DNA of 64,000 nt, from the NCBI GenBank assembly GCA_963723125.1, contig CAVRPQ010000004.1, positions 3,908-67,907 of the forward strand, in the 5' to 3' direction. The stretch comes from an uncultured bacterium (lineage in GTDB: Bacteria; Verrucomicrobiota; Verrucomicrobiia; Limisphaerales; UBA11358). Made by a program: the position numbers and the translations under genes. This document shows, piece by piece, positions 1 to 64,000 of the stretch. Every line of letters begins with the position of its first letter. Within the stretch, counting starts at the first letter, position 1. The notes beneath the pieces are model-generated. The model saw only the letters and a list, made by a program, of their open reading frames with translations, was not told the origin of the DNA and did no database searches.

Positions 1-1090
1 GCCTTCGCTGTTGCGGTCGTGCGGGTTGTAATGGCGCGGCGTGGCGGTGAGGAACAGGCGTTTGCGGATGGCAAGATTTTTGTCGTCGAGGGCAAAGGCG
101 AAGTTGCGGCCTTCGCGTCCGGCGGTTTTGTGCGCTTCATCGAACACGGCAAAATCAAACGCCTCGCCCGGCTGCATCGCCGCGCCAACGACGGACGCGG
201 ATTGGTAGGTGGAGAAAATCATTTTCACGCCGGCAAAGGGCGCGTCCAGAAAACTCCGCACGCTCGCGGCGTCGGTGGAGACTTGAAAGTCGAGGTCGGA
301 TTGTTGCGTGGTGAGCGCGTCAATGCCTTCCTTCACGGTCGGGTCGGAGCAGACGCAGAGAAGGCAAGGCTGGAAGACGGGTTTCGCGCAGCCATTCGTG
401 CAGGGTCTGGCGCAGCAACGCGAGCGAGGGGAGCAGGACCAGAATCCACGTCGTGATGCAGCTGCATCCGCAGGTGCGTTCCGCGCAACCCGCACCAAGT
501 GCAACGAGCGTTTTGCCCGTGCCGCAGGCCATGATGGCGGAAACGCGGTCTTGCGTTTGCAGCGCGGGAAGCAAGGCGGCCAGTGCTTCGGTCTGGTGCG
601 GTTGCGGTGATTTTTTCGGCGCGATGAAAGCGGCGTCGGCCAGCCATGCTTCCATCGCGCGGAAGTCACCGGCTTCCAAACGATCCAAGTCCGCGCCACG
701 GATGCAGAAGAAACCCTGGCGGTCGTTGAGGACGGCGGGCAGTTCGTCGCAGTTGGTGAGCAGCACGCGGCTGTGAATGTGCGGGCTGTCGGCCAGGCCG
801 ATGAAGGTGGAGAGTTCGCGCCACGTCAGCGCCGGGCGTCCGGTGCGGAACTTGACTTGATAGGCGTTGAACTGGCCGAGCAAGGTTTGCAGCACGCCGT
901 CCACGCCCTGGTCTTGTTGCGTGAGGCCGAGATTTTTGAGGATGTCGAGCGGGACAGAACCGTGCGGCCAGACTTGCGCGGCGTCGTGTTTCCGTTGCGT
1001 GGCGAGATAGGCTTCGGCGAAAACTTCAAACGCAGCGCCGCGAGATTGTTCGTCGGGCAGCGCGGCGATCTTCTGATTCCAATTCGGCAA
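1..1090 (-). pseudogene. Restriction-type enzyme N-terminus: Mrr-like nuclease domain + SF2 DEAH helicase (type ISP / type III Res-like). Partial (continues past the left edge), with an apparent 1-nt frameshift near 355-385.
   Basis: ORF 320..1090 shows AFEVFAEAYL..QVWP..GVDGV..AYQVKFR (Mrr-like nuclease pattern), Walker A MACGTGKT and LVLLPSLALLRQTLHEW. My translation of the minus strand of 1..370 in the neighbouring frame continues LCVCSDPTV..FDFAVFDEAHKTAG..LFLTATPRH (DEAH box, motif III). The only start candidate is TTG at 1090. Confidence 0.6.
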
Positions 1091-1512
1091 AGCTGGTCAG
1101 GCCAGAGAACAAATGTCGCTGGACGAAGAAGGTCGCTTTCGGATGGCGAGCCGTTGCCATGCGGAAAGAGTATCAATTTAGTTTTGCGAAGAAAAGCCTC
1201 CGCCACCCCTTCAGGGTGGAAATAATTTTGGGACGATTACGCCAATGGTGATGAGGGTAATGCGTGTTTCCATAAAACCCGGCTGCATGGTGGATTCGAA
1301 TGTGCGCCGAAGGGACTGACGCGTCAACTTTTTGAAAAGGAAGCGACCTATCCTCTACACGAATAAGACTCTGCCGTTTCCCGTGGCTCCGCTATTGCGA
1401 GCTTAACCTGAAAAAACGGCTGTCGTTGTTGAGCATGAGCGTGACCTACATATTGCCGTTGGAATTGACTGAATTTGACATTCAAGCATGAAACCAAGCT
1501 CACGGCGCCGCA

Positions 1513-1953
1513 TTAACTGGTAATCAGCAACCGTCTTTGAACACGGGACAATGTGCCAAGCCAGACGCGCGGGGTCTGCATGGCAATGCCGAATGGTTTC
1601 TCCAACACTGTCAAATCCCGGTCGCGCGCAATGACCGTGCGTGCTCCTGCGGCCAATGCGGCCTCAATGAATTTGTCATCCTTGGGATCACGGCAGACCT
1701 TTTGCCCTAACGGCACTGGCGTAACCCACACGGCCGATGTTCGCAGGGTGTCCAGCCACGATCGGGTTTCCGTATCAAAATCCTGCTCCTGCTTCACCCG
1801 TTCCAGCACGGTTTCGTATTCGGTGAAGATTTCTTCGCTCATCACTGGCACCAGGATGCCATGCAGCCACGCTGTCAGGCACAGGTGCGGCTCGTGACGC
1901 CAGAAAACACCCGCGACAAAAACGCCGGTGTCAATGACGGCCGTCTTCATCAC
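1513..1953 (-). CDS. PIN-domain toxin (type II toxin-antitoxin system)
   Basis: 146 aa. N-terminal VIDTGVFVAG and C-terminal RDPKDDKFIEAALAAGARTVIARDRDL are typical of the PIN-family putative toxin. It overlaps the upstream antitoxin ORF by 23 nt. Confidence 0.75.
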   Translation of the reverse strand: MMKTAVIDTGVFVAGVFWRHEPHLCLTAWLHGILVPVMSEEIFTEYETVLERVKQEQDFDTETRSWLDTLRTSAVWVTPVPLGQKVCRDPKDDKFIEAALAAGARTVIARDRDLTVLEKPFGIAMQTPRVWLGTLSRVQRRLLITS

Positions 1954-2203
1954 GCACTTGGCGTAACGCTTGATTTACAATGGCTGCCGCCTGGCTGGCC
2001 GAATGCCTGCTCGCGGGTGTTTGTTTCAGGAGTTTTGCGATGGCCCGTTTTCCGGGTGCCTTCACCGGGCGGATGAGCAAGCCATCCTTACCCAGGTCGA
2101 ACACGTTCAGCGGCCCGCCACGCTCCAATCCTTCCCGGCGACACCAGTCCAGCGGAAAAATAGTCTGGCGTTTCTCGGTCAAAGTCATGGTCGTTGCTTT
2201 CAT
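1931..2203 (-). CDS. AbrB/MazE/SpoVT-family antitoxin
   Basis: 90 aa. The pattern TEKRQTIFPLDWCRREGLERGGPLNVFDLGKDGLLIRP resembles a swapped-hairpin AbrB-like fold. It is translationally overlapped with the PIN gene. Confidence 0.6.
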   Translation of the reverse strand: MKATTMTLTEKRQTIFPLDWCRREGLERGGPLNVFDLGKDGLLIRPVKAPGKRAIAKLLKQTPASRHSASQAAAIVNQALRQVRDEDGRH

Positions 2204-2621
2204 GGTAATAATCCATTACCTGAAAACAGCCGTTTGTCAAGGGTTTTTATGGGTTTATCTGCATAAAATGACACTTCATTTTGTGTAATGTTTACGCAAA
2301 ACCAGCGGTCTTTTCCGGCAGACTCTCCAATTGCAGATGAACAATAAGAAACATCGTAGAGCGACAATGCAAGTGGTGACGGTGATACACCACATCACGG
2401 GCAATTCCGATTAAATTACCGCATGAATAATTCCATGTTCATTTTGGATTCAGCCGGCCAACGGCGTGGGGAAAGCGGGGGACGCATTTCGTGTCCCAAC
2501 GACACCTTTGACGATTCGGCGTCGGGTAAAATGACAAAACGGTAAATGATAGCAGACAGGAACTTTAAAGCTGTGTGCGAAGCACGCAGAGCCTTTGGGA
2601 AGACTGATAAGATTGCGCCCT

Positions 2622-5351
2622 ATGTTTAGCGCCGTCGCTCATAAAAATCTGGTCGATGCCGAGAGTTATTTCGACGAGCATCTGGCGCAGAACGATTACT
2701 ACGCCGCCGGTGAAATCCGTCCCGGCCAGTGGATCGGCACAGGCGCGGAACGATTGGGATTAAACCATGCCGTTACCCGCGAACAATTTCATGCGCTCTG
2801 TGAAAATCGAAATCCTGAAAGTGGCGAACGCTTGACGCAACGGCAGCAGAAAGAAGACAACCGCCGGGTGTTTTTCGATTTCACCTGCTCACCGCCCAAA
2901 TCCGTATCGGTGCTGGCGGTGACATTGGACGACCAGCGATTGGTTGAAGCTCATGAGGAATCCGCGCGCATTGCGTTCCGCGAATTGGAAACCTTCGCCG
3001 CAACCAGAGTCCGCAAGCAGGGCAATCAGCGTGACCGCACGACCGGCAATCTCGTGGCCGCAGCCTTCGTGCATAACAGCTCGCGTGAACTGGACCCGCA
3101 GTTGCACACGCATTTCACCGTCTTCAATGCCACATTTGATGACAGCGAACGGTGCTGGAAAGCCCTGCAAGCGGGTGGAATGTATGACGCCATCCGTTAC
3201 GGCACGGCGGTGTATCGGAACGAACTGGCGAAACGGGTTCAACAGATCGGCTACCGGATTCAACCAGCCAAGCATGGATTTGAAATCGAGGGCGTCGGCG
3301 ATGAGGTATTGAAACGCTTTTCCAAACGCGCGCAGCAGCGTGACCAGATGGTTCAGGAAATGGAACAAAAGTTGGGGCGAAAACTTTCAAATGATGAAAT
3401 CTCCCATGTAGTGCATCAGAGCCGGGCAAAAAAGCTCAAGGGCATCTCGACGGGCGAAGTGCGCGAACGCCAACTGGCACAATTACAGCCCGATGAATTA
3501 CAGGCACTGCAAAAACTTTCGGTCGGCGGTGCAACGCACTGGTCAACCGCACATCGCCGGACTGGAAAAACAAACCCTGAATCATGCCATCGCCCATGTG
3601 TTCGAGCGCAAATCCGTTGTCCCGGAGCATGAATTGCTGACAACTGCTTTGGCGCATCGGCAAGGTGAGGTGGATTTGGGCAATTTGAAACAGGAGGTGA
3701 AGTATTCGGCGGAACTGGTAAAGACAGAACGCGGGTTTTCGACGCAAAGAAATTTTGACGACAGAACTGGCTTTGATTCAGACGGTCAATGCGGGCTGCG
3801 ATTCAGTCGCACCATTGCATCCCGGTTATCGGCCTGCCGACTGGTTGGGCGAAGATCAATGCCGGGCGATTTATCATGTCCTGCGCACCAGCGACCGGAT
3901 TACCGGCCTGCGTGGGCTGGCAGGCACAGGCAAAACTACGGCACTGCGCGAACTGGTCGCCGCTTGCAAGGAAGGCCGCGTAGAACCGCTGTTCTGCGCG
4001 CCGACGGCGGCGGCAACGGATGTTCTCCGCAAAGAGGGATTCGAGGCGGTGACACTGCAAAGTTTGCTGCTGACGAAACCGGCGTTTTCTGCCCGTCAGT
4101 TGGTGGTGCTGGACGAAGCCGGGGCGGTCGGGATGGACGACATGCAGCGGCTGTTCGACCTGGCGCGTGATGCACGCATTGTGCTGTCGGGGGACACCGG
4201 CCAGCACGCTTCGGTCGCGCGTGGCGATGCGCTGCGGATTTTGGAGAACCATTCGGATTTTCAATCCGGCCAATTGACCCGCATCCGGCGGCAACGCAAA
4301 GCCGAGTATCGCCGGGCCGTTGAACTGGCCGCGCAGAAAAATACCAATGAAGCGTTCGCACAATTGGAACGCATGGGAGCGGTAACAGAATTTTCAAGCG
4401 ATAAATTGCATGGTGAAGCCGCGCGGTCGTATGTAAAAGCATTGAAGCAAAACCAATCCGTGCTGCTGGTCGCGCCGACATGGAATGAAATCGAGGCGGT
4501 GACGGAAAAAGTCCGCGCCGCGCTGAAAACGTCCGGTCGGCTGGCTGGTGAGGAAAAGGAGTTTCAAGTTTTTGATTCATTGTCATGGACGGAAGCGCAG
4601 AAGCGGGATGCGCGGCAATACCGTTCCGGCATGGCAATTCGGTTTCATCGGCAGAAAAGCGGGTTTTGCCAAAGATGAAACGGTTGCGGTGGTCGCCATC
4701 GAAAATGACGCCTTGAAAGTCCAACGCGCGGACGGTTCCGAAAGTATTTTCCCATTGGGTCAAGGCTTCGCCTTGTTTGATGTGGGGGAGAAACGGAATT
4801 TGAAAATGGCCGCTGGCGACAAGTTGTTGCTGCAATCGAACTGGCAGAAAAGATTCGTCAATGGCGAACTGGTCGAGGTGCGGGCGATTCAAGGTGATTC
4901 CGTGGTGCTGGCCGATGGCCGGGTGATTCCAGAGAACTATCGCACGTTCACGCACGGCTACGCCGTCACGTCGCACGCCGCCCAGGGCAAGACGGTGGAT
5001 GAAGTGTTGGTCGTCGCGTCGTCGCGTTCGCTGCCGGCGATCAATCAGCAGCAATTTTACGTCAGCATTTCGCGCGGGCGCGATGCGTGCCGCGTGTTCA
5101 CTGATGATGCCGAGATGTTGCGCTCGCACGTCACCCGTTCCAGCGCGCGGCTGGCGGCGGTGGAAGTTGTCCCGCCCACCCACCACCGAAAATTCATCCT
5201 GAATGTTTTGCAGCGCGGTCATCGCTTCCTGAAACAGTTCCGCCAGCGCCTCGGACTGCAACAGACCATTTTACCTGACAATCGCAGCCCACAAATGAAA
5301 ACACCCCGTTATGAACACCAACGAAAAGCCACTCACCGAATCGGCCTTTAG
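2622..5351 (+). pseudogene. MOBF-family conjugative relaxase-helicase (TrwC/TraI-like) disrupted by three +1 frameshifts (near 3515-3525, 3745-3752 and 4660-4668)
   Basis: Four consecutive ORFs in frames 0/1/2/0 (2595..3632, 3493..4170, 3755..4678, 4548..5351) together give a TrwC relaxase domain (AESYFDEHLAQNDYY; VHNSSRELDPQLHTHFTVFN). They continue into a RecD-like P-loop helicase (GLAGTGKTT; VVLDEAGAV; SGDTGQH) and a UvrD_C-like end (GYAVTSHAAQGKTVDEVLVV; YVSISRGRD). The shifts coincide with short homopolymer runs. ATG at 2622 matches the usual MFS.. start. Confidence 0.8.
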
Positions 5352-5694
5352 GCCGGGCCATAATCCCTGTTTTACCAGTGACATCAAAAGTGCCGCTCTG
5401 AACGTGTATGCAGACGACATGCACAATTACCTACTCCCTTATGCGCAAATTTTGTCTGCTGAAAGGATTTCCAATCCTGCGCTGGAACAGGAGCCAGATG
5501 CCCCGCCGGAAAAAATGTTGATCCGCTTTGCCCAGGCTGTTGTTGCGGTGCTGGGCAGTGGACTCGACGCTGTGGAGCGTGGCCTTCAACAATATGAATT
5601 GAAATTTGTGAAGTCGGCTCCACGACGTTTCGCCGGGTTGTTGAACACCCACATCGCCGCCGTCACCATCACTTTTACCAAGGAGAACGCATGA
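5311..5694 (+). CDS. hypothetical protein (127 aa), translationally coupled to the downstream HTH gene
   Basis: ATG-initiated ORF overlapping the relaxase 3' end. Its TGA stop overlaps the ATG of the next gene (ATGA at 5691-5694). No recognisable motif. Confidence 0.4.
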   Translation: MNTNEKPLTESAFRPGHNPCFTSDIKSAALNVYADDMHNYLLPYAQILSAERISNPALEQEPDAPPEKMLIRFAQAVVAVLGSGLDAVERGLQQYELKFVKSAPRRFAGLLNTHIAAVTITFTKENA

Positions 5695-5990
5695 ACCAAG
5701 AATCATCATTAAATCTACAGGCATTGGGAAAATATCCCGTCGTCATGACCAAGGAGAAAGTGGCCGAAGCGTTGGGCGTGGCCACGCATACCATTCCGCC
5801 ACTGGTGCGGTCGGGCCTGCTCAAGCCTCTCGGCCATCCGGGGCGTTATTGCGTGAAGCATTTTTCGCGTGACGCGCTCGCAGAGAAATTTGCCAGCCCA
5901 GAATGGCTCGATAAAGTGGCGGCGGCCATTCACCGGCACTGGCGCAACAAGAACGCGCGGAAGCGGGCGCGGCAGGCTCAAGCGGCGTGA
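5691..5990 (+). CDS. MGE-type helix-turn-helix DNA-binding protein (excisionase/AlpA-like), copy 1
   Basis: 99 aa. MTKEKVAEALGVATHTIPPLVRSGLLKPLG is HTH-like. It has a basic C-terminal tail and is paralogous to 14013..14324. Confidence 0.55.
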   Translation: MNQESSLNLQALGKYPVVMTKEKVAEALGVATHTIPPLVRSGLLKPLGHPGRYCVKHFSRDALAEKFASPEWLDKVAAAIHRHWRNKNARKRARQAQAA

Positions 5991-6084
5991 GCACGGGCGA
6001 GTCCGTTACGCAGATGCGACCGGCGGCACGGACACTGACGCGACTGGTTTTGACACGGCGCACTGGATTTTCTAGCCTCCGCGC

Positions 6085-6228
6085 ATGGTAAAAACGGTTA
6101 CTACGAATGAAACCGTTGTCGCTTCACGGGTGAAACCCTCCGCCTTCCTCGACAGTCACTACGTCAAGGTCATGCTCGACCAGATTATCGGGGAGAAAAA
6201 TTTCGTAAATGAAATTGTTTGGATTTGA
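6085..6228 (+). pseudogene. 47-codon fragment of an N6/N4 DNA methyltransferase (Mod/type IIS-like)
   Basis: My translation: MVKTVTTNETVVASRVKPSAFLDSHYVKVMLDQIIGEKNFVNEIVWI*. The ..HYhK.hLDeIhGEeNFvNEIhW.. segment is a conserved block of PF01555-type methyltransferases. All catalytic motifs are absent. Confidence 0.4.
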
Positions 6229-6255
6229 ATTGCAGCGCACATAAAAGGAAACAAA

Positions 6256-7638
6256 ATGAACACGATCAATGAACAACAGCGCAAACGGGCGATTGAAGTC
6301 ATGAATGAATATCTTTCTGCGCCTCCTGGGCCAGAAGGAAAAACTCCCGTAGAACTGAGCGAAGAACTTGATGCAAACCGAGTCAAGCTCATTGAGAAAG
6401 AATTAAAGCCACTCCTTGCCGATTACCTCGCGGGCAAGGTGATGCTTGCAGACTTCAAATCTAAAGCAGATGGAATAAACAAACGCAACGAGCTTTGGGG
6501 GTTCAAAGGAATCAAGGGCCAAATGTTCTTCAATATGGTGGTCAATGTTGCCGATGACGCAAAAGAATGTGACCAAGAACTAAAATCTGCATTGGCCGTT
6601 CCGACCAATGAACAAATCGCATCCAGCAGAATCAAAACATTCGCAAGCTACATCAAGCGGCTGGGAGAACAATGGGTTAGTGAAGGAAATACTCGATACG
6701 GTGCGCCAAAAGTGGGAAGCGTTCCTTTCTTCCTGTCTTATTTTTGGCAGATTCAGGATCGTGAAGTGTGGCCAGTTTATTACACCAACGCAGTGCAGAC
6801 GATGACCGATCTAAATATCTGGCAGCCATCAGACGACATTGCGGAGGATTATTTGGCGTTCAAGCAGATTCACGAAGTTCTGTCGAAGCTGTTCACCGAG
6901 ACAAGCAAGCGGCCTTTTGGACTTTATGATGTTGAACATGTCTTTTGGTTCAAGGGTGGCAATCCATACGACGCGGTCAAAGCAGAAGAGAAGGCGGCTG
7001 AACCTACACTGATCAAGCCTCCTATAAAACTTCCCATATCTGCCGACCAAGGCCATTTGCCCGAAAGCTACGTCCCACCGATTGTTGCCATCCTCCCAGC
7101 AATGGCCCGCCACGAAGAATGGCTGGTTGAGGCGGCGAAGCGTTCCGGCACGAGTCTTGAGAGAGCTTTTGAAAAAAACATTGATGCTGCGCTTACGATA
7201 TTAGGTTACGAAACTAAACTTTTGGGCCAAGGACAAGGACGCGTGCCAGATGGACGGGCTTTAGCTCTCGACGAGAACTATGCCATTTTGTGGGATGGGA
7301 AGGTTCGTGGAAACTCATACAGCTTGGGCACTGACGACCGGACGATCCGTGAATACATTACCACTCAAAGCCGCGAGTTGAGTCGCCGCTATCGAAATAT
7401 TTACTACATCATTGTTTCGAGCGCCTTCGCCGATGATTTTGACGACACAATTGCTTCGATCAAAATGGAAACAGAGGTAAGCGAAGTTATTTTACTCGAT
7501 GCAGAAGCGCTGGTGGCAATTGTGGAGGCAAAATTGCGTGCTCCGCTCCAGTTAACATTAGGGCCAGATGGCATCCAGCGTTTCTTTACAAAAAGTGGTG
7601 GCTTAACGGCAGCAATGGTTCGCGAGTATTTAGCTTAG
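6256..7638 (+). CDS. Protein with a C-terminal FokI-like PD-(D/E)XK cleavage domain and an uncharacterised ~300-aa N-terminal domain
   Basis: 460 aa. ERAFEKNIDAALTILGYETKLLGQGQGRVPDGRALALDENYAILWDGKVRGNSYSLGTDDRTIREYI parallels my memory of the FokI cleavage domain (FEMKVMEFF..YGYRGKHLGGSRKPDGAIY..VDTKAYSGGYNLPIGQADEMQRYV). The region is visibly AT-richer than the backbone. Confidence 0.55.
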   Translation: MNTINEQQRKRAIEVMNEYLSAPPGPEGKTPVELSEELDANRVKLIEKELKPLLADYLAGKVMLADFKSKADGINKRNELWGFKGIKGQMFFNMVVNVADDAKECDQELKSALAVPTNEQIASSRIKTFASYIKRLGEQWVSEGNTRYGAPKVGSVPFFLSYFWQIQDREVWPVYYTNAVQTMTDLNIWQPSDDIAEDYLAFKQIHEVLSKLFTETSKRPFGLYDVEHVFWFKGGNPYDAVKAEEKAAEPTLIKPPIKLPISADQGHLPESYVPPIVAILPAMARHEEWLVEAAKRSGTSLERAFEKNIDAALTILGYETKLLGQGQGRVPDGRALALDENYAILWDGKVRGNSYSLGTDDRTIREYITTQSRELSRRYRNIYYIIVSSAFADDFDDTIASIKMETEVSEVILLDAEALVAIVEAKLRAPLQLTLGPDGIQRFFTKSGGLTAAMVREYLA

Positions 7639-7653
7639 TTTACAATAGATATA

Positions 7654-8352
7654 ATGGCTGACCCAATTCCAATTTATCGCTATTTAGATTCTGATGCGGC
7701 ATTGAAAACACTTGTGGCCGGGAAGTTCAGAGTCGGGCTGTTATCCAAGTTCAATGATCCATTTGAGTGGAATCTCGGTTTTACTGGCGTGGCTACTCCG
7801 CCGGAGCAAGAATTTGCAAAGAATTACGCTAGCGAACATCATCGGTTTTTAGAGACATGGATGGGGATTTTAAGTTTCAGCAAGACAATTTCCGATCCAA
7901 CGCTCTGGTCGCTTTATGCTGATAAGCATTCAGGTGTTGCTTTTGAAGTGCAACATCCTTGGAATGACGACCATATTATAAAAATGGAATATCCACCGGA
8001 GCGTCCCGTTTTGGATTTTGTCCGACTGCGCAGTATCCATGACAAAAACGAAAGGGATAAATACCTTTTGTCACTTCTTAATGGTTTAATGAGGCAGAAA
8101 TCACCAAGTTGGTCTTTTGAGCAGGAATACAGATTGCAGATTGATCTAAATGACCAAGCGCATTGCTGCCAGTTAGCTGACGGTAGGCATCATTGGCAAA
8201 TTTATCGTGGATTGTTCAAACGGTTGATTCTTGGATTTCAATGCCCAATAGAAGAGGCAACAGCAAGAAAGTTGCTGGACATGAATGGATTTACCAGCAC
8301 GAATGTTGTGAGAGCCAAATTGTGTCAGGAGACTTATTCGGTTATTATTTAG
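7654..8352 (+). CDS. DUF2971-family protein
   Basis: 232 aa. The N-terminus IYRYLDSDAALKTLVAGKFRVGLLSKFNDPFEW matches the DUF2971 signature (YRY..l..l....l.fs....fNDPfE). It starts 16 nt after the previous stop, so the two are probably an operon. Confidence 0.7.
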   Translation: MADPIPIYRYLDSDAALKTLVAGKFRVGLLSKFNDPFEWNLGFTGVATPPEQEFAKNYASEHHRFLETWMGILSFSKTISDPTLWSLYADKHSGVAFEVQHPWNDDHIIKMEYPPERPVLDFVRLRSIHDKNERDKYLLSLLNGLMRQKSPSWSFEQEYRLQIDLNDQAHCCQLADGRHHWQIYRGLFKRLILGFQCPIEEATARKLLDMNGFTSTNVVRAKLCQETYSVII

Positions 8353-8501
8353 GTTCGCATGTTTTCCTCAACCATGACTGGCATTGCTATTTCGCCCATG
8401 CCTGTGCGTCATGGCCAAACGCCTGCGCGACGTTTGCGGTCTGCCGGAAAGCGAACCGCTCCGCGCTCCGCCCGCCCGTTTCAGAGGTCACGCTTCCCAT
8501 T

Positions 8502-8771
8502 TCAATCCATGCCATCATCCGGCGGGTGATATTCTTGGATGATGATTGTTGGTGGCGGTGGTGGTGTGTGCGGCTGAATGATAATGCCGATGCCGGCGCT
8601 GACGTGCGGTTGATTGGGGAATTTCCGGCGCAACCCGCCGCTGAATATCCAGGCCAGCAGAATCAGGGACAGCCAGACGAACGCGAGAAACAGATAAACT
8701 CCCCATTCCGAGATGATCCAATCGAGAAAATGGAACACCGGGTCGAGCACTGTGGCAGGATTCAAGTTCAT
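8502..8771 (-). CDS. small membrane protein with a proline-rich tail
   Basis: 89 aa with one clear hydrophobic span (GVYLFLAFVWLSLILLAWIF) and a PPPPP tract. It lies directly downstream of the integrase. Confidence 0.35.
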   Translation of the reverse strand: MNLNPATVLDPVFHFLDWIISEWGVYLFLAFVWLSLILLAWIFSGGLRRKFPNQPHVSAGIGIIIQPHTPPPPPTIIIQEYHPPDDGMD

Positions 8772-8785
8772 GTGATTTCCTCCGG

Positions 8786-9846
8786 TTATGCCTTGGCCAT
8801 CACTGGCTCAATGGTCTTGGACATTTCCGCGAACTTGGTGCGCATCCGTTCAAATTCGCTCAACGGCGGCAGTTCCACCTGCGCCTGCCGGGCATACGCG
8901 CGATGGATGGCTTTGCTGTTATGTCCCAGCGCCTCCTGCGCGAACCGTTCGGGATAACCCGCCTTTTTCGCGCGTTCCGCCCACGCATACCGATACGAAT
9001 GCAAGCTGACACCCTTGATGCCCAAGCCCGCGAGCGTTGGTGAAATTCCGTCGCCCGGTCGCCGGAACGAACCGAGCGCAGATACGGAAACAGCGGGCCG
9101 CTCCCCGGCAAATCCCGGAGAATTTCCGCCACTTCATCATCGAAGCGCATGATGGCAATCGAGCCGGTCTTTTTGCGCGCAAAACTGATGACGTTGTGTT
9201 CCCAATCAATGTTTTCAGCTTCGAGGCCCGCCAGATCGGACTGCGACGCGCCCAGGTGCCACGCCAGTTTATAGAACGCTTTGCGTTCGGGATTCAGTTC
9301 GCGGGTGACGATGGCCTGATGTTCCTCCCAGGTGATGGCGCGCTTGTCCTTGAACTCAACTTTCGGCCACTGCCGTTTTACGATGACCGGCCACGGCAGC
9401 CAGGTCATGTCCAGGGCGAAGTTGTGGATGCGCCGCAAATAAACATTGGTCGAAACTTTTCCGGTTTCGAGCACGCGCAAAAAGTTTTCCGGCCGCGTTT
9501 CCAAAACCGGCAGGTGACGAATCAAGTCAAACGCCTTGTCCTTGATGGCGGTCTGCCAGCGGTGCTGGGTCTCGCCTTTTTTGAGTTTGACCATTTCCTC
9601 CATGACGAACTGCCAGTTGCGGGTGGCAATCTGCGGGTCGCTGGCGGCGAGATAGGCGCGGGCGATTTGCAGGTTCACGGCGGGCTGCTGCTGCGCTTCG
9701 CCGCGCGAATGGAACAACCGCAGCGCCGTGGCGCGGTCGGTGGTGTGCAAGCTGTCCTGCTTGCCGGTCACGTCATCGTGAATGTAGTAGCGTCCGCCTT
9801 TTTTGCGGCGGTAGAGCCGGTATCGTTGTCTCATAACTGTATTCAC
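8786..9846 (-). pseudogene. Tyrosine recombinase/integrase with a frameshift near 9030-9045
   Basis: ORF 8860..9846 carries the N-terminal SAM-like and core-binding part. ORF 8786..9025, in another frame, carries the catalytic C-terminus (GVSLHSYRYAWAERA..ALGHNS..HRAY = H-x-x-R, H and Y motifs). Confidence 0.75.
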
Positions 9847-10148
9847 AGCGATGAGTTTACGACGATTGATCTCGACTCCGGCAGGGAGCAGGTGGGAGTT
9901 ACGCAGGGCAGGCCAGAGTTAAATCCTGCTGGCACTTCCGCTGGCACTCGTCTGTGGAAGTTGACCAAACCCTACAGTTCCAACTGGTTAGGTTTGGAGG
10001 CGAGGGTCGGAATCGGCCATTTATCCCCGCGTTTGCAGTTCAAATATGCCTGATTTCATTGGGAATTCAAGCATATTCTGTCACTACCCACCCATACCGT
10101 TTCTAACTCGTTTGGTGTCCGTTTTGGTGTCCGTTTGCGACTCCAGAT

Positions 10149-11714
10149 TTATCCGGTTGGGGTTTGGCTAATCACGCTGTGCAACCACTTCTTCCCGTCT
10201 TCTGTGATCTGGTAACGCTGCAAGCGACTTTGTGGTTTGTCTGGAATCGTTCGCCCAAGCCAGCCCTTGCCGATAAGCGCGTTGAGATAATTTTCGCGGA
10301 ATGTCTGTCGGTGTTTGACGCCGACAAGCGCCTGAATTTCACCGGCCTTACGCGGTTGCTCACAGAACTGGAGAATCTGCACTGCAACTTGGCCGGTGAC
10401 TTGGCCGGTGACTTGGCCGGTGACTTGGCCGGTCGCTAGACGTTTCCGTTCCATGGACTCTTTGACAAATTCAGGATGGAGCGGCAAGCGCACCAGAAAA
10501 TAAGTCCGGTCATCGTCAGACTCGAACACGGGCTGCGGAGAACCATTCACTCGCAACGCCTTCAACATTTTTGGAATTCCAGTGCCTCGACCTTCGGTGA
10601 GGCTGAGTTCTTTCAAAAATTCGCCAATGCGCCGGTTGCGATACCGCCGCGTTGCAAAGCGCCCGGATTGAAGTTCCTTGATGCTGACTGAACGATCCAG
10701 CCCCGGATAGCTGGCCACGGTGATTTCATCTGGCAGAACGCGGACTTCAATCGGCTCCCGGATTTCGTAGCTACGGTGATAAACCGCATTTACTACGGCT
10801 TCCTCCAGTGCTGCATAGGGCACATTGAAAAAACGGTCAGCTTCCGGCCGGTCGCCGTGTTTTACCACACGTTCTTCAATCACGGCGTTTTTCAAAAATG
10901 TCAGAGCGTCTTTGAGGATCACGTCCAATGGGCCAGCGAATGTCTTCTCCGTAAAAGTGTCGCCGCCTGGCCCTTCTGGAAATTGCACCACATCAATCTG
11001 CGTTTGAGGGAAAAACTTTTGTGGTGCCGAGTTGAAAAACATCAGACCGACGTTCAACGGGTGCATCGCTTCGGCGGGACCGTCGGCAATTCGCATCTGA
11101 CGGCACAACTGGGCAAAATCCATCGTGCTGGAATCGGCCAGCAAGTCGCTGCCGACTTCGCGCAGAAAATTTTGAATCAGCGAAAGCTTGAGATCGTTCA
11201 AAGAGGCACTGTGATGGATGCGGTCATCGAACGGAACCGTGGCCGCCAGGCTGACCAACTCGACCTCCTCTTCATGTTTGGCTTTGACCGTGGCTGAGCC
11301 TTTGCGAATGAAGTAAGCGAATTCGCGGTTGCCTTTTGCCAGCGACACGGGCGCTTTGTAAGGCCGGGTCTGCCCGCCGGGACACCACAGCACGAGAATG
11401 TGCTTTTGCTGGACCACATAAGGCGCAATCACCGGATGATAGTGAGGCTGTATCCGATGCCCAATTTCCAGAATCTCTTTTTGAATGGCGTCCAGTTTGC
11501 TGGCAAGCAATCCTGCCGGTGGCAAAATTGGCTGTCCCTGATTCTCCGCCACGCCGATGAGAATGTAGCCGCCGCCCAGGTTGTGAAAATCATTGGCGAA
11601 GGCGCACATCGTGTGCAGGACGGCTTCCGGGTTCCAGCCCTGCTTAAATTCCAAACGCTCCCACTCCACGGTTTGTCCGTGCAAAACGTCATCAATGTTA
11701 ATCGGCAAGTGCAT
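10149..11714 (-). CDS. Schlafen/AlbA_2 domain + HATPase_c_4-like ATPase + C-terminal wHTH protein (often annotated as RecG-like / putative transcriptional regulator)
   Basis: VEWERLEFKQGW..MCAFANDFHNLGGGYILIGV (AlbA_2), AVVNAVYHRSYEIREPIEVRVLPDEITVASYPG (ATPase_c_4-like) and a C-terminal winged-helix-like tail. The likely start is MHLPINIDD at 11714. Confidence 0.7.
   Translation of the reverse strand: MHLPINIDDVLHGQTVEWERLEFKQGWNPEAVLHTMCAFANDFHNLGGGYILIGVAENQGQPILPPAGLLASKLDAIQKEILEIGHRIQPHYHPVIAPYVVQQKHILVLWCPGGQTRPYKAPVSLAKGNREFAYFIRKGSATVKAKHEEEVELVSLAATVPFDDRIHHSASLNDLKLSLIQNFLREVGSDLLADSSTMDFAQLCRQMRIADGPAEAMHPLNVGLMFFNSAPQKFFPQTQIDVVQFPEGPGGDTFTEKTFAGPLDVILKDALTFLKNAVIEERVVKHGDRPEADRFFNVPYAALEEAVVNAVYHRSYEIREPIEVRVLPDEITVASYPGLDRSVSIKELQSGRFATRRYRNRRIGEFLKELSLTEGRGTGIPKMLKALRVNGSPQPVFESDDDRTYFLVRLPLHPEFVKESMERKRLATGQVTGQVTGQVTGQVAVQILQFCEQPRKAGEIQALVGVKHRQTFRENYLNALIGKGWLGRTIPDKPQSRLQRYQITEDGKKWLHSVISQTPTG
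10389..10433. repeat. 12-bp in-frame tandem repeat TTGGCCGGTGAC x3.75, encoding (TGQV)n
   Basis: Read directly from the sequence. It lies between the ATPase and wHTH parts of the 10149..11714 gene. Confidence 0.95.
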
Positions 11715-12313
11715 TGCAGGCCGAGCATAGGCCAAAATCGTTCCCGTGAAAATCAGATAGTTTTCCGCCCTAAACAACATCCTGAAATTGTTCGGAATTG
11801 CCGATGAGTTTTGAAGCCAGACATGCAGACTCCGAGCGTGTTTCCTAAGCGCGATCTGTTTTTGGCGAGGGGAGCGCAGTCAATGTGGAGGCGACGGGCG
11901 GCAGGGCGCACTACATTGACGGCGCGAGCGAGCCATATAATTGAAGCGCGAGGCACGCTCGGTGTGCGAATGCAAAAATCCAGCACGCTTTGCCAAAATT
12001 CCGCGATTGTTTCAAAATGGTAATCAACATAACCTCTCTGCGTTAGCAAAAAATCAAAACGACCAGAAAACATATTTAACAAAACTCATTTCGCGTAGCT
12101 TCGGCTGCTGTCCACTACGAAACTGGTAATTTCAACTTGGAAGACAGCGCTTGACGCACGCCCCGCTTGGGGCGTGCCGAAAGCGTTCTTCCAAGGGCAT
12201 ACCAGTGCCTGTAGTGGGACGTGATTAAGCACGTCCCTCTTGTTTTTAGGCACTCGTTCCCTTGGAGACAGTCAACCAGACAGGGCTGATTCGCACGCGA
12301 GCGAATTCAGCCC

Positions 12314-12720
12314 ATGCCTCATCTCTCATGGAATGAAGTCCGCGCCCGCGCCATCCGTTTTTCACGGAACTGGAGCGACGCCACTTCCGAGCGTGCCGAC
12401 AAGCAGACATTCTACAATGAATTCTTCGATGTCTTCGGCATACGCCGAGCGTCTGTCGCAGCATTCGAGACGAACGTCCGTAATCTACAAGGCTACACCA
12501 ACGCCATTGACTTGCTATGGCGTGGCAAGCTCATAGTCGAACACAAAATCCGCCGTTCATTGGCGCAAAATTCCAAAATGATGAACAACGTGCGGACATG
12601 GATTCCGTTGCGGACGATGTTGAAAATGGCGGTCTGCTTGATTACGTCACAGGCTGGTATTTTAAAGCTGCGGAATATATCCAAGGCACGCGCGTTGTGG
12701 TTGGTTTGGCACGTCAGCGG
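12314..12720 (+). pseudogene. Remnant of an MmeI/PglX-like N6-adenine DNA methyltransferase, internally deleted and truncated
   Basis: MPHLSWNEVRARAIRFSRNW..ERADKQTFYNEFFDVFGIRRASVAAFE..IDLLWRGKLIVEHK is the family N-terminus. After VEHK the sequence jumps, with a frame change, directly to NPPFIGAKFQNDEQRADM..LLDYVTGWYFKAAEYIQGTR (motif IV region) and then decays. Confidence 0.6.
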
Positions 12721-12803
12721 AGCAAGCCTGGCAAACGCTGCTGGTTAAAGTCGCATTGTATTTCCTGCGCGGGGAGTGTTACGTCGCTAAATCCGACACC
12801 ATC

Positions 12804-13673
12804 ATGCTCTGGCGTGAAAAAGACCGCCAGCGGGACAGACAACTGGCACAAGCCAGACCACCTCGCGGAATTCGCTGCGTCGCCTGTTTTTCCGACATGG
12901 TTTGTGAGGAGAAAAATTTGCACGACCGGGACGACGGTAGCGAACAAGTGCTTTTTTATTTTATTTGCCCCAAGTGTGATTCCCGGCGTGCTTTTTATGA
13001 AGACGGCACAGAATTCCGACGCAAAAAGGTTTTTTGCACGCAGTGTCAGAGTGAAGCCAAAATCGAATATCAGCGCGCCGGTAAAGAAATCAGCATCGTC
13101 ACGACGTGTCCGAAATGCGGCAAGGTTGAAACAGAATCCTTGACCGTAGAAAAGCCGCCGCCACTGGATGAAAATTATGCGGCTGACCGGGAGCGATTCT
13201 GCATGTCCCAGGAAGAAGGTCGGGAATATGACAGTTACCGGGTAAGTGCTGAAATTTTCCAGAGGCAACAGGCAGAACGGGATCTGCGCGAAAAGCGGCA
13301 GAACTTGTATGACGAGATTTCAAAACTAAAAAAACTCACGGCGATGGATTTGCAAAATCTCCTGATCCCGGCATTGGAAAGGGAAAGATTTATCCGGCTT
13401 GATCTCGGAATGCCGGCCATCAAACGGGATGTGCAGATGTCCTTTTGCGTTCAGGATGCCAAGTCGGGACGCAGTGATCACGACAGCATCAAAGATTTGA
13501 AAAATGCCATCGAGGAAACGCTTGACGGGACGAATTGGCGATTGATGAGCAGTGGCATCAGTTATCATTTGGGAGTTCTCAATGGATATTTGCGCGGGCT
13601 GGAAACAGAAAAAGACCTGTTGGCACTGGTGCGTATGCGCCTCAAAAAACAAGCCGGCTCGAATTTATCATAG
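12804..13673 (+). CDS. Double zinc-ribbon protein of unknown function
   Basis: Four CxxC pairs (CVAC, CPKC, CTQC, CPKC) followed by a helical C-terminal half. The start is uncertain: TTG at 12756 or ATG at 12804. Confidence 0.45.
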   Translation: MLWREKDRQRDRQLAQARPPRGIRCVACFSDMVCEEKNLHDRDDGSEQVLFYFICPKCDSRRAFYEDGTEFRRKKVFCTQCQSEAKIEYQRAGKEISIVTTCPKCGKVETESLTVEKPPPLDENYAADRERFCMSQEEGREYDSYRVSAEIFQRQQAERDLREKRQNLYDEISKLKKLTAMDLQNLLIPALERERFIRLDLGMPAIKRDVQMSFCVQDAKSGRSDHDSIKDLKNAIEETLDGTNWRLMSSGISYHLGVLNGYLRGLETEKDLLALVRMRLKKQAGSNLS

Positions 13674-14012
13674 TGTCGAGGACTTGATGGCTAGGCCAAA
13701 ATGCTTGGTTTCATTTTGTGTCCCAAGGACAACTTCATCGTTCCGAAATTTGCCAGAATGGGAGACGTGAATAACAAATTGAAAATCATTTGCGATTGAA
13801 AAGCGGAATTCATTTTGTTCAAAAATTGAACAATGCGGTTTCGGAAATGTGGGATAATGCGGTCATGAATTTTATTTTGTGTATGTGATACACCGCCCGC
13901 CCGCCGGGATTTTGGCACAGTGACAAAAGCTGTGGACTTCATTTTTGCAAAGTTTGCAAAAGCGGAGCCTGAATTTCCGCCAGAATATAAGCCGAAGAAC
14001 AAATTGAAAGTT

Positions 14013-14324
14013 ATGAGCAACGAATTCAAAGCCGTGTTGGACTTGGCAGCGTCGCTGCCAACGCGTGTGAATAAGGAAATGGCCGCTAAATATCTCGGCT
14101 TCAAAGGCGATGATATTACGATATTGATTGCGCGTGGACTCCTGAAGCCGTTGGGCCGCCCGGTGCAAAACAGCGACAAATACTTTGCCAAGGTGAAGCT
14201 TATTGAATTAGGACAAGATGCAGAATGGTTGTCACGGGCGACACTGGCTGTCAGCCAGCATTGGAAGGATAAGAACGCTCGTAAATCCAAAAAAACAAAT
14301 GGGGATGGGCAGCCAGTTGAATAA
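14013..14324 (+). CDS. MGE-type HTH DNA-binding protein, copy 2 (paralog of 5691..5990)
   Basis: LPTRVNKEMAAKYLGFKGDDITILIARGLLKPLGRP..WLSRATLAVSQHWKDKNARK aligns with copy 1 (..LLKPLGHP..WLDKVAAAIHRHWRNKNARK). The ATG at 14013 aligns with the start of the fragment at 19831. The stop lies 25 nt before CRISPR repeat 1. Confidence 0.55.
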   Translation: MSNEFKAVLDLAASLPTRVNKEMAAKYLGFKGDDITILIARGLLKPLGRPVQNSDKYFAKVKLIELGQDAEWLSRATLAVSQHWKDKNARKSKKTNGDGQPVE

Positions 14325-14349
14325 TGTGGGCGATTCGGCTGGCGCATCT

Positions 14350-15872
14350 TCGCCTCAAGATTGCCGCAGTCGCGGCGACTGCGGCGTGCTTGCTACGTCG
14401 AGTGTGAAGCCGAACTCACCCGCCTCAAGATTGCCGCAGTCGCGGCGACTGCGGCGGCGGTCACGCTCCGATTCCGGTCCAATGGCAAGCCGCCTCAAGA
14501 TTGCCGCAGTCGCGGCGACTGCGGCTAGCCCTTGAATCTGGTCGTGCCAAAGCCTTTCTCCCGCCTCAAGATTGCCGCAGTCGCGGCGACTGCGGCGATT
14601 TGCACGGCGTTTTTTAGGATTCGAGAATTTGCCCGCCTCAAGATTGCCGCAGTCGCGGCGACTGCGGCTGGTTTGCTGTTTTCATAAATCGTCGCCGCGC
14701 GTCCGCCTCAAGATTGCCGCAGTCGCGGCGACTGCGGCAAAAGTCACCCTCAAATAACAACAAACCATGTATGCCGCCTCAAGATTGCCGCAGTCGCGGC
14801 GACTGCGGCAAAGACCAGCTACGGGAGCAGGGCGTGGTGGTGACCCGCCTCAAGATTGCCGCAGTCGCGGCGACTGCGGCCGTTGGTTGGCATCAGCATT
14901 GACATCACCCAAGCCCCGCCTCAAGATTGCCGCAGTCGCGGCGACTGCGGCGTGATGTATGGAAGCTCCAACGTCGGCGAGATGTGTCCGCCTCAAGATT
15001 GCCGCAGTCGCGGCGACTGCGGCTGAATTGGCCGTTAGATTGAATCGTGTGATAAATCCGCCTCAAGATTGCCGCAGTCGCGGCGACTGCGGCCTCACCT
15101 CCCGCGATGCCATTGTGCCGGTGATTGACCGCCTCAAGATTGCCGCAGTCGCGGCGACTGCGGCTGAGCCACGGGCGACTAAAGATATGGAACTCACACC
15201 GCCTCAAGATTGCCGCAGTCGCGGCGACTGCGGCATCACGCCTTGCGCCATTTATCCCGGCCGCCGGCTCCGCCTCAAGATTGCCGCAGTCGCGGCGACT
15301 GCGGCAAGAATGGGACGGCGATGACGAAGGCGACCCGATTCCGCCTCAAGATTGCCGCAGTCGCGGCGACTGCGGCATCAACGGATGTTCGCGCCACTCG
15401 GCCTCGACCCCCGCCTCAAGATTGCCGCAGTCGCGGCGACTGCGGCATGCAGCGGCTCGTTTAGGGTATTCACAACAACCACCGCCTCAAGATTGCCGCA
15501 GTCGCGGCGACTGCGGCCAAAAGTACAATCTGGCAGCACAACGTCATTGGCTCCGCCTCAAGATTGCCGCAGTCGCGGCGACTGCGGCCGGCGCTAAATT
15601 GAAAGAGCGAAAATGGCAAGCTCCGCCTCAAGATTGCCGCAGTCGCGGCGACTGCGGCTTCTTTGTTTTTTATTTTTAATTCGTCGAGCGGACCCGCCTC
15701 AAGATTGCCGCAGTCGCGGCGACTGCGGCGGCGACATCGCCGATTTCTTCTCTGTCTCCTTTTGGCCGCCTCAAGATTGCCGCAGTCGCGGCGACTGCGG
15801 CGGAAATTTCGATCTGATTCGCACGACGGATTTTCTCCGCCTCAAGATTGCCGCAGTCGCGGCGACTGCGGC
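14350..15872 (-). CRISPR. CRISPR array: 22 x 36-bp repeats (CCGCCTCAAGATTGCCGCAGTCGCGGCGACTGCGGC on the + strand) and 21 unique spacers of 34-36 bp
   Basis: Repeat starts: 14350, 14420, 14490, 14561, 14633, 14703, 14774, 14845, 14916, 14988, 15058, 15129, 15199, 15270, 15341, 15411, 15482, 15553, 15623, 15694, 15766, 15837. All repeats are identical except that the outermost base of repeat 1 is T instead of C. That suggests a trailer at the left and a leader on the cas2 side, hence minus-strand transcription (inferred). Confidence 0.97.
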
Positions 15873-16191
15873 ACGCTCCCTGGAACACCTTGAGAATTAA
15901 CGCCTGCCGCAGCATTTTGCGAGCGTGAGGCAGGTTGGAGCATTAACACATAAATGAGTCGGGAAACAATCATTGCCAATAGCCTATCAATCCAAGCGAA
16001 TCTGTTGTGCGAGCGTCCGTGCAGGCCAGTGCCAGCATTTCCGCGCTCGCACTGTAATCGCCGCATTCAGGCGCAGTCGTCGCGATTTCAATGAGCAATC
16101 ATGGTTAGCCAATGGCGGAAGCTAACTGGTCGGTGGCGGAGTTCGCCGGGGTTTATTCAACGCCTTTCGGAAAAACTTGCAAGCTTGAAAA
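15873..16191 (-). other. CRISPR leader / candidate tracrRNA region between the array and cas2
   Basis: 319-bp non-coding gap. It holds a perfect 9-bp-stem hairpin GTGCGAGCG..CGCTCGCAC at 16007-16051 and repeat-like segments at 15888-15934 and 16069-16095. Confidence 0.35.
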
Positions 16192-16482
16192 TCAAATAAT
16201 CGTTACGCGCGAACGGACTTCGTAAGGCAATCCCATCGCGTCAATAATCAAACTCGCGTCTTTGGAACTCGCGCCCAGCGATACAAACAAAACCTGATCT
16301 TCGTCGTGATTGAGCAAGTCCTGAAGCTCGGCCTTTAATTTTGCCAGACGCAAATCATCCAGCGGACATTCAAAAACCGAGTATTGCAGTCGCACACCAA
16401 AACCTTCCAGCGAGCGCGCCACTTTTCGCAGCCGCTTCGGGTCGCTGATGTCGTAGCTCACCAGATAGCGGATGCGGCTCAT
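16192..16482 (-). CDS. cas2: CRISPR-associated endoribonuclease Cas2
   Basis: 96 aa: MSRIRYLVSYDISDPKRLRKVARSLEGFGVRLQYSVFECPL.. is a typical Cas2. Its ATG overlaps the cas4-cas1 TGA (ATGA at 16479-16482). The listed 218-aa ORF is an over-extension. Confidence 0.9.
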   Translation of the reverse strand: MSRIRYLVSYDISDPKRLRKVARSLEGFGVRLQYSVFECPLDDLRLAKLKAELQDLLNHDEDQVLFVSLGASSKDASLIIDAMGLPYEVRSRVTII

Positions 16483-18293
16483 CGTGTGACAAATCCGTGA
16501 TAGGTCAGCGCCTCGCCGCGCACGAACCGCCACAATTGCCTTGCCTGCACTTCGAGCATCCGGCGATACGCCATTTTGTAGCTGAATTCCGGGTGGCTGA
16601 CTTCCGTGTCCAGTCGTCGAAACCACCCTTCCCAAAATGGTCGCCGGCCTTTGTCGGTTAAAAACATTCCGTTCGCACTTTTGATGAAGTCCTCCGGGCC
16701 AAGTTCGCCACGATTGATGAGGCTGATGGCCACGCTGTCGGCGATGAGCGGGCGGAATTCCTCCATCAAATCCAGTGCCAGTGCCGGACGGCCATAGCGA
16801 GGCTGGTGCATGAATCCGAGAAACGGATCGAGTCCAACCGAATAACAAACGCCGGTCAATTCCTTCGCCAGCATGGAATAACCGAGCGAAAGCAGGGCGT
16901 TCACGGGATCACGCGGCGGACGGCGATTGCGCCCGCGCCAGTCAAATTTCCAGTCGTCACGCTGTTTCAGCATGGACTCGAATTGCTCGAAATAAAGCGC
17001 CGCGGCGCTGCCCTCGACGCCGAGCAACGCCGTCAAGTCGCGTGCCGATTCCGTGGAATCGCGGAAGTTCGCCATCAAGCTCGTCACCCGGTCCGGCACG
17101 TCGCCGTTGCGCATGAGCATCACGCGCTGATTATGGATTTTAGCGCGGATGACTTCCCGTGCGAGTTGCAGACGCACGCCCGGAAGTTCAAACAGCCGAT
17201 ATTGTCCGCGCCGCGCATCAACGCCGCTGGCTGGCAATCCGCCCAACATTCCGAGAAAACGTCCTGCCGGCGAAAAATAGGAAACGTCAATACCCAATTC
17301 CAGGCACGTCGAAACAGCCTGCGCCGTCATTTGAACCGCGCCGTAGCAATAAATTGCCCGCACCTGCTGGCCGGGCAGTTTACGCACATCTTCACCCTTC
17401 ACGCTGACGAGCAATTCATCTCCGCGCTGGCCGATTTGCGCGCCGGGTGTCTGCACCACCAACACCTCGCCATCGTCGCCTTCCGGTCGCGGCGGCTGCA
17501 ACGTCGGTTCCTTGTCCGTGGACTCGGCGGCAAAATCCAGTGCCTCAAGAATCCGGTCGCGGACGTCATCTTCGGATTGGGCGATGAAACTGAATTGAAT
17601 CTGTCCATCGGCGGGCGGCGCTTTACGCCGTTTCGACCACCAAAAAGATTCATTCGGAAGACATATCGGATAGGCGGAACAGCCGAGGCAGCGTGGATCG
17701 TTTTTAAGCGGGGGCGGGCAATGGCCGGAGGCGGCGAGCGCCTTTGCATCGGTAATGGCTTGCCGGGTTTTAGCCAACATTTCCTCATTGATTTCCACCG
17801 GCACACGGCGTTTGTCGGCGGCGTAGTAGATCACCGCGCCGGAAACCTTTACGCCGTGTTCCTGCAACAGCAGGGCATACGCGCCGACTTGCATTGTCTC
17901 CGGCTCGCGCGCTTCACGTTCGCCTTCGCTGTTGCGCCGGGCAGAACCCTTTTTGTAGTCCACAATTTGTGCGCCATCCGGCCCACCCTCCACCAAATCC
18001 ATTACACCAACAATGCCCAGCGATTCGCTTTCCAAGCGTAAGCTGCGAAGATGTGTTCCTTCCGGCAGATTTTCGCCCAAGGCTTTTGCCTTTTCTTCAT
18101 CCAGCCTGGACGGTGCGTCCACATTGCGATGCGTGGTTGAACCCGCAACCGTATCAGCGCTTTCCTGAAAAATGTTTTCAACCCACTGGAAATAAAACAG
18201 GCGAGGACAATAAACGTAATTGTTGAGACGACGCACCGGCATCACCGGCTGGGATTCCAGCCCGGCGTTGACTTGAATCGGCGCTTCGCTCAT
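16479..18293 (-). CDS. cas1: Cas4-Cas1 fusion protein (adaptation module typical of type V-B loci)
   Basis: 604 aa. The N-terminal Cas4 part has YCPRLFYF, the IVDYKKG RecB-nuclease motif and the CLGCSAYPIC Fe-S cysteines. The C-terminal Cas1 part has NALLSLGYSML..GLDPFLGFMHQPRYGRPALALDLMEEFRP. The reading frame is intact. Confidence 0.92.
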   Translation of the reverse strand: MSEAPIQVNAGLESQPVMPVRRLNNYVYCPRLFYFQWVENIFQESADTVAGSTTHRNVDAPSRLDEEKAKALGENLPEGTHLRSLRLESESLGIVGVMDLVEGGPDGAQIVDYKKGSARRNSEGEREAREPETMQVGAYALLLQEHGVKVSGAVIYYAADKRRVPVEINEEMLAKTRQAITDAKALAASGHCPPPLKNDPRCLGCSAYPICLPNESFWWSKRRKAPPADGQIQFSFIAQSEDDVRDRILEALDFAAESTDKEPTLQPPRPEGDDGEVLVVQTPGAQIGQRGDELLVSVKGEDVRKLPGQQVRAIYCYGAVQMTAQAVSTCLELGIDVSYFSPAGRFLGMLGGLPASGVDARRGQYRLFELPGVRLQLAREVIRAKIHNQRVMLMRNGDVPDRVTSLMANFRDSTESARDLTALLGVEGSAAALYFEQFESMLKQRDDWKFDWRGRNRRPPRDPVNALLSLGYSMLAKELTGVCYSVGLDPFLGFMHQPRYGRPALALDLMEEFRPLIADSVAISLINRGELGPEDFIKSANGMFLTDKGRRPFWEGWFRRLDTEVSHPEFSYKMAYRRMLEVQARQLWRFVRGEALTYHGFVTR

Positions 18294-18299
18294 GGCTCG

Positions 18300-19679
18300 T
18301 TACCTTTTCCATTCCTTGGGTGGCTCAATTCCCCATGCTTCTAAACGCGCAAGGTTGATGGCTTCACAGCGTTTCCAAGATTGATCTTTGACGTAACCCC
18401 AAAGTGCTTTGCCACTAACCAAATGCTTGGGTTTGGGACAGTCGGGCGGAGAATCATGCAATGTTGCTGCGCCCCAATGTGTGCCGTTGAGGTTTGCAAA
18501 GTCGGCGAAAAAATTGGGATGGCGACTGTCACTAGCTTTCAATTCTGCTTTGGCGTCTTCCAACTTGATTTCAATGCCTTCCCGGTCGGTTTTATCAGAA
18601 GGAACATCAGATTTTTTCTGTTCCTCTTTCGGTGGCGGGTATTTTCGCTTTTCCTTTTCGCTGACCCAAAAGCGATCCGGTTTGCTCTCAACTGGTGTTG
18701 CCTCCGACGGCTTTGCTGGTTGTTTTTTCCGTTTTTCCTTCTTGGTTTTTGGCTTTGGTGGCGAACCAAATTCCCGCTCGGAACGTAGGCGCGAATGGAT
18801 GCTCCAAACGCGTGCGTCGGCCACGGCGCGTAAGGCGAGGTTTACAGCAGCATTGACGTCAGAATGAATCAAGCGCGCTTGTTTCATCTGGTTTTCTTCC
18901 AGCGTCACACCGCAGAACTGGATGACCGGGCGCTGCTGTTTCGGATTCGCCGCGTCTTTGGCCGGGCGTTTGTAGGTCGCATCGAGATTGGCCATCGGGA
19001 CGAAGATGCTGCCTCCGGCCTCCGGCACAAGGAGTGTGTGAAACTTTTGACCCTTGGACTTTCCATCCCGGTTCTCGTTCGATTTGCGCACTTGTTCGAA
19101 AACAAGCTCCCATTGCTTAGACTTTTCCTCGCGCTTTTTCTTCTGTTCCGGCGTTTCCTTCGTTTCGTCCCCTGGCTTGCGGACTTTCCACTTCCACTTG
19201 GATTCAGACAGTGATTGTAACGAAAGCTCTGTTGCGCGGAAACCCGCCACACCCGTTCGGGAACAGAAGCGAGAGGAGTAAGCTGCCGGTGTTTCTACGA
19301 GCGGAATTCCAAACAGTTCGCACATCCCGCTCCCGTTAGCATCTTTGAGCTTATCTCGAATTGCCCGGTGACACCATTTCATCAGGCGGCTGTTTTCGCG
19401 CGGTGCGCGGCCTTGGGTGGTGCGATAGCGGCTCAAGTCTTCAATGACGATGAAATCCACGATGCCACGCCACTTGTTCCCTTTCTCCGCTTCCACAGGG
19501 TGTCCCTTGTCATCAATCTTCACATATTCCCCGTGACTGTCTTTAGCCTCGCGCATTGCGTGCTCCACGTCATCTTTGGGTTTGGCCTTTTCTTCCAGCC
19601 TCAAACCTAGCGCTTCGGCAAGAATCATGTGCGCAGTCTGGTTGCGCCGCTGTTCCTTTATGTCGTCGAGCTTGGCCAA
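18300..19679 (-). pseudogene. cas12b: Cas12b (C2c1)-like effector, C-terminal third only (RuvC-II, Nuc-like region, RuvC-III, C-terminal tail); 5' ~two-thirds of the gene absent
   Basis: DDIKEQRRNQTAHMILAEALG, FIVIEDLSRY (RuvC-II Glu), ENSRLMKWCHRAIRDKL, ETPAAYSSRFCSRTGVAGFRA and LIHSDVNAAVNLALRA (RuvC-III Asp) match my memory of AacCas12b (HAKEDRLKKLADRIIMEALG; LLEELSEY; ENNQLMQWSHRGV; MYAAFSSRFDARTGAPGIRC; HADLNAAQNL). There is no RuvC-I motif. The frame is closed by a stop at 19722-19724, the first start-like codon is TTG at 19679, and only ~200 bp separate it from rph. Confidence 0.75.
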
Positions 19680-19705
19680 AATCGTCGGGCATGGATCGGG
19701 AAAGT

Positions 19706-19831
19706 CATCAATACTTGAATGTCACTCACCGCGAAGCCGAGCAGCTTTGCTGTACCCGCGACATCCAGCCGTGCCGGCAAATGTCTTGCCGCCTATGTGG
19801 CCAGTACCGCTTGCGTCAGGGAGTCAGTCAT
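19706..19831 (-). pseudogene. Fragment (first ~42 codons, in-frame TAG at 19793-19795) of the MGE-type HTH gene, copy 3, abutting the cas12b truncation point
   Basis: My minus-strand translation MTDSLTQAVLAT*AARHLPARLDVAGTAKLLGFAVSDIQVLM aligns with copy 2 MSNEFKAVLDLAASLPTRVNKEMAAKYLGFKGDDITILI. Confidence 0.45.
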
Positions 19832-19923
19832 ATTCTGGTTTTTGGTCTCAGTTGCCAGCCGGGTCCATTTGCGTTGGTTTTGCTTTTCCTTGAAGCCGTT
19901 CGCGTCTAGTATCGCCAGCGTTT

Positions 19924-20661
19924 ATGGCAGAACCCACTCGCGCCGACGGGCGCACCGCAAAGGAACTTCGCCCGTTGCGCTTTCAAAACCACATCGCGCC
20001 GCATGCCGCCGGCTCCACGCTCATCGAATGGGGCAATACGCGCGTCATTTGCGGTGTGACCATCGAGGAAGTCGTGCCGCGCTGGATGAAGGAGCAAAAC
20101 GTCAAGGGCGGCTGGATCACCGCCGAGTATTCCATGCTCCCCTATTCCACCCTGGAACGCAAACCGCGCGACGCCAGCCGCGGAAAAATTGACGGGCGGG
20201 CACAGGAAATCCAGCGGCTCATTGGCCGCGCCCTGCGCGCGGTGATTGACCTGGAAAAACTCGGCGAACGCACGGTTTGGGTGGATTGCGACGTGCTCCA
20301 AGCCGACGGCGGCACGCGCACTGCCGCCATCACCGGCGCCTACGTGGCGTTGTGCATCGCCATCCGGCGATTGATTGCCTCCGGCAAGGTGACGGACAAT
20401 CCCATTCTCCATGCCGTCGCCGCCGCCAGCGTGGGCATCGTGAACAACCAGCCCTTGCTGGATCTTTGTTACACCGAGGACGTGGCGGCGGCCGTGGACA
20501 TGAACCTGGTGATGAATTCCGCCGGCGAATTCATTGAGCTTCAAGGCACGGGCGAGCAGGCCACCTTCACCGAGTCACAACTGGCCGATTTGCTCGCGCT
20601 TGGCAAGACCGGCATCCGTAAATTGCTCACCGCACAAGAGGAAGCGTTGGCAGCAGCCTGA
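19924..20661 (+). CDS. rph: Ribonuclease PH
   Basis: 245 aa: RADGRTAKELRPLRF..GSTLIEWGNTRVICGV..DCDVLQADGGTRTAAITGAYVAL. Confidence 0.93.
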   Translation: MAEPTRADGRTAKELRPLRFQNHIAPHAAGSTLIEWGNTRVICGVTIEEVVPRWMKEQNVKGGWITAEYSMLPYSTLERKPRDASRGKIDGRAQEIQRLIGRALRAVIDLEKLGERTVWVDCDVLQADGGTRTAAITGAYVALCIAIRRLIASGKVTDNPILHAVAAASVGIVNNQPLLDLCYTEDVAAAVDMNLVMNSAGEFIELQGTGEQATFTESQLADLLALGKTGIRKLLTAQEEALAAA

Positions 20662-20667
20662 TTCACC

Positions 20668-21333
20668 GTGGGCAAGGTTTCTTCAAAGATTTCCCGGCGA
20701 AAAAGCAGGCCGTCGCCACCGACGCGATTGCTGCTGATTCGCCACGCTGAAATCGAGCGGCGTTATCAGCGCGCGTTTGGCGGACGGCTGGACATCAATC
20801 TCTCGGCCCGAGGCCGTGCTCAGGCCCGAACACTCGCCAATTTTCTGCGCGCCAAAAAAATCACTGCGATTTACGCCAGCCCGATGAAGCGCGTGCAGCA
20901 AACGCTCGCGCCGTTCCTGAAAAACGGCGCGCCGGACCAGACCGTTCTGCCCGGATTGCAAGAGGTGGATTTCGGCGACTGGTCGGGATACACGTGGACT
21001 GAAGTGCGCGAGAAATTCGGCGTCCACCCCTACGATTGGCTGGACGAGATTGAACTGGGGGCGGTGCCGAACGGAGAAACCGGCGTCCAATTCCGCGCCC
21101 GCGTCGAGGCGTGCCTGTTTAAAATCATCCGCCACCACCCGGGTGAAACCATCGCCATTTTCTGCCACGGCGGGGTCATCCGCATGATGCTCTCGATTTT
21201 GCTCGACCTGCCGTTGCCAAAGACCAATTCGTTCGAAATCGAATATACCAGCGTCACGCAAGTCGCCCTGCACACGGGACTGAACGAAATCGAGCTGCTC
21301 AACTTCACGCCCTGGCGTGATTGGGTGCGATGA
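20668..21333 (+). CDS. Histidine phosphatase family protein (phosphoglycerate mutase-like)
   Basis: LLLIRHAE (RHG motif), SPMKRVQQT, FCHGGVIR. GTG start. Confidence 0.75.
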   Translation: MGKVSSKISRRKSRPSPPTRLLLIRHAEIERRYQRAFGGRLDINLSARGRAQARTLANFLRAKKITAIYASPMKRVQQTLAPFLKNGAPDQTVLPGLQEVDFGDWSGYTWTEVREKFGVHPYDWLDEIELGAVPNGETGVQFRARVEACLFKIIRHHPGETIAIFCHGGVIRMMLSILLDLPLPKTNSFEIEYTSVTQVALHTGLNEIELLNFTPWRDWVR

Positions 21334-21441
21334 AACGTAGCCGATTTTGGAAGGTGGGGCGAGACTCCCGGCGAGCCGGGGCATGGCTTGATTTTCCGGC
21401 TTTCGGCTCGCGAGGACGCTCGCCCCACCGCCGGGCAAGTC

Positions 21442-22395
21442 ATGAAATCATTTAGACAACTCTGGCGCATTTCCGTCACCACGACGCCCGAGGCGGAAGA
21501 CGCCGTCGCTGAATTGTTAAGCACCGTCCTCAACCTGCCGGCGTCGGCTTATTTCGACATCGAAACCGGCATCAGCACGGTGACAGTTTATCTCCAACGG
21601 ATACCACATTTGCCGGGGAAAATCCGCGCGGAGATTTCCGCGGCACTGGGGCAAATTGAAGGCTGTGGATTGAAAATGGATCCCGGCAAAATCGTGATGG
21701 CAAAGGTGCGGCGGGAAAACTGGGCCGAATCCTGGAAGCGGCATTTCAAGCCTATAGAAATCGGTGATGCCTTGCTGATCAAACCAAGCTGGAGCAAGCG
21801 CAAGGCGCAGAAAGGCCAAGCGGAGATTGTGCTGGATCCCGGCCTGAGCTTCGGCACCGGCCATCATCCAACGACGGCATTCTGTCTCAGCGAAATTGTA
21901 CGATTCCAAAAAGGTGGGGACAGTGCGCCGCGCTGTCCGGACGGCCCGGCGAGCCATCCCTGCCTTAAAACGCCATCATTTCTCGATCTTGGCACTGGCT
22001 CCGGGATTCTGGCGATTGCGGCGGCTAAACTGGGATATTCGCCTGTGTTCGCCATGGATTTTGACCCGGAAGCAGTTCGCGCCGTCCGCACCAATGCCCG
22101 TGTCAACCGCGTCCGGCAAAAGTTAACTATCCGGCAAGGCGAAGTGGCGAAACTGCCGGTCGGGCCCCGGCGACAATATGATTTGGTCTGCGCAAACCTG
22201 ATTTCCAATCTGCTGATGACGGAGCGGTGCCGGATTGTGGCGCACGTGAACCCCGCCGGGACGCTCGTGCTGGCAGGCATTTTGAAGCCGGAATTCGGAG
22301 AAATCGAAAAGGCTTATCAAACCCTGGGATTAAGGTTGGTTTCCCATTGGGATGAAAAGGAATGGCGCTCGGGTTCGTTCCGTTTTGGCAGTTGA
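21442..22395 (+). CDS. prmA: Ribosomal protein L11 methyltransferase
   Basis: ENWAESWKRHFKPIEIG, LDPGLSFGTGHHPTT, LDLGTGSGILAIAAAKLG, DFDPEAV. Confidence 0.85.
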   Translation: MKSFRQLWRISVTTTPEAEDAVAELLSTVLNLPASAYFDIETGISTVTVYLQRIPHLPGKIRAEISAALGQIEGCGLKMDPGKIVMAKVRRENWAESWKRHFKPIEIGDALLIKPSWSKRKAQKGQAEIVLDPGLSFGTGHHPTTAFCLSEIVRFQKGGDSAPRCPDGPASHPCLKTPSFLDLGTGSGILAIAAAKLGYSPVFAMDFDPEAVRAVRTNARVNRVRQKLTIRQGEVAKLPVGPRRQYDLVCANLISNLLMTERCRIVAHVNPAGTLVLAGILKPEFGEIEKAYQTLGLRLVSHWDEKEWRSGSFRFGS

Positions 22396-22519
22396 AGATT
22401 TTTTTTGAACGGCGGAATCAGAGAGTCAGTCTGATTTAGTGAAGTCGTAAAAGTTTTAGCCGGGTTAATGGGAATTGGCATTCTTTACGCTGCGAGTCCG
22501 GGGGAGAAAGGAAACAGTT

Positions 22520-22684
22520 ATGATGAAGACATTGGAAGTCATCGGCGAAGCAGTTCGCAACCCCAAATATTCATTCCGCAAAGCGGAGCATCAGCCGAAA
22601 AAAGAGCGGAAACACCGCTACGAACGGCGAAAAATCAAGGAATACATTCATCTTGGCGAATGGTTGGCCGAAGAATTGGCCTAG
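22520..22684 (+). CDS. small basic hypothetical protein (54 aa)
   Basis: ATG preceded by GGGGAGAAAGGAAACAGTT (Shine-Dalgarno-like). Lys/Arg-rich, with no known motif. Confidence 0.3.
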   Translation: MMKTLEVIGEAVRNPKYSFRKAEHQPKKERKHRYERRKIKEYIHLGEWLAEELA

Positions 22685-22753
22685 GGCCGGTTTTGGACAG
22701 CCTGTTCATAAAGAACCAGTTAGATTCAGCCGAATCTAGCGGATGAGGTAAAA

Positions 22754-23215
22754 TTACCGTTGGCAGGCCGGACAGATTCCAAAAAATTCCAGTTTGTGCG
22801 TCACGGCTTTAAAGCCGTTCCGCGTGGCAATACGTGATTCAATTTCACGGAGGAAACATTCGTCAATTTCCACCACTCCTGCGCAACGCGTGCAAATCAG
22901 ATGATGGTGATGTCCATCATCGCCCTCGCCGACGAGTTCAAACCGTGCGGCGCCGTCGCCGAAATCAAACCGCTTCACCATCCCCATTTCCTCGAGCAGG
23001 TGCATGGCGCGATAAATCGTGGCCAGATCACAACGGCCCCTGGGCAAGACGGCAAAGATTTCCCGATTGGTCATCGGATGTGGATGCCGCCGCAGAATCT
23101 CCAGAATGGCCTGGCGTGGGCCGGTAATCCTTCGTAATTGTCCGCGCAGGCGGCCGGTTAAAGCCGACAATTCCTGCCGTCTGTGCGCGCGGCCATGGGC
23201 GGACGTCTTCATCAC
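22754..23215 (-). CDS. Fur-family metalloregulator (context suggests Zur)
   Basis: ILEILRRHPHPMTNREIF..DLATIYRAMHLLEEMGMV..HHHHLICTRCAGVVEI..ICPAC (winged helix plus HHHH and CxxC metal sites). Confidence 0.8.
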   Translation of the reverse strand: MMKTSAHGRAHRRQELSALTGRLRGQLRRITGPRQAILEILRRHPHPMTNREIFAVLPRGRCDLATIYRAMHLLEEMGMVKRFDFGDGAARFELVGEGDDGHHHHLICTRCAGVVEIDECFLREIESRIATRNGFKAVTHKLEFFGICPACQR

Positions 23216-23333
23216 GCTTCAAAAATCACACGGACAATACCGAAAATCAAGCCGGCACTCAATTGCAAATTGATTGCATTTGTTTTCGCAAAAAACCGTC
23301 CTCGTCCGGGCGGGGTGAAACGGCGAAAGCCGG

Positions 23334-23591
23334 TTACTTCATCAGCAACATCTGACGCGCGCGTTTGATGGCGCTGGTCAGGCGGCGCTGGTAATGCGCC
23401 GGCAGGCCGGTGTACTTGCGGGGCAGGATGCGGCCCTGGTCGGTCACGAATTGCCGGAGCAGATTGGTGTTCTTGAAATCAAGGGCATCGGCGGTGAAGT
23501 CAATTTTCGGTTTCGGACGCACCGTGCGGGATTCCATCGTACGGCGCGACCCGCGGCGATCCGATTTGTCGGTATTGGTTCGGCGGGGCAT
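23334..23591 (-). CDS. rpsR: 30S ribosomal protein S18
   Basis: DFKNTNLLRQFVTDQGRILPRKYTGLPAHYQRRLTSAIKRARQMLLM. Confidence 0.9.
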   Translation of the reverse strand: MPRRTNTDKSDRRGSRRTMESRTVRPKPKIDFTADALDFKNTNLLRQFVTDQGRILPRKYTGLPAHYQRRLTSAIKRARQMLLMK

Positions 23592-23593
23592 GG

Positions 23594-23761
23594 TTATTTG
23601 ATTTCGCGGTGCAGCGTGTGGCGGCGCAACGCCGGGTTGTATTTTCTAATTTCCAGTTTCTCCGTCTGCAACTTCTTGTTGCGGGTGGTGGTGTAGCGCG
23701 ACGGTGATTTGCCTTGCTTCCGCGCCTCGGTGCATTCAATGGTAATGATTTCGCGCGGCAT
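23594..23761 (-). CDS. rpmG: 50S ribosomal protein L33, C-minus (zinc-ribbon cysteines lost)
   Basis: Not in the ORF track (55 aa). My translation: [55 protein letters not shown]. Only 1 of the 4 Cys of C-plus L33 (CTEC..YCP..) is retained. Confidence 0.85.
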
Positions 23762-23764
23762 AAA

Positions 23765-24373
23765 TTATTCCTTTTCCTTGGTCTTCTCCTCGATCTCTTC
23801 CTCCTCGCCGTCCACTTCCGTGACCCCGGCGCTGTCAATCGTGCCCAACTGGCCGAGCCGGCGCGAACGCAAGGCGCCTTCGCGTTCCAACTGCGCCTGG
23901 GCCTCGACCGTGAAGCGCGTCCACGGAATCGCCTCCAGGCGCGCCTTGGGAATTGCTTTCCCGGTCAATTCGCAGATGCCATAGGTCTTCTTCTCGATGC
24001 GCTTGAGGGCCTCCTCAATTTCATAAACAGCGTCCTGGTCCGACGACAGCAGGCTCAGGGCAAAATCGCGGTCGAAATTGTCCGTGCCGGAATCCGCCAT
24101 GTGCAGGCTGTAGCCCGGCATTTCCTGGGCGGACTCCTTGGCCAGCCCGTTCATCTGGTGGCGCAACTGGTCGCGCAATTCCAACAGCCGGTTGTAATAC
24201 TTCTGCCATTCAGGCTTGATCCGTTTTGGCGCGGCGACCGTTCTGGTCTTCGACACCGTATGGCCGAGGATGGCTGCCGCCGTCGGCGAAATTGTCGTAT
24301 TGCCGCGTGGCGTTCCCGTGTTGTTTTCTTTCTTCTTCGTTGTCACAGTTAAAATTGATTTTCCGGCTTTCAA
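23765..24373 (-). CDS. DksA/TraR-family regulator lacking the Cys4 zinc finger (DksA2-like)
   Basis: The C-terminus YGICELTGKAIPKARLEAIPWTRFTVEAQ aligns with E. coli DksA CESCG..RLEARP..LCIDC. The four Cys positions read C/T/T/A. Confidence 0.7.
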   Translation of the reverse strand: MKAGKSILTVTTKKKENNTGTPRGNTTISPTAAAILGHTVSKTRTVAAPKRIKPEWQKYYNRLLELRDQLRHQMNGLAKESAQEMPGYSLHMADSGTDNFDRDFALSLLSSDQDAVYEIEEALKRIEKKTYGICELTGKAIPKARLEAIPWTRFTVEAQAQLEREGALRSRRLGQLGTIDSAGVTEVDGEEEEIEEKTKEKE

Positions 24374-24431
24374 AGCAACTTCCGGTCCATTAAAGGCGCG
24401 GGAATGTAACAGAGGAAAGTAAATACGCCAT

Positions 24432-24450
24432 AAAAATCTTCAAGAATTTT
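24432..24450. promoter_or_regulatory. 19-bp AT-rich inverted repeat AAAAATCTT-C-AAGAATTTT, a candidate Fur/Zur-type operator upstream of the dksA-like gene
   Basis: 8 of 9 arm complementarity. It lies 59-77 bp upstream of the 24373 start, in the folE2-dksA gap. Confidence 0.25.
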
Positions 24451-24465
24451 CGGCGGTGGTGGAAA

Positions 24466-25299
24466 TCAGCCTTTCTCAATGCACGCGTAGGCGTTGTGAT
24501 TATGGATGCTCTCGAAGTTTTCCGCCTCCACCTTGTACCATTTCACCTGCGGATGCGCGTTGAGCTTCACCGCCACATTGCGCACCAAATCCTCCACGAA
24601 CACCGGGTTTTCATAGGCGCGCTCCGTCACCGCCTTTTCGTCCTGACGCTTGAGCAGCGCGTAAAGTTCCGAACTCGCCGAGCTTTCAATCATCATCACC
24701 ACATCCTCAATCCAGACCGGCTTGATGAACCGCAACGCCACCGTCACCAGCCCACGCTGGTTGTGCGCGCCGTATTTCGCAATCGCCTTCGAACAGGGAC
24801 ACAGCGTCGTGACGTGCGCCTTCACCGTTAGGACGAAATCAATCCCGCCGTTGACGGCCGCCGCGTCGAACCGCGCTATATAATCCATCAGGCTTTCCCC
24901 GCGCGACACCGGCGATCGCTTGGACATGAAATACGGAAACTCGATTTCGATGTGCGACGTCGAGGCATTCAGTTGCTGCTGCAATGAGCGCAGGATGTCC
25001 GGGATGTTCTCCACGTGAATGACGTTGCCGTGCGCATTGAGCACCTCGATGAACCGGCTCATGTGGGTGCCCTTGAATTCCTTCGGCAAATCCACAAACA
25101 TGCCGATGGTGGCCACCGTGTTTTGCACGCTGTGCGCCTTGTCACGCACCTGGATGGGAAAGCGCAGATTACGGACGCCGACCTTGTCTATCCGCAACTC
25201 GCGGTAGTCGCGCCGGCTCTGCATGTCGTGCAACTTATCCGCCGCCGCCACCTTCCGCGCGACGCGGTGGGCGCTGTCGTTTCGGCTGATCTTGAGCAT
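24466..25299 (-). CDS. folE2: GTP cyclohydrolase IB (FolE2/MptA family)
   Basis: GVRNLRFPIQV, KGTHMSRFIEVLN, TTLCPCSKAIAKYGAHNQRG. Confidence 0.85.
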   Translation of the reverse strand: MLKISRNDSAHRVARKVAAADKLHDMQSRRDYRELRIDKVGVRNLRFPIQVRDKAHSVQNTVATIGMFVDLPKEFKGTHMSRFIEVLNAHGNVIHVENIPDILRSLQQQLNASTSHIEIEFPYFMSKRSPVSRGESLMDYIARFDAAAVNGGIDFVLTVKAHVTTLCPCSKAIAKYGAHNQRGLVTVALRFIKPVWIEDVVMMIESSASSELYALLKRQDEKAVTERAYENPVFVEDLVRNVAVKLNAHPQVKWYKVEAENFESIHNHNAYACIEKG

Positions 25300-25444
25300 G
25301 GGAAGAAACTAGCAGCTTTAAGGAATTTCGCAAAATGGAATCATTGGGAAAGGTTGTTGCCTCGACGACTGCAAGCCTGGGACGGCGGCACGTCGCCCCT
25401 CCCAAAACGCTGGACAAGCGACCGCGAAAATTTAATTTCCTGTC

Positions 25445-25810
25445 ATGGCCATCACCCGGGAATCTGCGGCATCGTTCGCCGCGGAATGGATTGCAGCCTG
25501 GAACGCACACGATTTGCCGCGCGTGCTTTCGCATTACACCGATGATTTTGAAATGAGCTCGCCGTTCATTGTCGAAATCGCCGGTCAACCTTCCGGTTGT
25601 TTGCAGGGAAAGGAAAAAGTGCGCGCCTACTGGCAGGCGGCTTTGAAGAAAAATCCCGGATTGCACTTCGAATTGCTGAATGTTTTCACCGGCGCAAACA
25701 GCATCGTACTGCACTACCGCCGAAATTTCGGCCAACCGGGGGCGGAAGTGTTCTGTTTCAACAAGCAAGGCTTGGTTTATCGGGCGGCGGCGCATTACCT
25801 GGAAAAGTAG
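25445..25810 (+). CDS. SnoaL-like / NTF2-fold protein
   Basis: 121 aa. AAEWIAAWNAHDLPRVLSHYTDDFEMSSP is the typical SnoaL_2 N-terminus. Confidence 0.6.
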   Translation: MAITRESAASFAAEWIAAWNAHDLPRVLSHYTDDFEMSSPFIVEIAGQPSGCLQGKEKVRAYWQAALKKNPGLHFELLNVFTGANSIVLHYRRNFGQPGAEVFCFNKQGLVYRAAAHYLEK

Positions 25811-25813
25811 CCC

Positions 25814-26743
25814 ATGCGCCAACACCACTCCTTCCGGTTCATCCTGTCTCTGCTCGCGCTGTTGTGTTCCCCCGCCCTCGCCGCGGACAGTTTCCGGGTC
25901 GCTACTTACAACGTGGAAAATTATCTGGACCAAGCGACGGAATCGCGTCCGCAACCCAAATCCGCCGCCGCCAGGGCCAGGGTCCGTGAAAGCATCCGCG
26001 CGCTGAATCCCGACGTGCTCGCATTGGAGGAAATGGGGCAACTGAGCGCGCTCATGGAACTGCGCAGCTCGCTGAAAGCCGAAGGCCTGGACTTTCCCTA
26101 TTGGGAATTGGTCAGCGGCGAGGACACAAACGTCCACGTGGCCGTGTTGAGCAAATTGCCCATCGTCGCGCGCCGACCGCACACGAACGAAACTTACCTG
26201 CTTGATGGCCGCCGTTTTCGCGTTAGCCGCGGTCTTGCCGAACTGGACATCCGGGCTGCGCCCGACTTCACCTTCACGCTCATCGCCGCGCATTTGAAAT
26301 CGCGCCGGCCCGTGCCCGAAGCCGACGAAGCCGAACAACGCCTTCAGGAAGCAAAAATCCTACGCGGAATTGTGGACAAGGATTTAGCCGCCCATCCGAA
26401 TGCCCGATTGATTGTACTGGGCGATTTCAATGACGTGAAGGATTCTGATTCCACCAAAGCAATCATCGGCCGCGGAAGGTTCAGGCTGGTGGACACGCGT
26501 CCTGCCGAGCGCGACGGCGACAATGCGCCCGCTGAAAACGCGTGGTTCGAACCGCGCGACATCACCTGGACACATTATTACGGCAAGGAAGACACCTACA
26601 GCCGCATTGATTACATCCTGCTCAGTTCCGCGATGGCGCGCGCGTGGGACAAGAGCAACACTTATGTGCTGACTTTGCCGAATTGGGGGGTGGCTTCGGA
26701 CCATCGGACCATCGTCGCGACGTTCAAGGTGGGAAATAACTGA
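25814..26743 (+). CDS. Endonuclease/exonuclease/phosphatase (EEP) family protein, secreted
   Basis: Signal peptide, then FRVATYNVENY, LALEEMG, VLGDFND, SRIDYILLS, ASDHRTIV. Confidence 0.75.
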   Translation: MRQHHSFRFILSLLALLCSPALAADSFRVATYNVENYLDQATESRPQPKSAAARARVRESIRALNPDVLALEEMGQLSALMELRSSLKAEGLDFPYWELVSGEDTNVHVAVLSKLPIVARRPHTNETYLLDGRRFRVSRGLAELDIRAAPDFTFTLIAAHLKSRRPVPEADEAEQRLQEAKILRGIVDKDLAAHPNARLIVLGDFNDVKDSDSTKAIIGRGRFRLVDTRPAERDGDNAPAENAWFEPRDITWTHYYGKEDTYSRIDYILLSSAMARAWDKSNTYVLTLPNWGVASDHRTIVATFKVGNN

Positions 26744-26820
26744 AATGCAATACGACAAGGATTATGCTAAAACCATTCTCGACCAGGTTTTCACGGCATG
26801 TCATCCACAAATCCGAACCG

Positions 26821-27510
26821 AAGGAATCCTGAAAGGATTGGCCTCATCCAGCCCGGCGTTGTCGTGCCAGCGGCTACGCCGGGTCACCGTCCATAACCAA
26901 TTCATCAACTCTGAAAGAGTTGAATAAACCATCGGAATTCAACATCATCGCGTCATGTCCCAATCCCTCGCCAAAATCCTGGTCCACACCGTTTTCTCGA
27001 CCAAAGACCGGCGTCCGTTTCTTCGCGACAAAACGTTGCGGGAAGAATTGCACCGTTACCTCGGCAGCATTTTGACGAACCAGGATTGCCAACCCCTCAT
27101 CATTGGCGGCGTGGAGGATCATGTACATCTTCTCTCGACACTTTCGCGCACGGGCACGGTGGAAGAAATGGTCAAGGAGGTCAAACGCGGCTCATCGCTG
27201 TGGCTCAAGACAAGAAATCCCGCCCTGCATGATTTTGCATGGCAGAACGGCTATGGCATCTTTTCCATCGGCTTTTCGCAGGTCGAATCGGTACGGAATT
27301 ATATCGCCGGGCAGGAGGAACATCATCGGAAGGTTTCCTTCCAGGACGAATTCAGGGAATTTTTGAGGCGGTACGAGGTCGAATTTGACGAACGGTATGT
27401 TTGGGATTGATACAACTCTTTCAGAGTTGTCATTTGACCGGACTCGAACCCGGCGTAGCCGCTGCGCGTCAACACCGGGCTGAATGATTAAATCCCTTTG
27501 GGATTTTTCC
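26821..27510. mobile_element. RAYT unit with ~100-110-bp imperfect inverted flanks (26821-26931 and 27411-27510) containing REP-like hairpins
   Basis: The reverse complement of the right flank aligns with the left flank, for example CAGCGGCTACGCCGGGT at ~26875-26891 versus ACCCGGCGTAGCCGCTG at ~27445-27461. AACTCTGAAAGAGTT occurs at ~26907-26921 and its complement at ~27414-27428. Confidence 0.6.
26955..27410 (+). CDS. REP-associated tyrosine transposase (RAYT, IS200/IS605 TnpA-like Y1 HUH transposase)
   Basis: 151 aa: HTVFSTKDRRPFL, EDHVHLL (HUH), WQNGYGIFS, NYIAGQEEHH. Confidence 0.85.
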   Translation: MSQSLAKILVHTVFSTKDRRPFLRDKTLREELHRYLGSILTNQDCQPLIIGGVEDHVHLLSTLSRTGTVEEMVKEVKRGSSLWLKTRNPALHDFAWQNGYGIFSIGFSQVESVRNYIAGQEEHHRKVSFQDEFREFLRRYEVEFDERYVWD

Positions 27511-27590
27511 ACAGCGCCAGGCTGGACGATTTTCATCCCGTTGGGATGTGATGCTTGTTTCTATAAACCTATGCTCGGCACCCCAATTTT

Positions 27591-30491
27591 TCACGTCTTT
27601 GCCACCAACTGCCGCAACACAAATGGCAAGATGCCGCCGTGCTGGTAGTAATCAATCTCGATGGGCGTATCAATCCGGCACTTGACCGGCACGTTTTCCA
27701 CTTTGCCGTCCTTGCGCGTGATGCTCAGTGTCAGGTCCTGCTGCGGCTTCAGGTTCGCACCGAGACCGACGACGTCATAGGTCTCCGTGCCGTCAAGTTT
27801 CAAGCTTTGCGCGTTTGTGCCTTCCTTGAATTGCAACGGCAGCACGCCCATACCGACGAGATTGCTGCGATGAATCCGCTCGAAGCTCTGCGCCACAACG
27901 GCCTTCACGCCGAGCAGATTCGTTCCTTTCGCCGCCCAATCGCGAGAACTGCCAGTGCCGTATTCCTGGCCGGCAAGAACGACCAGCGGCGTGCCGGTCT
28001 GTTGGTACTTCATGGCTGCGTCGTAAATCGGCATCGTGGCTGCGGCGCCCTCGCCGCCGGATTGCGACGAGGCGTCGCGGCCACAAAATTTCGTCACGCC
28101 GCCTTCAACGCCCGGCACCATCAGATTTTTAATTCGCACGTTGGCGAACGTGCCGCGCGTCATCACGCGGTCATTGCCGCGACGCGAGCCATAGCTGTTG
28201 AAATCGGCCGGTTCGACGCCGTTTTCGACGAGGTATTTTCCGGCCGGCGACGTTTTCTTGATGGACCCCGCAGGCGAAATGTGGTCGGTCGTCACACTGT
28301 CGCCGAAGATGGCCAGAGCGCGGGCACCTTTGATCTCGCGGATTTCGCCGGGCTGCATGGAAAAATTCTCAAAGAACGGCGGCTCCTGGATGTAAGTGGA
28401 TTTCCGGTCCCATTCATAAACATTGCCGGCACTGGATGGGATTTCGTTCCACTTGGGATTTTGCGCCGCGAAATCCTTGTACAGCTTGCGGAAAACGTCC
28501 GGCTGCAATGCGGTCTGCATGAGGTCGCGGATTTCGCCCAACGACGGCCAGATGTCCTTCAGCAAAACCGGCCGACCATCCTTGCCGGTGCCCAGCGGGT
28601 CGTGCGTGAGGTCAATGTCCACGCGTCCGGCCAGCGCGAACGCGACGACGAGCGGCGGCGACATGAGGAAGTTCGCCTTGATGTTCTGGTGTATGCGCGC
28701 TTCGAAGTTGCGGTTGCCGGACAACACCGCCGCGGCCACCACATTGTTTTTAACGATGGCCTCCTCCACCGCCGCCGCGAGCGGACCGGAGTTGCCGATG
28801 CACGTTGTGCAACCATAACCCACGAGGTTGAAACCGAGCCGGTCGAGATACGGCTGCAAGCCGGTCCTGCTCAAATAATCACTGACGACGCGCGAACCGG
28901 GCGCGAGCGAGGCCTTGACGACCGGGTCCACGGTCAGGCCGCGTTCGACCGCCTTCTTGGCGAGCAACCCGGCGGCCAGCATGACACTGGGGTTCGACGT
29001 GTTCGTGCAACTCGTGATGGCCGCAATCAGCACCGAGCCGTTGCGAATTTCACTTTTCAATGCCCGCCCCCGTGCCGTGACATGATCGGGTGTCGGATGA
29101 TTGTTCGCCATTTCGGTTTCGGTCTGCGGATTGGTATTTTGCGACCGGGCCTTTTGGGCTGAAACCGGCTCCTGACTGCCGCCACCGTTGACGGATTGCC
29201 CGTTGCCGGAAACCAAAAATATTTTAGCCAACTCTTCCGGCTTCATGCCGAAGCCGCTTTCCGTAACCGGCTTGCTGAAAGTGGCGATAAAGCTCTCCTT
29301 GAGTTTCGGTAATTCGATGCGGTCCTGCGGACGTTTCGGACCGGCCACGCTTGGCAACACCGTGCCCAGGTCGAGTTCCAGTTCCTGAGAATAGGCGATG
29401 TCGCCTTTCTTCGGAATGCCCCAAAGCCCCTGCGCTTTGTAATAATTTTCGTAGGTGCGGCAACGCTCCTCGCTGCGGCCGGTGGCACGCAGGTAATTCA
29501 AGCATTCCTCGTCAATGGGAAAGAAACCCATGGTCGCGCCGTATTCAGGCGCCATGTTGCCAATCGTCGCGCGGTCCACGACCGGCAGCGCCGTCGCACC
29601 CGATCCAAAAAATTCCACAAACTTGCCGACCACCTTCGCCTTGCGGAGCATCTGCGTCACGGTCAGCGCGAGGTCGGTGGCGGTGACGCCTTCGCGCAGT
29701 GAGCCGGTCAGATGCACGCCAACGACGTTGGGCGTGAGGAAATAGACCGGCTGACCCAACATGCCCGCTTCCGCTTCGATGCCACCGACACCCCAACCGA
29801 CAATGCCGAGGCCGTTGATCATTGTCGTGTGCGAATCGGTGCCGACCAGCGTATCCGGATAGAAAATGGGGTCGGGCGTCTGGCCTCTCGCGTCCGGGGA
29901 GGACAGCACGCCTTGGGCGAGGTATTCCAAGTTGACCTGATGGACGATGCCGATGCCGGGCGGTACGACCTTGAAAGTGTCGAAGGCCTGCATGCCCCAT
30001 TTGAGGAATTGATAACGCTCGCGATTGCGCTGGAATTCGATCTCGAGGTTGCGAGCGAACGCGTCGGGGGAGCCGTTCACGTCCACCTGCACCGAATGGT
30101 CCACCACCAAATCCACCGGCACCAGCGGCTCGATGATTTTTGGGTTTTTGCCCAAACGCGCGACGGCGGAGCGCATCGCCGCCAAATCCACCAGCAACGG
30201 CACCCCGGTAAAATCCTGCAACACGATGCGAGCTACAATGAACGGGATTTCTTCCGTGCGTTCCGCGTTCGGCTGCCAGTGGGCCAGCGCGCGGACGTTA
30301 TGTTCGTTCACCTTTTTGCCATCGCAATTGCGCAGGACGGATTCGAGGACGAGCCGGATGGATACCGGCAATTTGGAAACCGGGCCGACACCGGCCTGCT
30401 CAAGCGCCGGCAACGAGTAATATTTCCCTGTTTGCCCGTTGCCGAGTTTAAACGTTTGCAGGGTGCCGGACAAAGGATGCTGCGTGCTCAT
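27591..30491 (-). CDS. acnA: Aconitate hydratase A
   Basis: 966 aa: [58 protein letters not shown]. Confidence 0.95.
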
Positions 30492-30774
30492 GTAATACCT
30501 TCAATTAACAACAAAAATGAAGCTTGCGCGCAGGCGTGTCAAGCGAGCGCAATCCTGGGTAATGTCCTGATTTGGCAGTAGGGCACGACGTAAGGAGTGC
30601 TGCCCCAAATGACTCGTAACCTCGTCGCCTACAAATTAGGACACTGCGCAATCCGGGACGGCGCCATTATTGCCATTGTCGTGTCAGCGCCGCCGATTTC
30701 GAGCCATAGGCTCGACACTACAGCAAATTCAGCTTGCGCCGGTTCAGGAGGTGTGAATTCGCGGCGCAGAGAAT

Positions 30775-31179
30775 TTATTCCCGCGGATGTTCGGCGCCGT
30801 TCCCCGGCGAAGGCTCCTGATGCAGCAGGTCGGTAATCCGGCGTTCCAGACGCGGGAGATCGAGCGGTTTGGTGAAAAAGTCATCGGCGTGCATCGCCAC
30901 GGTGCGCCTGGTTATTTCACCGGAAAGCGCGCTCATGAAAATGATGGGGATTTTTTTCGTGGACGGCTGGCGGCGAAGGATTTCACAGACGGACAGGCCG
31001 TCCAAATCCGGCAGCAGAATGTCGAGCAGGATGAGGTTCGGTTTAAACTGCCGCGCCTGGCTCAGGGCCTGCACGCCGTCGTTGGCCACGATAAGATCGT
31101 AGCCCAGCGCCGCGAGGCGGAACTGGACCAGCTCGACAAAATCCCGCTCGTCGTCCACGATCAAAATGCGAGGCACCAC
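30775..31179 (-). CDS. Response regulator (receiver domain only)
   Basis: ILIVDDE..LILLDILLPDLDG..KKIPIIFMSA..FFTKP. Confidence 0.8.
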   Translation of the reverse strand: MVPRILIVDDERDFVELVQFRLAALGYDLIVANDGVQALSQARQFKPNLILLDILLPDLDGLSVCEILRRQPSTKKIPIIFMSALSGEITRRTVAMHADDFFTKPLDLPRLERRITDLLHQEPSPGNGAEHPRE

Positions 31180-31307
31180 ATTGACAAGCTAAGCCGGTTT
31201 CACGCCAAATACCATGACGGCGCGGTTAAAGCTGTGTCACGAAATGGAAACGGAACCCGGCTAAAAAACTTGTTCCGTCGTGGCCATTTTGGTAGCCCTG
31301 CGGGAAG

Positions 31308-32222
31308 ATGCCAACGAAACAAGGCTCCATTCATCTGTTCCGGCTTTTCGGAATTGATGTATATCTGCATTGGGCCTGGTTCTTCGCCGCGTGGTATTTT
31401 GTCAACGCTGCCAAGGGTTACTCTTCCTCCATCTGGAGCGTGTTGGAATGTCTGGCGCTGTTCGCCATCGTGCTGATTCACGAATTTGGCCATCAACTGG
31501 CCTGCCGGCAGGTGGGTGGGCAAACCCACGATATCATCCTCTGGCCGCTCGGCGGCGTGGCTTATGTGTCGCCACCACTGCGACCCGGCGCGCAACTCTG
31601 GAGCATCGCCGCCGGACCACTGGTCAACGTCGCGCTCTTTCCTGTTTTCACCGTAGTCGTGTTCCTGGCCCGGTCAGCGAATTGGGGAGATACGATGCCG
31701 GATGCCTATTATTTTGTACTGACGCTCTGGTACATCAACACCGGTTTGCTGCTGTTCAACATGCTGCCCATTTATCCGCTCGATGGCGGACAAATTCTAC
31801 GGTCGCTGCTCTGGTTTATGTTTGGCCGGGCGCGCAGCCTGATGATCGCGACCGTCATCGGCCTCGTGGGCATTGTAGCTTTCATTCCCGTTCTCATCAT
31901 GGCCAATCAGATGTGGTATTATCTTTTGGCCGTGTTCGCCGTGCTGAACTGTTGGGGTGGTCTGATGCAGGCACGCGCCTTGTCACGCGTGGCCAACGCG
32001 CCGCGCCGGGAAGGTTACGCCTGCCCGAACTGCAAAACCGCGCCGCCGCAGGGCGCGTTCTGGGTGTGCGGCAAATGCCGGAAACCGTTCGATACCTTTG
32101 CCACTCAGGGTCTGTGCCCAACCTGCAACACTCAATACACCGCCACGTCCTGCCCTGAATGCGGCACGATGCGGCCGTTCAGCGAGTGGATGACCTCAGC
32201 GGACGTTCCGCCGCATCTGTAA
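31308..32222 (+). CDS. Site-2 protease family (M50) metallopeptidase with a C-terminal zinc-ribbon
   Basis: IHEFGHQLA (HExxH), LWPLGGVA, multiple TM segments, C-terminal CPNC..CGKC..CPTC..CPEC. Confidence 0.75.
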   Translation: MPTKQGSIHLFRLFGIDVYLHWAWFFAAWYFVNAAKGYSSSIWSVLECLALFAIVLIHEFGHQLACRQVGGQTHDIILWPLGGVAYVSPPLRPGAQLWSIAAGPLVNVALFPVFTVVVFLARSANWGDTMPDAYYFVLTLWYINTGLLLFNMLPIYPLDGGQILRSLLWFMFGRARSLMIATVIGLVGIVAFIPVLIMANQMWYYLLAVFAVLNCWGGLMQARALSRVANAPRREGYACPNCKTAPPQGAFWVCGKCRKPFDTFATQGLCPTCNTQYTATSCPECGTMRPFSEWMTSADVPPHL

Positions 32223-32252
32223 TAGGGCTTTTTCAAAAAATTTGCAGCCGCA

Positions 32253-32410
32253 GACGTCAGGGCGTGTTGCTCAAATCCTTTCAGGTAGGGCGCGTCACTC
32301 CGTGCGCGCCGCTGAACCGTCAAAAACCCTCCCATTTGCGAAAGATTCGGCGCGCACGGAGTGAGCGCCCTACCTTTGGCGTTCTCCGTTTCTTTTGGGC
32401 AACACGTCCA
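32253..32410. repeat. ~160-bp nested-palindromic repeat element, copy 1
   Basis: Outer IR GGGCGTGTTGC/GCAACACG; inner ~28-bp arms GGTAGGGCGCGTCACTCCGTGCGCGCCG / CGGCGCGCACGGAGTGA(C)GCGCCCTACC. Near-identical to 36620-36784 in the same orientation. Confidence 0.85.
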
Positions 32411-32510
32411 TCAGGAGGCTCTGAATGAGCGATATTGCCAATAATATTTGAGCCTCGTTACCTCGGCTGCTACCACCAGGCTGCCTTTCCAGTAGAAGAT
32501 AAATTCCTCA

Positions 32511-35500
32511 TTATAGCCCATCCTGTGGCGGGATCGCGCCTTTGGCGAAAGGCATTTCGTCATCGGAATGGATGCGATTTCCAGCCGGGTCAACCAGGGT
32601 TATCGTAATGAAAACCAATAAATCCTTGTCCCCCTCATTCGGCTGGCCCCGGGCCGCTTTGGTCTTCCTGAAATAACCTGGCTCGGCAGCAACTTCCTTT
32701 CCGCCGTCATAAAAGCGTGGTTTTATCCCACCCAGCACGACGGTCTGCCCGTCCCACAATTTTATGCGTGCGGTGGCTTTGCGAACGCCGAAGCTGGGCA
32801 AAATCGTTGGCAAGTTTACTTTCTGACCAGCCGCGTTGTATTTGACAATTGAGTTGGTTGGCTGGTCATAACCTAAAAATTCCGTCAGCGATGCCGTGGT
32901 TTTCAAATCAATCGTGTACCCATCGGGCAAAACGGTCGCAACTGTATCCATAACGAGGCCGATTTCCACCGCATTGGTTTGTGGAAAAATTGCTGAGACG
33001 TTCGATATTTCTTGATAGCCAAAATTAGTTATGACCGTGATGATTTGCGTCGCGCGCATCTGCGTTTGCCGCCCGTTCAAAGTCGTCACTTCCGGCTCGG
33101 CCAATTCTTCGACATCCGGTAGTGACTCCAAGGCGCGAAGAGCGGCCTGAAATTGCGATTCAGTCATGATGCCCGGAAACGACGCTGGCTCGCTGACTCC
33201 AACCATGAATTTGGGCTGATTAAGTGTATCATGCGTGGGCGGTGGGAGATCGTCGCCAGCGGGAGAACCGCCCGCAGCATTAAAACTCCCCAGATACACA
33301 TCGGCGGCAGCAGACGCAGGCACCTCGATGAATCTGGCCTTGATGTGGATTTGCGGCGCGGTTTGGTTGAGAGCTTGCAATGCCCTTTCAATCGTGTCCA
33401 AATCCTGCATGGTCGCGCGGACAAACAATAAACCCAGCCGGTCATTGTAGAAAACCGACTCGGGTGGTTTCAAATCCACCCCGCATTTGCTGAAAAGACT
33501 TTGGGCCATCGTCGAAACACTATTGGTTTGCAGGCCGGTGATATTTCGTAAAGCGTCAGGGAATCCATGCGCGTCCATCTGGAATGTTCGTGAGAAAAGC
33601 CGCGGAGCTTCCATTTTCGGCGAAAAAACAATCCCTTCATCAGAAACCGAATATTGGATGGGTTTGTCCGCGCTCAGGACAATGGCATCCAACACCTCTG
33701 CCATGGTCACGCTTCTTAACGGCGGGTCAATGGTGACGATGATTGAATTGATGTCCATGCCCTTCGTGCCGCTGTCTTTTGCCGGCAGCCTGGTGTTGGA
33801 GTCTATCATCGGTTGGTGCCCGTCGAAATTTTCAGCCGTGAAGAAATGGATGCCACTCTTACCGGAAGCAAGCCCGGTGGCCATTTGGTTTAGCTCGCGA
33901 ACGACTTCCTTTAGCGGCCACCTGATGTTCGGCCCGAATTGGTCAAGCTGGATGCGGTTAAGTTTGTCCAGGATGTTTCTCCGAGCCGCCGAGTTTTGAA
34001 TCATTCCCGTCCGGCGGTTCGCCTTGCACGCCTGAACCAGATTCATGTAGTACTGCGCCGCCTGATTTTCCGGCTCCAGAGTCAGGGCGGACTTAAGCCG
34101 TTCTTCCGCTTCGTCAAATTTACCCATTTCAAAAAGCACTTTGGCATCGCGGACCAAACCATTTGCCGACGCCGCCTTGTCTGGGATAGTCACCTGCAGC
34201 CGTTCCTGAGAATGCACCGTGTTGGTGACCATTTGCACGCCGATGACCGCGACCAGATTGTTGCCGGTGTGGCTGCCATAATTCTTCACGCGAACCACAA
34301 TGCCGCCGTGGTCTTCGGCCGAAGCTTTGGTATGGAAATAATTGGTGACAGCGGCTCCAGCCGGGCCACCCACAACCGTTCCCCGGAGTGCCAAATCAAC
34401 GGCACCGTCCGCTACGATCGGTTCGCAGTCGAAGTCAACGCTGTTGGACTCGTTGCCGACAAAAAATTTCGTCGTTATCCCGCTCCCGGTCTGGATGCGT
34501 GGACGCTGAATTAATCGCAAACCGGACGATTCAAGGTTTTCGACCAGTTCGCCAAATTTCTCCGGCGAGGCAGACCACCAGTCACCGCCATACAAGCTGC
34601 CGTGATAAAATGGCAAACCGGTGACAATCTTATCAAAGTCAGCGGACGGCGTCTGATAAATGCGCGCTTCAATCAAGACGTTCATTCGGAGAGGATTGTT
34701 GCCCAACGGCAGTTCGCAGATGCCGTTGGCACGGTTCAATTGTTCGATGACTCGCCGAAAAATCTCCAGCCTGGCTGGCGTGTTTTGCGTCGTTATTTCG
34801 CCAGTCTGGGTATTGAACGCGATTCCATTTGGTGGAACGCAGTCCACGCCTTCACCGCGTAACAGATCCAGCAGGATGACCGTGTAATCATTCGTCGCCG
34901 ACAGCAGGGATTTTGCAGCCTGGGCTTTGACGTTTCGAATGAAAATGTCCGGATCCAATTTGAGCGTGAGCGATTGTTGTTCAACCGCTGGCACGTTGGT
35001 TGAATCTGATTGCTCCGCCGGACTTGGCGCTTCTCCCATCGGCAGAGCCACAGCACTGAAAACAAAAACTCCGCAGAGCGACACGAAGGTCAGCCCGGCC
35101 TTGCGCGGCGGGTTGAACTGCACCAACCGTTCGATGCGTTGACGCAAGGCGCTGCGCGATTCAAGAATCCCCACCAGGCCCAGGCTGGCCAGCGGACGGT
35201 TCAGCGCGAGTTTCGCCACTTCCAACAAGGTCGGCGCGTAGGTTCCCGCCTCATTGCGGAGCGCCAACATCACCGCATCGTCCACGGCTTCCTCGCGCAC
35301 CCGGCGGATGCGGGCGTTCGCCAGCCAGAGCAGCGGATGCCACCAATAAATAATCTGCAACAGCGTCTGCAAAAAATTCAACCATACATCGCGCCGTCGC
35401 AAATGAATCAGTTCATGCAGCAGTACCGCGCGCAATTGTTCATCGGAAAATCCTTCCGCCAGCGATTGCGGAATCAGGATTACCGGCCGAAACAACCCGC

Positions 35501-36068
35501 ACACCGCCGGTGACATCGAGTTCCCCGTCAGCTTCACCGGCATGACGGATTTGACACCGGCGAGAAGCCGCGTTTCATTCAACCGGGCCGTCAGCCGTTC
35601 AGAGTGTGTCGAGCGCCGCGCCCGCCGTGCGACGTACCACCAGCGCCCCGACAGCCAGGCCAACAACAAAACACTGACCCCTCCCGAGGCCAGCAACAAC
35701 CACGCTGCGCTTGTCAGCACCGGTCTTGGCGGGACAAAAACTGGCGGCGGATTCTGCGAAATCTCGGGCAACCGCCCGGTGTCGTACGTTACTGTGTAAT
35801 GTGGCAGGGCTGTGGCCAGCGACGGACTTTCATGCAACCACCAAGCCGGGCTGGTCGGCAGCGCCAGAGTTGGCGGCAGGCAAAGTTTCACCAGAACGAC
35901 CAGCCAAAGCGCATAACGGATGGAGGCCTGGATTTTGTTCCGGATCACGAAATCAATCGTAAACAGGGCGGCGATCAGCAGGCTGGATTGCCAGAGTATG
36001 GGCCAGGCGAAGTTCAAAAAATCTCCGCCCGATTGGTTCAGGTTTTCGATGAAGGAATTCATGCGCAC
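32511..36068 (-). CDS. BlaR1-like M56 metallopeptidase sensor fused to a large periplasmic region with TPR-like and secretin-like C-terminal domains
   Basis: 1185 aa. N-terminal TM segments plus LLHELIHLRRRDVW (M56 HExxH). C-terminal TLNGRQTQMRATQ.., RIKLWDGQTVVLGGI and DLLVFITITLVDPAGN resemble a secretin domain. Confidence 0.7.
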   Translation of the reverse strand: MRMNSFIENLNQSGGDFLNFAWPILWQSSLLIAALFTIDFVIRNKIQASIRYALWLVVLVKLCLPPTLALPTSPAWWLHESPSLATALPHYTVTYDTGRLPEISQNPPPVFVPPRPVLTSAAWLLLASGGVSVLLLAWLSGRWWYVARRARRSTHSERLTARLNETRLLAGVKSVMPVKLTGNSMSPAVCGLFRPVILIPQSLAEGFSDEQLRAVLLHELIHLRRRDVWLNFLQTLLQIIYWWHPLLWLANARIRRVREEAVDDAVMLALRNEAGTYAPTLLEVAKLALNRPLASLGLVGILESRSALRQRIERLVQFNPPRKAGLTFVSLCGVFVFSAVALPMGEAPSPAEQSDSTNVPAVEQQSLTLKLDPDIFIRNVKAQAAKSLLSATNDYTVILLDLLRGEGVDCVPPNGIAFNTQTGEITTQNTPARLEIFRRVIEQLNRANGICELPLGNNPLRMNVLIEARIYQTPSADFDKIVTGLPFYHGSLYGGDWWSASPEKFGELVENLESSGLRLIQRPRIQTGSGITTKFFVGNESNSVDFDCEPIVADGAVDLALRGTVVGGPAGAAVTNYFHTKASAEDHGGIVVRVKNYGSHTGNNLVAVIGVQMVTNTVHSQERLQVTIPDKAASANGLVRDAKVLFEMGKFDEAEERLKSALTLEPENQAAQYYMNLVQACKANRRTGMIQNSAARRNILDKLNRIQLDQFGPNIRWPLKEVVRELNQMATGLASGKSGIHFFTAENFDGHQPMIDSNTRLPAKDSGTKGMDINSIIVTIDPPLRSVTMAEVLDAIVLSADKPIQYSVSDEGIVFSPKMEAPRLFSRTFQMDAHGFPDALRNITGLQTNSVSTMAQSLFSKCGVDLKPPESVFYNDRLGLLFVRATMQDLDTIERALQALNQTAPQIHIKARFIEVPASAAADVYLGSFNAAGGSPAGDDLPPPTHDTLNQPKFMVGVSEPASFPGIMTESQFQAALRALESLPDVEELAEPEVTTLNGRQTQMRATQIITVITNFGYQEISNVSAIFPQTNAVEIGLVMDTVATVLPDGYTIDLKTTASLTEFLGYDQPTNSIVKYNAAGQKVNLPTILPSFGVRKATARIKLWDGQTVVLGGIKPRFYDGGKEVAAEPGYFRKTKAARGQPNEGDKDLLVFITITLVDPAGNRIHSDDEMPFAKGAIPPQDGL

Positions 36069-36083
36069 CTCCGGAGATACCGG

Positions 36084-36474
36084 TTATTTTTTCGCCGACT
36101 TTTTCTTCGCCTTGATTAGCGATTCCAGTTTAGCCAGTTCGCCTGCATTCAGGTCGCTGCTTTCCAACAGGCATTGCACCATCGGCGTGAGTGCGCCGTT
36201 GAAGGCGTGTTTGAGCGCGTAAAACAATTCGCCGCGCTGCGCCTGCGCGCGGGTGACCACAGAATGATAAATGGTCAGCTTGCCCTCCTTGCGCGCCTTG
36301 AGCACGCCCTTGGCCACCATGCGGTCCATCAGCGTGCGGACCGTAGAATAGGTCCAACCGGTCGGCTGACGCAGCTTTTCCTGGATGGCAGGCGCCGTGC
36401 AGGGCTCGATTCTCCCAAACGGCCTTGATAATGGACCATTCCGCCTCAGTCAGTTCAACGGTCGGCTTGGACAT
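36084..36474 (-). pseudogene. BlaI/MecI/CopY-family repressor with a 1-nt frameshift near 36405-36412
   Basis: N-terminal frame: MSKPTVELTEAEWSIIKAVWEN. The adjacent frame continues EPCTAPAIQEKLRQPTGWTYSTVRTLMDRMVAKGVLKARKEGKLTIY... Confidence 0.7.
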
Positions 36475-36619
36475 GCGGCGATATTCTCTACAAATGTAGA
36501 GTTTGTCAAGCAGATTCTTTACAATTGTAGATTTAGCGCCATTTAACCAATCTCGTAGCCGTCCCGTATTGCGGGATCATTTCGCGCCATACCATTCTCC
36601 TCATAATTCTATTTGCGCC

Positions 36620-36784
36620 GACTGACGGGCGTGTTGCCAAAATCGGTTCAGGTAGGGCGCGTCACTCCGTGCGCGCCGCTGAACCGTGAAAAACCATCCA
36701 ATTTGCGAAAGAACCGGCGCGCACGGAGTGACGCGCCCTACCTTTGGCGTTCTCCGTTTCTTTTGAGCAACACGCCCTCACGTC
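36620..36784. repeat. ~160-bp nested-palindromic repeat element, copy 2
   Basis: See copy 1. The spurious ORFs RVTPCAPLNR.. arise from both copies. Confidence 0.85.
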
Positions 36785-36819
36785 GGCGGTTACACGTTTT
36801 TTGAAAAGCTCCAGCACAA

Positions 36820-36850
36820 AATAAAAAAGCGGAGGGCCGGTCCTCCGCTT
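36820..36850 (-). terminator. Rho-independent terminator downstream of the peroxiredoxin gene
   Basis: Stem GCGGAGG / CCTCCGC (36829-36848, 6-nt loop), followed on the minus strand by TTTTTTATTTT. Confidence 0.55.
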
Positions 36851-36872
36851 TCTCATTGAATAAAAGAATGAA

Positions 36873-37352
36873 TTATTTCAACTTCGCCAGCGTTGCCTTG
36901 ACGGCTTCGAAATTCGGCAAATCCTTCGGCGTCGGCGTCTGTTCGCTGTATTGCACGATGCCATTCTTATCAATCACGAACGCCGCGCGCGCCGCAGTGT
37001 CGCCAATCCCGGCCAGCATCGGGAACACCACGTTGTAGGCCTTGATGGTCGTCTTGTTCAAATCGCTGGCCAGCGTGATGCCGATTTTTTCCTTTTGCGC
37101 CCACGCCTCCTGCGCGAACGGCGTGTCCACGCTGACGCCGATGACATCGGCGTTGAGGCCGGAATAAGCGCCGAGCCCGGCGCTCAGGTCGCACAGTTCT
37201 TTGGTGCAGACGCTGGTGAATGCCGCCGGAAAAAACAGCAGCACGGTGTTTTTCTTGCCGAGATTGTTGCTGAGTTTCACGTCCACGAGACCGGACGACT
37301 GTTTGGATTTCAAAGTGAAATCGGGGGCCTTGGTGCCAATGGAAATTGCCAT
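36873..37352 (-). CDS. Peroxiredoxin (AhpC/TSA redoxin family)
   Basis: GTKAPDFTL.., VLLFFPAAFTSVCTKELC. Confidence 0.85.
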   Translation of the reverse strand: MAISIGTKAPDFTLKSKQSSGLVDVKLSNNLGKKNTVLLFFPAAFTSVCTKELCDLSAGLGAYSGLNADVIGVSVDTPFAQEAWAQKEKIGITLASDLNKTTIKAYNVVFPMLAGIGDTAARAAFVIDKNGIVQYSEQTPTPKDLPNFEAVKATLAKLK

Positions 37353-37512
37353 AATTTTTTTTTAGTTTTGAGTTTAAATTTCTCTTGTTGCCGGCAGTTT
37401 GGGAATTTGCCGAGGCCATGTCAAACGGGGATTTTGACAAAACAATCCGGGCCACAGCCGCCAAGGAGGTGGGACAGGAGGTGTCCGCTGAACAAACGGC
37501 TGTGCGCCCGGA

Positions 37513-37803
37513 TTAAAACGATTCGTCGTCCACAATAATGCGCGCCCGCTCCCGGTCCATGCGACTATGTTCACGGGCCGATTGCATCCCCAGATGAAAT
37601 CCCGTCTCATCCTCAAAACCGACGGGGATTGGCCGGCTGATGGCAAAATGGATTTTCCCGACGACCTGATGCAACCAGTTCTCCAGGCTTTTCTCGGCGA
37701 ACTCCGGCTCCGTGAACTCGCGATCCAGTCGTGCCGTGGCACCGGCTGAAAGCCGGTCTTGCAAAATCTGGCTACGTGTCATCATGCTGCAACTGTGGCA
37801 CAT
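37513..37803 (-). CDS. hypothetical protein
   Basis: 96-aa ORF in an otherwise gene-dense minus-strand block. No motif recognised. Confidence 0.3.
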   Translation of the reverse strand: MCHSCSMMTRSQILQDRLSAGATARLDREFTEPEFAEKSLENWLHQVVGKIHFAISRPIPVGFEDETGFHLGMQSAREHSRMDRERARIIVDDESF

Positions 37804-37895
37804 ACCAGGAATGCGCCGCTAACCGGATATTGGCAGGCAATCAACAAAAATTGTCGGAAGTGTGCGAAAAACTCTTGAGCCAGGATGGAGGAATT

Positions 37896-38369
37896 TTACA
37901 AAGCCGCGAGCACTTCCGCCGCGTGTTCGTCCGGCTTGACCCGCGGCCAGATCTTTTTGATGCGGCCATCGGGCCCGATCAGAAACGTCACGCGATGGGT
38001 GCCCAGGTATTTCCGGCCCATGAAGCTTTTCTCGCCCCAAACGCCGTAAGCTGTGACCATCCGTTTGTCCTCATCCGCCAGCAACGGAAATGGCAATTTG
38101 AATTTCTCGACAAACTTGTCATGCGACTTTACCGGGTCGGTGCTCACGCCGAGCACAACCCCGCCGCGCTTCTTGAATTCGGCGAACTGGTCGCGGAAGG
38201 AGCACGCTTCCTTCGTACACCCGGGCGTGTCGTCCTTGGGATAAAAATAGAGGATGACGTTTTTGCTCCTGAAATCGGCAAGCGCAACCCGGCCACCGCC
38301 GTTGGTGGCCGCCGAAAAATCCGGCGCGGCGTCACCTTCCTTGAGCTTCAATTGGATTTCCTTCGCCAT
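37896..38369 (-). CDS. bcp: Peroxiredoxin Q / bacterioferritin comigratory protein
   Basis: MAKEIQLKLKEGDAAPDF..ILYFYPKDDTPGCTKEAC..GVSTDPVKSHDKF. The ATG at 38369 was chosen; the longer listed ORF is an over-extension. Confidence 0.85.
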   Translation of the reverse strand: MAKEIQLKLKEGDAAPDFSAATNGGGRVALADFRSKNVILYFYPKDDTPGCTKEACSFRDQFAEFKKRGGVVLGVSTDPVKSHDKFVEKFKLPFPLLADEDKRMVTAYGVWGEKSFMGRKYLGTHRVTFLIGPDGRIKKIWPRVKPDEHAAEVLAAL

Positions 38370-38424
38370 AAATTCAGCCACAGATGAGCATAGATTGACA
38401 CAGATGAAAATGAAAAAGCCGGCA

Positions 38425-39024
38425 TCAATCAGCGGTATCAGTTTTAGCCGAACTGGCCGGGTGCGCGCCGAGTTGTCTGATGCCGTCGAAAACGTAAAGC
38501 AAACCGGAAACACCGGTGAACACCGCCGCGCCGATGGTCCAGGTCTCAAACCAGCGCAGGTTCAAATCCCGATCCCAACCCAGTAAAATCCAGATCACGA
38601 CCACCATCTGAAAAACCGTGGCGACCTTGCCGAGGATGCGTGGGCGCACCGTGACTTTGCCGACGGTGAGCCTGATGACCGCGATGCCAATGAGCACCAG
38701 GACATCGCGCCCGAGGACGGTACCGGTGAGCCAGAGCGGAATCTGGCCGAGATGCGGGCTGCGGTTAAAACTCAAGGTAACGATACCTGACACGAGCAGC
38801 AGTTTGTCCGCCAGCGGATCGAGAATCGCACCGAGTTCACTTTTCTGGTTGTAGCGCCGGGCGATGTAGCCGTCCACCCCATCCAGAATCGCCGTGACCG
38901 CAAACGAGAGGAGCGCCAGCAGCCGGTGGATCTCGTTGCCGGTCTGGAGATAATAAATCAGTTCGACCACGAAAAACGGAATCAGCAGGATGCGCAGAAT
39001 CGTGATTTTATTGGCCGTCGTCAT
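38425..39024 (-). CDS. pgsA: CDP-diacylglycerol--glycerol-3-phosphate 3-phosphatidyltransferase (CDP-alcohol phosphatidyltransferase)
   Basis: NKITILRILLIP.., DGVDGYIARRYNQKSELGAILDPLADK. Confidence 0.8.
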   Translation of the reverse strand: MTTANKITILRILLIPFFVVELIYYLQTGNEIHRLLALLSFAVTAILDGVDGYIARRYNQKSELGAILDPLADKLLLVSGIVTLSFNRSPHLGQIPLWLTGTVLGRDVLVLIGIAVIRLTVGKVTVRPRILGKVATVFQMVVVIWILLGWDRDLNLRWFETWTIGAAVFTGVSGLLYVFDGIRQLGAHPASSAKTDTAD

Positions 39025-39146
39025 GATGGATTGCAGACTGAATTTTTAACGCAAAGATGCGAAGCCGCCAAGACGCAAAGAAAGGTTTGACACATTTCAT
39101 TTTGCGCCTTGCCAAACGCACGATTTCTTCGCTCAATTTTGCCTGC

Positions 39147-39650
39147 ATGAGCAACTCAAAATCAGTCCCGCCGCTGGTCGGCATTCTGATGGGCAGCGAT
39201 TCCGACTGGCCGACCATGAAAGCCGCCGCCGAGGCGTTGGCTGAATTTGGCGTGGCCAGCGAGGCCAGGGTCATTTCCGCCCATCGCGATCCGCACGGTC
39301 TCGAAGAATATGCCGCCGGCGCAGCCAAACGCGGCCTGCGCGTCATCATCGCCGGTGCGGGTGGCGCGGCGCATCTGCCGGGCGTGACCGCGGCGTTCAC
39401 CACCCTGCCCGTCATCGGCGTGCCGATTGAAAGCAAATCATTAAAGGGCCTTGACTCGTTGTTGTCCATCGTGCAGATGCCACCGGGTGTGCCGGTGGCC
39501 ACCGTCGGGATTGGCGCGGCTCGCAACGCCGGACTACTGGCGGTGCAAATTCTTGCCGTCGGCGACGAACGACTGCAAAAGGCGCTGGCCGATTTTAAGA
39601 CGAAGCTTGCCGACGAGTCGCGCGCGAAGAACAAGAATCTGGCAAAATAA
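39147..39650 (+). CDS. purE: 5-(carboxyamino)imidazole ribonucleotide mutase
   Basis: [14 protein letters not shown].., [30 protein letters not shown] at 39147. Confidence 0.9.
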
Positions 39651-39760
39651 ACTGTCGCGCGAAGGCCGCGAAGAATACAATTTTGCCTTCGGCCATTTCG
39701 TATCGTTCGCGCGACTCTTTTGGACATTCATTCCGGCCTTTGTTACTTTCGCAAGATTTT

Positions 39761-41569
39761 ATGAGTTCAGAAAACGAAGAAGTTGCCGCGCCATCCGATT
39801 TCATCCGCGATATCGTCGAAAAGCACGTTGCCGAGAAAAAATATGCGCAAATTCACACACGTTTTCCGCCGGAACCGAACGGTTATCTTCACATCGGCCA
39901 CGCCAAGAGCATTTGCCTGAACTTCGGCATCGCCCGCGAGTTCGGCGGTGTCTGCAATCTCCGCATGGACGACACCAATCCAACCAAGGAAGACGTCGAG
40001 TACGTGGATTCCATCACCGAAGACGTCAACTGGCTCATTAGCGGCTGGGCCGATAAAAATCTCGGCCTCAAGCCCAAAGGCAAAACGCCCGACTCCATCA
40101 CCAGCAACGGCAAACCCGATTTCCATCTGGCGCCAATTCCGAACTCCGAACTCCGAACTCCGAACTGTGGAGCGGTGGAGCCGTTCTACGCCTCCGATTA
40201 CTTTGAGCAGATATACGAATACGCCGTCGCGCTCGTCGAAAAAGGCAAGGCTTACGTCTGTGATTTGACGCCCGAAGAGACCGACGAATACCGCCGTCAG
40301 GCCAAGGAAAGTCCGTACCGCAACCGCAGCGTCGAGGAGAATCTGGATTTGTTCATGCGGATGAAAAACGGCGAGTTTCCCGACGGCAAACGGTCGCTCC
40401 GCGCGAAGATTGACGTGACTTCGCCGAACGTCTGGATGCGCGATCCCCTGCTCTATCGCATTCGCCACGCCGAGCATCATCATACCGGCCCGAAATGGTG
40501 CATCTATCCGATGTACGACTTCGCCCATTGCCTGAGCGATTACATCGAAGGCATCACGCACAGCATTTGCACACTGGAATTCGAGGTGCACCGCCCGTTG
40601 TACGATTGGATTCTGGAAAACCTCGACCTGTCGCGTCCGCTGCCACATCAATACGAATTCGCCCGGCTCAGCCTCGGCTACACCGTGATGAGCAAACGCA
40701 AGCTCATGCAGCTCGTGAATGAAAATCTCGTCGCCGGCTGGGACGACCCGCGCATGCCAACAATTTCCGGAATTCGCCGACGGGGTGTCACCCCCGAAGC
40801 TTTGCGGGACTTCGCTTACAACATCGGCATCACGAAATACAACGGCATCACGGACGTGGCCGTGCTCGAACACGCCATCCGCGAAGACTTGAACAAGCGC
40901 GCGTTGCGCCGGCTCGCCGTGCTGCGCCCGATTAAGGTTGTCATCACGAATTATCCCGAAGGCAGGACCGAGGAACTGGATGCCATCAACAATCCCGAAG
41001 ACCCGGGCGCCAGCACGCGCAAAGTTCCGTTCAGCCTCGAACTCTACATTGAGCAGGATGATTTCAAGGAAGTGCCGCCACCGAAATTTTTCCGGCTAAA
41101 ACCCGGCGGCGAAGTCCGCCTGAAATACGCCTACATCATCAAATGCGATGAAGTGGTGAAGGACGCAAGTGGCAAAATCGTTGAACTTCGCTGCACCGCC
41201 GACCTTGACAGTAAAACCGGCGGGGCAACAGCGAACCGGAAAGTCAAAGGCACGATTCATTGGGTGAGTGCCGCACACGCCATTGACGCCGAATGCCGCC
41301 TGTACGACCGGTTATTTACCGAAGCCGAGCCGGAGAAGGACGGGCGTGATTTCAAATCCGTGCTCAACCCGCACAGCCTCGAAGTGGTGACGGCCAAATG
41401 CGAACCCGCCGTCGCTGATGCTATGGCGGGCAGGCCGAGCGACGTGCGTTACCAATTTGAGCGTTTGGGATATTTCGCGTTGGACAAGGATTCCGAACTC
41501 CGAACTCTCATTTTCAACCGCACGATTACCTTAAAGGACACCTGGGCCAAAGAATCCCGGAAAGGCTGA
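39761..41569 (+). CDS. glnS: Glutamine--tRNA ligase
   Basis: [17 protein letters not shown] (HIGH), [18 protein letters not shown] (KMSKS-like), FERLGYF. It contains heptanucleotide repeats (see the repeat features). Confidence 0.95.
40139..40166 (+). repeat. Heptanucleotide microsatellite (CCGAACT)x4 inside glnS
   Basis: Read directly from the sequence; encodes ..[10 protein letters not shown]... Two more units lie at 41493-41506. Confidence 0.95.
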
Positions 41570-41585
41570 CATCGCGTATGGCCCT

Positions 41586-41612
41586 TCAACTCTCAACTCT
41601 CAACTTTCAACC
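41586..41612 (+). repeat. Heptanucleotide repeat (TCAACTC)x~4 just downstream of the glnS stop
   Basis: TCAACTC TCAACTC TCAACTT TCAACC. Confidence 0.9.
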
Positions 41613-41658
41613 GGTTCTAAACGACACCCGGGTAAAGGAGGCGCAGAAAGGTTAGTCT

Positions 41659-42111
41659 ATGCCACGCCGCGAACTCAAAAGCGGAAAACAAGTCGCCGAC
41701 TGGCTCGTGGAAATTGGTTCGCAATTGAAAGCGCCCGGCAACCTGACGCTCATCGGTTCCGCAGCGTTGCTCTGGCACGCCCACGAACGCGGGCTGACGG
41801 CTGAACTTCCGGAAGCCAGCATGGACGTTGATTCCGTGACAGACAGCGACGAAGTGGCGATGCATTGTTATGAAGCGCTCATCGGCAGCGAATTCGAGCG
41901 CACGCATGGCTGGCACGTCAACTTGATGCCCGAATCCGTCTTGCAGGAGTTGCCCGGCGGCTGGAAACAACGCGCGACGCAAAAACAAACCGGCAGATTA
42001 AACCTGCTCGTCCCCGCGCCCACCGATTTGCTCGCGCCCAAACTTAAACGCAACGAACCGCGCGACCGCGCCCATGCGGATTGGGCGAAACGCATTGGAT
42101 TGCTTGACTGA
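41659..42111 (+). CDS. Nucleotidyltransferase-fold protein (DUF6036/AbiEii-like), tentative
   Basis: 150 aa: LTLIGSAALLWHAHERGLTAELPEASMDVDSV and LLVPAPTDLLAPKLKRNEPRDRAHADW resemble DUF6036. Confidence 0.4.
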   Translation: MPRRELKSGKQVADWLVEIGSQLKAPGNLTLIGSAALLWHAHERGLTAELPEASMDVDSVTDSDEVAMHCYEALIGSEFERTHGWHVNLMPESVLQELPGGWKQRATQKQTGRLNLLVPAPTDLLAPKLKRNEPRDRAHADWAKRIGLLD

Positions 42112-42133
42112 AATCACGTGTTATACTTGCGCC

Positions 42134-42412
42134 ATGTTCGTGAACGGAATCCAGTTGGAAGAATACGCCAAGCTCGAATACGGACGGTTGCTCTGGCGCG
42201 TGCCTGAATTCCGCGAACGCCTGCTCCGGCACTGGACCGACCCGCGCCATCCGCACGCCGGACGCTTTGCCGAGCATGAGGCCGACGTGCGCCACATTCT
42301 GGAAAGCCCCAAAGGTTCGGACAACGAACTGGACGCCGAACTGCGCCGCCGCAACTTGAGCCTGCGCGTCGTCGTCAAGGAAATCCCATCTGTGTTCGGC
42401 TCGTTTTTTTGA
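42134..42412 (+). CDS. hypothetical protein
   Basis: 92-aa ATG ORF following the previous gene. No motif recognised. Confidence 0.3.
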   Translation: MFVNGIQLEEYAKLEYGRLLWRVPEFRERLLRHWTDPRHPHAGRFAEHEADVRHILESPKGSDNELDAELRRRNLSLRVVVKEIPSVFGSFF

Positions 42413-42511
42413 GCGGGTATTTACGTTGAAGGATACTGTGGCGAAGGAAGCGCGGAAGGGGCACGCTTGACATAATTGACATTTTTAGGCAAACACCAAA
42501 CCTGTCCAAGC

Positions 42512-42868
42512 ATGGACGAATTTCAAGAAATTGCTAATTCTGGTGGGCGATTCGAGTTGATTCATGACGGAAATGAGGGCGTTGCGTTGCAATATACCCA
42601 CTCAGGCCCGGGCGGTTCTGCATTGTTTCAGGCTGGAGTTTCACTTGATGGGAAGGTTAAAAGCTTCCTAAACCGAATGTTCAACCGAAGACATGTATTG
42701 ACCCACAATGGTGGCAGGATTGACCAAGAATATCTCGATAGCACAGCAGACACGTCCGTCCTTCTGAACCAGACAATTTCTGTCCACAGCAAAGATCTTA
42801 AGCGTTTGCTGCCTCTGTTACAAAAATGTGCTCAGAATTTATTTGAGGCGTTTGAAACCGTCGCTTGA
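42512..42868 (+). CDS. hypothetical protein with a possible HEPN-type Rx4H motif
   Basis: FNRRHVLTHNGGRIDQEYL contains R-x4-H followed by a conserved-looking helix. The segment is AT-richer than its surroundings. Confidence 0.3.
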   Translation: MDEFQEIANSGGRFELIHDGNEGVALQYTHSGPGGSALFQAGVSLDGKVKSFLNRMFNRRHVLTHNGGRIDQEYLDSTADTSVLLNQTISVHSKDLKRLLPLLQKCAQNLFEAFETVA

Positions 42869-42913
42869 ATTCAAAGGTCATCGGCTCGCCAACATCAACT
42901 CAAACGATTTCCC

Positions 42914-43381
42914 ATGCACTTCCTGCTCGGCACAATCGCGAAAGAAGTTCCCGGCCCTGATTTAACTATTGATTGTCTTTGGTGCGGGAAACAAGGGGTG
43001 AGCGCCCGCAGCCGCTAGCGCACCGAATGGCTGATGTTATTTCATGTCCTGCCGCTGTTTCCCTTTCGCACCGTGTTTGTTCAATGCGATTTCTGCCACA
43101 AGGATATGGCGGCAAAATGTTCATTGGAGCAGTTAGCGCAGAGCAATCCGATGACCTTGAAACAACTTTTGGTCAAACGCGTGTCGTTTGTCGGAAGGGT
43201 TTGCATCATTTTGGGCGCGTTGTTGTGCTGGGCGCCGCTGGTTGGTTTGATCCCAGCCACTGTCGGATTCTTTTATCGTCGCCAATATGGAAATCCGCTG
43301 AAGAAATTGAGTATAGTGGGATTGGTACTCTCGTCGCTTTCAACTTTATTGGGTATCGCCGGGCTGATCGTCTCGAAATAA
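42914..43381 (+). pseudogene. Zinc-ribbon membrane protein interrupted by an in-frame TAG at 43016-43018
   Basis: A single frame reads MHFLLGTIAKEVPGPDLTIDCLWCGKQGVSARSR*RTEWLMLFHVLPLFPFRTVFVQCDFCHKD.. followed by two TM segments. The stop falls between the two CxxC halves. Confidence 0.4.
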
Positions 43382-44677
43382 TGGATGATTCAAAGTGTTG
43401 GTGACGACGACTTCGGCGTTGTACAGCGTGAACTTATCACCGCCCGCGAGTCTGATATGGCAGTCCTGGAATCGGATGCCACGCGCGTTATAAATGTTGA
43501 AGGGGCCGGGCGCGGCGATGTCCACATTGACAAAATCCACGTTGGACACGGGCATTTCCGGGCGTCCCCAGATGGTGCCACCGGCGATGGTGGCAGTGGC
43601 GGTGATGTTGCTGAAGGTAATGTCGCGCCAAATCGGCGTCGTGCTCGTAACCGGTTCAGCCTTGAAAGCGGCCACTCGCGTCGGAGTGAAGCGAGCGATG
43701 GTGCCGGGCGAGCCGGCAGTCCGGTAATAGCTGTAGATGAGCATGGGCATCTGCACGTTGGTCATGGTAATGTCGTGATAGAAAAGGTCCCGCACCAGGC
43801 CGCCGCGGTCGTTGTCGGCCTTCAGCCGCAAGCCAAACGTGCCGCCGGTGAACGAGCAGTTGGCAACCACGAGGTTCGAAACCCCATCGCGTGAATTGCT
43901 CCCGATGGACACGCCATGGCCGTAGCCAAAAACGCAATTTGTGATGAGCAGGTCGTTGATCGGGCCGGTAGCGCCCAGGGCGATGTTGTCGTCGCCGTCG
44001 GTGATGTGGCAATCCTCAATGATGCTGTCGGTGCCGACGAAATTCAGCCCGTCAGTGTTGGGCGAAGGTGAAACCGTGTTCACGGTGAGATTGCTGATAG
44101 TGACGTTGCCGCTGTGTCCTCGAATGCCACAATGATGATCGGGTGGGTTCTGAAAAGTGATGTCGTGAATGAAAAGGCGGTTGCAGGAAATCAAATTGAG
44201 CATCATGGGACGAATCACTTTGCGGTTGGCGCGAAACGCATCCCACCAGGCGGCACCCTGGCCGTCTATCCTGCCCCAGCCGCTGATTTCCATGTCGTGA
44301 ACGTCGTTGCAACTGATGAACGTCGGCGCTTCGGTTGTGCCACCGGGATAAATTCCCAGAGGCAACATCTGGAGCATTCCGTTAGTGTCCACTCGCAGAT
44401 TAATGCCGCTGAGCAGGGTGATCGGCCCGCTCAAAAACGTGCCCGCCGGAATCTCGACGATGCCGCCACCCGCCGCGTAGGCGGCGTTAATGGTGTTTTG
44501 GATGTTGGTCGTGCTATCCTTCGCACCGTCGCCAATGGCACCGTAATTCGTGACGTTGAAAATATTCGTCGGAATACTCGGCAACGCGGGATTGGCGGCG
44601 CGAACCCATCCCGCCAATGCCAGCCAGGCTGAAATAAGGACGACCGATCGTTTTATAGGCAACATCAGGTCCGACAA
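43346..44677 (-). CDS. Glycoside hydrolase family 28 (polygalacturonase-like, right-handed beta-helix), secreted
   Basis: FNVTNYGAIGDGAKDSTTNIQNTI, NTDGLNFVG, DGDDNIALG, GHGVSIGS. Confidence 0.85.
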   Translation of the reverse strand: MSDLMLPIKRSVVLISAWLALAGWVRAANPALPSIPTNIFNVTNYGAIGDGAKDSTTNIQNTINAAYAAGGGIVEIPAGTFLSGPITLLSGINLRVDTNGMLQMLPLGIYPGGTTEAPTFISCNDVHDMEISGWGRIDGQGAAWWDAFRANRKVIRPMMLNLISCNRLFIHDITFQNPPDHHCGIRGHSGNVTISNLTVNTVSPSPNTDGLNFVGTDSIIEDCHITDGDDNIALGATGPINDLLITNCVFGYGHGVSIGSNSRDGVSNLVVANCSFTGGTFGLRLKADNDRGGLVRDLFYHDITMTNVQMPMLIYSYYRTAGSPGTIARFTPTRVAAFKAEPVTSTTPIWRDITFSNITATATIAGGTIWGRPEMPVSNVDFVNVDIAAPGPFNIYNARGIRFQDCHIRLAGGDKFTLYNAEVVVTNTLNHPLFRDDQPGDTQ

Positions 44678-44892
44678 TGTAGTAAAATGGATTCCAATTC
44701 AAACAAAGACCGCGGGCGACGTTCGGCACGGTGCAGCGTTAAGCCTGTGGCGCAATCGTCGAGCCATAAACTCGACACTACAGCAAATCGAGTCGAGGCT
44801 CGACATTACAACCAGTTGTCAGTGTCACTTTTCTGTAACAGAGTTTTTTTGTTTTCAGCCAAAAATCGGTGCTATAATTCAACCACCGGTTT

Positions 44893-45864
44893 ATGAAACA
44901 AACCCGTCGTGAATTCGTGCGCGTTCTGTTTGTGGCCACCCAGGCGGCCGTCGCAGGCCGCTTTCTGCCGGACACGTTGCAGGCCGCCAACGTCGCGGAT
45001 ACCCCGGGCGGCGGCCTGAACTTCCTGGTTTTTGGCGATTGGGGGCGGCGCGGCGAAACTGACCAGGTGGACGTGGCCACACAAATGGGCATTGCTGCGA
45101 ACGCGATCAAGGCGCAATTTATCATCTCCGTCGGCGACAATTTCTACGAAGACGGCGTGGCCTCGACCGATGACCCGCAATGGCAAATTTCGTTTGAAGA
45201 TGTTTATCACGCCCATTCGTTACAAGTCCCGTGGTATGTCGCCCTGGGCAACCATGATTACCGCGGCAATGGCGACGCGCAAATCGCCTACAGCCGCCTG
45301 AGCCATCGCTGGAACATGCCCGCGCGTTATTTCACCCTGACCCGTCAAATGGACGCCGCCACCGCCGTGGACTTTTTCTTTCTGGACACGACCCCGATGG
45401 TGAAAAGTTACTGGCACGAACCCGGCTATCGCGAACACGTCAGCACGCAGGACGTTCCGAAACAACTCGCGTGGTTCAAAGCTGCCCTGGCCGCCTCGAC
45501 CGCGCCCTGGAAAATCGTCATCGGCCATCACCCGATTTATTCCGGCGGCGGCATCCTCGGGCACGGTGACACGCGCGAACTCATCGCCGATGTCCTGCCG
45601 TTGCTCAAACAATATCAGGTGCAGGCCTACTTCAACGGCCATGACCATAACTTGCAGCATTTGCAGGTGGGCACGGTGAATCTGTTCGATTCCGGTGCCG
45701 GCTCGCGGGCCCGGCCGGTGTTCAAGACCGGATACACCAGATTTGCCGAAGCCTGCTCCGGCTTTGCCACCGTGTCCCTGCAAGCCGACGCCATGAAAGT
45801 GCGGCTGATTGATTACCGGGGCCGACCGCTTTACACCGCCAACATCCCGCGCACCATTTCTTAA
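44893..45864 (+). CDS. Purple acid phosphatase-like metallophosphoesterase with a Tat-type signal
   Basis: MKQTRREFVRVL.., FLVFGDWG, VGDNFYEDG, LGNHDY, GHHP, GHDHNLQH. Confidence 0.8.
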   Translation: MKQTRREFVRVLFVATQAAVAGRFLPDTLQAANVADTPGGGLNFLVFGDWGRRGETDQVDVATQMGIAANAIKAQFIISVGDNFYEDGVASTDDPQWQISFEDVYHAHSLQVPWYVALGNHDYRGNGDAQIAYSRLSHRWNMPARYFTLTRQMDAATAVDFFFLDTTPMVKSYWHEPGYREHVSTQDVPKQLAWFKAALAASTAPWKIVIGHHPIYSGGGILGHGDTRELIADVLPLLKQYQVQAYFNGHDHNLQHLQVGTVNLFDSGAGSRARPVFKTGYTRFAEACSGFATVSLQADAMKVRLIDYRGRPLYTANIPRTIS

Positions 45865-46315
45865 CTCCCACTTTCCTGCTGGAGACGATTTATTCGCCGC
45901 GTCCATGAGGACCTGATAACTGCGGTGAGTTCTCTTGCGGCCAAATTTTACTAACTGACCGCCAAAAGATGTTGAGACGGCCGCGACTTTCACCGGCATC
46001 CTCGGCGGTATGAAAGAGCGCAACGACTCTTCAGCGTCGCAAGAGCGCCCGACCAAAAGCAACTTCCCAACGGCCTTTGGCTGCCCGGTGCTGGTTCAGA
46101 CTGAACATTTCAGGTGCATGGCCTATCAGGACAGAGACGGGAAATGGAAAGACTACTATCATCAGGATGAATTGATCGGAAAGGTGGAAGTGGTTGACTC
46201 GATGGATAGCCGGTCCGTTGGTTGAGACGAAAGCAAACTCGCCTTTGACGGGACCGACCGGACATTTCAATTCCAAGTTCAAGAGCCGTCGGGCGTTTTC
46301 ACGGCGGCAGCCGGA

Positions 46316-46756
46316 TCAATGGGCCGGCGGGTGGTTGATGTTCAGCCAGTAATTGCCAATGTCGCCGACCACTTGCAAAAATTTTTCGGACTCAGCGGGT
46401 TTCATGACGTAGCTGTTGACGCCCAACCGGTAGCTTTCAATCAAATCAATGTCCCGCTGCGAGGCGGTGAACACCACCACGGGGATGGCCTTGGTGCGGT
46501 CTTCAGACTTGATTTGCCGGAGCACGTCCAGGCCGCTGACGGTTTTGAGTTTCAAATCCAGCAGGATAACCTTGGGCACGTGCATTTCGCCCCAGTTAAC
46601 GAACATGCCGCTCTGGGAAATGAAATCCATCGCCTCGTAGCCGTCGAGCACATGAACGACATTGGTGGAGATGTGGCGTTGGCGTAATGCTTCCCGCACC
46701 AGTTCCGCATCTTTGGCGTCATCTTCAACCAAAAGAATGTCCACGAATTTCTGCAT
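46316..46756 (-). CDS. Response regulator (receiver domain)
   Basis: DILLVEDDAKDAEL.., VILLDLKL, IPVVVFTAS, YVMKP. ATG at 46756. Confidence 0.8.
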   Translation of the reverse strand: MQKFVDILLVEDDAKDAELVREALRQRHISTNVVHVLDGYEAMDFISQSGMFVNWGEMHVPKVILLDLKLKTVSGLDVLRQIKSEDRTKAIPVVVFTASQRDIDLIESYRLGVNSYVMKPAESEKFLQVVGDIGNYWLNINHPPAH

Positions 46757-47004
46757 CAACACTTGGCAGCGCTGGCCTGCCAGTTTCCCAACTCGTCGGA
46801 CTCGCCGCATCATGTGGACAAGGCAGAGGGACGGCCACCCGCGGATATAGATGCCCCCCGCGAAGGGGCATGGCGAGAAAAATCACAACACATTTGTTGT
46901 GGTTAAAAAACGGCAGTTTCCGTCAGATAATTCCCCACCGGTCCTGTACTCGAAAGGGTTAATCCTCCTGGATCTGGTTTGAGACCGGTTGAGCGCGTGG
47001 CTGG

Positions 47005-47499
47005 TTAGTAATATCGGGCCAGGCGCAGGTGCTCGGAATTTGAAACCGCCGCCCCTTCAAACGCCGTTTCGCTCACGCGCGGATGGAAGACTTGGTGAAT
47101 GGTGTCCAGCAGGTCGGATATTTCGACCGGTTTTTGGAAGTAGGCCAACGCGCCGACAGCCAGACTGCGACTCTTGAATTCCTCCGGTTTGGCCCCGGAA
47201 ACAACGATGATGGGGATGTGTCTGGCTTGGGGTTCGCCCATGCGTTGGAGCCATTGAACAATCAGAAACGCATCCCACGTGTTGCCGCTTTGGAAGGCAT
47301 CGGGCGGAAAGAAAATATCGAGCAGGATGAGGTCCGGCCTGTTCCGGCGCACAATGCTGAAGGCTTCGGGACCGTCAACGGCAGTAAGGACCTCGTAGCC
47401 ACTATGTTCAAGGGCGAAAGACAGGGCTTTCAGGATTACCGGATCGTCATCAACTACCAGAATCTTTTTGGCAGGCAAACTCAACGCCATAACAAGCAA
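47005..47499 (-). CDS. Response regulator (receiver domain)
   Basis: KKILVVDDDPVILKAL, LILLDIFFP, IPIIVVSG, YFQKP. Confidence 0.8.
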   Translation of the reverse strand: MLVMALSLPAKKILVVDDDPVILKALSFALEHSGYEVLTAVDGPEAFSIVRRNRPDLILLDIFFPPDAFQSGNTWDAFLIVQWLQRMGEPQARHIPIIVVSGAKPEEFKSRSLAVGALAYFQKPVEISDLLDTIHQVFHPRVSETAFEGAAVSNSEHLRLARYY

Positions 47500-47637
47500 A
47501 CCAGTATAATATAGGGAATCGGCGGAAAAATGGAAGAAAAAACATGGATCATGGGGATATCATTTACGGCATCGCATTACGGATGACCTACATTTTTTGA
47601 CTGGCAACCGGCAAGGGTTGTCTATGCTTGCACGGCT

Positions 47638-48447
47638 GTGAAGATTCCGTGGCAAACCTACTTGTCCGAATTGATTGGCACCGCGTTGCTCATCGGCATC
47701 GGCCTGTCTTTTGTGATACTCGATTTCGGTGACGGAAGCCCGGTTGCCGTCATTCTGCCGGACGCCGGAATGCGCCGGTTGATGACCGGATTTTTGTTTG
47801 GCGCCACTGGCGCAGCCATCGCATATTCGCAGGTAGGCAAGGTGAGCGGCGCCCACATCAACCCGATCGTCACGCTGGCCTTCTATATCAAAGGCAAGCT
47901 CTCAGGCCGTGACACTATTGGTTACATTCTGGCACAATTCGCAGGTGCCGTCGCCGGCTCAATCCCGCTGTTGCTTTGGGGACAGGAAGGCCGCAGCGTC
48001 CAATTTGGCGGCACGACTCCGGGGCCCGGTTATACCGTGGGGGCCGCGCTGCTGGGGGAGATCGTCACCACGGTCGGCCTGATTCTCGGGCTGTTTGTCT
48101 TTCTTGGCCATCGGCGGCTCCGCCATTACACGCCGTTGCTCTTCCCTTTCCTCTACGCGGTGATGGTTTATCTCGAAGCGCCGGTTTCGGGCACCAGCAC
48201 GAATCCCGCCCGCAGCTTCGGGCCGTCGGCGATTTCGGGAGTCTGGTCCGGCTGGTGGATTTATTTTGCCGGGCCATTGATTGGCATGTGGATTGGCCTG
48301 GGCCTGCACCAATTCAGCCGGCTGAAAAGATTTGAGGTTGAAATCGCGAAAATCTACCACTTCCAACATGATCGTTATGGGATTTTTGGAACAGACCGGT
48401 CGCGGGGGATGAAATCCAAATTAACTGATGCCACGAGCGGACGTTGA
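47638..48447 (+). CDS. MIP/aquaporin-family channel
   Basis: SGAHINPIVTLAF and GTSTNPARSFGP (two NPx boxes), six TM segments. GTG start. Confidence 0.85.
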   Translation: MKIPWQTYLSELIGTALLIGIGLSFVILDFGDGSPVAVILPDAGMRRLMTGFLFGATGAAIAYSQVGKVSGAHINPIVTLAFYIKGKLSGRDTIGYILAQFAGAVAGSIPLLLWGQEGRSVQFGGTTPGPGYTVGAALLGEIVTTVGLILGLFVFLGHRRLRHYTPLLFPFLYAVMVYLEAPVSGTSTNPARSFGPSAISGVWSGWWIYFAGPLIGMWIGLGLHQFSRLKRFEVEIAKIYHFQHDRYGIFGTDRSRGMKSKLTDATSGR

Positions 48448-48456
48448 TTATTGCCT

Positions 48457-48813
48457 ATGCCCGACGCATCGTTTAAAGACTTTGTCCTGGACCAGTTGAG
48501 CGCGTTGCCGGACGTGCGGGCAAAAGCCATGTTTGGCGCGTACGGACTCTATCAAAATGCACACTTCTTCGCGATTCTGGACGAAGGGCGGCTGTTCTTC
48601 AAAACGGACGCACAATCGCAAGCGGATTACGTGGCGCGTGGCATGGAGCCGTTTACCTACGAATCGAAAGGACGCACGCTGACGATGAGTTATCACGAAG
48701 TGCCACCTGACGTGCTGGAAAACCCGATGGAATTGACCGCTTGGGCCCGCCGGGCGATTCAAGTGGCTGCTACCGGCTCAAAGAAGCCGGGAAAACGAAG
48801 AAAACAGCTATGA
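48457..48813 (+). CDS. TfoX/Sxy N-terminal domain protein
   Basis: FKDFVLDQLSALPDVRAKAMFGAYGLYQNAHFFAILDEGRLFFKTD. Confidence 0.7.
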   Translation: MPDASFKDFVLDQLSALPDVRAKAMFGAYGLYQNAHFFAILDEGRLFFKTDAQSQADYVARGMEPFTYESKGRTLTMSYHEVPPDVLENPMELTAWARRAIQVAATGSKKPGKRRKQL

Positions 48814-48884
48814 AATCAGCCCTGAAAAACCTTCTTTCTTTTCTGCTTTCCTTCTGCTGGAAGCCCAAGCAACATCGTATCACT

Positions 48885-49586
48885 ATGAAACAAATCGTGA
48901 TATCTCTGGGCTTGGCTTTCGGCGTTATGGCCGCGCACGCCGACTTGGTTTTGCAGCAAAGCGTTGAAAGCGCAATGATTAACGGCACCATCACCACGCA
49001 AATCAAAGACAACAAAATCCGCGTGGACATGCCCTCCAGTCCGCAAGGAGCCATGAGCACCATCATGGATTTGAGTTCGGGCGATTCGACCACGCTTTTT
49101 CATGACCGGAAGATGGTAATGACGGTTCCCGGCGCGCAGATCAAGCAAATGGCCGAGAACTTGAAAAAATCGCGGGCCAACGCCGGCACGAACGCCGCAC
49201 CGCCCAAATTTCAAGACACGGGCAAAACCGAGAAGGTGGGCAATTACGACACAGAGGTTTATACCTGGTCGAGTCCGGACGGCGCAAACCAGACGGTCTG
49301 GGTGGCCAGGGATTTTCCGGACTACGCGAAAATCAAGGTTCAAATGGACAAGTTGAACGATTCGCCGATCGCGCAAATGTCCAAAGGCGTGGCGCCGGAT
49401 GTCAATACGTTGCCGGGCATGGTGGTCAAAACCCAAATGGAGATGAACGGACAAAAGGTCACGTCCACGCTGGTTTCGGCGAAGGAATCATCCGTTGACG
49501 CATCCATTTTCCAAACGCCCAAGGACTATCAGCCGATGACCCAGCCCGGTTCGGGCGCGCCGCCAAATCAATCGCCGAATCAATAA
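48885..49586 (+). CDS. Secreted DUF4412-like protein
   Basis: Signal peptide MKQIVISLGLAFGVMAAHA, then a beta-rich region (..KIRVDMPS..STIMDLSSG..). The family call is tentative. Confidence 0.5.
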   Translation: MKQIVISLGLAFGVMAAHADLVLQQSVESAMINGTITTQIKDNKIRVDMPSSPQGAMSTIMDLSSGDSTTLFHDRKMVMTVPGAQIKQMAENLKKSRANAGTNAAPPKFQDTGKTEKVGNYDTEVYTWSSPDGANQTVWVARDFPDYAKIKVQMDKLNDSPIAQMSKGVAPDVNTLPGMVVKTQMEMNGQKVTSTLVSAKESSVDASIFQTPKDYQPMTQPGSGAPPNQSPNQ

Positions 49587-49773
49587 TTGCGCGATCATGC
49601 GGCTTCTCGCCAACCCGGAACCGAAGACGACCGGGTGACATATCGCCTTTCCCTGGCCGGGAAGGGCCTGCCATGGAAAAGGATAAGCTGTTGCCAGTGA
49701 CCGGCGCCAATGGGCAATTTGCAAGAAGGAGGTTCCATGCTAGTATTCCTGATTGCTTCAATCGAATTCAATT

Positions 49774-50610
49774 GTGAAGAATAAATATCTGACCGTGCTG
49801 TATGTTGCCGCGTTGCTGGTATGCGGCCAGAATCTTTTTGCCGGGGAAACCAATGACACGGCCATCTCCGACCTCACCAATTTGGTTGCTAAAATCAATG
49901 CCAAGCTGGCGGCGGGCAAAGCAAGCGAGGCCGACTTTACGGATAACATCAAAGAATTCGACACGCTGCTGGCAAAGTACAAAGACGCCAATCCGGAAGA
50001 TATCACGCAGATCGTCATCGGAGAACTCCAATTGTATTTAGACGTGTTTAACGATCCCGAGCCGGCCTTGGAGCTACTCAAGCGAGTCAAACACGATTAT
50101 CCCGCTGTGCAGATAAACGGAAACACGGACGAGGTCATCAAAAATTTAGAGCCTTTGATAGCACAACAAAGAATCTGGCGCTCGTTGACTGTCGGAACCA
50201 CGTTCCCGGATTTTGCCACAACCAACATTGCCGGCCAGCCGCTCTCGCTCGAAAACTACAAAGGTAAAGTAGTGCTGATTGATTTTTGGGCAACCTGGTG
50301 TCCGCCCTGCCGGGCTGAATTGCCGAACCTGCTCAAGACCTATGCGAAATATCACGACCGGGGTTTTGAAATCATCGGCGTGAGCCTTGATGACAGTCTG
50401 CAAAAGCTACTGGCTTTCACCAAAGACATGAACATGCCGTGGCCGCAGTCCTGCGATGGCCAGGGCTGGACCGGCAAACTCGTTGCCCAATACGGAGTGT
50501 ATCAACTTCCAGGCACCGTGCTGGTGGACGGCCGGGGAAAGATCATCGGCAAGGATTTACGCGGCGATGAATTAGAACAGGCTGTCGCCAGGGTGCTGGC
50601 AAAGAAATAA
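49774..50610 (+). CDS. TlpA-like thiol:disulfide oxidoreductase (thioredoxin fold) with an N-terminal helical domain
   Basis: KGKVVLIDFWATWCPPCRAELPNL..GFEIIGVSLDD. The start is uncertain: GTG at 49774 or TTG at 49753. Confidence 0.8.
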   Translation: MKNKYLTVLYVAALLVCGQNLFAGETNDTAISDLTNLVAKINAKLAAGKASEADFTDNIKEFDTLLAKYKDANPEDITQIVIGELQLYLDVFNDPEPALELLKRVKHDYPAVQINGNTDEVIKNLEPLIAQQRIWRSLTVGTTFPDFATTNIAGQPLSLENYKGKVVLIDFWATWCPPCRAELPNLLKTYAKYHDRGFEIIGVSLDDSLQKLLAFTKDMNMPWPQSCDGQGWTGKLVAQYGVYQLPGTVLVDGRGKIIGKDLRGDELEQAVARVLAKK

Positions 50611-50639
50611 CCCGGCGCCAATCCATTCCACCCGGGCCA

Positions 50640-51506
50640 TCACGTGCTCGCGCTGGTGTAACGGCTCACGGACACCCGCCAGAACCATTCGGAAATCAGC
50701 GCGCAAATGACACCCATCCCCAGCAGCACCAGCCACAGGGCCGGTGATTGCAATTTGTCCGCCAACACGCGCGTGGGCACATTCGAAACGAGCAGCACCG
50801 GCAGCACGAAAGTGAAGACCACCTTGAACACGCCGCGAAACGCTTCGTCCGGCATCCGCGCGATGTTGAACAGATTGTAGTAACCCCAGACGATGCCCTG
50901 GGCGCGCACGGTCCAGAAACTGATGGCGGCGAGCATGAACATCAACGAGTAATGGATCAATATGCCGACCACGCACAGGGCCAGGAAGCCGAAAAGTTCC
51001 ACCGCCGTGGGGTGCAGGTGCAGGCGGGCCGCCGCATAAAACACGACCACGGCGGCGAAGGCGGCGTTGACGAACGCGCCCAGATCCACCTGCCGCAGTG
51101 AGACGAGGAAGCGGGTGTTGATCGGCAACATCAACAGAAAATCCATTTTGCCCGTGCGGACCAGTTCTGAAACGTTCACGCAGTTCGTCAGAAAAAACGC
51201 CTGGTACGTCTGCTGGATGAAACTGCTCGCGCCGACCAGCAGCACCACCTGCCATTGTGTCCACGTGCCGATGGAGTTCGTGTGCAAATAGAGCACGCCG
51301 ATAAAACATAACTGCAACGCGAACCAGAGCAATTCGACCACAATCCACAGGATGAAATTGCCCTTGAACGACATCTCACGGGTCACCAACGTCTTCCACA
51401 ACGCGCCATAGATGCCGAGGTAACGGGTGACGCGTGACGGGTGACGCGTGACCGACAGTCCGGCTTCAGACTTTGGACCTTGAACTTCGGACTTGGGACC
51501 TATCAT
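50640..51506 (-). CDS. ABC-2-type transporter permease (second of a pair)
   Basis: Multi-TM protein paralogous to the upstream gene. The ATG at 51506 lies 1 nt after the upstream stop. The first ~28 codons are encoded by heptamer repeats. Confidence 0.6.
   Translation of the reverse strand: MIGPKSEVQGPKSEAGLSVTRHPSRVTRYLGIYGALWKTLVTREMSFKGNFILWIVVELLWFALQLCFIGVLYLHTNSIGTWTQWQVVLLVGASSFIQQTYQAFFLTNCVNVSELVRTGKMDFLLMLPINTRFLVSLRQVDLGAFVNAAFAAVVVFYAAARLHLHPTAVELFGFLALCVVGILIHYSLMFMLAAISFWTVRAQGIVWGYYNLFNIARMPDEAFRGVFKVVFTFVLPVLLVSNVPTRVLADKLQSPALWLVLLGMGVICALISEWFWRVSVSRYTSAST
51425..51499. repeat. Two blocks with 7-nt periodicity: (GSGTGAC)x4 at 51425-51452 and (TTNGGAC-like)x5 at 51465-51499
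   Basis: Read directly from the sequence; encodes MIGPKSEVQGPKSEAGLSVTRHPSRVTR on the minus strand. Confidence 0.85.
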
Positions 51507-51507
51507 T

Positions 51508-52308
51508 TCATCCTCCAAACGCGCCGTAATGGCGTACGCCGCGGTTCCACATGAATCGCGCGAAGGCGTACGCCAGCAATACCCAGCCCGCTTGCACCGC
51601 CATCCCCTGCCATAAGTCCGCGCCCGCGATTTTACCCATGTAAATGCCGATGGGAAAATACATTTGATAAGGAAACGGTGTGAAAAAAAGCGCGTGCTTG
51701 AGCGCCGTCGGCAAAACGTCGAGCGGGAACATGTGTCCGCTGGCGATATATTCAAACGCGAACAGGATGAAAATGAATGTCGAAACCTCCAACACCCAGA
51801 ACGCGAGCATGGCCATGGCGTAGGAAATGAAGAATTGCAACAGCGCCGTCAGCACCAGTGAAAAGAAAAACGCGATGCAGGCCGTTCCGCCAACGGGCAG
51901 GGCAAAATAACGCCCAAAACAGGCAATGAAAATCGTCAGCGGCACCAGGGCCACTGCCATAAACGCGATGCGCCCCGAGAAAAACAGGCCCAGCCGGAAC
52001 CACAAATAATCCACCGGCTTGAGAAGAAATTGGCTGATGTTGCCCTCGCGGATGTCGGCCGCAATCTGCCAGTCATCCTCGTTCACCGCCGTCAGCACGT
52101 CCACCACCGCCACCAGCAGATAATAGAGAATCATCTGCGCCAGGGTGTAACCGGCGATGGCCGTCCCCTGCCCTGCATAAATCGTGCGCCAGAGCGACAG
52201 CATGGCGAACAGGGGGATAAAACTGAACAGTGTCCGCGTCAGGTAATTGACGCGATACGTCAGGTTGTTCTGAATCCCGATGCCGATGACGTGCCAGTAT
52301 TTTCTCAT
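51508..52308 (-). CDS. ABC-2-type transporter permease (first of a pair)
   Basis: MRKYWHVIGIGIQNNLTYRVNYLTRTLFSF.. with six TM segments. The ATG at 52308 was chosen over the listed longer ORF. Confidence 0.7.
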   Translation of the reverse strand: MRKYWHVIGIGIQNNLTYRVNYLTRTLFSFIPLFAMLSLWRTIYAGQGTAIAGYTLAQMILYYLLVAVVDVLTAVNEDDWQIAADIREGNISQFLLKPVDYLWFRLGLFFSGRIAFMAVALVPLTIFIACFGRYFALPVGGTACIAFFFSLVLTALLQFFISYAMAMLAFWVLEVSTFIFILFAFEYIASGHMFPLDVLPTALKHALFFTPFPYQMYFPIGIYMGKIAGADLWQGMAVQAGWVLLAYAFARFMWNRGVRHYGAFGG

Positions 52309-52944
52309 CCCAGTGTCGAACAGGAATTTAATCGCACGAACGAAAATGGCGAATGGAAATTTTCCCTTTCGTCCCCCTGCCGCGCCAGAGTCCAGCAAAG
52401 CCCGGTGTTGCGTCACACTGACCCGAACGCCACCGACCAACAGCGCTTCTACCGCATTTTGGTCGGGCCTTGATTGGCGTCGCGCCCGATGCGGGATGGG
52501 CCCCGGAATTAATCCGCAACCGTGACGCCACCTTAAGCCGGACACAATTTATCAGCTAAAATTAAAGATTAACCAATCTGATTCTTTGGCTTGCTTATTC
52601 TCCGGTTCAGGGTTAGCTATGCTATCACCTGTTGAAGGCAGGCGTATTGTCATCCAAAAAACGAAAGGCAAATTATGCACCTGTTATTATTCACACCGAT
52701 CCTGGCCGACGACGCTTGGGTTGCTCCCAGTGCCGCCGCGTTTCTTGTCGTCATCTCCATTCTGGCTCTCTTGAGCAGCCGACGCTAGGTATCGGCACGC
52801 TTCGGCCAGTGATTTGGCGAGTGGGATGTTTTGCGGACAGGCGCCAAGGCGGAATTTGGTGCTCATGTCAAGGGGGTGGTGTACCCCAACAAAGGCATCG
52901 CTAAAGATTCCCAACTGACGCACCTCTCCTCCGATAACAAATTC

Positions 52945-52973
52945 TTGACAATGGACTTGCGCCGTTCATAATG
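52945..52973 (+). promoter_or_regulatory. Sigma-70-like promoter candidate: TTGACA-N16-CATAAT
   Basis: TTGACA at 52945-52950 and CATAAT at 52967-52972, upstream of the 53222 gene. The host promoter consensus is unknown. Confidence 0.25.
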
Positions 52974-53221
52974 CGGCTGAAATTAATTTGGCAGGTTGCT
53001 TCCCTTTATATCAGAAGGGGTAGCAATCAAGAGAGAACCTTATGAAAACTCCCGTTCGGGGATTATTCATCGCATCGGCATCGGTGACTTTTATCAATTC
53101 TCGATTCTTAACTGCCCGTTTCCAACCACAGCGAACTGATCAATCATTGAAGAATCGAAACCACACCCTTTCCCGACTGATACATCAAAACCACGAACCC
53201 ACCAAAACCAAATCCAGCAAA

Positions 53222-53920
53222 ATGAACCAGATAAACAAAGCATTGACCGGCGCCGCCGTCTGCGGGCTGCTGACGTTGACTGCCCTGACCAGCCGCGGGG
53301 ATGACACGTCCACGAATGGCATTACACTTCCGCCGCTTTCCCCGTATCAGCCCCTCACGATTGGGGCGGAAGTCGGGACGACCGGCTTCGGTGGCGCGGC
53401 TAATTGGCGTTTCTCACATCACTTCGGCATCGGCGGTGCGTTCGATTATTTTTCCTATTCCTACAACGGCAACATCCAGGGCAACAATTACGATGCGAAG
53501 CTGCGCCTGATGTCCGAACCCATAACGCTGGATTGGTATCCATGGAGGAACCATTCGTTCCATGTCAGTGCCGGCGTTGCGTTAAATCAAAACCATCTGA
53601 CCGGCACGGCGACCGGCAACGACATCGATTTGAACGGCACCACCTATTCGGGGACGCTCGACCTGGACATCAAACAGCAGGCGGTGGACCCCTACGTGGC
53701 CATTGGCGGCAACCTCTATTTTGACAAAGGGCATCATGTGTCGTTGGGCAGCGAATTGGGCGTGATGTACACGGGCGATCCGCGTGTGAGCCTGACTGCC
53801 AACACTTCGCCGCCAGCCAACCCCGTGGATGTGCAGGCGGAACAGGATCAAATCAGGCATTATGCCAGGGACGCCGAGTTCTGGCCGGTGCTCAAGGTGA
53901 GCCTGGACTTTTCGTTCTGA
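53222..53920 (+). CDS. Outer-membrane beta-barrel protein (OmpW/porin-like), tentative
   Basis: Signal peptide, alternating aromatic/glycine beta-strand pattern, and a C-terminal ..VLKVSLDFSF with a terminal Phe. Confidence 0.5.
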   Translation: MNQINKALTGAAVCGLLTLTALTSRGDDTSTNGITLPPLSPYQPLTIGAEVGTTGFGGAANWRFSHHFGIGGAFDYFSYSYNGNIQGNNYDAKLRLMSEPITLDWYPWRNHSFHVSAGVALNQNHLTGTATGNDIDLNGTTYSGTLDLDIKQQAVDPYVAIGGNLYFDKGHHVSLGSELGVMYTGDPRVSLTANTSPPANPVDVQAEQDQIRHYARDAEFWPVLKVSLDFSF

Positions 53921-54072
53921 ACCGCGCCAAACCGGCCGGCAATTTTCTGAGTCACCGCCGCGTGCCCCCCCACCGGGCAACGAGAAATTTTATTTGCCGA
54001 ACCATGCGCGTGACTTTAATGTTCGCCCGGCAACTGGCCAGGGAGCTGGTCACTTAAGGAATTTTAAAGCCT

Positions 54073-56250
54073 ATGATGAAAAAACCCCTCGCGGGTGCGG
54101 AATTGAACAAACTGGTTGCCGGACTGCAAAAGCTGTCCCGCAATCTTTGGTGGAGCTGGGATCAGGAGGCGCAGGATTTCTTCTACGAACTTTCCCCGCG
54201 CGGCTGGCAGAACCTGTTTCACAATGCCGTCGCCGTTTTACAGGAGGTCTCGGAATACGAACTGCGCATGCGGCTGCAGGACGAAGATTTGGAACGCCAG
54301 GCGCGCGGTGTCCTCGAAAATTTCGAGGCGTACCTGAACGAGAAAATCACCTGGGGACACAAAAACGCGCCGCAGCTGCTCAAGAATCCGGTCGCGTATT
54401 TTTCCGCCGAATTCGGCCTTCACGAATCCCTGCCCATTTCTGCGGGCGGCCTTGGAATTTTGGCTGGCGACCACGCGAAATCCGCCAGCGACCTCGGCCT
54501 CGGCTTTGTCGGCATCAGCCTGTTTTACCGCGAAGGTTATTTTCAACAGGCCGTGGACAATAATAATTGGCAGACCGAATTCTATAATCTGATTGATCCG
54601 CAAAACGTGCCCTTGGAACCGGTGTTGGATGCGGATGGCCAGCCCCTGGTGTTGCAGGTGGAAATTGACATGAATCGAGTCCAGTTCCGGGCCTGGCGTG
54701 TCAACGTCGGACGGGTGCCGGTGTATTTGCTTGACGCCAATCTGCCGGAAAATGCCCAGCACTTTCGCGATTTGACCGCGCGCGTCTATGGCGGCGACCG
54801 TTCCATGCGCATCATGCAGGAAATTCTGCTCGGCATTGGCGGTGTGCGGCTGCTCCGCAAACTCGGCGTGGTGCCGTCGGTGTTCCACATGAACGAAGGT
54901 CACGCGGCCTTTCTGACGCTGGAATTAATCCGCGAAAAAATGGCCGCCGGTCAAAACTTTTCCGACGCCCTCGCCGCGACCAGGGCGCAATGCATTTTCA
55001 CCACGCACACGCCGGTGGAAGCGGGACATGACCGCTTCACCCTGGAATTGATGGACTATGCCTTTAAACTTTTCCACACGCAACTGGCCGTGCCCTTTGA
55101 CGACCTCATGGCGCTGGGCCGGGTGAACCCCAAGGATGCGGAGGAACCGTTTTGCATGACTGTGCTCGCGTTGAAATTGTCGCACGCCGCGAACGGCGTC
55201 AGCCAGTTGCATGGAGAGGTCAGCCGCCACATGTGGCATGACCTTTACCCGAACGTACCCGTTGAAAAAGTCCCCATCAGCCACATCACCAACGGCATTC
55301 ATCTGCTGGGTTGGATGAAGGGACCGGTCCGGCAATTCTGGCGGAAGAAATTGAACGAGGGCAAGGACAACGTCGCCGCCGCCTGCCGCGAGAAATTCGG
55401 TTCGGACTGGGCGGCCGCGGTCAACTCGGCCGGATTTTGGAAAAAAACGACCGACCCGGGTTTTGTCTCCGACGAGGAACTTTGGGCGTTGCGTTACAAA
55501 CTGCGGCGCGAAATGATTGAATTCGTCCGCCGCCGCCTGTTGCTTCAGCACCAGCGGCTCGGGCCGGGCGATTTCATCCGCTTCGATCATTTGCTGAATC
55601 CCGACGCCCTGACCATCGGTTTCGCGCGCCGGTTCGCCACGTACAAACGCGCACCGCTGATCTTCCAGCAATTCGACAACATCATAAAACTGGCGCGCGA
55701 CAAAAAGCGGCCCATCCAGTTCGTCTTCGCCGGCAAGGCGCATCCGCGCGACGATGAGGGCAAACGGTTCATCCAGCAAATCATTCACCTCAGCAAACAC
55801 AGTGAGTTGGCCGGTTACCTGGTGTTCGTTGAAAACTACGACGTCCACGTCGCGCGGCAGATGGCTTCCGGTTGCAACGTCTGGCTGAACAATCCCCGCC
55901 GGCCACTCGAAGCCTCCGGCACCAGCGGCATGAAGACGGGTTGCCATGGGTGTTTGAATCTGAGCATCCTCGATGGCTGGTGGCGCGAAGGCTACGACAA
56001 AACCAACGGGTTTGCCATCGGTGAGGATTCGCATCCCGACAACATTGAGGAACAGGACCGTTTGGACAGTGCGAATCTTTACCAGACACTCACCGAACAG
56101 GTCATCCCGATGTTTTTCGACCGCGATGAACAGGGCATTCCACGCCGGTGGATTCAACGCATCCGCCGTGCCATGGTCACGCTCGTGCCGCAATTCACCA
56201 CCGACCGCATGGTCAAGGAATACGCGCAGAAATATTATCTGGCCGGGTGA
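54073..56250 (+). CDS. glgP: Alpha-glucan phosphorylase (GT35)
   Basis: 725 aa: AYFSAEFGLHESLPISAGGLGILAGDHAKSASDLG, FTTHTPVEAGHD, EASGTSGMK. Confidence 0.9.
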   Translation: MMKKPLAGAELNKLVAGLQKLSRNLWWSWDQEAQDFFYELSPRGWQNLFHNAVAVLQEVSEYELRMRLQDEDLERQARGVLENFEAYLNEKITWGHKNAPQLLKNPVAYFSAEFGLHESLPISAGGLGILAGDHAKSASDLGLGFVGISLFYREGYFQQAVDNNNWQTEFYNLIDPQNVPLEPVLDADGQPLVLQVEIDMNRVQFRAWRVNVGRVPVYLLDANLPENAQHFRDLTARVYGGDRSMRIMQEILLGIGGVRLLRKLGVVPSVFHMNEGHAAFLTLELIREKMAAGQNFSDALAATRAQCIFTTHTPVEAGHDRFTLELMDYAFKLFHTQLAVPFDDLMALGRVNPKDAEEPFCMTVLALKLSHAANGVSQLHGEVSRHMWHDLYPNVPVEKVPISHITNGIHLLGWMKGPVRQFWRKKLNEGKDNVAAACREKFGSDWAAAVNSAGFWKKTTDPGFVSDEELWALRYKLRREMIEFVRRRLLLQHQRLGPGDFIRFDHLLNPDALTIGFARRFATYKRAPLIFQQFDNIIKLARDKKRPIQFVFAGKAHPRDDEGKRFIQQIIHLSKHSELAGYLVFVENYDVHVARQMASGCNVWLNNPRRPLEASGTSGMKTGCHGCLNLSILDGWWREGYDKTNGFAIGEDSHPDNIEEQDRLDSANLYQTLTEQVIPMFFDRDEQGIPRRWIQRIRRAMVTLVPQFTTDRMVKEYAQKYYLAG

Positions 56251-56384
56251 GCCTCAATCGTCCGGCGGTTTGAGTCTGGCTTTCGCTTCCGGCACGGATT
56301 CCGCGAGGCCCGGCGAAAATCGCTTTTGCTCGCGCAACTCACGTTGTTTCAACTGAATAACCGCGATATTCACATGCCGTCACC

Positions 56385-58877
56385 ATGCCCGCCCCGGCAT
56401 GTGGCTTGCTGTCCCGGAGACGGATGAAATTCAAAGCGGCACTTCGCCGTTTGTCCGATTGGATAAAGGGACACGCGCGCGTCAAAGCGGAACCGGTCAC
56501 GGACGTGGACGGAGCTGGCGAGGTGCCCGCTTCCGGCCAAAATTCCAAATTCGCCAAGCTTTTCAGGCGCCTGGCCGAAACGGCAGCGCCGGCGGAAATC
56601 CGCCGGTCGATGGCGTTGTTGGTGACCCGCACGCACGAGTTGTTCGACTCCAGTTTCCGGGCTAAAGTGTTGTTGCCGGTGGTGGGCTGCATGGCGGTGG
56701 CGATGGCCATCACGTTTTTTGTCGTGGACCACCGGATCGCCAAACAATCGGAGCAGGAGGCGCGTGACACGCTGGCCACGGCCAACGCGGTCATCCGCTC
56801 CTCGCAGGATTTCCGGCGGAACGATCTGCTGTTACGCTTTCACAACCTGCCGAACCAGTCGCTCTGGCGGCAGGTTTTCATGTTCGGCGAGTCCAAGGAC
56901 CTGCACAACACATTGAGCGACCTCATGCAAATGCAGCGGGTGGACATCCTGTTTTACGCGTCCAACCGGGGTAAAATTCTTGATGTCGAGAAAAACGATC
57001 CGGGCATTCCGGTCCCGGAATTTGAAGCGGCGGCGGCGCCGGTGCTGCAACAGGCGTTGCGCGGAGATGAAAAAGCGGACACCGTCTGCGTGGGTGGAAA
57101 ACTCTACGATGTGGTCACCGTTCCCGCGTACAACCTGGACAACGAACAGATTGGCGTGCTGACGCTGGGGTCGGAACTTGGCGGCGCAGCGGCGCAGGAA
57201 TTCAGCAAACTCACGCAAAGCCAGATTGCCCTCGTGGCCAACGGGCGGGTCACCACTTCTACGCTGCCCGGACTGGACGCCAACGCGCAGTTTGCCGCCG
57301 CGTTCAAGGGGGCGATGCCCGCCAATGACAATGAAGACCCGACGGTGAACGTGAAACCCATCGTGCTGAACGGCGTGCATTATTATTGCATCGCCGGACG
57401 ATTTGCATCACTGGAGGCTGACAGCAACCTCGGTTATATCCTGTTGAGTTCGCGCGAGCAGTCGCTGGCCGCGATGGAGGCGACGCAGCACGTGCTGATG
57501 GGCATGAGTTTGCTCGCCATCTTGTTTTGCGTGGCGGCGGTGTGGTTTGTCATCAACCGGGTCACCGAACCGTTGCGCGAGCTGCGGCAGGGCGCGGAGG
57601 CGGTGGGACGCGGCGATTTCGACCGCCGCGTGCCGGTGCGCAGCCACGATGAGTGCGGGCAGCTGGCGATGGTATTCAACGGGATGACCGAAAACATCCA
57701 ACAATCGCGGTCGCAGTTGGAAAAGACCGTGGTGACGCTCAAGACCACGCAGGCGCAACTGGTCCAGAGCGAGAAGCTTTCGGCCATCGGCAAATTTGTC
57801 GCAGGCGTGGCGCATGAGTTGAACAACCCGCTGACGGCGGTGGTCGGTTTCTCGGAAATCCTTAAAAGGGGGACGGAAGACGAAAAAAACCGGCGGTACT
57901 CGGATACCATCCTCAAGGCCGCGTTGCGCTGCAAGCGGATCGTCCAGTCGCTGTTGAGTTTCGCGCGGCGGGAACAGCCCGAGCGCAAGCTGGTCTCCAT
58001 AAACACGCTCATCGAGATGGCTTTGGAAATCGTCGGCTACTCACTGCGCACCAGCAACATTGAGGTGGTCACCCAACTGGAACCCAAGCTGCCGTTGGTG
58101 CTGGTGGACACCAGCCAAATCCAGCAGGTGTTGCTCAACGTCATCAACAACGCACAAGAGGCCATCGAGGCGGGTGGGCAGCCGGGCCGGATCCAAATCG
58201 TCTCCGAAACCAGGACACCGAACGTCCGCATCACCATCCAGGACAACGGGCCGGGCATTCCGCGGGAACATTTGCGGCGCCTTTTTGATCCCTTCTTTAC
58301 CACGAAGGAGGTTGGCAAAGGCACCGGTCTGGGCTTGAGTTTGTGTTACGGTTACATCAAGGAACACGGCGGCACGATCACGCCCTCGAGCCAGTTGGGC
58401 AAGGGCGCAACGTTCACCATCGAGCTGCCCATCGCCGAAAAGGCCGAAGCGATTGCTGAAATCGCGGAGTTGCCGGAGGTGGAAAAACCGGATGCGCATG
58501 AGGGCCAGGGCAAACGGGTGCTGGTCATTGACGACGAGAAACCCATCCTGAACCTGCTCCACGACGACTTTGTGCTTCGTGGTTATGAAGTGGAACTGGC
58601 CGAGAACGGTAAAACCGCCCTGAACAAGCTCGAAAAAAATCATTTCGATCTGGCGTTTTGCGACTGGAAGATGCCCGGCCTGAACGGCCAACAGGTGTAC
58701 GAGCAATTGCGCCGGACCAACCCCCAATTCTGCCAGCGCATCATTTTCATCACCGGCGATGTTGTCAATGCCCAGATGCGGCAGTTCCTGGAAACGGAAA
58801 AACGCCCCTGCCTGGCCAAGCCTTTCACGCTCTCGGAACTCCATACTACCGTCGAAGCGGTCCTCAAGGCCGTGTAA
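56385..58877 (+). CDS. Hybrid sensor histidine kinase / response regulator (TM, HAMP, HisKA, HATPase_c, REC)
   Basis: GVAHELNNPL (H box), NNAQEA, DNGPGIP, GTGLGL, then VLVIDDE..DLAFCDWKMPGLNG..FITG..AKPF. Confidence 0.85.
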   Translation: MPAPACGLLSRRRMKFKAALRRLSDWIKGHARVKAEPVTDVDGAGEVPASGQNSKFAKLFRRLAETAAPAEIRRSMALLVTRTHELFDSSFRAKVLLPVVGCMAVAMAITFFVVDHRIAKQSEQEARDTLATANAVIRSSQDFRRNDLLLRFHNLPNQSLWRQVFMFGESKDLHNTLSDLMQMQRVDILFYASNRGKILDVEKNDPGIPVPEFEAAAAPVLQQALRGDEKADTVCVGGKLYDVVTVPAYNLDNEQIGVLTLGSELGGAAAQEFSKLTQSQIALVANGRVTTSTLPGLDANAQFAAAFKGAMPANDNEDPTVNVKPIVLNGVHYYCIAGRFASLEADSNLGYILLSSREQSLAAMEATQHVLMGMSLLAILFCVAAVWFVINRVTEPLRELRQGAEAVGRGDFDRRVPVRSHDECGQLAMVFNGMTENIQQSRSQLEKTVVTLKTTQAQLVQSEKLSAIGKFVAGVAHELNNPLTAVVGFSEILKRGTEDEKNRRYSDTILKAALRCKRIVQSLLSFARREQPERKLVSINTLIEMALEIVGYSLRTSNIEVVTQLEPKLPLVLVDTSQIQQVLLNVINNAQEAIEAGGQPGRIQIVSETRTPNVRITIQDNGPGIPREHLRRLFDPFFTTKEVGKGTGLGLSLCYGYIKEHGGTITPSSQLGKGATFTIELPIAEKAEAIAEIAELPEVEKPDAHEGQGKRVLVIDDEKPILNLLHDDFVLRGYEVELAENGKTALNKLEKNHFDLAFCDWKMPGLNGQQVYEQLRRTNPQFCQRIIFITGDVVNAQMRQFLETEKRPCLAKPFTLSELHTTVEAVLKAV

Positions 58878-59006
58878 TTGACGGACATGAGAAGCCAGAC
58901 GACGCACTGCGCAACCCTGCCACCTGTGACAAGCCGTCCACGGCATCATTGATTAATTTCCACTCTTGAAATTCGGCGCGCGGCGCGTAAATTCTCCGCC
59001 GTTTAA

Positions 59007-60182
59007 ATGAACTATAAAATTTCTCAACGCGCCGCGTCGCTGTCGCCATCGCTCACCCTCGCCATTGATGCCAAGGCCAAGGCCATGAAGGCCTCCGGCG
59101 ACGACGTCGTCGGCTTCGGCGCGGGCGAACCGGACTTCGACACACCGCAATTCATCAAAGACGCCGCCGCCAGGGCGCTGGCTGCCGGGTTTACCAAATA
59201 TACGCCCTCCAGCGGCATGCCGGAATTGCGTGAGGCCATCGCCGGCAAATTCAAGCGCGAAAACGGATTGACCTACAAGCCGTCGCAAATCATTGTTTCC
59301 TGCGGCGGCAAGCATTCGTGCTACAACGTCATCCTTGCCACCTGCCAGGAAGGCGACGAGGTGCTCATTCCCGCGCCGTATTGGTTGAGCTATCCGGAAA
59401 TGGTCAAGCTCGCCAGCGCCCAGCCAGTGATCCTGGAAACCTCGGACAAGACCGAATTCAAGATCACGCCGGAACAACTCCGCGCCGCCATCACGCCGCG
59501 CACGCGCCTGCTGATTCTGAACTCGCCGAGCAACCCGACCGGCAGCGTTTACACGCCCGACGAGGTCAAGGCCATCGGCGACATCTGCGTCGAGAAAGGC
59601 GTGCTCATCATGAGTGACGAAATTTATGAGCACCTGCTTTATGACGGCGCGAAGGTAAGGAGCGTCGCGAGTTTCTCACCGGCGCATCAGGAGCACACCA
59701 TCATCGTCCACGGCTTTGCCAAGGCGTGGAGCATGACCGGCTGGCGCTTGGGTTTTCTGGCCGCGCCGGAACCGATTGCGAAGGCGATTGACGCCGTGCA
59801 AAGCCACAGCACGAGCAACCCGACTTCATTCGCCCAAAAAGGCGCGCTGGCCGCCATCACCGGCCCGATGGACCATCTGAAAGGCTGGCTGGTGGAATTC
59901 GACAAGCGCCGCCGGTTTGCGCATCAGAAATTGAACAGCATTCCGGGCCTTTCCTGCGTGAATGCCAGGGGCGCGTTTTATCTGTTCCCGAACATTTCCA
60001 AGACCGGCCTCAAGAGCACCGACTTTTGCGCCAAGTTGCTGGAAGCGGAGAAAGTCGCTGCCGTGCCGGGCATCGCCTTTGGCGCAGACGACTATTTCCG
60101 TCTCAGTTACGCTACGAGTATGGCGAACCTTGAGAAAGGCCTGGAGCGAATTGAAAAGTTCTGTAAAAGCCTTGCGAAGTAA
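59007..60182 (+). CDS. Aspartate/aromatic aminotransferase (PLP-dependent, class I)
   Basis: VVGFGAGEPDFDTP, YTPSSGMPELREAIA, NSPSNPTG, HGFAKAWSMTGWRLG. Confidence 0.9.
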   Translation: MNYKISQRAASLSPSLTLAIDAKAKAMKASGDDVVGFGAGEPDFDTPQFIKDAAARALAAGFTKYTPSSGMPELREAIAGKFKRENGLTYKPSQIIVSCGGKHSCYNVILATCQEGDEVLIPAPYWLSYPEMVKLASAQPVILETSDKTEFKITPEQLRAAITPRTRLLILNSPSNPTGSVYTPDEVKAIGDICVEKGVLIMSDEIYEHLLYDGAKVRSVASFSPAHQEHTIIVHGFAKAWSMTGWRLGFLAAPEPIAKAIDAVQSHSTSNPTSFAQKGALAAITGPMDHLKGWLVEFDKRRRFAHQKLNSIPGLSCVNARGAFYLFPNISKTGLKSTDFCAKLLEAEKVAAVPGIAFGADDYFRLSYATSMANLEKGLERIEKFCKSLAK

Positions 60183-60476
60183 ATCCGGAGGGACGAACTT
60201 CCGCGAGTCCCCAATTTGATTAAAGGCTCCGCCGCCTGGTCCCGCCGAAATCAGATGAAGGCGGACCGAAGGACGGTGAGTGGAACCCATTTAATGCGAG
60301 TAGATTAAGAGAAATACATACCTACTAGCAGAAATTCTTCTTGTAAGATACCCCTCGGCAATGCTAATCTTCGCGTGAGCGGGTCACCAACAAGTACGCG
60401 GGCGCTCAAAAGTGTGCCGCAGGAGGTGTCCGCTTGAAGCTTTGACTTGGATGTGTCAACCCGAAGCACTTGAAAA

Positions 60477-63400
60477 ATGTCAACTGATCAGTCCTGGCAA
60501 ACGTCTCGAATAAAACGGCATCTCACCGTAAGTGTTCTGCTTCCCCTGCTTTGTCTGTCGGTTCTGCTGAAAGCTGGCTGGTGTTCCGCGGCCACGTCCA
60601 CTTGGAATGGCTCGGTTTCCAGCGATTGGTTCAATGCAACCAATTGGATTCCGGTCGGGGTGCCCGCATCAAGCAACACCATCAACTTTGCCAGTGGGAC
60701 GATCAACTTGACGAATACAGTTGCGATTAGCGGGGTGTTCAATTGGTCTGGAGGCACTTTGAGTGGCGATCCTCTGACCATCACCAATGGCGGGGTACTG
60801 AATATCACCGGGAGTGTCAGTCTGGAGAACGTGCTGACCAATGCCGGCACGGTGACGATGACCGGGAATAGCGCGGTGACCATGTATAACAACAACGGGA
60901 CATACAATGGCGGGGTTTATAATCTGGCGGGCGCGCTCTGGGACATCCAGACCAACGCCGCGATTAGCTGCTACTGCTTCGGCGACGAGTTCTTCAACAA
61001 TGCCGGCACCTTCCGCAAGTCCGGAGGTTCAGGCACCACCACGATTTCGGTGAGCTTCATCAACAGCGCCACGGTGACCAACCTCATGGGCACCATGAGT
61101 TTCGACGGAGGCGGCGCCCTGACGGGCACCTATGACACGGCGGCGGGTGCGACCATTGATTTTGCCGGTGGGAGTTTTACGATGGGAGTGCCGCCGGTGA
61201 TCAGCGGTTCAGGCATTTGCGAATTCACCGGAACGACGCTGACCTTGACGCAGAATTGGCCAACCAATCTGGTGCTGGCCAGTGGCAGCCTGATATTGGG
61301 ACCGGCGTTCCAGAATAGTGGCGGGATCACCAACCTGACGCTCAATGGGGTGACGCTGACCAGCACCAACACCGTGACCGGCACGTTAAACTGGGCCAGC
61401 GGGATCGTGTCCGGCCGCTTGACCATTGCGAGCGGGGGGGTGCTGAACATCACCGGGAGTGTCAGTCTGGAGAACGTGCTGACCAATGCCGGCACGGTGA
61501 CGATGACCGGGAATAGCGCGGTGACCATGTATAACAACAACGGGACATACAATGGCGGGGTTTATAATCTGGCGGGCGCGCTCTGGGACATCCAGACCAA
61601 CGCCGCGATTAGCTGCTACTGCTTCGGCGACGAGTTCTTCAACAATGCCGGCACCTTCCGCAAGTCCGGAGGTTCAGGCACCACCACGATTTCGGTGAGC
61701 TTCATCAACAGCGCCACGGTGACCAACCTCATGGGCACCATGAGTTTCGACGGAGGCGGCGCCCTGACGGGCACCTATGACACGGCGGCGGGTGCGACCA
61801 TTGATTTTGCCGGTGGGAGTTTTACGATGGGAGTGCCGCCGGTGATCAGCGGTTCAGGCATTTGCGAATTCACCGGAACGACGCTGACCTTGACGCAGAA
61901 TTGGCCAACCAATCTGGTGCTGGCCAGTGGCAGCCTGATATTGGGACCGGCGTTCCAGAATAGTGGCGGGATCACCAACCTGACGCTCAATGGGGTGACG
62001 CTGACCAGCACCAACACCGTGACCGGCACGTTAAACTGGGCCAGCGGGATCGTGTCCGGCCGCTTGACCATTGCGAGCGGGGGGGTGCTGAATATCACCG
62101 GGAGTGTCAGTCTGGAGAACGTGCTGACCAATGCCGGCACGGTGACGATGACCGGGAATAGCGCGGTGACCATGTATAACAACAACGGGACATACAATGG
62201 CGGGGTTTATAATCTGGCGGGCGCGCTCTGGGACATCCAGACCAACGCCGCGATTAGCTGCTACTGCTTCGGCGACGAGTTCTTCAACAATGCCGGCACC
62301 TTCCGCAAGTCCGGAGGTTCAGGCACCACCACGATTTCGGTGAGCTTCATCAACAGCGCCACGGTGACCAACCTCATGGGCACCATGAGTTTCGACGGAG
62401 GCGGCGCCCTGACGGGCACCTATGACACGGCGGCGGGTGCGACCATTGATTTTGCCGGTGGGAGTTTTACGATGGGAGTGCCGCCGGTGATCAGCGGTTC
62501 AGGCATTTGCGAATTCACCGGAACGACGCTGACCTTGACGCAGAATTGGCCAACCAATCTGGTGCTGGCCAGTGGCAGCCTGATATTGGGACCGGCGTTC
62601 CAGAATAGTGGCGGGATCACCAACCTGACGCTCAATGGGGTGACGCTGACCAGCACCAACACCGTGACCGGCACGTTAAACTGGGCCAGCGGGATCGTGT
62701 CCGGCCGCTTGACCATTGCGAGCGGGGGGGTGCTGAACATCACCGGGAGTGTCAGTCTGGAGAACGTGCTGACCAATGCCGGCACGGTGACGATGACCGG
62801 GAATAGCGCGGTGACCATGTATAACAACAACGGGACATACAATGGCGGGGTTTATAATCTGGCGGGCGCGCTCTGGGACATCCAGACCAACGCCGCGATT
62901 AGCTGCTACTGCTTCGGCGACGAGTTCTTCAACAATGCCGGCACCTTCCGCAAGTCCGGAGGTTCAGGCACCACCACGATTTCGGTGAGCTTCATCAACA
63001 GCGCCACGGTGACCAACCTCATGGGCACCATGAGTTTCGACGGAGGCGGCGCCCTGACGGGCACCTATGACACGGCGGCGGGTGCGACCATTGATTTTGC
63101 CGGTGGGAGTTTTACGATGGGAGTGCCGCCGGTGATCAGCGGTTCAGGCATTTGCGAATTCACCGGAACGACGCTGACCTTGACGCAGAATTGGCCAACC
63201 AATCTGGTGCTGGCCAGTGGCAGCCTGATATTGGGACCGGCGTTCCAGAATAGTGGCGGGATCACCAACCTGACGCTCAATGGGGTGACGCTGACCAGCA
63301 CCAACACCGTGACCGGCACGTTAAACTGGGCCAGCGGGATCGTGTCCGGCCGCTTGACCATTGCGAGCGGGGGGGTGCTGAACATCACCGGGAGTGTCAG

Positions 63401-64000
63401 TCTGGAGAACGTGCTGACCAATGCCGGCACGGTGACGATGACCGGGAATAGCGCGGTGACCATGTATAACAACAACGGGACATACAATGGCGGGGTTTAT
63501 AATCTGGCGGGCGCGCTCTGGGACATCCAGACCAACGCCGCGATTAGCTGCTACTGCTTCGGCGACGAGTTCTTCAACAATGCCGGCACCTTCCGCAAGT
63601 CCGGAGGTTCAGGCACCACCACGATTTCGGTGAGCTTCATCAACAGCGCCACAATTGATGCGCTGATGGGAACCCTCAGTTTCAGTGGGAGTTTCACCAC
63701 AACTGGCGGCACGCTGGGTTTTGGCGTGAGCGGATTGAGCAGCTTTGGGCAAATCCATGTCTCGGGCAGTGTGGCCCTCAACGGCACCGCCAGTGTCGCC
63801 TGGCTCGATGGATTTACGCCGGCCATCGGCAATTCGTTCGCCCTGCTTGACTACGGCTCGTACAGCGGAACCTTTGCGAACATAACCCTTCCCCCGGGAA
63901 GTCTTGGCGAGGGCATTTACGACGCCACGGCTTTCAGTGTGATGATTACAAACGTAACCGCGCAGACCAACCTGCCCGTCTTCCTGAACATCAAACTTTT
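60477..64000 (+). CDS. Giant secreted beta-strand-repeat (autotransporter-passenger-like / adhesin-like) protein, 5' part; runs off the right edge
   Basis: Absent from the ORF track because it has no stop in the window. My translation from the ATG at 60477: MSTDQSWQTSRIKRHLTVSVLLPLLCLSVLLKAGWCSAATSTWNGSVSSDWFNATNW.. then repeated ..GGVLNITGSVSLENVLTNAGTVTMTGNSAVTMYNNNGTYNGGVYNLAGALWDIQTN... The listed 140-aa minus-strand ORFs are antisense artefacts. Confidence 0.8.
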   Translation, partial: MSTDQSWQTSRIKRHLTVSVLLPLLCLSVLLKAGWCSAATSTWNGSVSSDWFNATNWIPVGVPASSNTINFASGTINLTNTVAISGVFNWSGGTLSGDPLTITNGGVLNITGSVSLENVLTNAGTVTMTGNSAVTMYNNNGTYNGGVYNLAGALWDIQTNAAISCYCFGDEFFNNAGTFRKSGGSGTTTISVSFINSATVTNLMGTMSFDGGGALTGTYDTAAGATIDFAGGSFTMGVPPVISGSGICEFTGTTLTLTQNWPTNLVLASGSLILGPAFQNSGGITNLTLNGVTLTSTNTVTGTLNWASGIVSGRLTIASGGVLNITGSVSLENVLTNAGTVTMTGNSAVTMYNNNGTYNGGVYNLAGALWDIQTNAAISCYCFGDEFFNNAGTFRKSGGSGTTTISVSFINSATVTNLMGTMSFDGGGALTGTYDTAAGATIDFAGGSFTMGVPPVISGSGICEFTGTTLTLTQNWPTNLVLASGSLILGPAFQNSGGITNLTLNGVTLTSTNTVTGTLNWASGIVSGRLTIASGGVLNITGSVSLENVLTNAGTVTMTGNSAVTMYNNNGTYNGGVYNLAGALWDIQTNAAISCYCFGDEFFNNAGTFRKSGGSGTTTISVSFINSATVTNLMGTMSFDGGGALTGTYDTAAGATIDFAGGSFTMGVPPVISGSGICEFTGTTLTLTQNWPTNLVLASGSLILGPAFQNSGGITNLTLNGVTLTSTNTVTGTLNWASGIVSGRLTIASGGVLNITGSVSLENVLTNAGTVTMTGNSAVTMYNNNGTYNGGVYNLAGALWDIQTNAAISCYCFGDEFFNNAGTFRKSGGSGTTTISVSFINSATVTNLMGTMSFDGGGALTGTYDTAAGATIDFAGGSFTMGVPPVISGSGICEFTGTTLTLTQNWPTNLVLASGSLILGPAFQNSGGITNLTLNGVTLTSTNTVTGTLNWASGIVSGRLTIASGGVLNITGSVSLENVLTNAGTVTMTGNSAVTMYNNNGTYNGGVYNLAGALWDIQTNAAISCYCFGDEFFNNAGTFRKSGGSGTTTISVSFINSATIDALMGTLSFSGSFTTTGGTLGFGVSGLSSFGQIHVSGSVALNGTASVAWLDGFTPAIGNSFALLDYGSYSGTFANITLPPGSLGEGIYDATAFSVMITNVTAQTNLPVFLNIKL
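60795..63650. repeat. Tandem repeat: ~4.4 copies of a 645-bp (215-codon) unit, near-identical
   Basis: Unit starts at 60795, 61440, 62085, 62730 and 63375 (exact 645-bp spacing). The only difference I saw is AATATC versus AACATC near the unit start. Identity is lost at ~63650. Confidence 0.95.

Follow-up and report, generated by a model that had tools for sequence, protein, structure and literature searches.

The window analysed here, a 64-kb stretch of DNA from an uncultured verrucomicrobial bacterium, encodes a 460-aa protein that is probably (we put the probability at about 0.6) a stand-alone, methylase-independent, Type IV-like nuclease with a DUF2971 gene as its facultative neighbor. The protein comprises an all-alpha N-domain, a flexible linker and a FokI-type cleavage domain with invariant E, D, D and K residues. 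Two properties align it with the Type IV enzymes: it is a nuclease without a protecting methylase, and its predicted targeting domain is common to established Type IV families. With the Type IIS enzymes it shares the FokI-type domain, but neither a cognate methylase nor a known Type IIS recognition domain goes with it. Stand-alone nuclease fusions that have no methylase nearby have been taken to imply a Type IV assignment (PMC11037411).

The three ORFs under study lie exactly where the sequence-only reading had placed them (Table 1). The nuclease and DUF2971 genes are on the same strand, separated by a gap of 15 nt.

Table 1. Features of the nuclease locus, in window coordinates
Feature	Position	Strand	Evidence or remark
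Small HTH_17 protein, excisionase/AlpA-like	5691-5990	+	PF12728, weak match, E 0.0048
47-codon ORF	6085-6228	+	Encloses the methylase scar; first 22 codons without methylase similarity
Methylase-derived scar, 24 codons SHYVKVMLDQIIGEKNFVNEIVW	6151-6222	+	PADLOC MTase_II PDLC03300
Mobile cassette (scar, nuclease, DUF2971)	6162-8358	+	Bounds set by homology to L001
Nuclease gene, 460 aa	6256-7638	+	N-domain, disordered linker, FokI-type cleavage domain
N-domain, aa 1-236, ten helices, all-alpha	6256-6963	+	AF2, family profile
Linker, aa 237-269	6964-7062	+	Low-confidence; length and sequence variable
FokI-type PD-(D/E)XK cleavage domain, aa 270-460	7063-7635	+	Foldseek, PF09254 in relatives, hhalign
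Catalytic codons E306; D332; D347; K349	7171-7173; 7249-7251; 7294-7296; 7300-7302	+	Invariant
DUF2971 gene, 232 aa	7654-8352	+	PF11185 and PADLOC PDC-S31 matches
Tyrosine recombinase in two frames	8786-9846	-	Phage_integrase profile segments in two ORFs

The carboxy-terminal part of the nuclease had been likened to the FokI cleavage domain from its motifs, and it proved to be homologous to that domain over its entire length. The AF2 model of the 460-aa protein (mean pLDDT 82.6) was matched by Foldseek to FokI (2fok_B) with an E of 2.3e-6 and a probability of 1.0 over 196 columns (rmsd 3.8); the structural comparison that the sequence-only reading had called for thus supports the FokI fold. 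An hhalign comparison with the FokI cleavage domain (E 1.8e-4) placed the PDG and D-x-K motifs in register, and the spacing between them is PDG-x13-DGK, which corrects the x14 first given. PF09254 is matched by 16 of 22 family members (best E 1.6e-7). The window nuclease itself falls under the FokI family threshold and has no Pfam match, searches of NCBIfam and PADLOC with it gave none either, and sequence searches of PDB chains with the protein and its family profile returned nothing at E up to 10. In the family alignment, all four catalytic residues (E306, D332, D347 and K349) are invariant among 22 sequences; this invariance, together with the strong conservation of the family, argues against an inactive nuclease. 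Further, the linker has a pLDDT below 50, and its columns in the alignment are variable. The earlier description of an intact nuclease behind an unfamiliar N-terminal domain therefore holds: the catalytic residues are retained, and the N-domain has no match in Pfam, the PDB or PADLOC.

That N-domain is predicted with confidence when modeled alone (pLDDT 90.4, pTM 0.88), is mildly acidic (pI 5.4) and contains two invariant blocks, W81-G-F-x-G-x-x-G-Q-M-F-F-N93 and S155-x-P-F-F-x-S-Y-F-W164. NCBIfam, like Pfam and PADLOC, yielded no match to it, and no known reader fold (SRA, EVE/PUA, YTH, wH or DUF3578) was matched. Foldseek of the domain alone against the PDB and BFVD found nothing at an E of 0.001 or better; the top PDB neighbors, Qng1/DUF2419 and Ogg, are non-significant (E 0.15-0.5, TM at most 0.33). 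A profile search, in turn, recovered 570 representative proteins in which the domain is fused to McrB-type AAA_5 GTPases, GmrSD, Mrr, HNH and TIR (TIR_2) partners. Among the 71 N-domain proteins of at least 399 aa, Pfam detected AAA_5 in 19, GmrSD_N in 4, Mrr_cat in up to 8 and FokI in 21. In one archaeal N-domain-AAA_5 protein (L073), the next gene encodes RE_LlaJI, a LlaJI/McrC-type nuclease.

The N-terminal position in McrB-, GmrSD- and Mrr-type proteins is normally that of a DNA or modification reader. It is solely from the occupation of this position that we infer DNA binding and modification dependence for the N-domain, and we predict that it is a target-recognition (reader) module. The presence of the domain at the front of McrB, GmrSD and Mrr proteins as well suggests a new modification-dependent, Type IV-like enzyme. 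One N-domain fusion has a possible membrane-spanning carboxy-terminal region, as judged from reading its sequence. Fusions to TIR and to a possible membrane region are no less compatible with a general sensor of infection than with a DNA reader. A more far-reaching proposal, which we regard as possible and rather doubtful, is that the N-domain is an undescribed modified-base reader that defines a new, widespread Type IV family wired to FokI-type, Mrr, GmrSD, McrBC, HNH and TIR effectors, and that it perhaps descends from a fold like that of the helix-hairpin-helix DNA glycosylases. Such descent is proposed because the neighbors Qng1/DUF2419, archaeal Ogg and MutY recur, if non-significantly, and because the invariant W-G-F-x-G-x-x-G-Q block lies within a helix-loop-helix. 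If the domain is glycosylase-like, the marks it reads might be hypermodified purines, for example 7-deazaguanines. Literature searches on PF09254/FokI_cleav_dom and on PDC-S31 turned up nothing that describes the nuclease family and no paper that names the N-domain.

More than 810 homologues of the nuclease, most of them about 460 aa long, occur in more than 10 phyla with 50-90% identity across phyla, and some genomes have two copies. Cultured carriers include Geomonas edaphica Red53, Propionivibrio dicarboxylicus DSM 5885, Herbaspirillum aquaticum IEH 4430 and Burkholderia ambifaria RZ2MS16. The homologues are labelled only “hypothetical protein”. The exact window nuclease had no record in the contig index; tblastn of the nuclease found no match in phage genomes and, in plasmids, only two partial haloarchaeal ones. 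A neighborhood survey that covered 63 complete loci (233 flanking ORFs) in more than 10 phyla revealed neither a conserved partner nor a dedicated methylase, and more than 100 neighbor families were counted on each side. Type I components are the commonest among the flanking Pfam families (N6_Mtase 6+7, Methylase_S 9, ResIII 6+6), and the immediate neighbors are mostly Type I S and M subunits. Type I R-M genes lie within 6 kb in 16 of the 63 loci; in 8 of these the nuclease is embedded in a Type I operon and lies on the strand of its genes, with hsdS to one side and hsdM or hsdR to the other. Four loci are beside Type ISP genes and three beside Type III Mod genes. About 60% of the loci, that of the window included, have no recurrent R-M genes within 6 kb. 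In several Verrucomicrobia, nucleases that are 71-85% identical are found between nuoI and nuoJ with no methylase; we read this position, from the sequence comparison, as the likely result of vertical retention after a single insertion and not of repeated homing. The family has spread horizontally as a single gene.

In the window, the nuclease lies on a mobile cassette. With blastn, the cassette aligned to positions 9906-12093 of L001 at 82% nucleotide identity over 2,202 nt, and the flanks of the two copies are unrelated. L001 is a Verrucomicrobiota MAG that carries a related cassette. A TrwC relaxase, the HTH_17 protein (on the backbone side of the left junction) and a tyrosine recombinase flank the window’s copy, whose GC content is 42-51% vs 55-62% in the flanks. 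The earlier view of an AT-richer cassette is thereby confirmed, and integrase and relaxase genes do lie next to it. Reading-frame breaks divide both the recombinase and the relaxase-associated helicase; the amino-terminal part of the recombinase (ORF 8860-9846) covers positions 23-82 of the Phage_integrase profile, and the carboxy-terminal catalytic part (a 79-aa ORF, 8786-9025) covers positions 126-169 of 172. At the cassette ends, searches for terminal direct or inverted repeats gave short, chance-level matches only, no tRNA genes that could mark an attachment site were found, and promoter and terminator scans gave a signal at or under the shuffle expectation. Together, the nuclease and DUF2971 genes may constitute a small defence island, which we place at the integrase end of an integrative mobilisable element undergoing decay.

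At the left of the cassette is a scar of about 70 nt derived from a methylase. Codons 23-46 of the 47-codon product match positions 115-138 of the 302 in the PADLOC MTase_II model (E 9e-8), and the scar also matches eight further Type II/III MTase models of PADLOC; a Pfam search with the 47-aa product found no match. An 826-aa N6_N4 MTase (PF01555) from Geomonas (L021) shares 65% identity with the scar over its residues 176-198; in N6/N4 methylases (beta-class, Type III Mod-like), the corresponding block comes after motif IV. The scar lacks both the AdoMet-binding and the catalytic motif, both methylase ends are gone, and a counterpart of the DPPF of the Geomonas enzyme (about residue 120) is absent from the window. 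Thus, of the claim that a methylase had been reduced to 47 codons, the methylase-derived fragment is real, but only codons 23-46 derive from a methylase. The ORF probably encloses the scar by chance and is not a gene, since its first 22 codons lack methylase similarity. DNA homology to L001 begins only at 6162, and L001 has a stop in the equivalent frame immediately 5' of its own remnant; this is the same scar, more decayed, at positions 9906-10000. As the match to L001 indicates, the scar travels with the cassette; by this comparison it appears to be older than the split between the two copies and to be already decayed in both. It is probably a recombination leftover, acquired through the family’s habit of lodging in or beside R-M operons, and would now mark where the cassette ends on the left.

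The gene downstream of the nuclease is an intact member of the DUF2971 family, as had been claimed: its product scores 26 bits against PF11185 (cut-off 22) and matches the PADLOC PDC-S31 model (PDLC04991, E 9e-19). Members of this family have a DarT-like ADP-ribosyltransferase fold (PMC12522546, PMC11381338) with ART-like motifs that include a Tyr in motif II and E-x-E in motif III (PMC12522546). Y88 and E156-x-E158 (8119-8127) correspond, by inspection, to these motifs, and both, along with R9, are invariant in 22 DUF2971 homologues. The family includes Aristaios, a lactococcal antiphage gene that is active alone (PMC11381338), and PADLOC files PDC-S31 as a single-gene candidate. The conserved Tyr and E-x-E and the profile matches make the window protein resemble Aristaios, PDC-S31 and DarT; it differs from Aristaios in length (232 vs 316 aa) and from DarT in that no DarG-like antitoxin adjoins it. 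We regard the gene as a candidate for a separate, PDC-S31/Aristaios-like, single-gene defence protein. A 239-aa ORF upstream of a solitary DUF2971 gene (L087) was considered as a truncated nuclease N-domain and was excluded by tblastn and Pfam.

The sequence-only reading treated the orphan nuclease as the relic of an R-M system, i.e., a Type IIS-like R subunit whose methylase has decayed and which survives through inactivity or through protection in trans. In its favor, FokI-type domains are a classical mark of Type IIS enzymes, a genuine methylase fragment is situated 27 nt upstream of the nuclease gene, and a related methylase adjoins the nuclease in Geomonas. The neighborhood survey largely refutes this account: a dedicated methylase is missing from all 63 loci, the nuo members have been kept without one, and each nearby methylase belongs to a complete Type I, Type ISP or Type III system that has a nuclease of its own, the Geomonas gene being followed by a ResIII-domain gene. 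Against it, too, are the character of the scar (an internal 24-codon piece that predates the split from L001), the conserved catalytic residues, and the fact that the 64-kb window holds no further homologue of the tested R-M representatives; we consider a relic very improbable. The other suggestion was that the nuclease had been re-purposed with DUF2971 as a two-gene module, which in its obligate form would be a co-transcribed pair in which, e.g., one protein senses and the other executes. The survey of co-occurrence proposed at the time supports this at best for one clade. DUF2971 directly follows the nuclease in just five contexts (the window, L001, L003, L075-80 and L081-82), all with nucleases at least 83% identical to that of the window. 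That the pairing recurs in five genomic contexts with gaps of 7-35 nt makes it possibly more than hitch-hiking; further in favor of a module are the shared strand, the short gap and the joint movement of the pair as a cassette. DUF2971 alleles have apparently been exchanged while their adjacency to the nuclease was retained. However, DUF2971 is absent near about 60 other loci of the family, even by jackhmmer, and is missing beside nucleases that are 81-85% identical (L002/L083, L004, L085 and L086), and DUF2971 homologues with 86%, 60% and 49% identity lack the nuclease as a neighbor. Moreover, in the P0002 contexts the downstream DUF2971 gene is called at a mere 175 aa, and the single-gene activity of Aristaios and the single-gene listing in PADLOC also speak against obligate partnership, which we deem unlikely. 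DUF2971 travels directly downstream of the nuclease in one nuclease subclade.

Two other explanations concern the places in which the nuclease lodges. It could be a guard of, or accessory to, Type I systems, held latent by the Type I complex and freed once restriction is blocked by a phage, on the model of PrrC from the EcoprrI operon. The nuclease resembles PrrC and RloC in its same-strand insertion between hsd genes at the 8 embedded loci, and because a quarter of the surveyed loci adjoin Type I R-M genes, whose S and M subunits dominate the immediate neighbors, functional cooperation is possible. Unlike PrrC and RloC, it has a DNA-type nuclease domain and not an anticodon nuclease, and most loci are without Type I genes, among them the nuo-operon clade and the copy on the integrative mobilisable element. 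McrB, GmrSD and Mrr proteins, which act alone, begin with the N-domain too, and we give a guard function little credence. A selfish, homing-type endonuclease that cuts nuclease-free alleles and copies itself in, with no role in defence, would account for movement as a single gene, the very high conservation across phyla, precise insertion within conserved operons such as nuo and hsd, and the presence of two copies in some genomes. Yet the insertion sites are very diverse, the gene is not set in an intein or intron, the nuo position is common to members so divergent (71-85% identity) that we read it as vertical retention, and McrB, GmrSD, Mrr and TIR defence architectures also contain the N-domain. 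Homing seems barely credible to us.

If the protein is, as we prefer, a methylase-independent Type IV-like nuclease, the N-domain would recognise something particular to foreign nucleic acid, and a base modification absent from the host is the likeliest candidate. Bound monomers would then pair their FokI-like domains for a double-strand cut, as FokI does. Host DNA, without the mark, would be spared, and under this proposal no methylase would be needed. The likeness to FokI and other Type IIS enzymes extends to the alignment of the PD...D-x-K motif and the preceding Glu, and to a linker that tethers a separate recognition module. In contrast, the recognition part of FokI is built from winged-helix domains (D1-D3), to which the all-alpha N-domain is unrelated; only some 196 columns superpose well. 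The Type IIS enzymes also differ in having a cognate methylase. In uniting a predicted reader and a non-specific nuclease in a single chain, the protein is akin to DpnI and other wH-fusion enzymes, SRA-HNH (TagI), MspJI and VcaM4I. Single-chain Type IV fusions of this kind stand alone, are rarely found by a methylase and are often located in defence islands; the criterion applied here is the one used in PMC11037411. It departs from them in that its predicted reader matches none of the SRA, EVE/PUA, YTH and wH folds and its nuclease is of the FokI type. Some members of the McrBC/LlaJI and GmrSD/BrxU groups carry the same domain at their N-termini; unlike McrBC and GmrSD, the window nuclease has no GTPase and no DUF262/DUF1524, and its architecture points to NTP-independent action.

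These considerations have implications beyond the window. The neighborhood survey suggests that the nuclease family was never methylase-dependent; an orphan restriction-type nuclease is not necessarily a toxic remnant when a methylase fragment lies beside it. The lodging of the gene in Type I and nuo operons bears on the dispersal and expression of single defence genes. If the N-domain reads foreign or modified DNA, a large family would join the recognised restriction enzymes: it counts at least 810 close homologues and, for the domain, 570 representative clusters, and spans archaea as well as more than 10 bacterial phyla. As a reader, the domain would also add a new sensor module to defence catalogues, PADLOC 2.0 having missed the nuclease, and its natural fusion to a FokI-type domain may offer a tool for mapping the mark that it recognises.

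The 460-aa product of the second of three ORFs in this segment is almost certainly a FokI-type nuclease. The protein itself has no match in Pfam, NCBIfam, PADLOC or the PDB sequences, but 16 of 22 aligned members of its family match FokI_cleav_dom (PF09254; best E 1.6e-7). Precomputed PF09254 matches also exist for all of the best 120 of its at least 810 homologs in a large protein collection; these 120 are 62-93% identical to it, nearly all about 460 aa long, and named only "hypothetical protein" by their sources. AlphaFold modeling on the 22-sequence alignment gave a three-part structure (mean pLDDT 82.6; see table), and its top Foldseek match is FokI (2fok_B; E 2.3e-6, probability 1.0, 196 columns, rmsd 3.8 Å), followed by N.BspD6I and HindIII. 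A profile-to-sequence alignment against FokI's cleavage domain pairs PDG with PDG and W-D-x-K with V-D-T-K (E 1.8e-4). E306, D332, D347 and K349 are invariant in the alignment, and the active site is judged intact. The three ORFs, all on the + strand, lie where a sequence-only reading had put them; that reading had also proposed the FokI-like C-terminus, an assignment that is now secure.

Features of the cassette region, the nuclease model and the nuo-embedded homologs (window coordinates unless a locus or residues are named)
Feature	Position	Strand	Basis or remark
TrwC relaxase	2595-3632		upstream of cassette
Helicase (relaxase-associated), two frames	3755-4678 and 4548-5351	+	upstream of cassette
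Small HTH_17 protein	5691-5990		upstream of cassette
47-codon ORF	6085-6228	+	ORF call
460-codon ORF (nuclease)	6256-7638	+	ORF call
232-codon ORF (DUF2971)	7654-8352	+	ORF call; 15 nt after nuclease ORF
Tyrosine recombinase, two frames	8786-9846	-	N-terminal part 8860-9846, catalytic C-terminus 8786-9025; downstream of cassette
Schlafen/AlbA_2 gene, 543 aa	10149-11780	-	adjoins integrase
Nuclease N-domain	aa 1-236		all-alpha; AlphaFold model
Nuclease linker	aa 237-269		disordered; AlphaFold model
Nuclease C-domain	aa 270-460		alpha/beta; AlphaFold model
nuo-embedded nuclease	L083 5001-6392; L084 390-1781		also L002, L006, L007

A single scan of a one-genome-per-species collection yielded 74 loci of this family. 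Their hosts are Verrucomicrobiota, Planctomycetota, Acidobacteriota, delta-, beta-, alpha- and gammaproteobacteria, Chloroflexota, Armatimonadota, NC10, Zixibacteria, Cloacimonadota and one spirochaete, with partial matches in two archaea. ORFs within 6 kb were called and clustered, recurrent clusters were annotated, and counts were made over the 63 loci with a complete gene; no consistent companion family was found within this distance. Type I components (HsdM, HsdS, HsdR) occur within 6 kb at 16 of the 63 loci, and at eight of these the nuclease is flanked by hsd genes in the same orientation; four of the 63 lie beside a Type ISP enzyme and three beside a Type III-like Mod. The two nearest ORFs per side (233 ORFs) represent more than 100 Pfam families on each side, the commonest being Type I components (N6_Mtase 6+7, Methylase_S 9, ResIII 6+6), and a PADLOC census of immediate neighbors agrees. 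Recurrent R-M gene clusters are absent within 6 kb at about 60% of loci; methylases near the nuclease, where present, are parts of complete systems with their own nuclease. Some genomes hold two family copies (L019 and L067, both OY776512.1; L045 and L064, both Burkholderia ambifaria RZ2MS16), and the Desulfarculaceae copies both adjoin Type ISP restriction-modification genes. The family is also being lost by pseudogenization in some genomes, as the frame is broken into two ORFs at four of the 63 loci (L052, L061 and L065, ~10001-11400; L058, 2677-4019).

In several Verrucomicrobia, the nuclease gene lies between nuoI (Fer4) and nuoJ (Oxidored_q3) of the complex I operon, and its product is 71-85% identical to the window protein. 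The end of the gene overlaps the nuoJ start by ~30 nt. The nuclease is probably co-transcribed with this housekeeping operon, and the arrangement looks like long retention there without a methylase. Toleration in the nuo operon means that an intact nuclease of the FokI type cannot depend on a methylase next to it. We consider it likely that the nuclease is a stand-alone, methylase-independent defence enzyme.

The 47-aa product resembles methylases only over residues 23-46. This block matches PADLOC MTase_II PDLC03300 (profile positions 115-138 of 302; E 9e-8), eight more Type II/III MTase models, and, at 65% identity, residues 176-198 of an 826-aa PF01555 methylase beside a Geomonas family member, in which it comes after motif IV (DPPF, ~residue 120). 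A search upstream in all frames found neither a catalytic nor an AdoMet-binding motif, and no further homolog of Type I, ISP or III representatives was found within the 64-kb window. The cassette of scar, nuclease and DUF2971 gene (6162-8358) is 82% identical by blastn to positions 9906-12093 of a locus from a Verrucomicrobiota MAG (L001), with unrelated flanks; on the left, the homology begins within the methylase-like codons. The same remnant is present in L001, further decayed (…KVMLDQISSENNF…) and with a stop directly upstream. Nucleotide identity is 79% in the remnant, 91% in the nuclease and 66% in DUF2971. From this comparison, the scar is old, non-functional and part of the cassette. 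Further, it comprises an interior stretch of a methylase, a mere 27 nt away from the first codon of the nuclease, and so does not represent a methylase gene decayed in situ. Members of the family often lodge within R-M operons or next to them, and the simplest origin of the scar would therefore be a recombination junction within a methylase gene nearby. With no dedicated methylase at the 63 loci, the proposal of an R-M relic, in which the methylase had been cut to 47 codons while the nuclease and DUF2971 genes stayed intact, is not upheld.

GC content is 42-51% in 6000-8400 against 55-62% on both sides, and the cassette is part of the cargo of an integrative mobilizable element, at its integrase end. 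This element looks degraded, or else affected by indel errors in sequencing or assembly, since its recombinase and helicase are each broken over two overlapping frames; the nuclease and DUF2971 genes are intact. The 543-aa gene next to the integrase has Schlafen/AlbA_2, HATPase_c_4 and Fic-like_C domains, and close to the C-terminus (~10390-10440) its peptide TGQV is repeated perfectly four times; it could be further cargo with a role in defence or regulation.

The 232-aa product is a DUF2971 protein, as had been recognized (26 bits against a Pfam cut-off of 22), and matches PADLOC PDC-S31 (E 9e-19). Y88 and E156-x-E158, invariant in its subfamily, fit the DarT-like ADP-ribosyltransferase fold described for DUF2971 (PMC12522546). 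The two genes are neighbors in five different flanking contexts, always in the same orientation and 7-35 nt apart, and all within a nuclease subclade at least 83% identical to the window's. Among the 74 genome loci, tblastn and jackhmmer placed DUF2971 downstream only in L001 and L003, and contig look-ups added two contexts, those of the homologs P0002 (nuclease 90% identical) and P0011 (83%). Against an obligate link stand nucleases 81-85% identical to the window's without DUF2971 (the nuo clade, L004, L085, L086), and DUF2971 proteins 86%, 60% and 49% identical to the window's without a nuclease nearby. The gene trees also appear to disagree, the nuclease being closest to those of L001 and P0002, and the DUF2971 protein to a solitary one (L087; 86% aa) and to those of L081 and L003. 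This discordance points to an exchange of DUF2971 alleles behind the nuclease gene, or to a much higher rate of DUF2971 evolution. Further, Aristaios, a DUF2971 protein, protects Lactococcus as a single gene (PMC11381338). On these grounds we regard DUF2971 as a candidate for defence in its own right, with a facultative link to the nuclease, and consider it unlikely that the two are truly coupled in function in this clade. On the P0002 contigs (L075-L080), the nuclease has mobile-element surroundings that include ArdC-N/MPTase anti-restriction, RadC and HEPN_AbiU2 genes. Their DUF2971 is called at only 175 aa, with similarity over residues 5-232, and its start may be damaged.

The N-domain, modeled alone, is confidently predicted to form ten helices (pLDDT 90.4, pTM 0.88). 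It has no significant neighbor among PDB and BFVD structures (best in the PDB, all at TM ≤0.33: Qng1/DUF2419, E 0.15; archaeal Ogg, 0.23-0.5; MutY, 2.5), and no Pfam family covers it. No PADLOC or NCBIfam model and, in the literature searched, no paper describes it or the nuclease family. A profile search of 1.84 billion representative proteins matched 570 (E ≤ 1e-3), of which 103 reach E ≤ 1e-30. Among 71 annotated N-domain proteins of at least 399 aa, FokI_cleav_dom occurs in 21 by Pfam and ~31 by the family HMM, an McrB-type GTPase module (AAA_5) in 19, Mrr_cat in up to eight, GmrSD_N in four (one also with an HNH domain) and TIR_2 in one (E 1e-20); in one, the C-terminal region possibly spans a membrane, judged by eye from its sequence. 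The canonical Type IV families are McrBC, GmrSD and Mrr. At an archaeal locus, an N-domain-AAA_5 gene precedes an RE_LlaJI (McrC-type) gene. On a haloarchaeal Halalkalicoccus plasmid (NZ_CP144463.1; L096), an island with genes for a restriction endonuclease, an AAA protein and a DUF262-HNH protein also encodes a 180-aa protein (5067-5609) that stands alone and resembles just the FokI-like C-domain (42% identity). On a second haloarchaeal plasmid, from Natronosalvus (L097), the N-domain heads an "AAA family ATPase".

In McrB-family proteins, the N-terminus is the site of the DNA or modification reader (PMC11090510). Because the N-domain is shared with Type IV families and occupies this position, we propose, on grounds of architecture, that it may be the targeting module of methylase-independent restriction. 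A broader role in sensing infection would also be compatible with the TIR fusion, the possible membrane fusion and the slightly acidic pI (5.4). As a targeting module, we infer, the N-domain would bind some feature of incoming nucleic acid, in the likeliest case a base modification not found in the host, and two bound molecules would pair their FokI-type domains to cut both strands; a methylase would not be needed. Modification dependence is advanced here tentatively. The nuclease would then act in the manner of Type IV enzymes fused in a single chain, such as DpnI and further wH fusions, SRA-HNH and MspJI. Its cleavage domain is of the Type IIS kind, but it has neither a cognate methylase nor a recognition domain related to those of Type IIS R-M systems. 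With Type IV systems it shares, as known from genes alone, the lack of a protecting methylase and an N-domain also present in those families. What is shown is the domain architecture, an active site with its catalytic residues in place, the lack of a methylase partner and the sharing of the N-domain with Type IV families; DNA binding, modification dependence and dimerization are inferred. Overall we favor, with a probability of roughly 0.6, a self-contained restriction-type nuclease that would act without a methylase.

What the first reader, a model, noticed from the sequence alone, without database searches (positions are those of the whole stretch)
14013..19831. CRISPR-Cas locus bracketed by inward-facing copies of an MGE HTH gene; one copy is fused to the cas12b breakpoint
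Copy 2 (14013-14324, + strand) ends 25 nt before repeat 1. A 42-codon fragment (19831-19706, - strand, in-frame TAG at 19793-19795) aligns from its start codon with copy 2 (MSNEFKAVLDLAASLPTRVNKEMAAKYLGF.. versus MTDSLTQAVLAT*AARHLPARLDVAGTAKLLGF..). It runs straight into the truncated cas12b at ~19700-19720. Copy 1 sits in the putative IME (5691-5990). This is the footprint expected if a related mobile element inserted into cas12b and was then largely deleted together with the 5' part of the gene. Recombination between two element copies is another possibility. Either way it points to MGE-mediated inactivation of the effector.
Basis: partly seen in the sequence, partly recalled or inferred. 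Interest (0 to 1): 0.75.

Follow-up and report, generated by a model that had tools for sequence, protein, structure and literature searches.

The report
Dead CRISPR locus with mosaic junction
A type V-B CRISPR-Cas locus in a Verrucomicrobial genome has lost about 70% of its cas12b effector gene to a deletion whose scar is a patchwork of a resident regulator-like gene and a mobile-element gene; this is ordinary decay of a defence island, not a mobile element that jumped into cas12b.

Summary
HTH copy 2 (14013-14324) stops 25 nt before CRISPR repeat 1. A 42-codon HTH-family remnant (19831-19706, minus strand, in-frame TAG) abuts a truncated cas12b, and copy 1 lies in an integrative mobilizable element (IME).

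cas12b homology starts at 19709, equal to residue ~1222 of a 1720-aa relative. The first ~71%, including RuvC-I, is absent from the whole window.

The remnant is a mosaic.
- Codons 1-22 and the 92-nt spacer to rph are orthologous to a full-length "HTHx" gene. That gene sits divergently next to rph in three related metagenome contigs. One of these contigs has no CRISPR and no IME between HTHx and DHHA1.
- Codons 23-42 are only 37-42% identical at nucleotide level to those orthologs. They match IME-type HTH genes better (57-63% nt, motif LGFAVxDI).

The best reading has two steps:
1. Recombination between HTH paralogs at the LPARL-coding stretch.
2. A GAT-microhomology deletion into cas12b.

Insertion of an element into cas12b is not supported. 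On the other flank, a second IME remnant (12706-~14345) is cut about 20 nt after copy 2, at the last repeat.

cas4/cas1, cas2 and 22 repeats look intact, so the locus has no working effector. Interest is low to moderate.

The parts
2595..9993 (.). IME-1 (right part, runs off towards the window start). Contains TrwC relaxase 2595-3632, frameshifted SF1 helicase 3493-5351, orf127, HTH copy 1, cargo (460-aa ORF, DUF2971), an 89-aa membrane protein 8502-8771(-), and a frameshifted tyrosine integrase 8786-9846(-).
   Evidence: Pfam matches. 82% nt identity to the integrase end of the intact IME in L032. Absent from the 99.98%-identical contig L008, whose homology starts at window 9994.
5691..5990 (+). 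HTH copy 1 (99 aa), copy-1-like subfamily of the IME HTH family
   Evidence: Family HMM 201.8 bits. Weak HTH_17 match, 17.6 bits, below the cut-off.
9994..10136 (.). Conserved ~142-nt non-coding sequence that serves as the attachment target of this IME family
   Evidence: 70-80% nt conserved in many Verrucomicrobiota loci. Its left 22 nt or its right ~25 nt recur exactly next to IME integrases. No tRNA or Rfam hit.
12314..12700 (+). Remnants of an MmeI-type restriction-modification gene
   Evidence: Pfam MmeI_N and a 50-residue piece of MmeI_Mtase, in two frames.
12706..14345 (+). IME-2 remnant: Zn-ribbon protein 12756-13673, HTH copy 2, and ~20 nt of the HTH-relaxase spacer. The relaxase, membrane protein, integrase and att end are missing.
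   Evidence: Colinear with the left part of intact IMEs L016 and L018 (88% then 71% nt). Homology starts at 12706-12708 in both and continues ~20 nt past the stop codon. In those IMEs a TrwC relaxase follows the HTH.
14013..14324 (+). HTH copy 2 (103 aa; alternative GTG start at 13920)
   Evidence: Subfamily HMM 179 bits. AlphaFold model with pLDDT 79; weak MerR/excisionase-like fold matches.
14341..14350 (.). Junction J1: IME-2 spacer joined to the terminal (trailer-end) CRISPR repeat
   Evidence: Alignment with L016/L018 stops here. The first base of repeat 1 is T instead of C.
14350..15872 (-). CRISPR array: 22 repeats of 36 nt, 21 unique spacers of 34-36 nt
   Evidence: No spacer matches the window or any of the 100 related loci held at that point.
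15873..16191 (-). Leader plus candidate tracrRNA region (16008-16190 conserved)
   Evidence: 79% nt conserved with L001 beyond cas2. A 14-nt anti-repeat-like match lies at 16085-16072. The tracrRNA assignment is inferred, not shown.
16192..16482 (-). cas2 (96 aa)
   Evidence: Pfam CRISPR_Cas2, 3.7e-21.
16479..18293 (-). cas4-cas1 fusion (604 aa), full length
   Evidence: Pfam Cas_Cas1 5.7e-88 covering 1-281/283, and Cas_Cas4 covering 5-159/160.
18300..19709 (-). cas12b 3' remnant (ORF 459 aa from TTG at 19679). Keeps the RuvC-II (IVIEDLS) and RuvC-III (HSDVNAAVN) regions. Lacks the REC/WED parts and RuvC-I.
   Evidence: Pfam C2c1_RuvC-like. Aligns to residues 1222-1704 of the 1720-aa L005 Cas12b. 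No other piece is present in the window.
19704..19712 (.). Junction J2b: HTH codon 42/43 joined to cas12b, sharing GAT(G)
   Evidence: DNA alignments A2 and A3. All cas12b alignments end at 19709.
19706..19765 (-). 20 codons of an IME-type HTH gene (DVAGTAKLLGFAVSDIQVLM)
   Evidence: 37-42% nt identity to the rph-linked HTHx orthologs, against 57-63% nt and 11/20 aa to IME HTH genes in L036, L038 and L034. HMM scores: 10.0 bits (IME-type) versus 1.0-2.9 bits (HTHx).
19766..19831 (-). Codons 1-22 of the resident rph-linked HTHx gene, with TGG>TAG at 19795-19793
   Evidence: 71-80% nt identity to HTHx in L115, L134 and L177. 19/22 aa identical to P0333/P0296. HMM scores: 20-28 bits (HTHx) versus <2 bits (IME-type). 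BLASTN colinearity with rph ends at 19767.
19832..19923 (.). rph-HTHx divergent intergenic region, part of the ancestral backbone
   Evidence: Aligns along its length with L115 and L134.
19924..20661 (+). rph (RNase PH), the first core gene to the right of the island
   Evidence: Pfam RNase_PH. Synteny rph-His_Phos-prmA is kept in L115 and L134.

Best explanation
The region between a DHHA1-linked attachment sequence (9994-10136) and the rph-linked gene HTHx is an integration hot spot. In this lineage it holds a type V-B CRISPR-Cas locus and remnants of Verrucomicrobial integrative mobilizable elements. These elements carry an HTH gene, a TrwC/MOBF relaxase-helicase and a tyrosine integrase.

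The CRISPR-Cas locus has been trimmed at both ends and has no working effector. On the cas12b side the scar has three parts:
1. The ancestral rph-HTHx spacer and HTHx codons 1-22.
2. 60 nt of an IME-type HTH paralog.
3. cas12b from codon ~1222.

I infer two steps. First, recombination between the resident HTHx and a co-oriented IME-borne HTH gene, within the conserved LPARL-coding stretch. The donor most likely belonged to an element that lay between HTHx and cas12b. Second, an illegitimate deletion at GAT(G) microhomology. It removed the rest of that HTH gene, whatever followed it, the cas12b promoter and ~3.7 kb of cas12b (REC, WED and RuvC-I).

On the array side, a separate deletion removed the relaxase-integrase half of a second IME and joined its HTH-relaxase spacer to the last repeat.

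What remains is cas4/cas1, cas2, leader and array. It could at most acquire spacers; it cannot interfere. It now lies directly downstream of the HTHx promoter region.

Shown: the truncation, both junction positions, the mosaic ancestry, and the synteny. Inferred: the order and number of events, the former presence of a third IME, and any residual expression.
For: Truncation.
- cas12b homology begins at 19709 in all relatives, equal to residue 1222 of 1720.
- The RuvC-I motif SIDLGQKQAG lies upstream of that point in L005.
- Nothing else in the 64 kb matches the N-terminal part.
- The same junction is present at 99.9-100% identity in five other contigs: L003, L004 (= L011), L009, L012 and L013. 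L010 starts inside the cas12b remnant and does not reach J2. These come from MAG, metagenome and Logan assemblies, so it is not an assembly artefact.

Ancestral position of half A.
- L115, L134 and L177 have rph divergently adjacent to full-length HTHx. RNase PH is 80-87% aa identical to the window's.
- BLASTN runs continuously from rph into HTHx at ~78% and ends at window 19767 in both L115 and L134.
- L115 continues HTHx - LRR protein - toxin/antitoxin pair - DHHA1, with no CRISPR and no IME.
- L008 shows DHHA1 directly left of window 9994.

Mosaic.
- Window versus the orthologs: 71-80% nt in codons 1-22, dropping to 37-42% in codons 23-42. The orthologs are 72-82% identical to each other in that second part.
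- Among 226 HTHx-type sequences none exceeds 8/20 identities in half B. IME-type genes reach 11/20 there but only 5-8/22 in half A.
- HMM log-odds favour IME-type by 7-9 bits in half B and HTHx by about 18-30 bits in half A.

The HTH family belongs to mobile elements.
- In 81 genome loci the gene nearly always lies 0.05-4.5 kb from a tyrosine integrase.
- In the copy-2-like subfamily it is directly followed by a TrwC relaxase.

IME-2 remnant and J1.

Junction microhomology.
Against: - Half B is only 60 nt, and its best sampled relative is 63% nt identical. The donor has not been found, and the log-odds (7-9 bits) are moderate.
- A third IME between HTHx and cas12b would need an attachment site there and the opposite orientation to IME-1 and IME-2. 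No att-like sequence was found at either junction.
- Ectopic gene conversion or a single template-switching event could give the same mosaic without an adjacent element.
- No close relative with an intact cas12b in this context was recovered, so the pre-deletion state is inferred.
- J1 falls exactly at a repeat edge, which a random deletion endpoint would hit only occasionally.
Confidence: 0.72

Rival explanations
1. First reader's model. A related mobile element inserted into cas12b. Later the element and the 5' part of the gene were largely deleted, leaving the element's HTH start as a footprint.
For: The 20 codons that touch the cas12b breakpoint are IME-type. IMEs of this family are abundant around the locus.
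Against: - The fragment's start codon, its first 22 codons and the upstream spacer are the resident rph neighbour, conserved in synteny in L115, L134 and L177.
- No 5' cas12b sequence remains.
- The join lies inside an HTH reading frame, not at an element end, so it is a deletion junction whether or not an insertion occurred.
- This model needs more steps than a deletion from outside the gene.
Confidence: 0.07
2. No third element was ever adjacent. The IME-type 60 nt entered the resident HTHx by ectopic gene conversion, or by template switching during replication, from an IME HTH copy elsewhere in the genome. A simple deletion then ran from HTHx codon 43 into cas12b.
For: - It needs no attachment site or particular orientation next to cas12b, and none was found.
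- These genomes carry several HTH paralogs each.
- The switch point lies in the most conserved nucleotide stretch, the one encoding LPARL.
Against: Conversion between sequences only ~40-75% identical is inefficient. The second conversion boundary is lost in the deletion, so this cannot be tested here. No donor copy has been sampled: the window's own copies are only 5-8/20 identical in half B by my hand count, and copy 2 is 52% nt identical there.
Confidence: 0.17
3. Half B is simply a decayed HTHx. After the gene was broken (TAG, truncation) it drifted, and the resemblance to IME-type HTH genes is coincidence.
For: The gene is a pseudogene (in-frame TAG, truncated). The segment is short. All subfamilies share the same fold and some residues.
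Against: - Drift would hit both halves, yet half A is still 71-80% nt identical to the orthologs and half B only 37-42%.
- The deviations from HTHx-invariant positions coincide with IME-type consensus residues: T27, G32, F33 and I38.
- The cas12b remnant next to it has no stop or frameshift over 1.4 kb, which argues against long neutral decay.
Confidence: 0.04

Closest known systems
Type V-B (Cas12b/C2c1) CRISPR-Cas loci
   Same: Gene order cas12b - cas4/cas1 fusion - cas2 - array. 36-nt repeats with a palindromic core. A C2c1 RuvC-like domain. A conserved non-coding stretch between cas2 and the array where a tracrRNA could lie.
   Different: The effector keeps only the last ~28% of its length and lacks RuvC-I, so the locus cannot carry out interference. 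The relatives' full-length gene is unusually long, 1720 codons in L005.
Decayed or effector-less CRISPR-Cas loci, and loss of cas genes by deletion under conflict with integrated mobile elements (e.g. Vercoe et al. 2013, PMC3630108; P. aeruginosa lysogens, PMC11406979)
   Same: The interference gene is lost by deletion while the array and other genes remain. The locus sits in a mobile-element-rich island. The junction shows short microhomology.
   Different: No self-targeting spacer was found to explain selection for loss. The scar includes a recombinant between a resident gene and a mobile-element paralog, which those studies do not describe (from my reading of the titles and abstracts only).
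Integrative mobilizable elements with a MOBF (TrwC-type) relaxase and a tyrosine integrase, targeting a conserved site and accreting in tandem
   Same: The compact module HTH - TrwC relaxase/helicase - small membrane protein - integrase. Short exact direct repeats of the target next to the integrase. Presence/absence polymorphism between near-identical strains.
   Different: The target is a ~142-nt conserved non-coding sequence with no tRNA, tmRNA or Rfam match. The HTH family has no Pfam model, and in these searches it was found almost only in Verrucomicrobiota.
Excisionase / MerR-superfamily winged-helix proteins (Pfam HTH_17; RdfS, mycobacteriophage Pukovnik Xis)
   Same: Small size, an N-terminal helix-turn-helix with a wing, and tight linkage to a tyrosine integrase.
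   Different: Sequence and fold matches are all below significance: HTH_17 at 17.6 bits against a cut-off of 27, and Foldseek E >= 0.025. There is an extra long C-terminal helix with the motif HW(K/R)xKNARK. No function has been tested.

Membership tests
Type V-B CRISPR-Cas | Cas12b effector with a complete split RuvC domain (motifs I, II, III) | tested here: not met
   The C2c1_RuvC-like match covers only profile positions 35-125. The ORF aligns to residues 1222-1704 of 1720. The RuvC-I motif (SIDLGQKQAG in L005) lies upstream of the breakpoint and is absent from the window.
Type V-B CRISPR-Cas | Adaptation module with a cas4-cas1 fusion plus cas2 | tested here: met
   A 604-aa protein with full-length Cas4 and Cas1 domains, and a 96-aa Cas2.
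Type V-B CRISPR-Cas | CRISPR array next to the cas genes | tested here: met
   22 repeats of 36 nt and 21 unique spacers of 34-36 nt, 319 nt from cas2.
Type V-B CRISPR-Cas | tracrRNA with an anti-repeat | tested here: inconclusive
   Only a 14-nt 93% match at 16085-16072, inside a stretch conserved with L001. No Rfam hit.
IME (MOBF relaxase + tyrosine integrase), applied to IME-1 with copy 1 | Relaxase and integrase within one bounded element, with evidence of mobility | tested here: met
   TrwC 3.6e-78. Integrase 82% nt identical to the intact L032 integrase. The element is absent from the 99.98%-identical L008. Both the helicase and the integrase carry frameshifts in this assembly. The left end lies outside the window.
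IME, applied to the sequence around copy 2 (IME-2) | Relaxase and integrase present | tested here: not met
   Only the Zn-ribbon gene, the HTH gene and ~20 nt of spacer remain. The array starts where L016 and L018 have the relaxase. It is a remnant, not an element.
HTHx subfamily (rph-linked), applied to the fragment 19831-19706 | Sequence match over the whole preserved length, and synteny with rph | tested here: inconclusive
   Codons 1-22 and the synteny are met. Codons 23-42 are not met: 1.0-2.9 bits, 6/20 identities. The result is a mosaic.
Excisionase / HTH_17 (MerR-like winged helix) | Significant sequence or fold match to HTH_17 or solved excisionases | tested here: inconclusive
   Copy 1: HTH_17 at 17.6 bits, cut-off 27. 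Copy 2 and the HTHx consensus: no Pfam hit. Foldseek best E=0.025; RdfS and Pukovnik Xis appear among the top hits with probability 0.9-0.96 but TM about 0.4.
Excisionase / recombination directionality factor | Promotes integrase-mediated excision | not testable with these tools
   Only genomic linkage to integrases is available.

The most novel reading that the evidence does not exclude
Resident and element-borne members of this HTH family may act as recombination landing pads. They would let Verrucomicrobial IMEs recombine into the chromosome outside their att site and repeatedly prune neighbouring defence genes, giving a recurrent element-driven route to loss of the Cas12b effector while the adaptation genes survive.

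Hints:
- The mosaic junction described here.
- A truncated MmeI gene abutting the other IME remnant.
- The independently damaged cas12b genes in the three relative loci examined: L001 and L002, two near-identical MAG contigs with the same internal deletion, and L005 with a nonsense codon.
Probability: 0.08. Interest if true: 0.6.

Novelty: new member of a known kind. Interest (0 to 1): 0.3.

Why it matters
The case is a well-resolved, base-level example of how a CRISPR effector is lost in nature. It shows a deletion scar that records both recombination between paralogs and a microhomology join, inside an integration hot spot.

For annotation, this locus should not be counted as a functional V-B system, and its 459-aa ORF should not be mistaken for a compact Cas12.

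The by-products may be more useful than the finding itself:
- A compact, widespread Verrucomicrobial IME family.
- Its uncharacterised HTH gene family.
- Its ~142-nt attachment target.

None of this challenges current understanding.

Tried and rejected
- **Self-targeting as the reason for effector loss.** None of the 21 spacers matches the window outside the array, or the 100 related loci (1.5 Mb) held at that point, beyond chance 11-15-mers.
- **A relocated 5' half of cas12b.** tBLASTN with the 1720-aa L005 protein and four other relatives finds nothing else in the window.
- **Recombination between copy 2 and the fragment.** They are inverted, and only 52% nt identical over the fragment's last 20 codons (alignment). 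No longer nucleotide repeats flank the locus.
- **An att site at J1 or J2.** The 9940-10150 probe finds no second copy in the window.
- **A relative with intact cas12b next to rph.** Exact-protein look-ups of the Cas12b remnant and of RNase PH returned only the same strain-level population, 99.9-100% identical. The closest homologous loci (L001, L002, L005) lie in unrelated genomic contexts.
- **Nature of the 142-nt att target.** No tRNA or tmRNA. No Rfam family at gathering or E<=1 thresholds, apart from a spurious miRNA hit. The fold z-score is only -1.8.
- **Promoter and terminator scan of 13600-20000.** Fewer promoter-like sites than in shuffles, so uninformative.
- **Structure of copy 2.** A usable model (pLDDT 79), but no PDB match with E<0.001.
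- **First broad family HMM.** It gave the fragment only E=0.048, because it was dominated by copy-1-like sequences. Subfamily models resolved this.
- **Literature.** A search for Cas12b, Verrucomicrobia and truncated found nothing.

Full report
**What is in the sequence**

The window holds a type V-B CRISPR-Cas locus on the minus strand.
- A 22-repeat array (14350-15872) with 36-nt repeats and 21 unique spacers of 34-36 nt.
- A 319-nt leader region.
- cas2 (16192-16482).
- A full-length cas4-cas1 fusion (16479-18293).
- An ORF of 459 codons (18300-19679) that matches Pfam C2c1_RuvC-like.

To the left of the array lies HTH copy 2 (14013-14324, + strand). Its stop codon is 25 nt from repeat 1. 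To the right of the cas12b ORF, the minus strand reads MTDSLTQAVLAT*AARHLPARLDVAGTAKLLGFAVSDIQVLM (19831-19706). The core gene rph starts 92 nt further on (19924).

**Is cas12b really truncated?**

Yes. BLASTN and tBLASTN against five relatives all begin at window 19709. The best full-length comparator is L005, with 1720 codons read through one in-frame stop. It aligns only from residue 1222. Its RuvC-I motif (SIDLGQKQAG) lies far upstream of that point. Nothing else in the 64 kb matches the missing 71%.

The remnant keeps the RuvC-II and RuvC-III regions (IVIEDLS, HSDVNAAVN) but cannot form a nuclease site. That last statement rests on established knowledge of Cas12 RuvC catalysis.

The same junction occurs at 99.9-100% identity in five other contigs from MAG, metagenome and Logan assemblies (L003, L004 = L011, L009, L012, L013), so it is real and fixed in this population.

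**Is the fragment really HTH-family sequence?**

Yes.
- Pairwise BLASTP to copy 2 gives E=1e-5.
- A copy-2-like subfamily HMM, scanned over every six-frame segment of the window, gives 21.5 bits (E=2e-5). The next-best hit outside the two known HTH genes scores 6.0 bits.
- Shuffled controls never exceed 7.1 bits, against 19.4 observed.
- A by-catch in locus L032 revealed a third, much larger subfamily, which I call HTHx (887 database clusters). Its consensus starts MTDDLTQAAMTTWAAKDLPARL.
- With TAG read as W (TGG>TAG), the fragment scores 40.3 bits against the HTHx model, starting from position 1.

**What the HTH family is**

It is a ~100-aa family with no Pfam model. The hits that carry an organism name are almost all Verrucomicrobiota (a few records carry other MAG labels).

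In 81 genome loci the gene lies almost always 0.05-4.5 kb from a tyrosine integrase on the opposite strand. In the copy-2-like subfamily it is followed directly by a TrwC relaxase-helicase, a small membrane protein and the integrase. Together these form a compact 5-6 kb integrative mobilizable element.

Copy 1 sits in such an element. That element is absent from the 99.98%-identical contig L008.

Copy 2 and the Zn-ribbon gene before it are colinear with the left part of intact elements in L016 and L018. That homology starts at 12706 and continues ~20 nt past the stop codon. The last CRISPR repeat then replaces the relaxase. The sequence around copy 2 is therefore an element remnant, cut at junction J1.

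An AlphaFold model of copy 2 (pLDDT 79) resembles MerR/excisionase winged helices only weakly. An excisionase-like role is a reasonable inference from the linkage to integrases, but it is not shown.

**The decisive result: synteny**

Three HTHx loci from metagenomes (L115, L134, L177) carry rph divergently next to a full-length HTHx gene, with RNase PH 80-87% identical to the window's. In L115 and L134, His_Phos and prmA follow as in the window.

BLASTN runs without a break from rph into HTHx at ~78% identity. In both L115 and L134 it stops at window 19767. The 92-nt spacer aligns along its length.

The start of the fragment is therefore the resident neighbour of rph at its ancestral position. 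It is not the end of an element that entered cas12b.

L115 continues HTHx - LRR protein - toxin/antitoxin pair - DHHA1, with no CRISPR and no IME. L008 places DHHA1 immediately left of window 9994. Everything from about 10136 to 19766 is thus island DNA in a hot spot between the DHHA1-linked attachment sequence and HTHx.

**The fragment is a mosaic**

| Comparison | Codons 1-22 | Codons 23-42 |
|---|---|---|
| Window vs rph-linked orthologs (nt identity) | 71-80% | 37-42% |
| Orthologs vs each other (nt identity) | 73-86% | 72-82% |
| Window vs IME-type HTH genes L036, L034, L038 | 5-6 of 22 aa | 57-63% nt; 10-11 of 20 aa |
| HTHx HMM score | 20-28 bits | 1.0-2.9 bits |
| IME-type HMM score | below 2 bits | 10.0 bits |

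Further points:
- Among 226 HTHx-type sequences, none exceeds 8/20 identities in the second half.
- The second half shares the motif LGFAVxDI with IME-type genes.
- Its deviations from HTHx-invariant columns (V27, N32, C33, V38) are exactly the IME-type residues T, G, F and I.
- The switch lies in the LPARL-coding stretch, the best-conserved nucleotides across the subfamilies.

This is the signature of recombination between paralogs. Neutral decay does not fit, because it would have affected both halves.

**The join to cas12b (J2b)**

The HTH frame reads ...GTA TTG ATG and the cas12b frame reads GAT GAC TTT CCC GAT CCA. The two share GAT(G). Because the join lies inside an HTH reading frame, it is an illegitimate deletion junction in any scenario.

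**Most likely history**

This part is inferred.
1. A co-oriented IME-type HTH gene, probably part of an element lying between HTHx and the cas operon, recombined with HTHx at the LPARL stretch.
2. A microhomology-mediated deletion then removed the rest of that gene, whatever followed it, the cas12b promoter and the first ~3.7 kb of cas12b.
3. A separate deletion produced J1 on the array side.

An ectopic gene-conversion or template-switch origin of the 60 nt cannot be excluded. No att-like sequence was found near either junction.

Insertion of an element into cas12b is not needed, and the synteny argues against it.

No spacer targets the window or the related loci held at that point. A self-targeting rationale for the loss therefore has no support here, although the rest of the genome could not be searched.

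**Function now**

The locus cannot interfere. cas4/cas1 and cas2 look intact and now lie downstream of the HTHx promoter region. Spacer acquisition or array transcription might persist, but that is speculation.

**Comparison with what is known, and novelty**

Loss of CRISPR interference genes by deletion in islands rich in mobile elements is well documented, for example in PMC3630108 and PMC11406979 (found). Decayed loci with orphan adaptation modules are common; that statement rests on my own knowledge.

This is a new, well-resolved instance, with an unusual three-part scar. The IME family, its HTH genes and its 142-nt attachment target are by-products that may deserve description. I score interest at 0.3.

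Noticed in passing
window 9994-10136: A ~142-nt non-coding sequence, 70-80% conserved across many Verrucomicrobiota genomes. Its left 22 nt or its right ~25 nt recur exactly beside IME integrases in other loci, so it appears to be the attachment target of the IME family. It is not a tRNA, a tmRNA or any Rfam family.
   Followed up: partly
window <=2595-9993 versus L008 1-4202: The element carrying copy 1 is missing from a 99.98%-identical MAG contig. That contig has AspRS and DHHA1 directly left of window 9994, giving a presence/absence polymorphism. In this assembly the element's helicase and integrase carry frameshifts.
   Followed up: partly
L005 7121-12286; L001 233-3171; L002 2-2841: The closest cas12b relatives examined are also damaged. 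L005 has an in-frame TAA replacing the P of the conserved LPGED motif. L001 and L002 join the first ~245 codons, out of frame, to residue ~945, which deletes RuvC-I. Their cas4/cas1 and cas2 genes are called as full-length ORFs with the expected Pfam domains.
   Followed up: partly
window 12314-12700: Fragments of an MmeI-type restriction-modification gene (the N-terminal domain and a 50-residue methyltransferase piece). They end 6 nt before the left boundary of the IME-2 remnant at 12706, so a second defence gene is truncated next to an element remnant.
   Followed up: no
window 16008-16190: About 185 nt downstream of cas2 are conserved with L001 at 79% and contain a 14-nt anti-repeat-like match (16085-16072). 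This is a candidate tracrRNA.
   Followed up: no
window 60775-63654: At least five tandem copies of a 645-nt unit at 97-98% identity, presumably 215-aa repeats in a large protein. Tandem Repeats Finder missed it because the period exceeds 500.
   Followed up: partly
window 13769-13789 and 13994-14014: A 21-nt motif GAA(T/G)AACAAATTGAAA(A/G)T(C/T)AT occurs twice, 225 nt apart, upstream of and overlapping the start of HTH copy 2. It could be a binding site or a partial duplication.
   Followed up: no
window 10387-10433: A 12-nt unit ACTTGGCCGGTG repeated about four times, inside the AlbA_2/HATPase_c_4/Fic-like_C gene. It encodes (TGQV)n.
   Followed up: no
L102-L180 (HTHx loci): The HTHx subfamily is very large: 887 clusters, mostly above 70% identical. 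In 21 of 54 loci with enough flank it lies within 3 kb of a putative rolling-circle (HUH-motif) Rep gene and/or a tyrosine integrase. A related, smaller upstream Rep-like ORF matches Pfam REP_ORF2-G2P; the main 216-aa type has no Pfam hit. The genes downstream of HTHx are highly variable, often giant surface repeat proteins.
   Followed up: partly
L115 5094-6538: The 3' end of DHHA1 is duplicated (5094-5238 and 6174 onwards) and flanks a GNAT / DUF1778-like toxin-antitoxin pair. This looks like another small insertion at the same hot spot in a relative.
   Followed up: no

Follow-up and report, generated by a model that had tools for sequence, protein, structure and literature searches.

Partial or degenerate CRISPR-Cas loci, in which the effector has been lost or broken and the adaptation genes and/or the array are kept, form a common category in surveys. 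Among type V-B effectors, AacCas12b serves as the prototype and ChCas12b (PDB 9KLN, 1496 aa) as the solved relative. Cas12b needs all three RuvC segments as well as the REC and WED lobes, and mutation of D570, E848 or D977 abolishes cleavage; in ChCas12b, RuvC is made up of residues 717–857, 1197–1270 and 1361–1378, and helical-II extends up to residue 1196 (PMC12204704). Acquisition of spacers by the V-B Cas4/1-Cas2 module proceeds without Cas12b (PMC9419969).

The closest counterparts of the locus described here are V-B loci of Verrucomicrobiota that encode very large Cas12b proteins, for example L012 (1728 aa, the closest full-length relative retrieved) and L011 (1718 aa), both with the same tight operon arrangement. 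The locus lies within a 64-kb stretch of DNA, the whole of which was analysed and is referred to as the window (Table 1). Gene order and tight spacing are alike: cas12b is followed by a cas4-cas1 fusion, cas2, a conserved intergenic RNA element and the array. The repeats belong to the same 36-nt family ending TGAGGCGG, and the Cas4-Cas1 proteins are 89–91% identical to those of the two loci with full-length cas12b. In contrast to these loci, cas12b is reduced here to its last ~26%, so that the locus has no effector. Based on the adaptation genes, the repeat, the tracrRNA-like element and the remnant itself, the locus is assigned to the Verrucomicrobial large-Cas12b branch of V-B.

Table 1. Features of the locus and of its flanks (positions in the 64-kb window).
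Feature	Position	Strand	Basis or remark
ResIII/Mrr fragment	320-1090		mobile island
TrwC relaxase domain only	2595-3632		mobile island
HTH_17	5691-5954		mobile island
Integrase-like ORF	8860-9846		mobile island
Schlafen/AlbA_2-HATPase protein	10149-11780		mobile island
MmeI N-terminal domain only	12314-12748		mobile island
CRISPR array, 22 repeats x 36 nt	14350..15872	-	21 unique spacers of 34-36 nt
Putative tracrRNA gene	15985..16150	- (strand and ends inferred)	core conservation, covariation, repeat complementarity
cas2, intact, 96 aa	16192..16482	-	Pfam CRISPR_Cas2 E 2e-20; TIGR01573; gene call in L001
cas4-cas1 fusion, intact, 604 aa	16479..18293	-	NCBIfam cas4g_cas1g; Pfam Cas_Cas4 + Cas_Cas1
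cas12b remnant (probable pseudogene)	18300..19721	-	open frame from past TGA 19724-19722 to stop 18302-18300
Deletion junction (proposed)	19700..19730	.	end of Cas12b homology + in-frame TGA
rph (RNase PH)	19924-20661	+	Pfam RNase_PH + RNase_PH_C

The first-pass annotation of this DNA had taken the ORF at 18300–19679 (minus strand, 459 aa, TTG start) for the C-terminal third of a Cas12b protein retaining the RuvC-II Glu, a Nuc-like segment and the RuvC-III Asp. Profile and alignment agree that it is such a C-terminal fragment; its size, however, was overstated, as the ORF amounts to roughly the final quarter (26%) of a protein of ~1700 aa. The NCBIfam Cas12b profile NF033949 is matched with 340 bits (E 3e-101), well over its cut-off of 150 bits, but only at profile positions 925–1252 of 1253; the signature gene of type V-B is thus recognised, but as a 3' remnant only. 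Pfam C2c1_RuvC-like also matches the ORF (E 3.7e-19). In tblastn, window positions 19709–18306 pair with L012 residues 1287–1727 at about 65–66% identity, and it is this alignment to the 1728-aa protein that gives the figure of ~26%. The relatives' Cas12b proteins are normally 1350–1730 aa long (exhaustive HMMER search, 1.84 billion representatives), and in every case the remnant pairs with their very C-terminal end, such as residues 1220–1672 of a 1675-aa protein.

The RuvC-II Glu is kept in the motif FIVIEDLS (E80, codon 19442–19440) and the RuvC-III Asp in HSDVNAAVNLA (D274, codon 18860–18858), and the Nuc segment AYSSRFCSRTG is carried as well. E80 and D274 align with E1220 and D1364 of ChCas12b, and the RuvC-II region aligns with that of AacCas12b and BthCas12b; the equivalences of the catalytic Glu and Asp residues among Cas12b proteins were taken from PMC12204704. 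On the domain map of ChCas12b, the remnant comprises the end of helical-II, RuvC-II, Nuc and RuvC-III. Absent are the OBD/WED, helical-I, RuvC-I, the bridge helix, most of helical-II and the PI domain. As the alignment starts at residue 1287 of 1728, the guide-RNA- and PAM-binding domains (WED/OBD, helical-I/REC1, bridge helix, helical-II) are missing or cut short, and the tripartite RuvC is incomplete, with only the Glu and the RuvC-III Asp in place. In L012, the motifs of RuvC-I (SVDLGQK), RuvC-II (IVIEDLS) and RuvC-III (HADVNAA) are found at positions 952, 1373 and 1559; in the relatives, RuvC-I (SVDLG) lies 333 residues upstream of the remnant's break point. This segment was found neither in the ORF nor anywhere in the 64-kb window. 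The absence of RuvC-I, WED, REC and PI reported at first pass is therefore upheld, and the two findings that could have overturned it, an ORF that is not Cas12b-like or one that does contain RuvC-I, were not made.

Searches of the 64 kb by tblastn with the N-terminal pieces of L005 and L003 and with full-length L012 and L011 did not find an N-terminal piece of cas12b. Neither other cas genes nor another effector were found in the window, the remaining large ORFs being housekeeping or mobile-element genes, so that the earlier description of a locus without an effector holds for the window. As the gene is truncated relative to its full-length orthologues and the locus does not contain the part that it lacks, it is classed as a probable pseudogene. 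Upstream, its frame is shut by the TGA at 19724–19722, as had been observed, and the 470 codons that follow contain no internal stop. The candidate starts are ATT at 19712 (470 aa, the start chosen by PGAP), TTG at 19679 (459 aa) and ATG at 19628 (442 aa); no ATG or GTG occurs before codon 18 of the ORF, and neither a Shine-Dalgarno-like sequence, in keeping with the earlier remark that the TTG start has no obvious ribosome-binding site, nor a sigma-70-like promoter was seen in the 214 nt that remain upstream. In GenBank, the 470-aa product bears the name 'type V CRISPR-associated protein Cas12b', as listed without 'partial'.

Two other groups of type V proteins invite comparison. Cas12k of the type V-K CRISPR-associated transposons (CAST) and other RuvC-inactivated Cas12 variants are likewise type V proteins without DNA cleavage. 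However, Cas12k-type effectors keep the WED, the REC and the full RuvC fold, in which the catalytic residues are replaced, and they have transposition or other genes as partners, whereas here the guide-binding three quarters are deleted, the remaining Glu and Asp are unchanged and there are no partner genes. Miniature type V effectors and TnpB (400–700 aa) resemble the remnant in size (459 aa) and through a weak match to the TNB/zinc-ribbon region, where Pfam Cas12f1-like_TNB reaches 20.8 bits and so falls short of its cut-off of 26.3. No NCBIfam model of TnpB or Cas12f matches the ORF and, unlike these proteins, the remnant is without WED and RuvC-I and is colinear with the C-terminus of large Cas12b. 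Failing the tests for both, it is predicted to be neither a functional Cas12b nor a miniature type V effector.

Cas12b homology stops at about 19709–19712 by the tblastn end-points and is followed by the in-frame TGA; across the break, the window reads SSIDDFPDPCP where the relatives read SRDDSIPDPCP. The first core gene past the junction is rph, which is divergent from the cas genes and whose start, placed at 19924 at first pass and confirmed here, lies 200–245 nt from the remnant's candidate starts. The rph neighbourhood is also found in L071 and L072. The 214 nt between junction and rph are unlike every cas12b locus compared, and the interval 19690–19930 gave matches, by blastn and tblastx, to the same strain only. 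The junction itself recurs in six other assemblies at 99.9–100% identity, namely GCA_049591015.1 (14.9 kb spanning the junction), GCA_052326835.1 (99.9%), GCA_052915865.1, GCA_052915805.1 and the Logan assemblies of SRR28022942 and SRR28042008. The contigs with the truncated form belong to one nearly clonal population. An intact cas12b allele at rph, or a closer full-length relative, was not found in the genome and metagenome collections or by exact look-up of rph. A mobile-element HTH gene at the junction was considered for the peptide at 19700–19790 (compare the ORFs at 13920–14324 and 5691–5954), but the similarity is not significant.

On its left flank, the locus looks to be at the edge of a degraded mobile island with several truncated genes (Table 1). 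The genomic surroundings of the related V-B loci are unrelated to each other, and in one case include an adjoining integrase and HTH_17 gene; these cassettes therefore move. Nothing in the window corresponds to the genes that lie upstream of cas12b in L011 and L012.

In all, the ORF is most probably what is left, at the 3' end, of a cas12b that once had its full length of ~1700 codons and became a pseudogene by an apparently recent deletion. A very recent deletion had been one of three explanations offered at first pass, and it is the one favoured here, given the absence of internal stops from the remnant and the intact state of the other components; both would be expected of an evolutionarily recent event. 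The deletion would have taken out ~3.9 kb at the promoter-proximal end (about codons 1–1286), and with them the coding sequence for the WED/OBD, helical-I, RuvC-I and its catalytic Asp, the bridge helix and the greater part of helical-II. Whatever separated cas12b from rph would have been lost too, leaving the in-frame stop at the junction. As no IS end, repeat or tRNA is found there, the deletion may have arisen by illegitimate recombination at the boundary between island and core. Judging from Cas12b structures, the remnant would be unable to bind a guide RNA or to complete the RuvC fold, and interference at the locus is predicted to be dead. Spacer acquisition could in principle continue, since V-B adaptation does not depend on Cas12b (PMC9419969), provided that the genes are still transcribed. 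Such transcription is doubtful, because the region upstream of the operon, probably together with its native promoter, is deleted and the 214 nt that remain contain no recognisable sigma-70-like promoter.

The other components of the locus are well preserved. Cas4-Cas1 scores 615 bits against NF049935 (cas4g_cas1g; cut-off 560 bits), and the combination of a Cas4-Cas1 fusion with Cas2 is that of a type V-B locus. A 6-nt gap separates the cas12b remnant from cas4-cas1, cas2 overlaps the end of cas4-cas1 by 4 nt, and about 320 nt of non-coding DNA lie between cas2 and the array; genes and spacing agree with the intact Cas4-Cas1, Cas2 and array in a tight operon that had been described. In the orientation of the cas genes, the repeat is GCCGCAGTCGCCGCGACTGCGGCAATCTTGAGGCGG. 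All but one of the 22 repeats are identical, the cas-distal copy deviating at its outer end. Two positions set the repeat apart from that of L011, and it follows the family pattern CAGTC...TGAGGCGG, which is common to seven relatives downstream of cas2, as expected of a V-B array of this clade. No spacer matches the rest of the window or the fetched loci, and self-targeting spacers as a cause of effector loss were accordingly set aside within that scope. Rfam gave only sub-threshold chance matches, to the repeats of the array.

In Cas12b tracrRNAs, as in the AacCas12b sgRNA, two segments on either side of a stem-loop pair with the repeat. The tracrRNA-like element between array and cas2 matches this layout. 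Its core is shared by five loci, among which the identity of the Cas12b C-termini falls to 34%, and it contains a putative anti-repeat, TCCGCC...TTGAAATCGCGACGACTGCGCC, complementary to the repeat. A perfect, covarying stem (GTTAGC/GCTAAC here) forms a hairpin with the loop CCGCC, the complement of the repeat 3' end, and RNAalifold places compensatory changes in 8 of 36 pairs. All components but the effector look functional.

It is this preservation that could speak for a locus with memory only. In that reading, its crRNAs and tracrRNA would serve a second, intact V-B effector encoded at another site of the genome or on a co-resident element, and selection would keep the adaptation module, the tracrRNA and the array despite the loss of the local effector. 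Repeats and adaptation modules are indeed shared across divergent effectors: L011 has a repeat with only 2 mismatches and a Cas4-Cas1 that is 91% identical, yet its Cas12b is just 34% identical. Likewise, L011 and L012 share 90% identity in Cas4-Cas1 and 34% in the Cas12b C-terminus. By these identities, the adaptation modules of the clade are judged far more conserved than the effectors, and a module served from elsewhere by a divergent Cas12b fits such a pattern. The independence of V-B adaptation from Cas12b (PMC9419969) is likewise in keeping with this reading. Finally, cas4-cas1 is under very strong purifying selection between strains: in the 561 nt of cas4-cas1 that adjoin the remnant in L070, a 1.3-kb JGI contig of a related strain (JGI 3300041809, 96% identical), 40 of 42 differing sites are synonymous (omega 0.012). 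However, this selection mostly reflects the history before the deletion, and intact parts are equally expected soon after such an event. A second cas12b or other effector was not found within the 64 kb, and the upstream region of the operon, probably with its promoter, is deleted. An effector supplied from elsewhere is thus rather unlikely.

Effector loss with retention of cas4-cas1 is seen at other loci besides the window, where independent cas12b lesions adjoin intact cas4-cas1 genes. L003, L004 and L053 share an internal deletion (reference residues 255–989) with a frameshift, L005 has a CAA-to-TAA nonsense codon relative to L016, and L007, which is also without an array, has a 5' truncation just past RuvC-I. 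Frameshifts occur in L008 and L010, which are long-read assemblies and in which they are perhaps assembly errors; L010 also has an IS91 insertion. This sample of lesions is biased, as the word-indexed search from which it comes listed only proteins below 800 aa and is hence fragment-enriched. Many matches in that listing start near the same point ('PGED'), and a naturally split, two-gene Cas12b was considered on this account. The idea was rejected because the listing misleads, the exhaustive search giving mostly full-length proteins, and because the cases resolve into a nonsense codon (L005), frameshifts (L008, L010) and deletions (L003, L007). An apparent further decay in another metagenome-assembled genome (P0245, 139 aa) proved to be a palindromic contig-end artefact.

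The remnant itself shows little sign of ageing. Its identity to the outgroup L005 (55%) is that of the intact L003 and L012 (53–56%), with no acceleration. In a leave-one-out comparison over 375 gap-free columns, it alters 7 of 148 otherwise invariant columns, against 0–6 in intact close relatives, and is at the upper edge of such violations but no outlier. Relative to L070, the remnant has nine changes, five synonymous and four non-synonymous (omega 0.22), where about seven non-synonymous changes would be expected if neutral (one-sided p about 0.03, with tiny counts). The density of mismatches to L070 jumps between 18301 and 18237, and therefore the remnant and cas4-cas1 do not share one history across these strains. 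Constraint on the remnant is hinted at by the omega of 0.22, but the figure is built on nine changes and on a contig that may or may not carry the truncation. Collectively, the data fit a deletion too recent for signs of decay, and do not demonstrate a retained function.

A function acquired by the fragment itself might be, for example, that of a regulator, of a partner of Cas4-Cas1/Cas2 or of a dominant-negative inhibitor of an incoming Cas12b. Apart from the omega value, the 470 open codons and the kept catalytic Glu and Asp would be in line with such a role, as would the C-terminal pieces without RuvC-I that are also kept in two other lineages (L003/L004/L053 and L007). However, the break points differ by lineage (reference residues about 978, 990 and 1287), so that no common product is conserved, and the cases compared come from the fragment-enriched listing. 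The fragment has no canonical start, ribosome-binding site or promoter, the truncated form is seen in one clonal population only, and an RNase H fold deprived of its first strands and of one catalytic Asp is unlikely to fold or cleave (PMC12204704). A function of its own is thus very unlikely for the fragment, and even taken together with a memory module served by a divergent Cas12b elsewhere, the two readings are improbable. Least credible of all is an assembly or binning artefact, in which a chimeric join near 19700 puts the 3' end of cas12b beside rph and its 5' part on another contig: although the sources are metagenome assemblies and the related contig end L069 has a palindromic artefact, the same junction is present at 99.9–100% identity in six assemblies of different accessions, several of which cover kilobases on either side, and the in-frame stop and non-cas sequence run smoothly into the rph promoter region, so that a misassembly, named at first pass as a finding that would refute the reading, is practically excluded.

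The remnant, probably left by deletion of most of cas12b, is not exceptional, because loci of this partial kind are frequent and independent cas12b lesions occur in several of the relatives. As in other partial loci, the interference gene is deleted and the rest persists, here at the edge of a decaying island. There is no essential difference from that category, except that the locus is unusually 'fresh', with every other component still looking functional. It is an ordinary case of decay of a CRISPR locus and reveals no new mechanism; its main value lies in annotation and ecology. Because of the name that the product bears in GenBank, the locus would be mis-scored as functional in counts of effectors or in the mining of Cas12b variants. 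For the biology of these systems, it captures cleanly how CRISPR-Cas decay begins, with the effector gone and the adaptation genes, the tracrRNA-like element and the array untouched, in a clade in which cas12b has seemingly been hit repeatedly and cas4-cas1 is highly conserved.

Independent cas12b lesions accompany intact cas4-cas1 genes in several relatives (loci L003/L004/L053, L005, L007, L008 and L010), and include deletion, truncation, a nonsense codon, frameshifts and an insertion. Three of the break points lie inside ~40 residues downstream of RuvC-I, near 'PGED', a clustering that may reflect chance or ascertainment.

Lesions of cas12b in relatives, the cas2-array element with its counterparts, and left-flank genes
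Feature	Locus	Position	Strand
Internal cas12b deletion, reference residues 255-989, RuvC-I included	L003/L004/L053	233-3171	
cas12b nonsense codon, CAA-to-TAA	L005	stop 9983-9985	
cas12b 5' truncation immediately past RuvC-I; no array at locus	L007	7914-9743	
cas12b frameshifts	L008, L010		
IS91 insertion close to cas12b 3' end	L010		
Conserved non-coding element between cas2 and array	window	15985-16150	(-)
Counterpart of element	L011	12140-12300	
Counterpart of element	L012	12997-13160	
Counterpart of element	L003	6255-6415	
Counterpart of element	L017	13505-13670	
ResIII/Mrr fragment	window, left flank		
TrwC relaxase domain	window, left flank		
HTH_17	window, left flank		
Integrase-like ORF	window, left flank		
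DUF2971	window, left flank		
Schlafen AlbA_2/HATPase_c_4 protein	window, left flank		
MmeI, N-terminal domain only	window	12314-12748	
HTH ORFs, paralogous pair	window	5691-5954; 13920-14324	

For the window remnant (18300-19712), the GenBank product MGA9779823.1 (470 aa, ATT start) is listed as 'type V CRISPR-associated protein Cas12b', a name without a 'partial' label. The 139-aa 'hypothetical protein' MGP8022255.1 is not a shorter cas12b remnant; it is a spurious product of the palindromic end of L069, a GCA_052326835.1 contig, where 10348-10420 is an artefact repeating the preceding 73 nt as their reverse complement. Further, a word-indexed protein search returned only proteins of <800 aa, and this kept every full-length relative out of view before an exhaustive search was run.

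The left flank of the locus (320-14324) has the look of a mobile or defence island in decay, in which several genes are reduced to domain-only fragments. Exactly at the deletion junction, a short frame (19700-19790, minus strand) reads 'HLPARLDVAGTAKLLGFAVSDIQVLM' and by eye looks like the HTH ORF at 13920-14324, a resemblance that was not significant (Pfam E 0.17; no tblastn match). The frame could be what is left of a mobile-element gene, or the likeness could have arisen by chance.

At the right end, 60775-63654 and probably the sequence past 64000 hold at least five tandem copies of a 645-nt unit (97-98% identity), missed in the tandem-repeat scan because the period exceeds the TRF limit. 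The units presumably encode a repetitive protein built of 215-aa modules.

In the window, L011, L012, L003 and L017, the element between cas2 and the array combines an anti-repeat with a covarying hairpin showing CCGCC, the complement of the CRISPR repeat 3' end. The element matched no Rfam family and is probably the tracrRNA of the large-Cas12b V-B clade.

When the window cas4-cas1 (16479-18293) was compared with L011 and L012 (full-length cas12b), the lesioned L003 and L070, a 1.3-kb contig, Cas4-Cas1 showed 85-91% identity between loci, whereas their Cas12b C-termini showed only 34-74%. Against L070, from a near-identical strain, nucleotide divergence rises from 1.3% to 7.5% at the cas12b/cas4 boundary, with the mismatch jump at window ~18240-18300. 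The sequence comparison points to cassette-like swapping of adaptation and effector modules.
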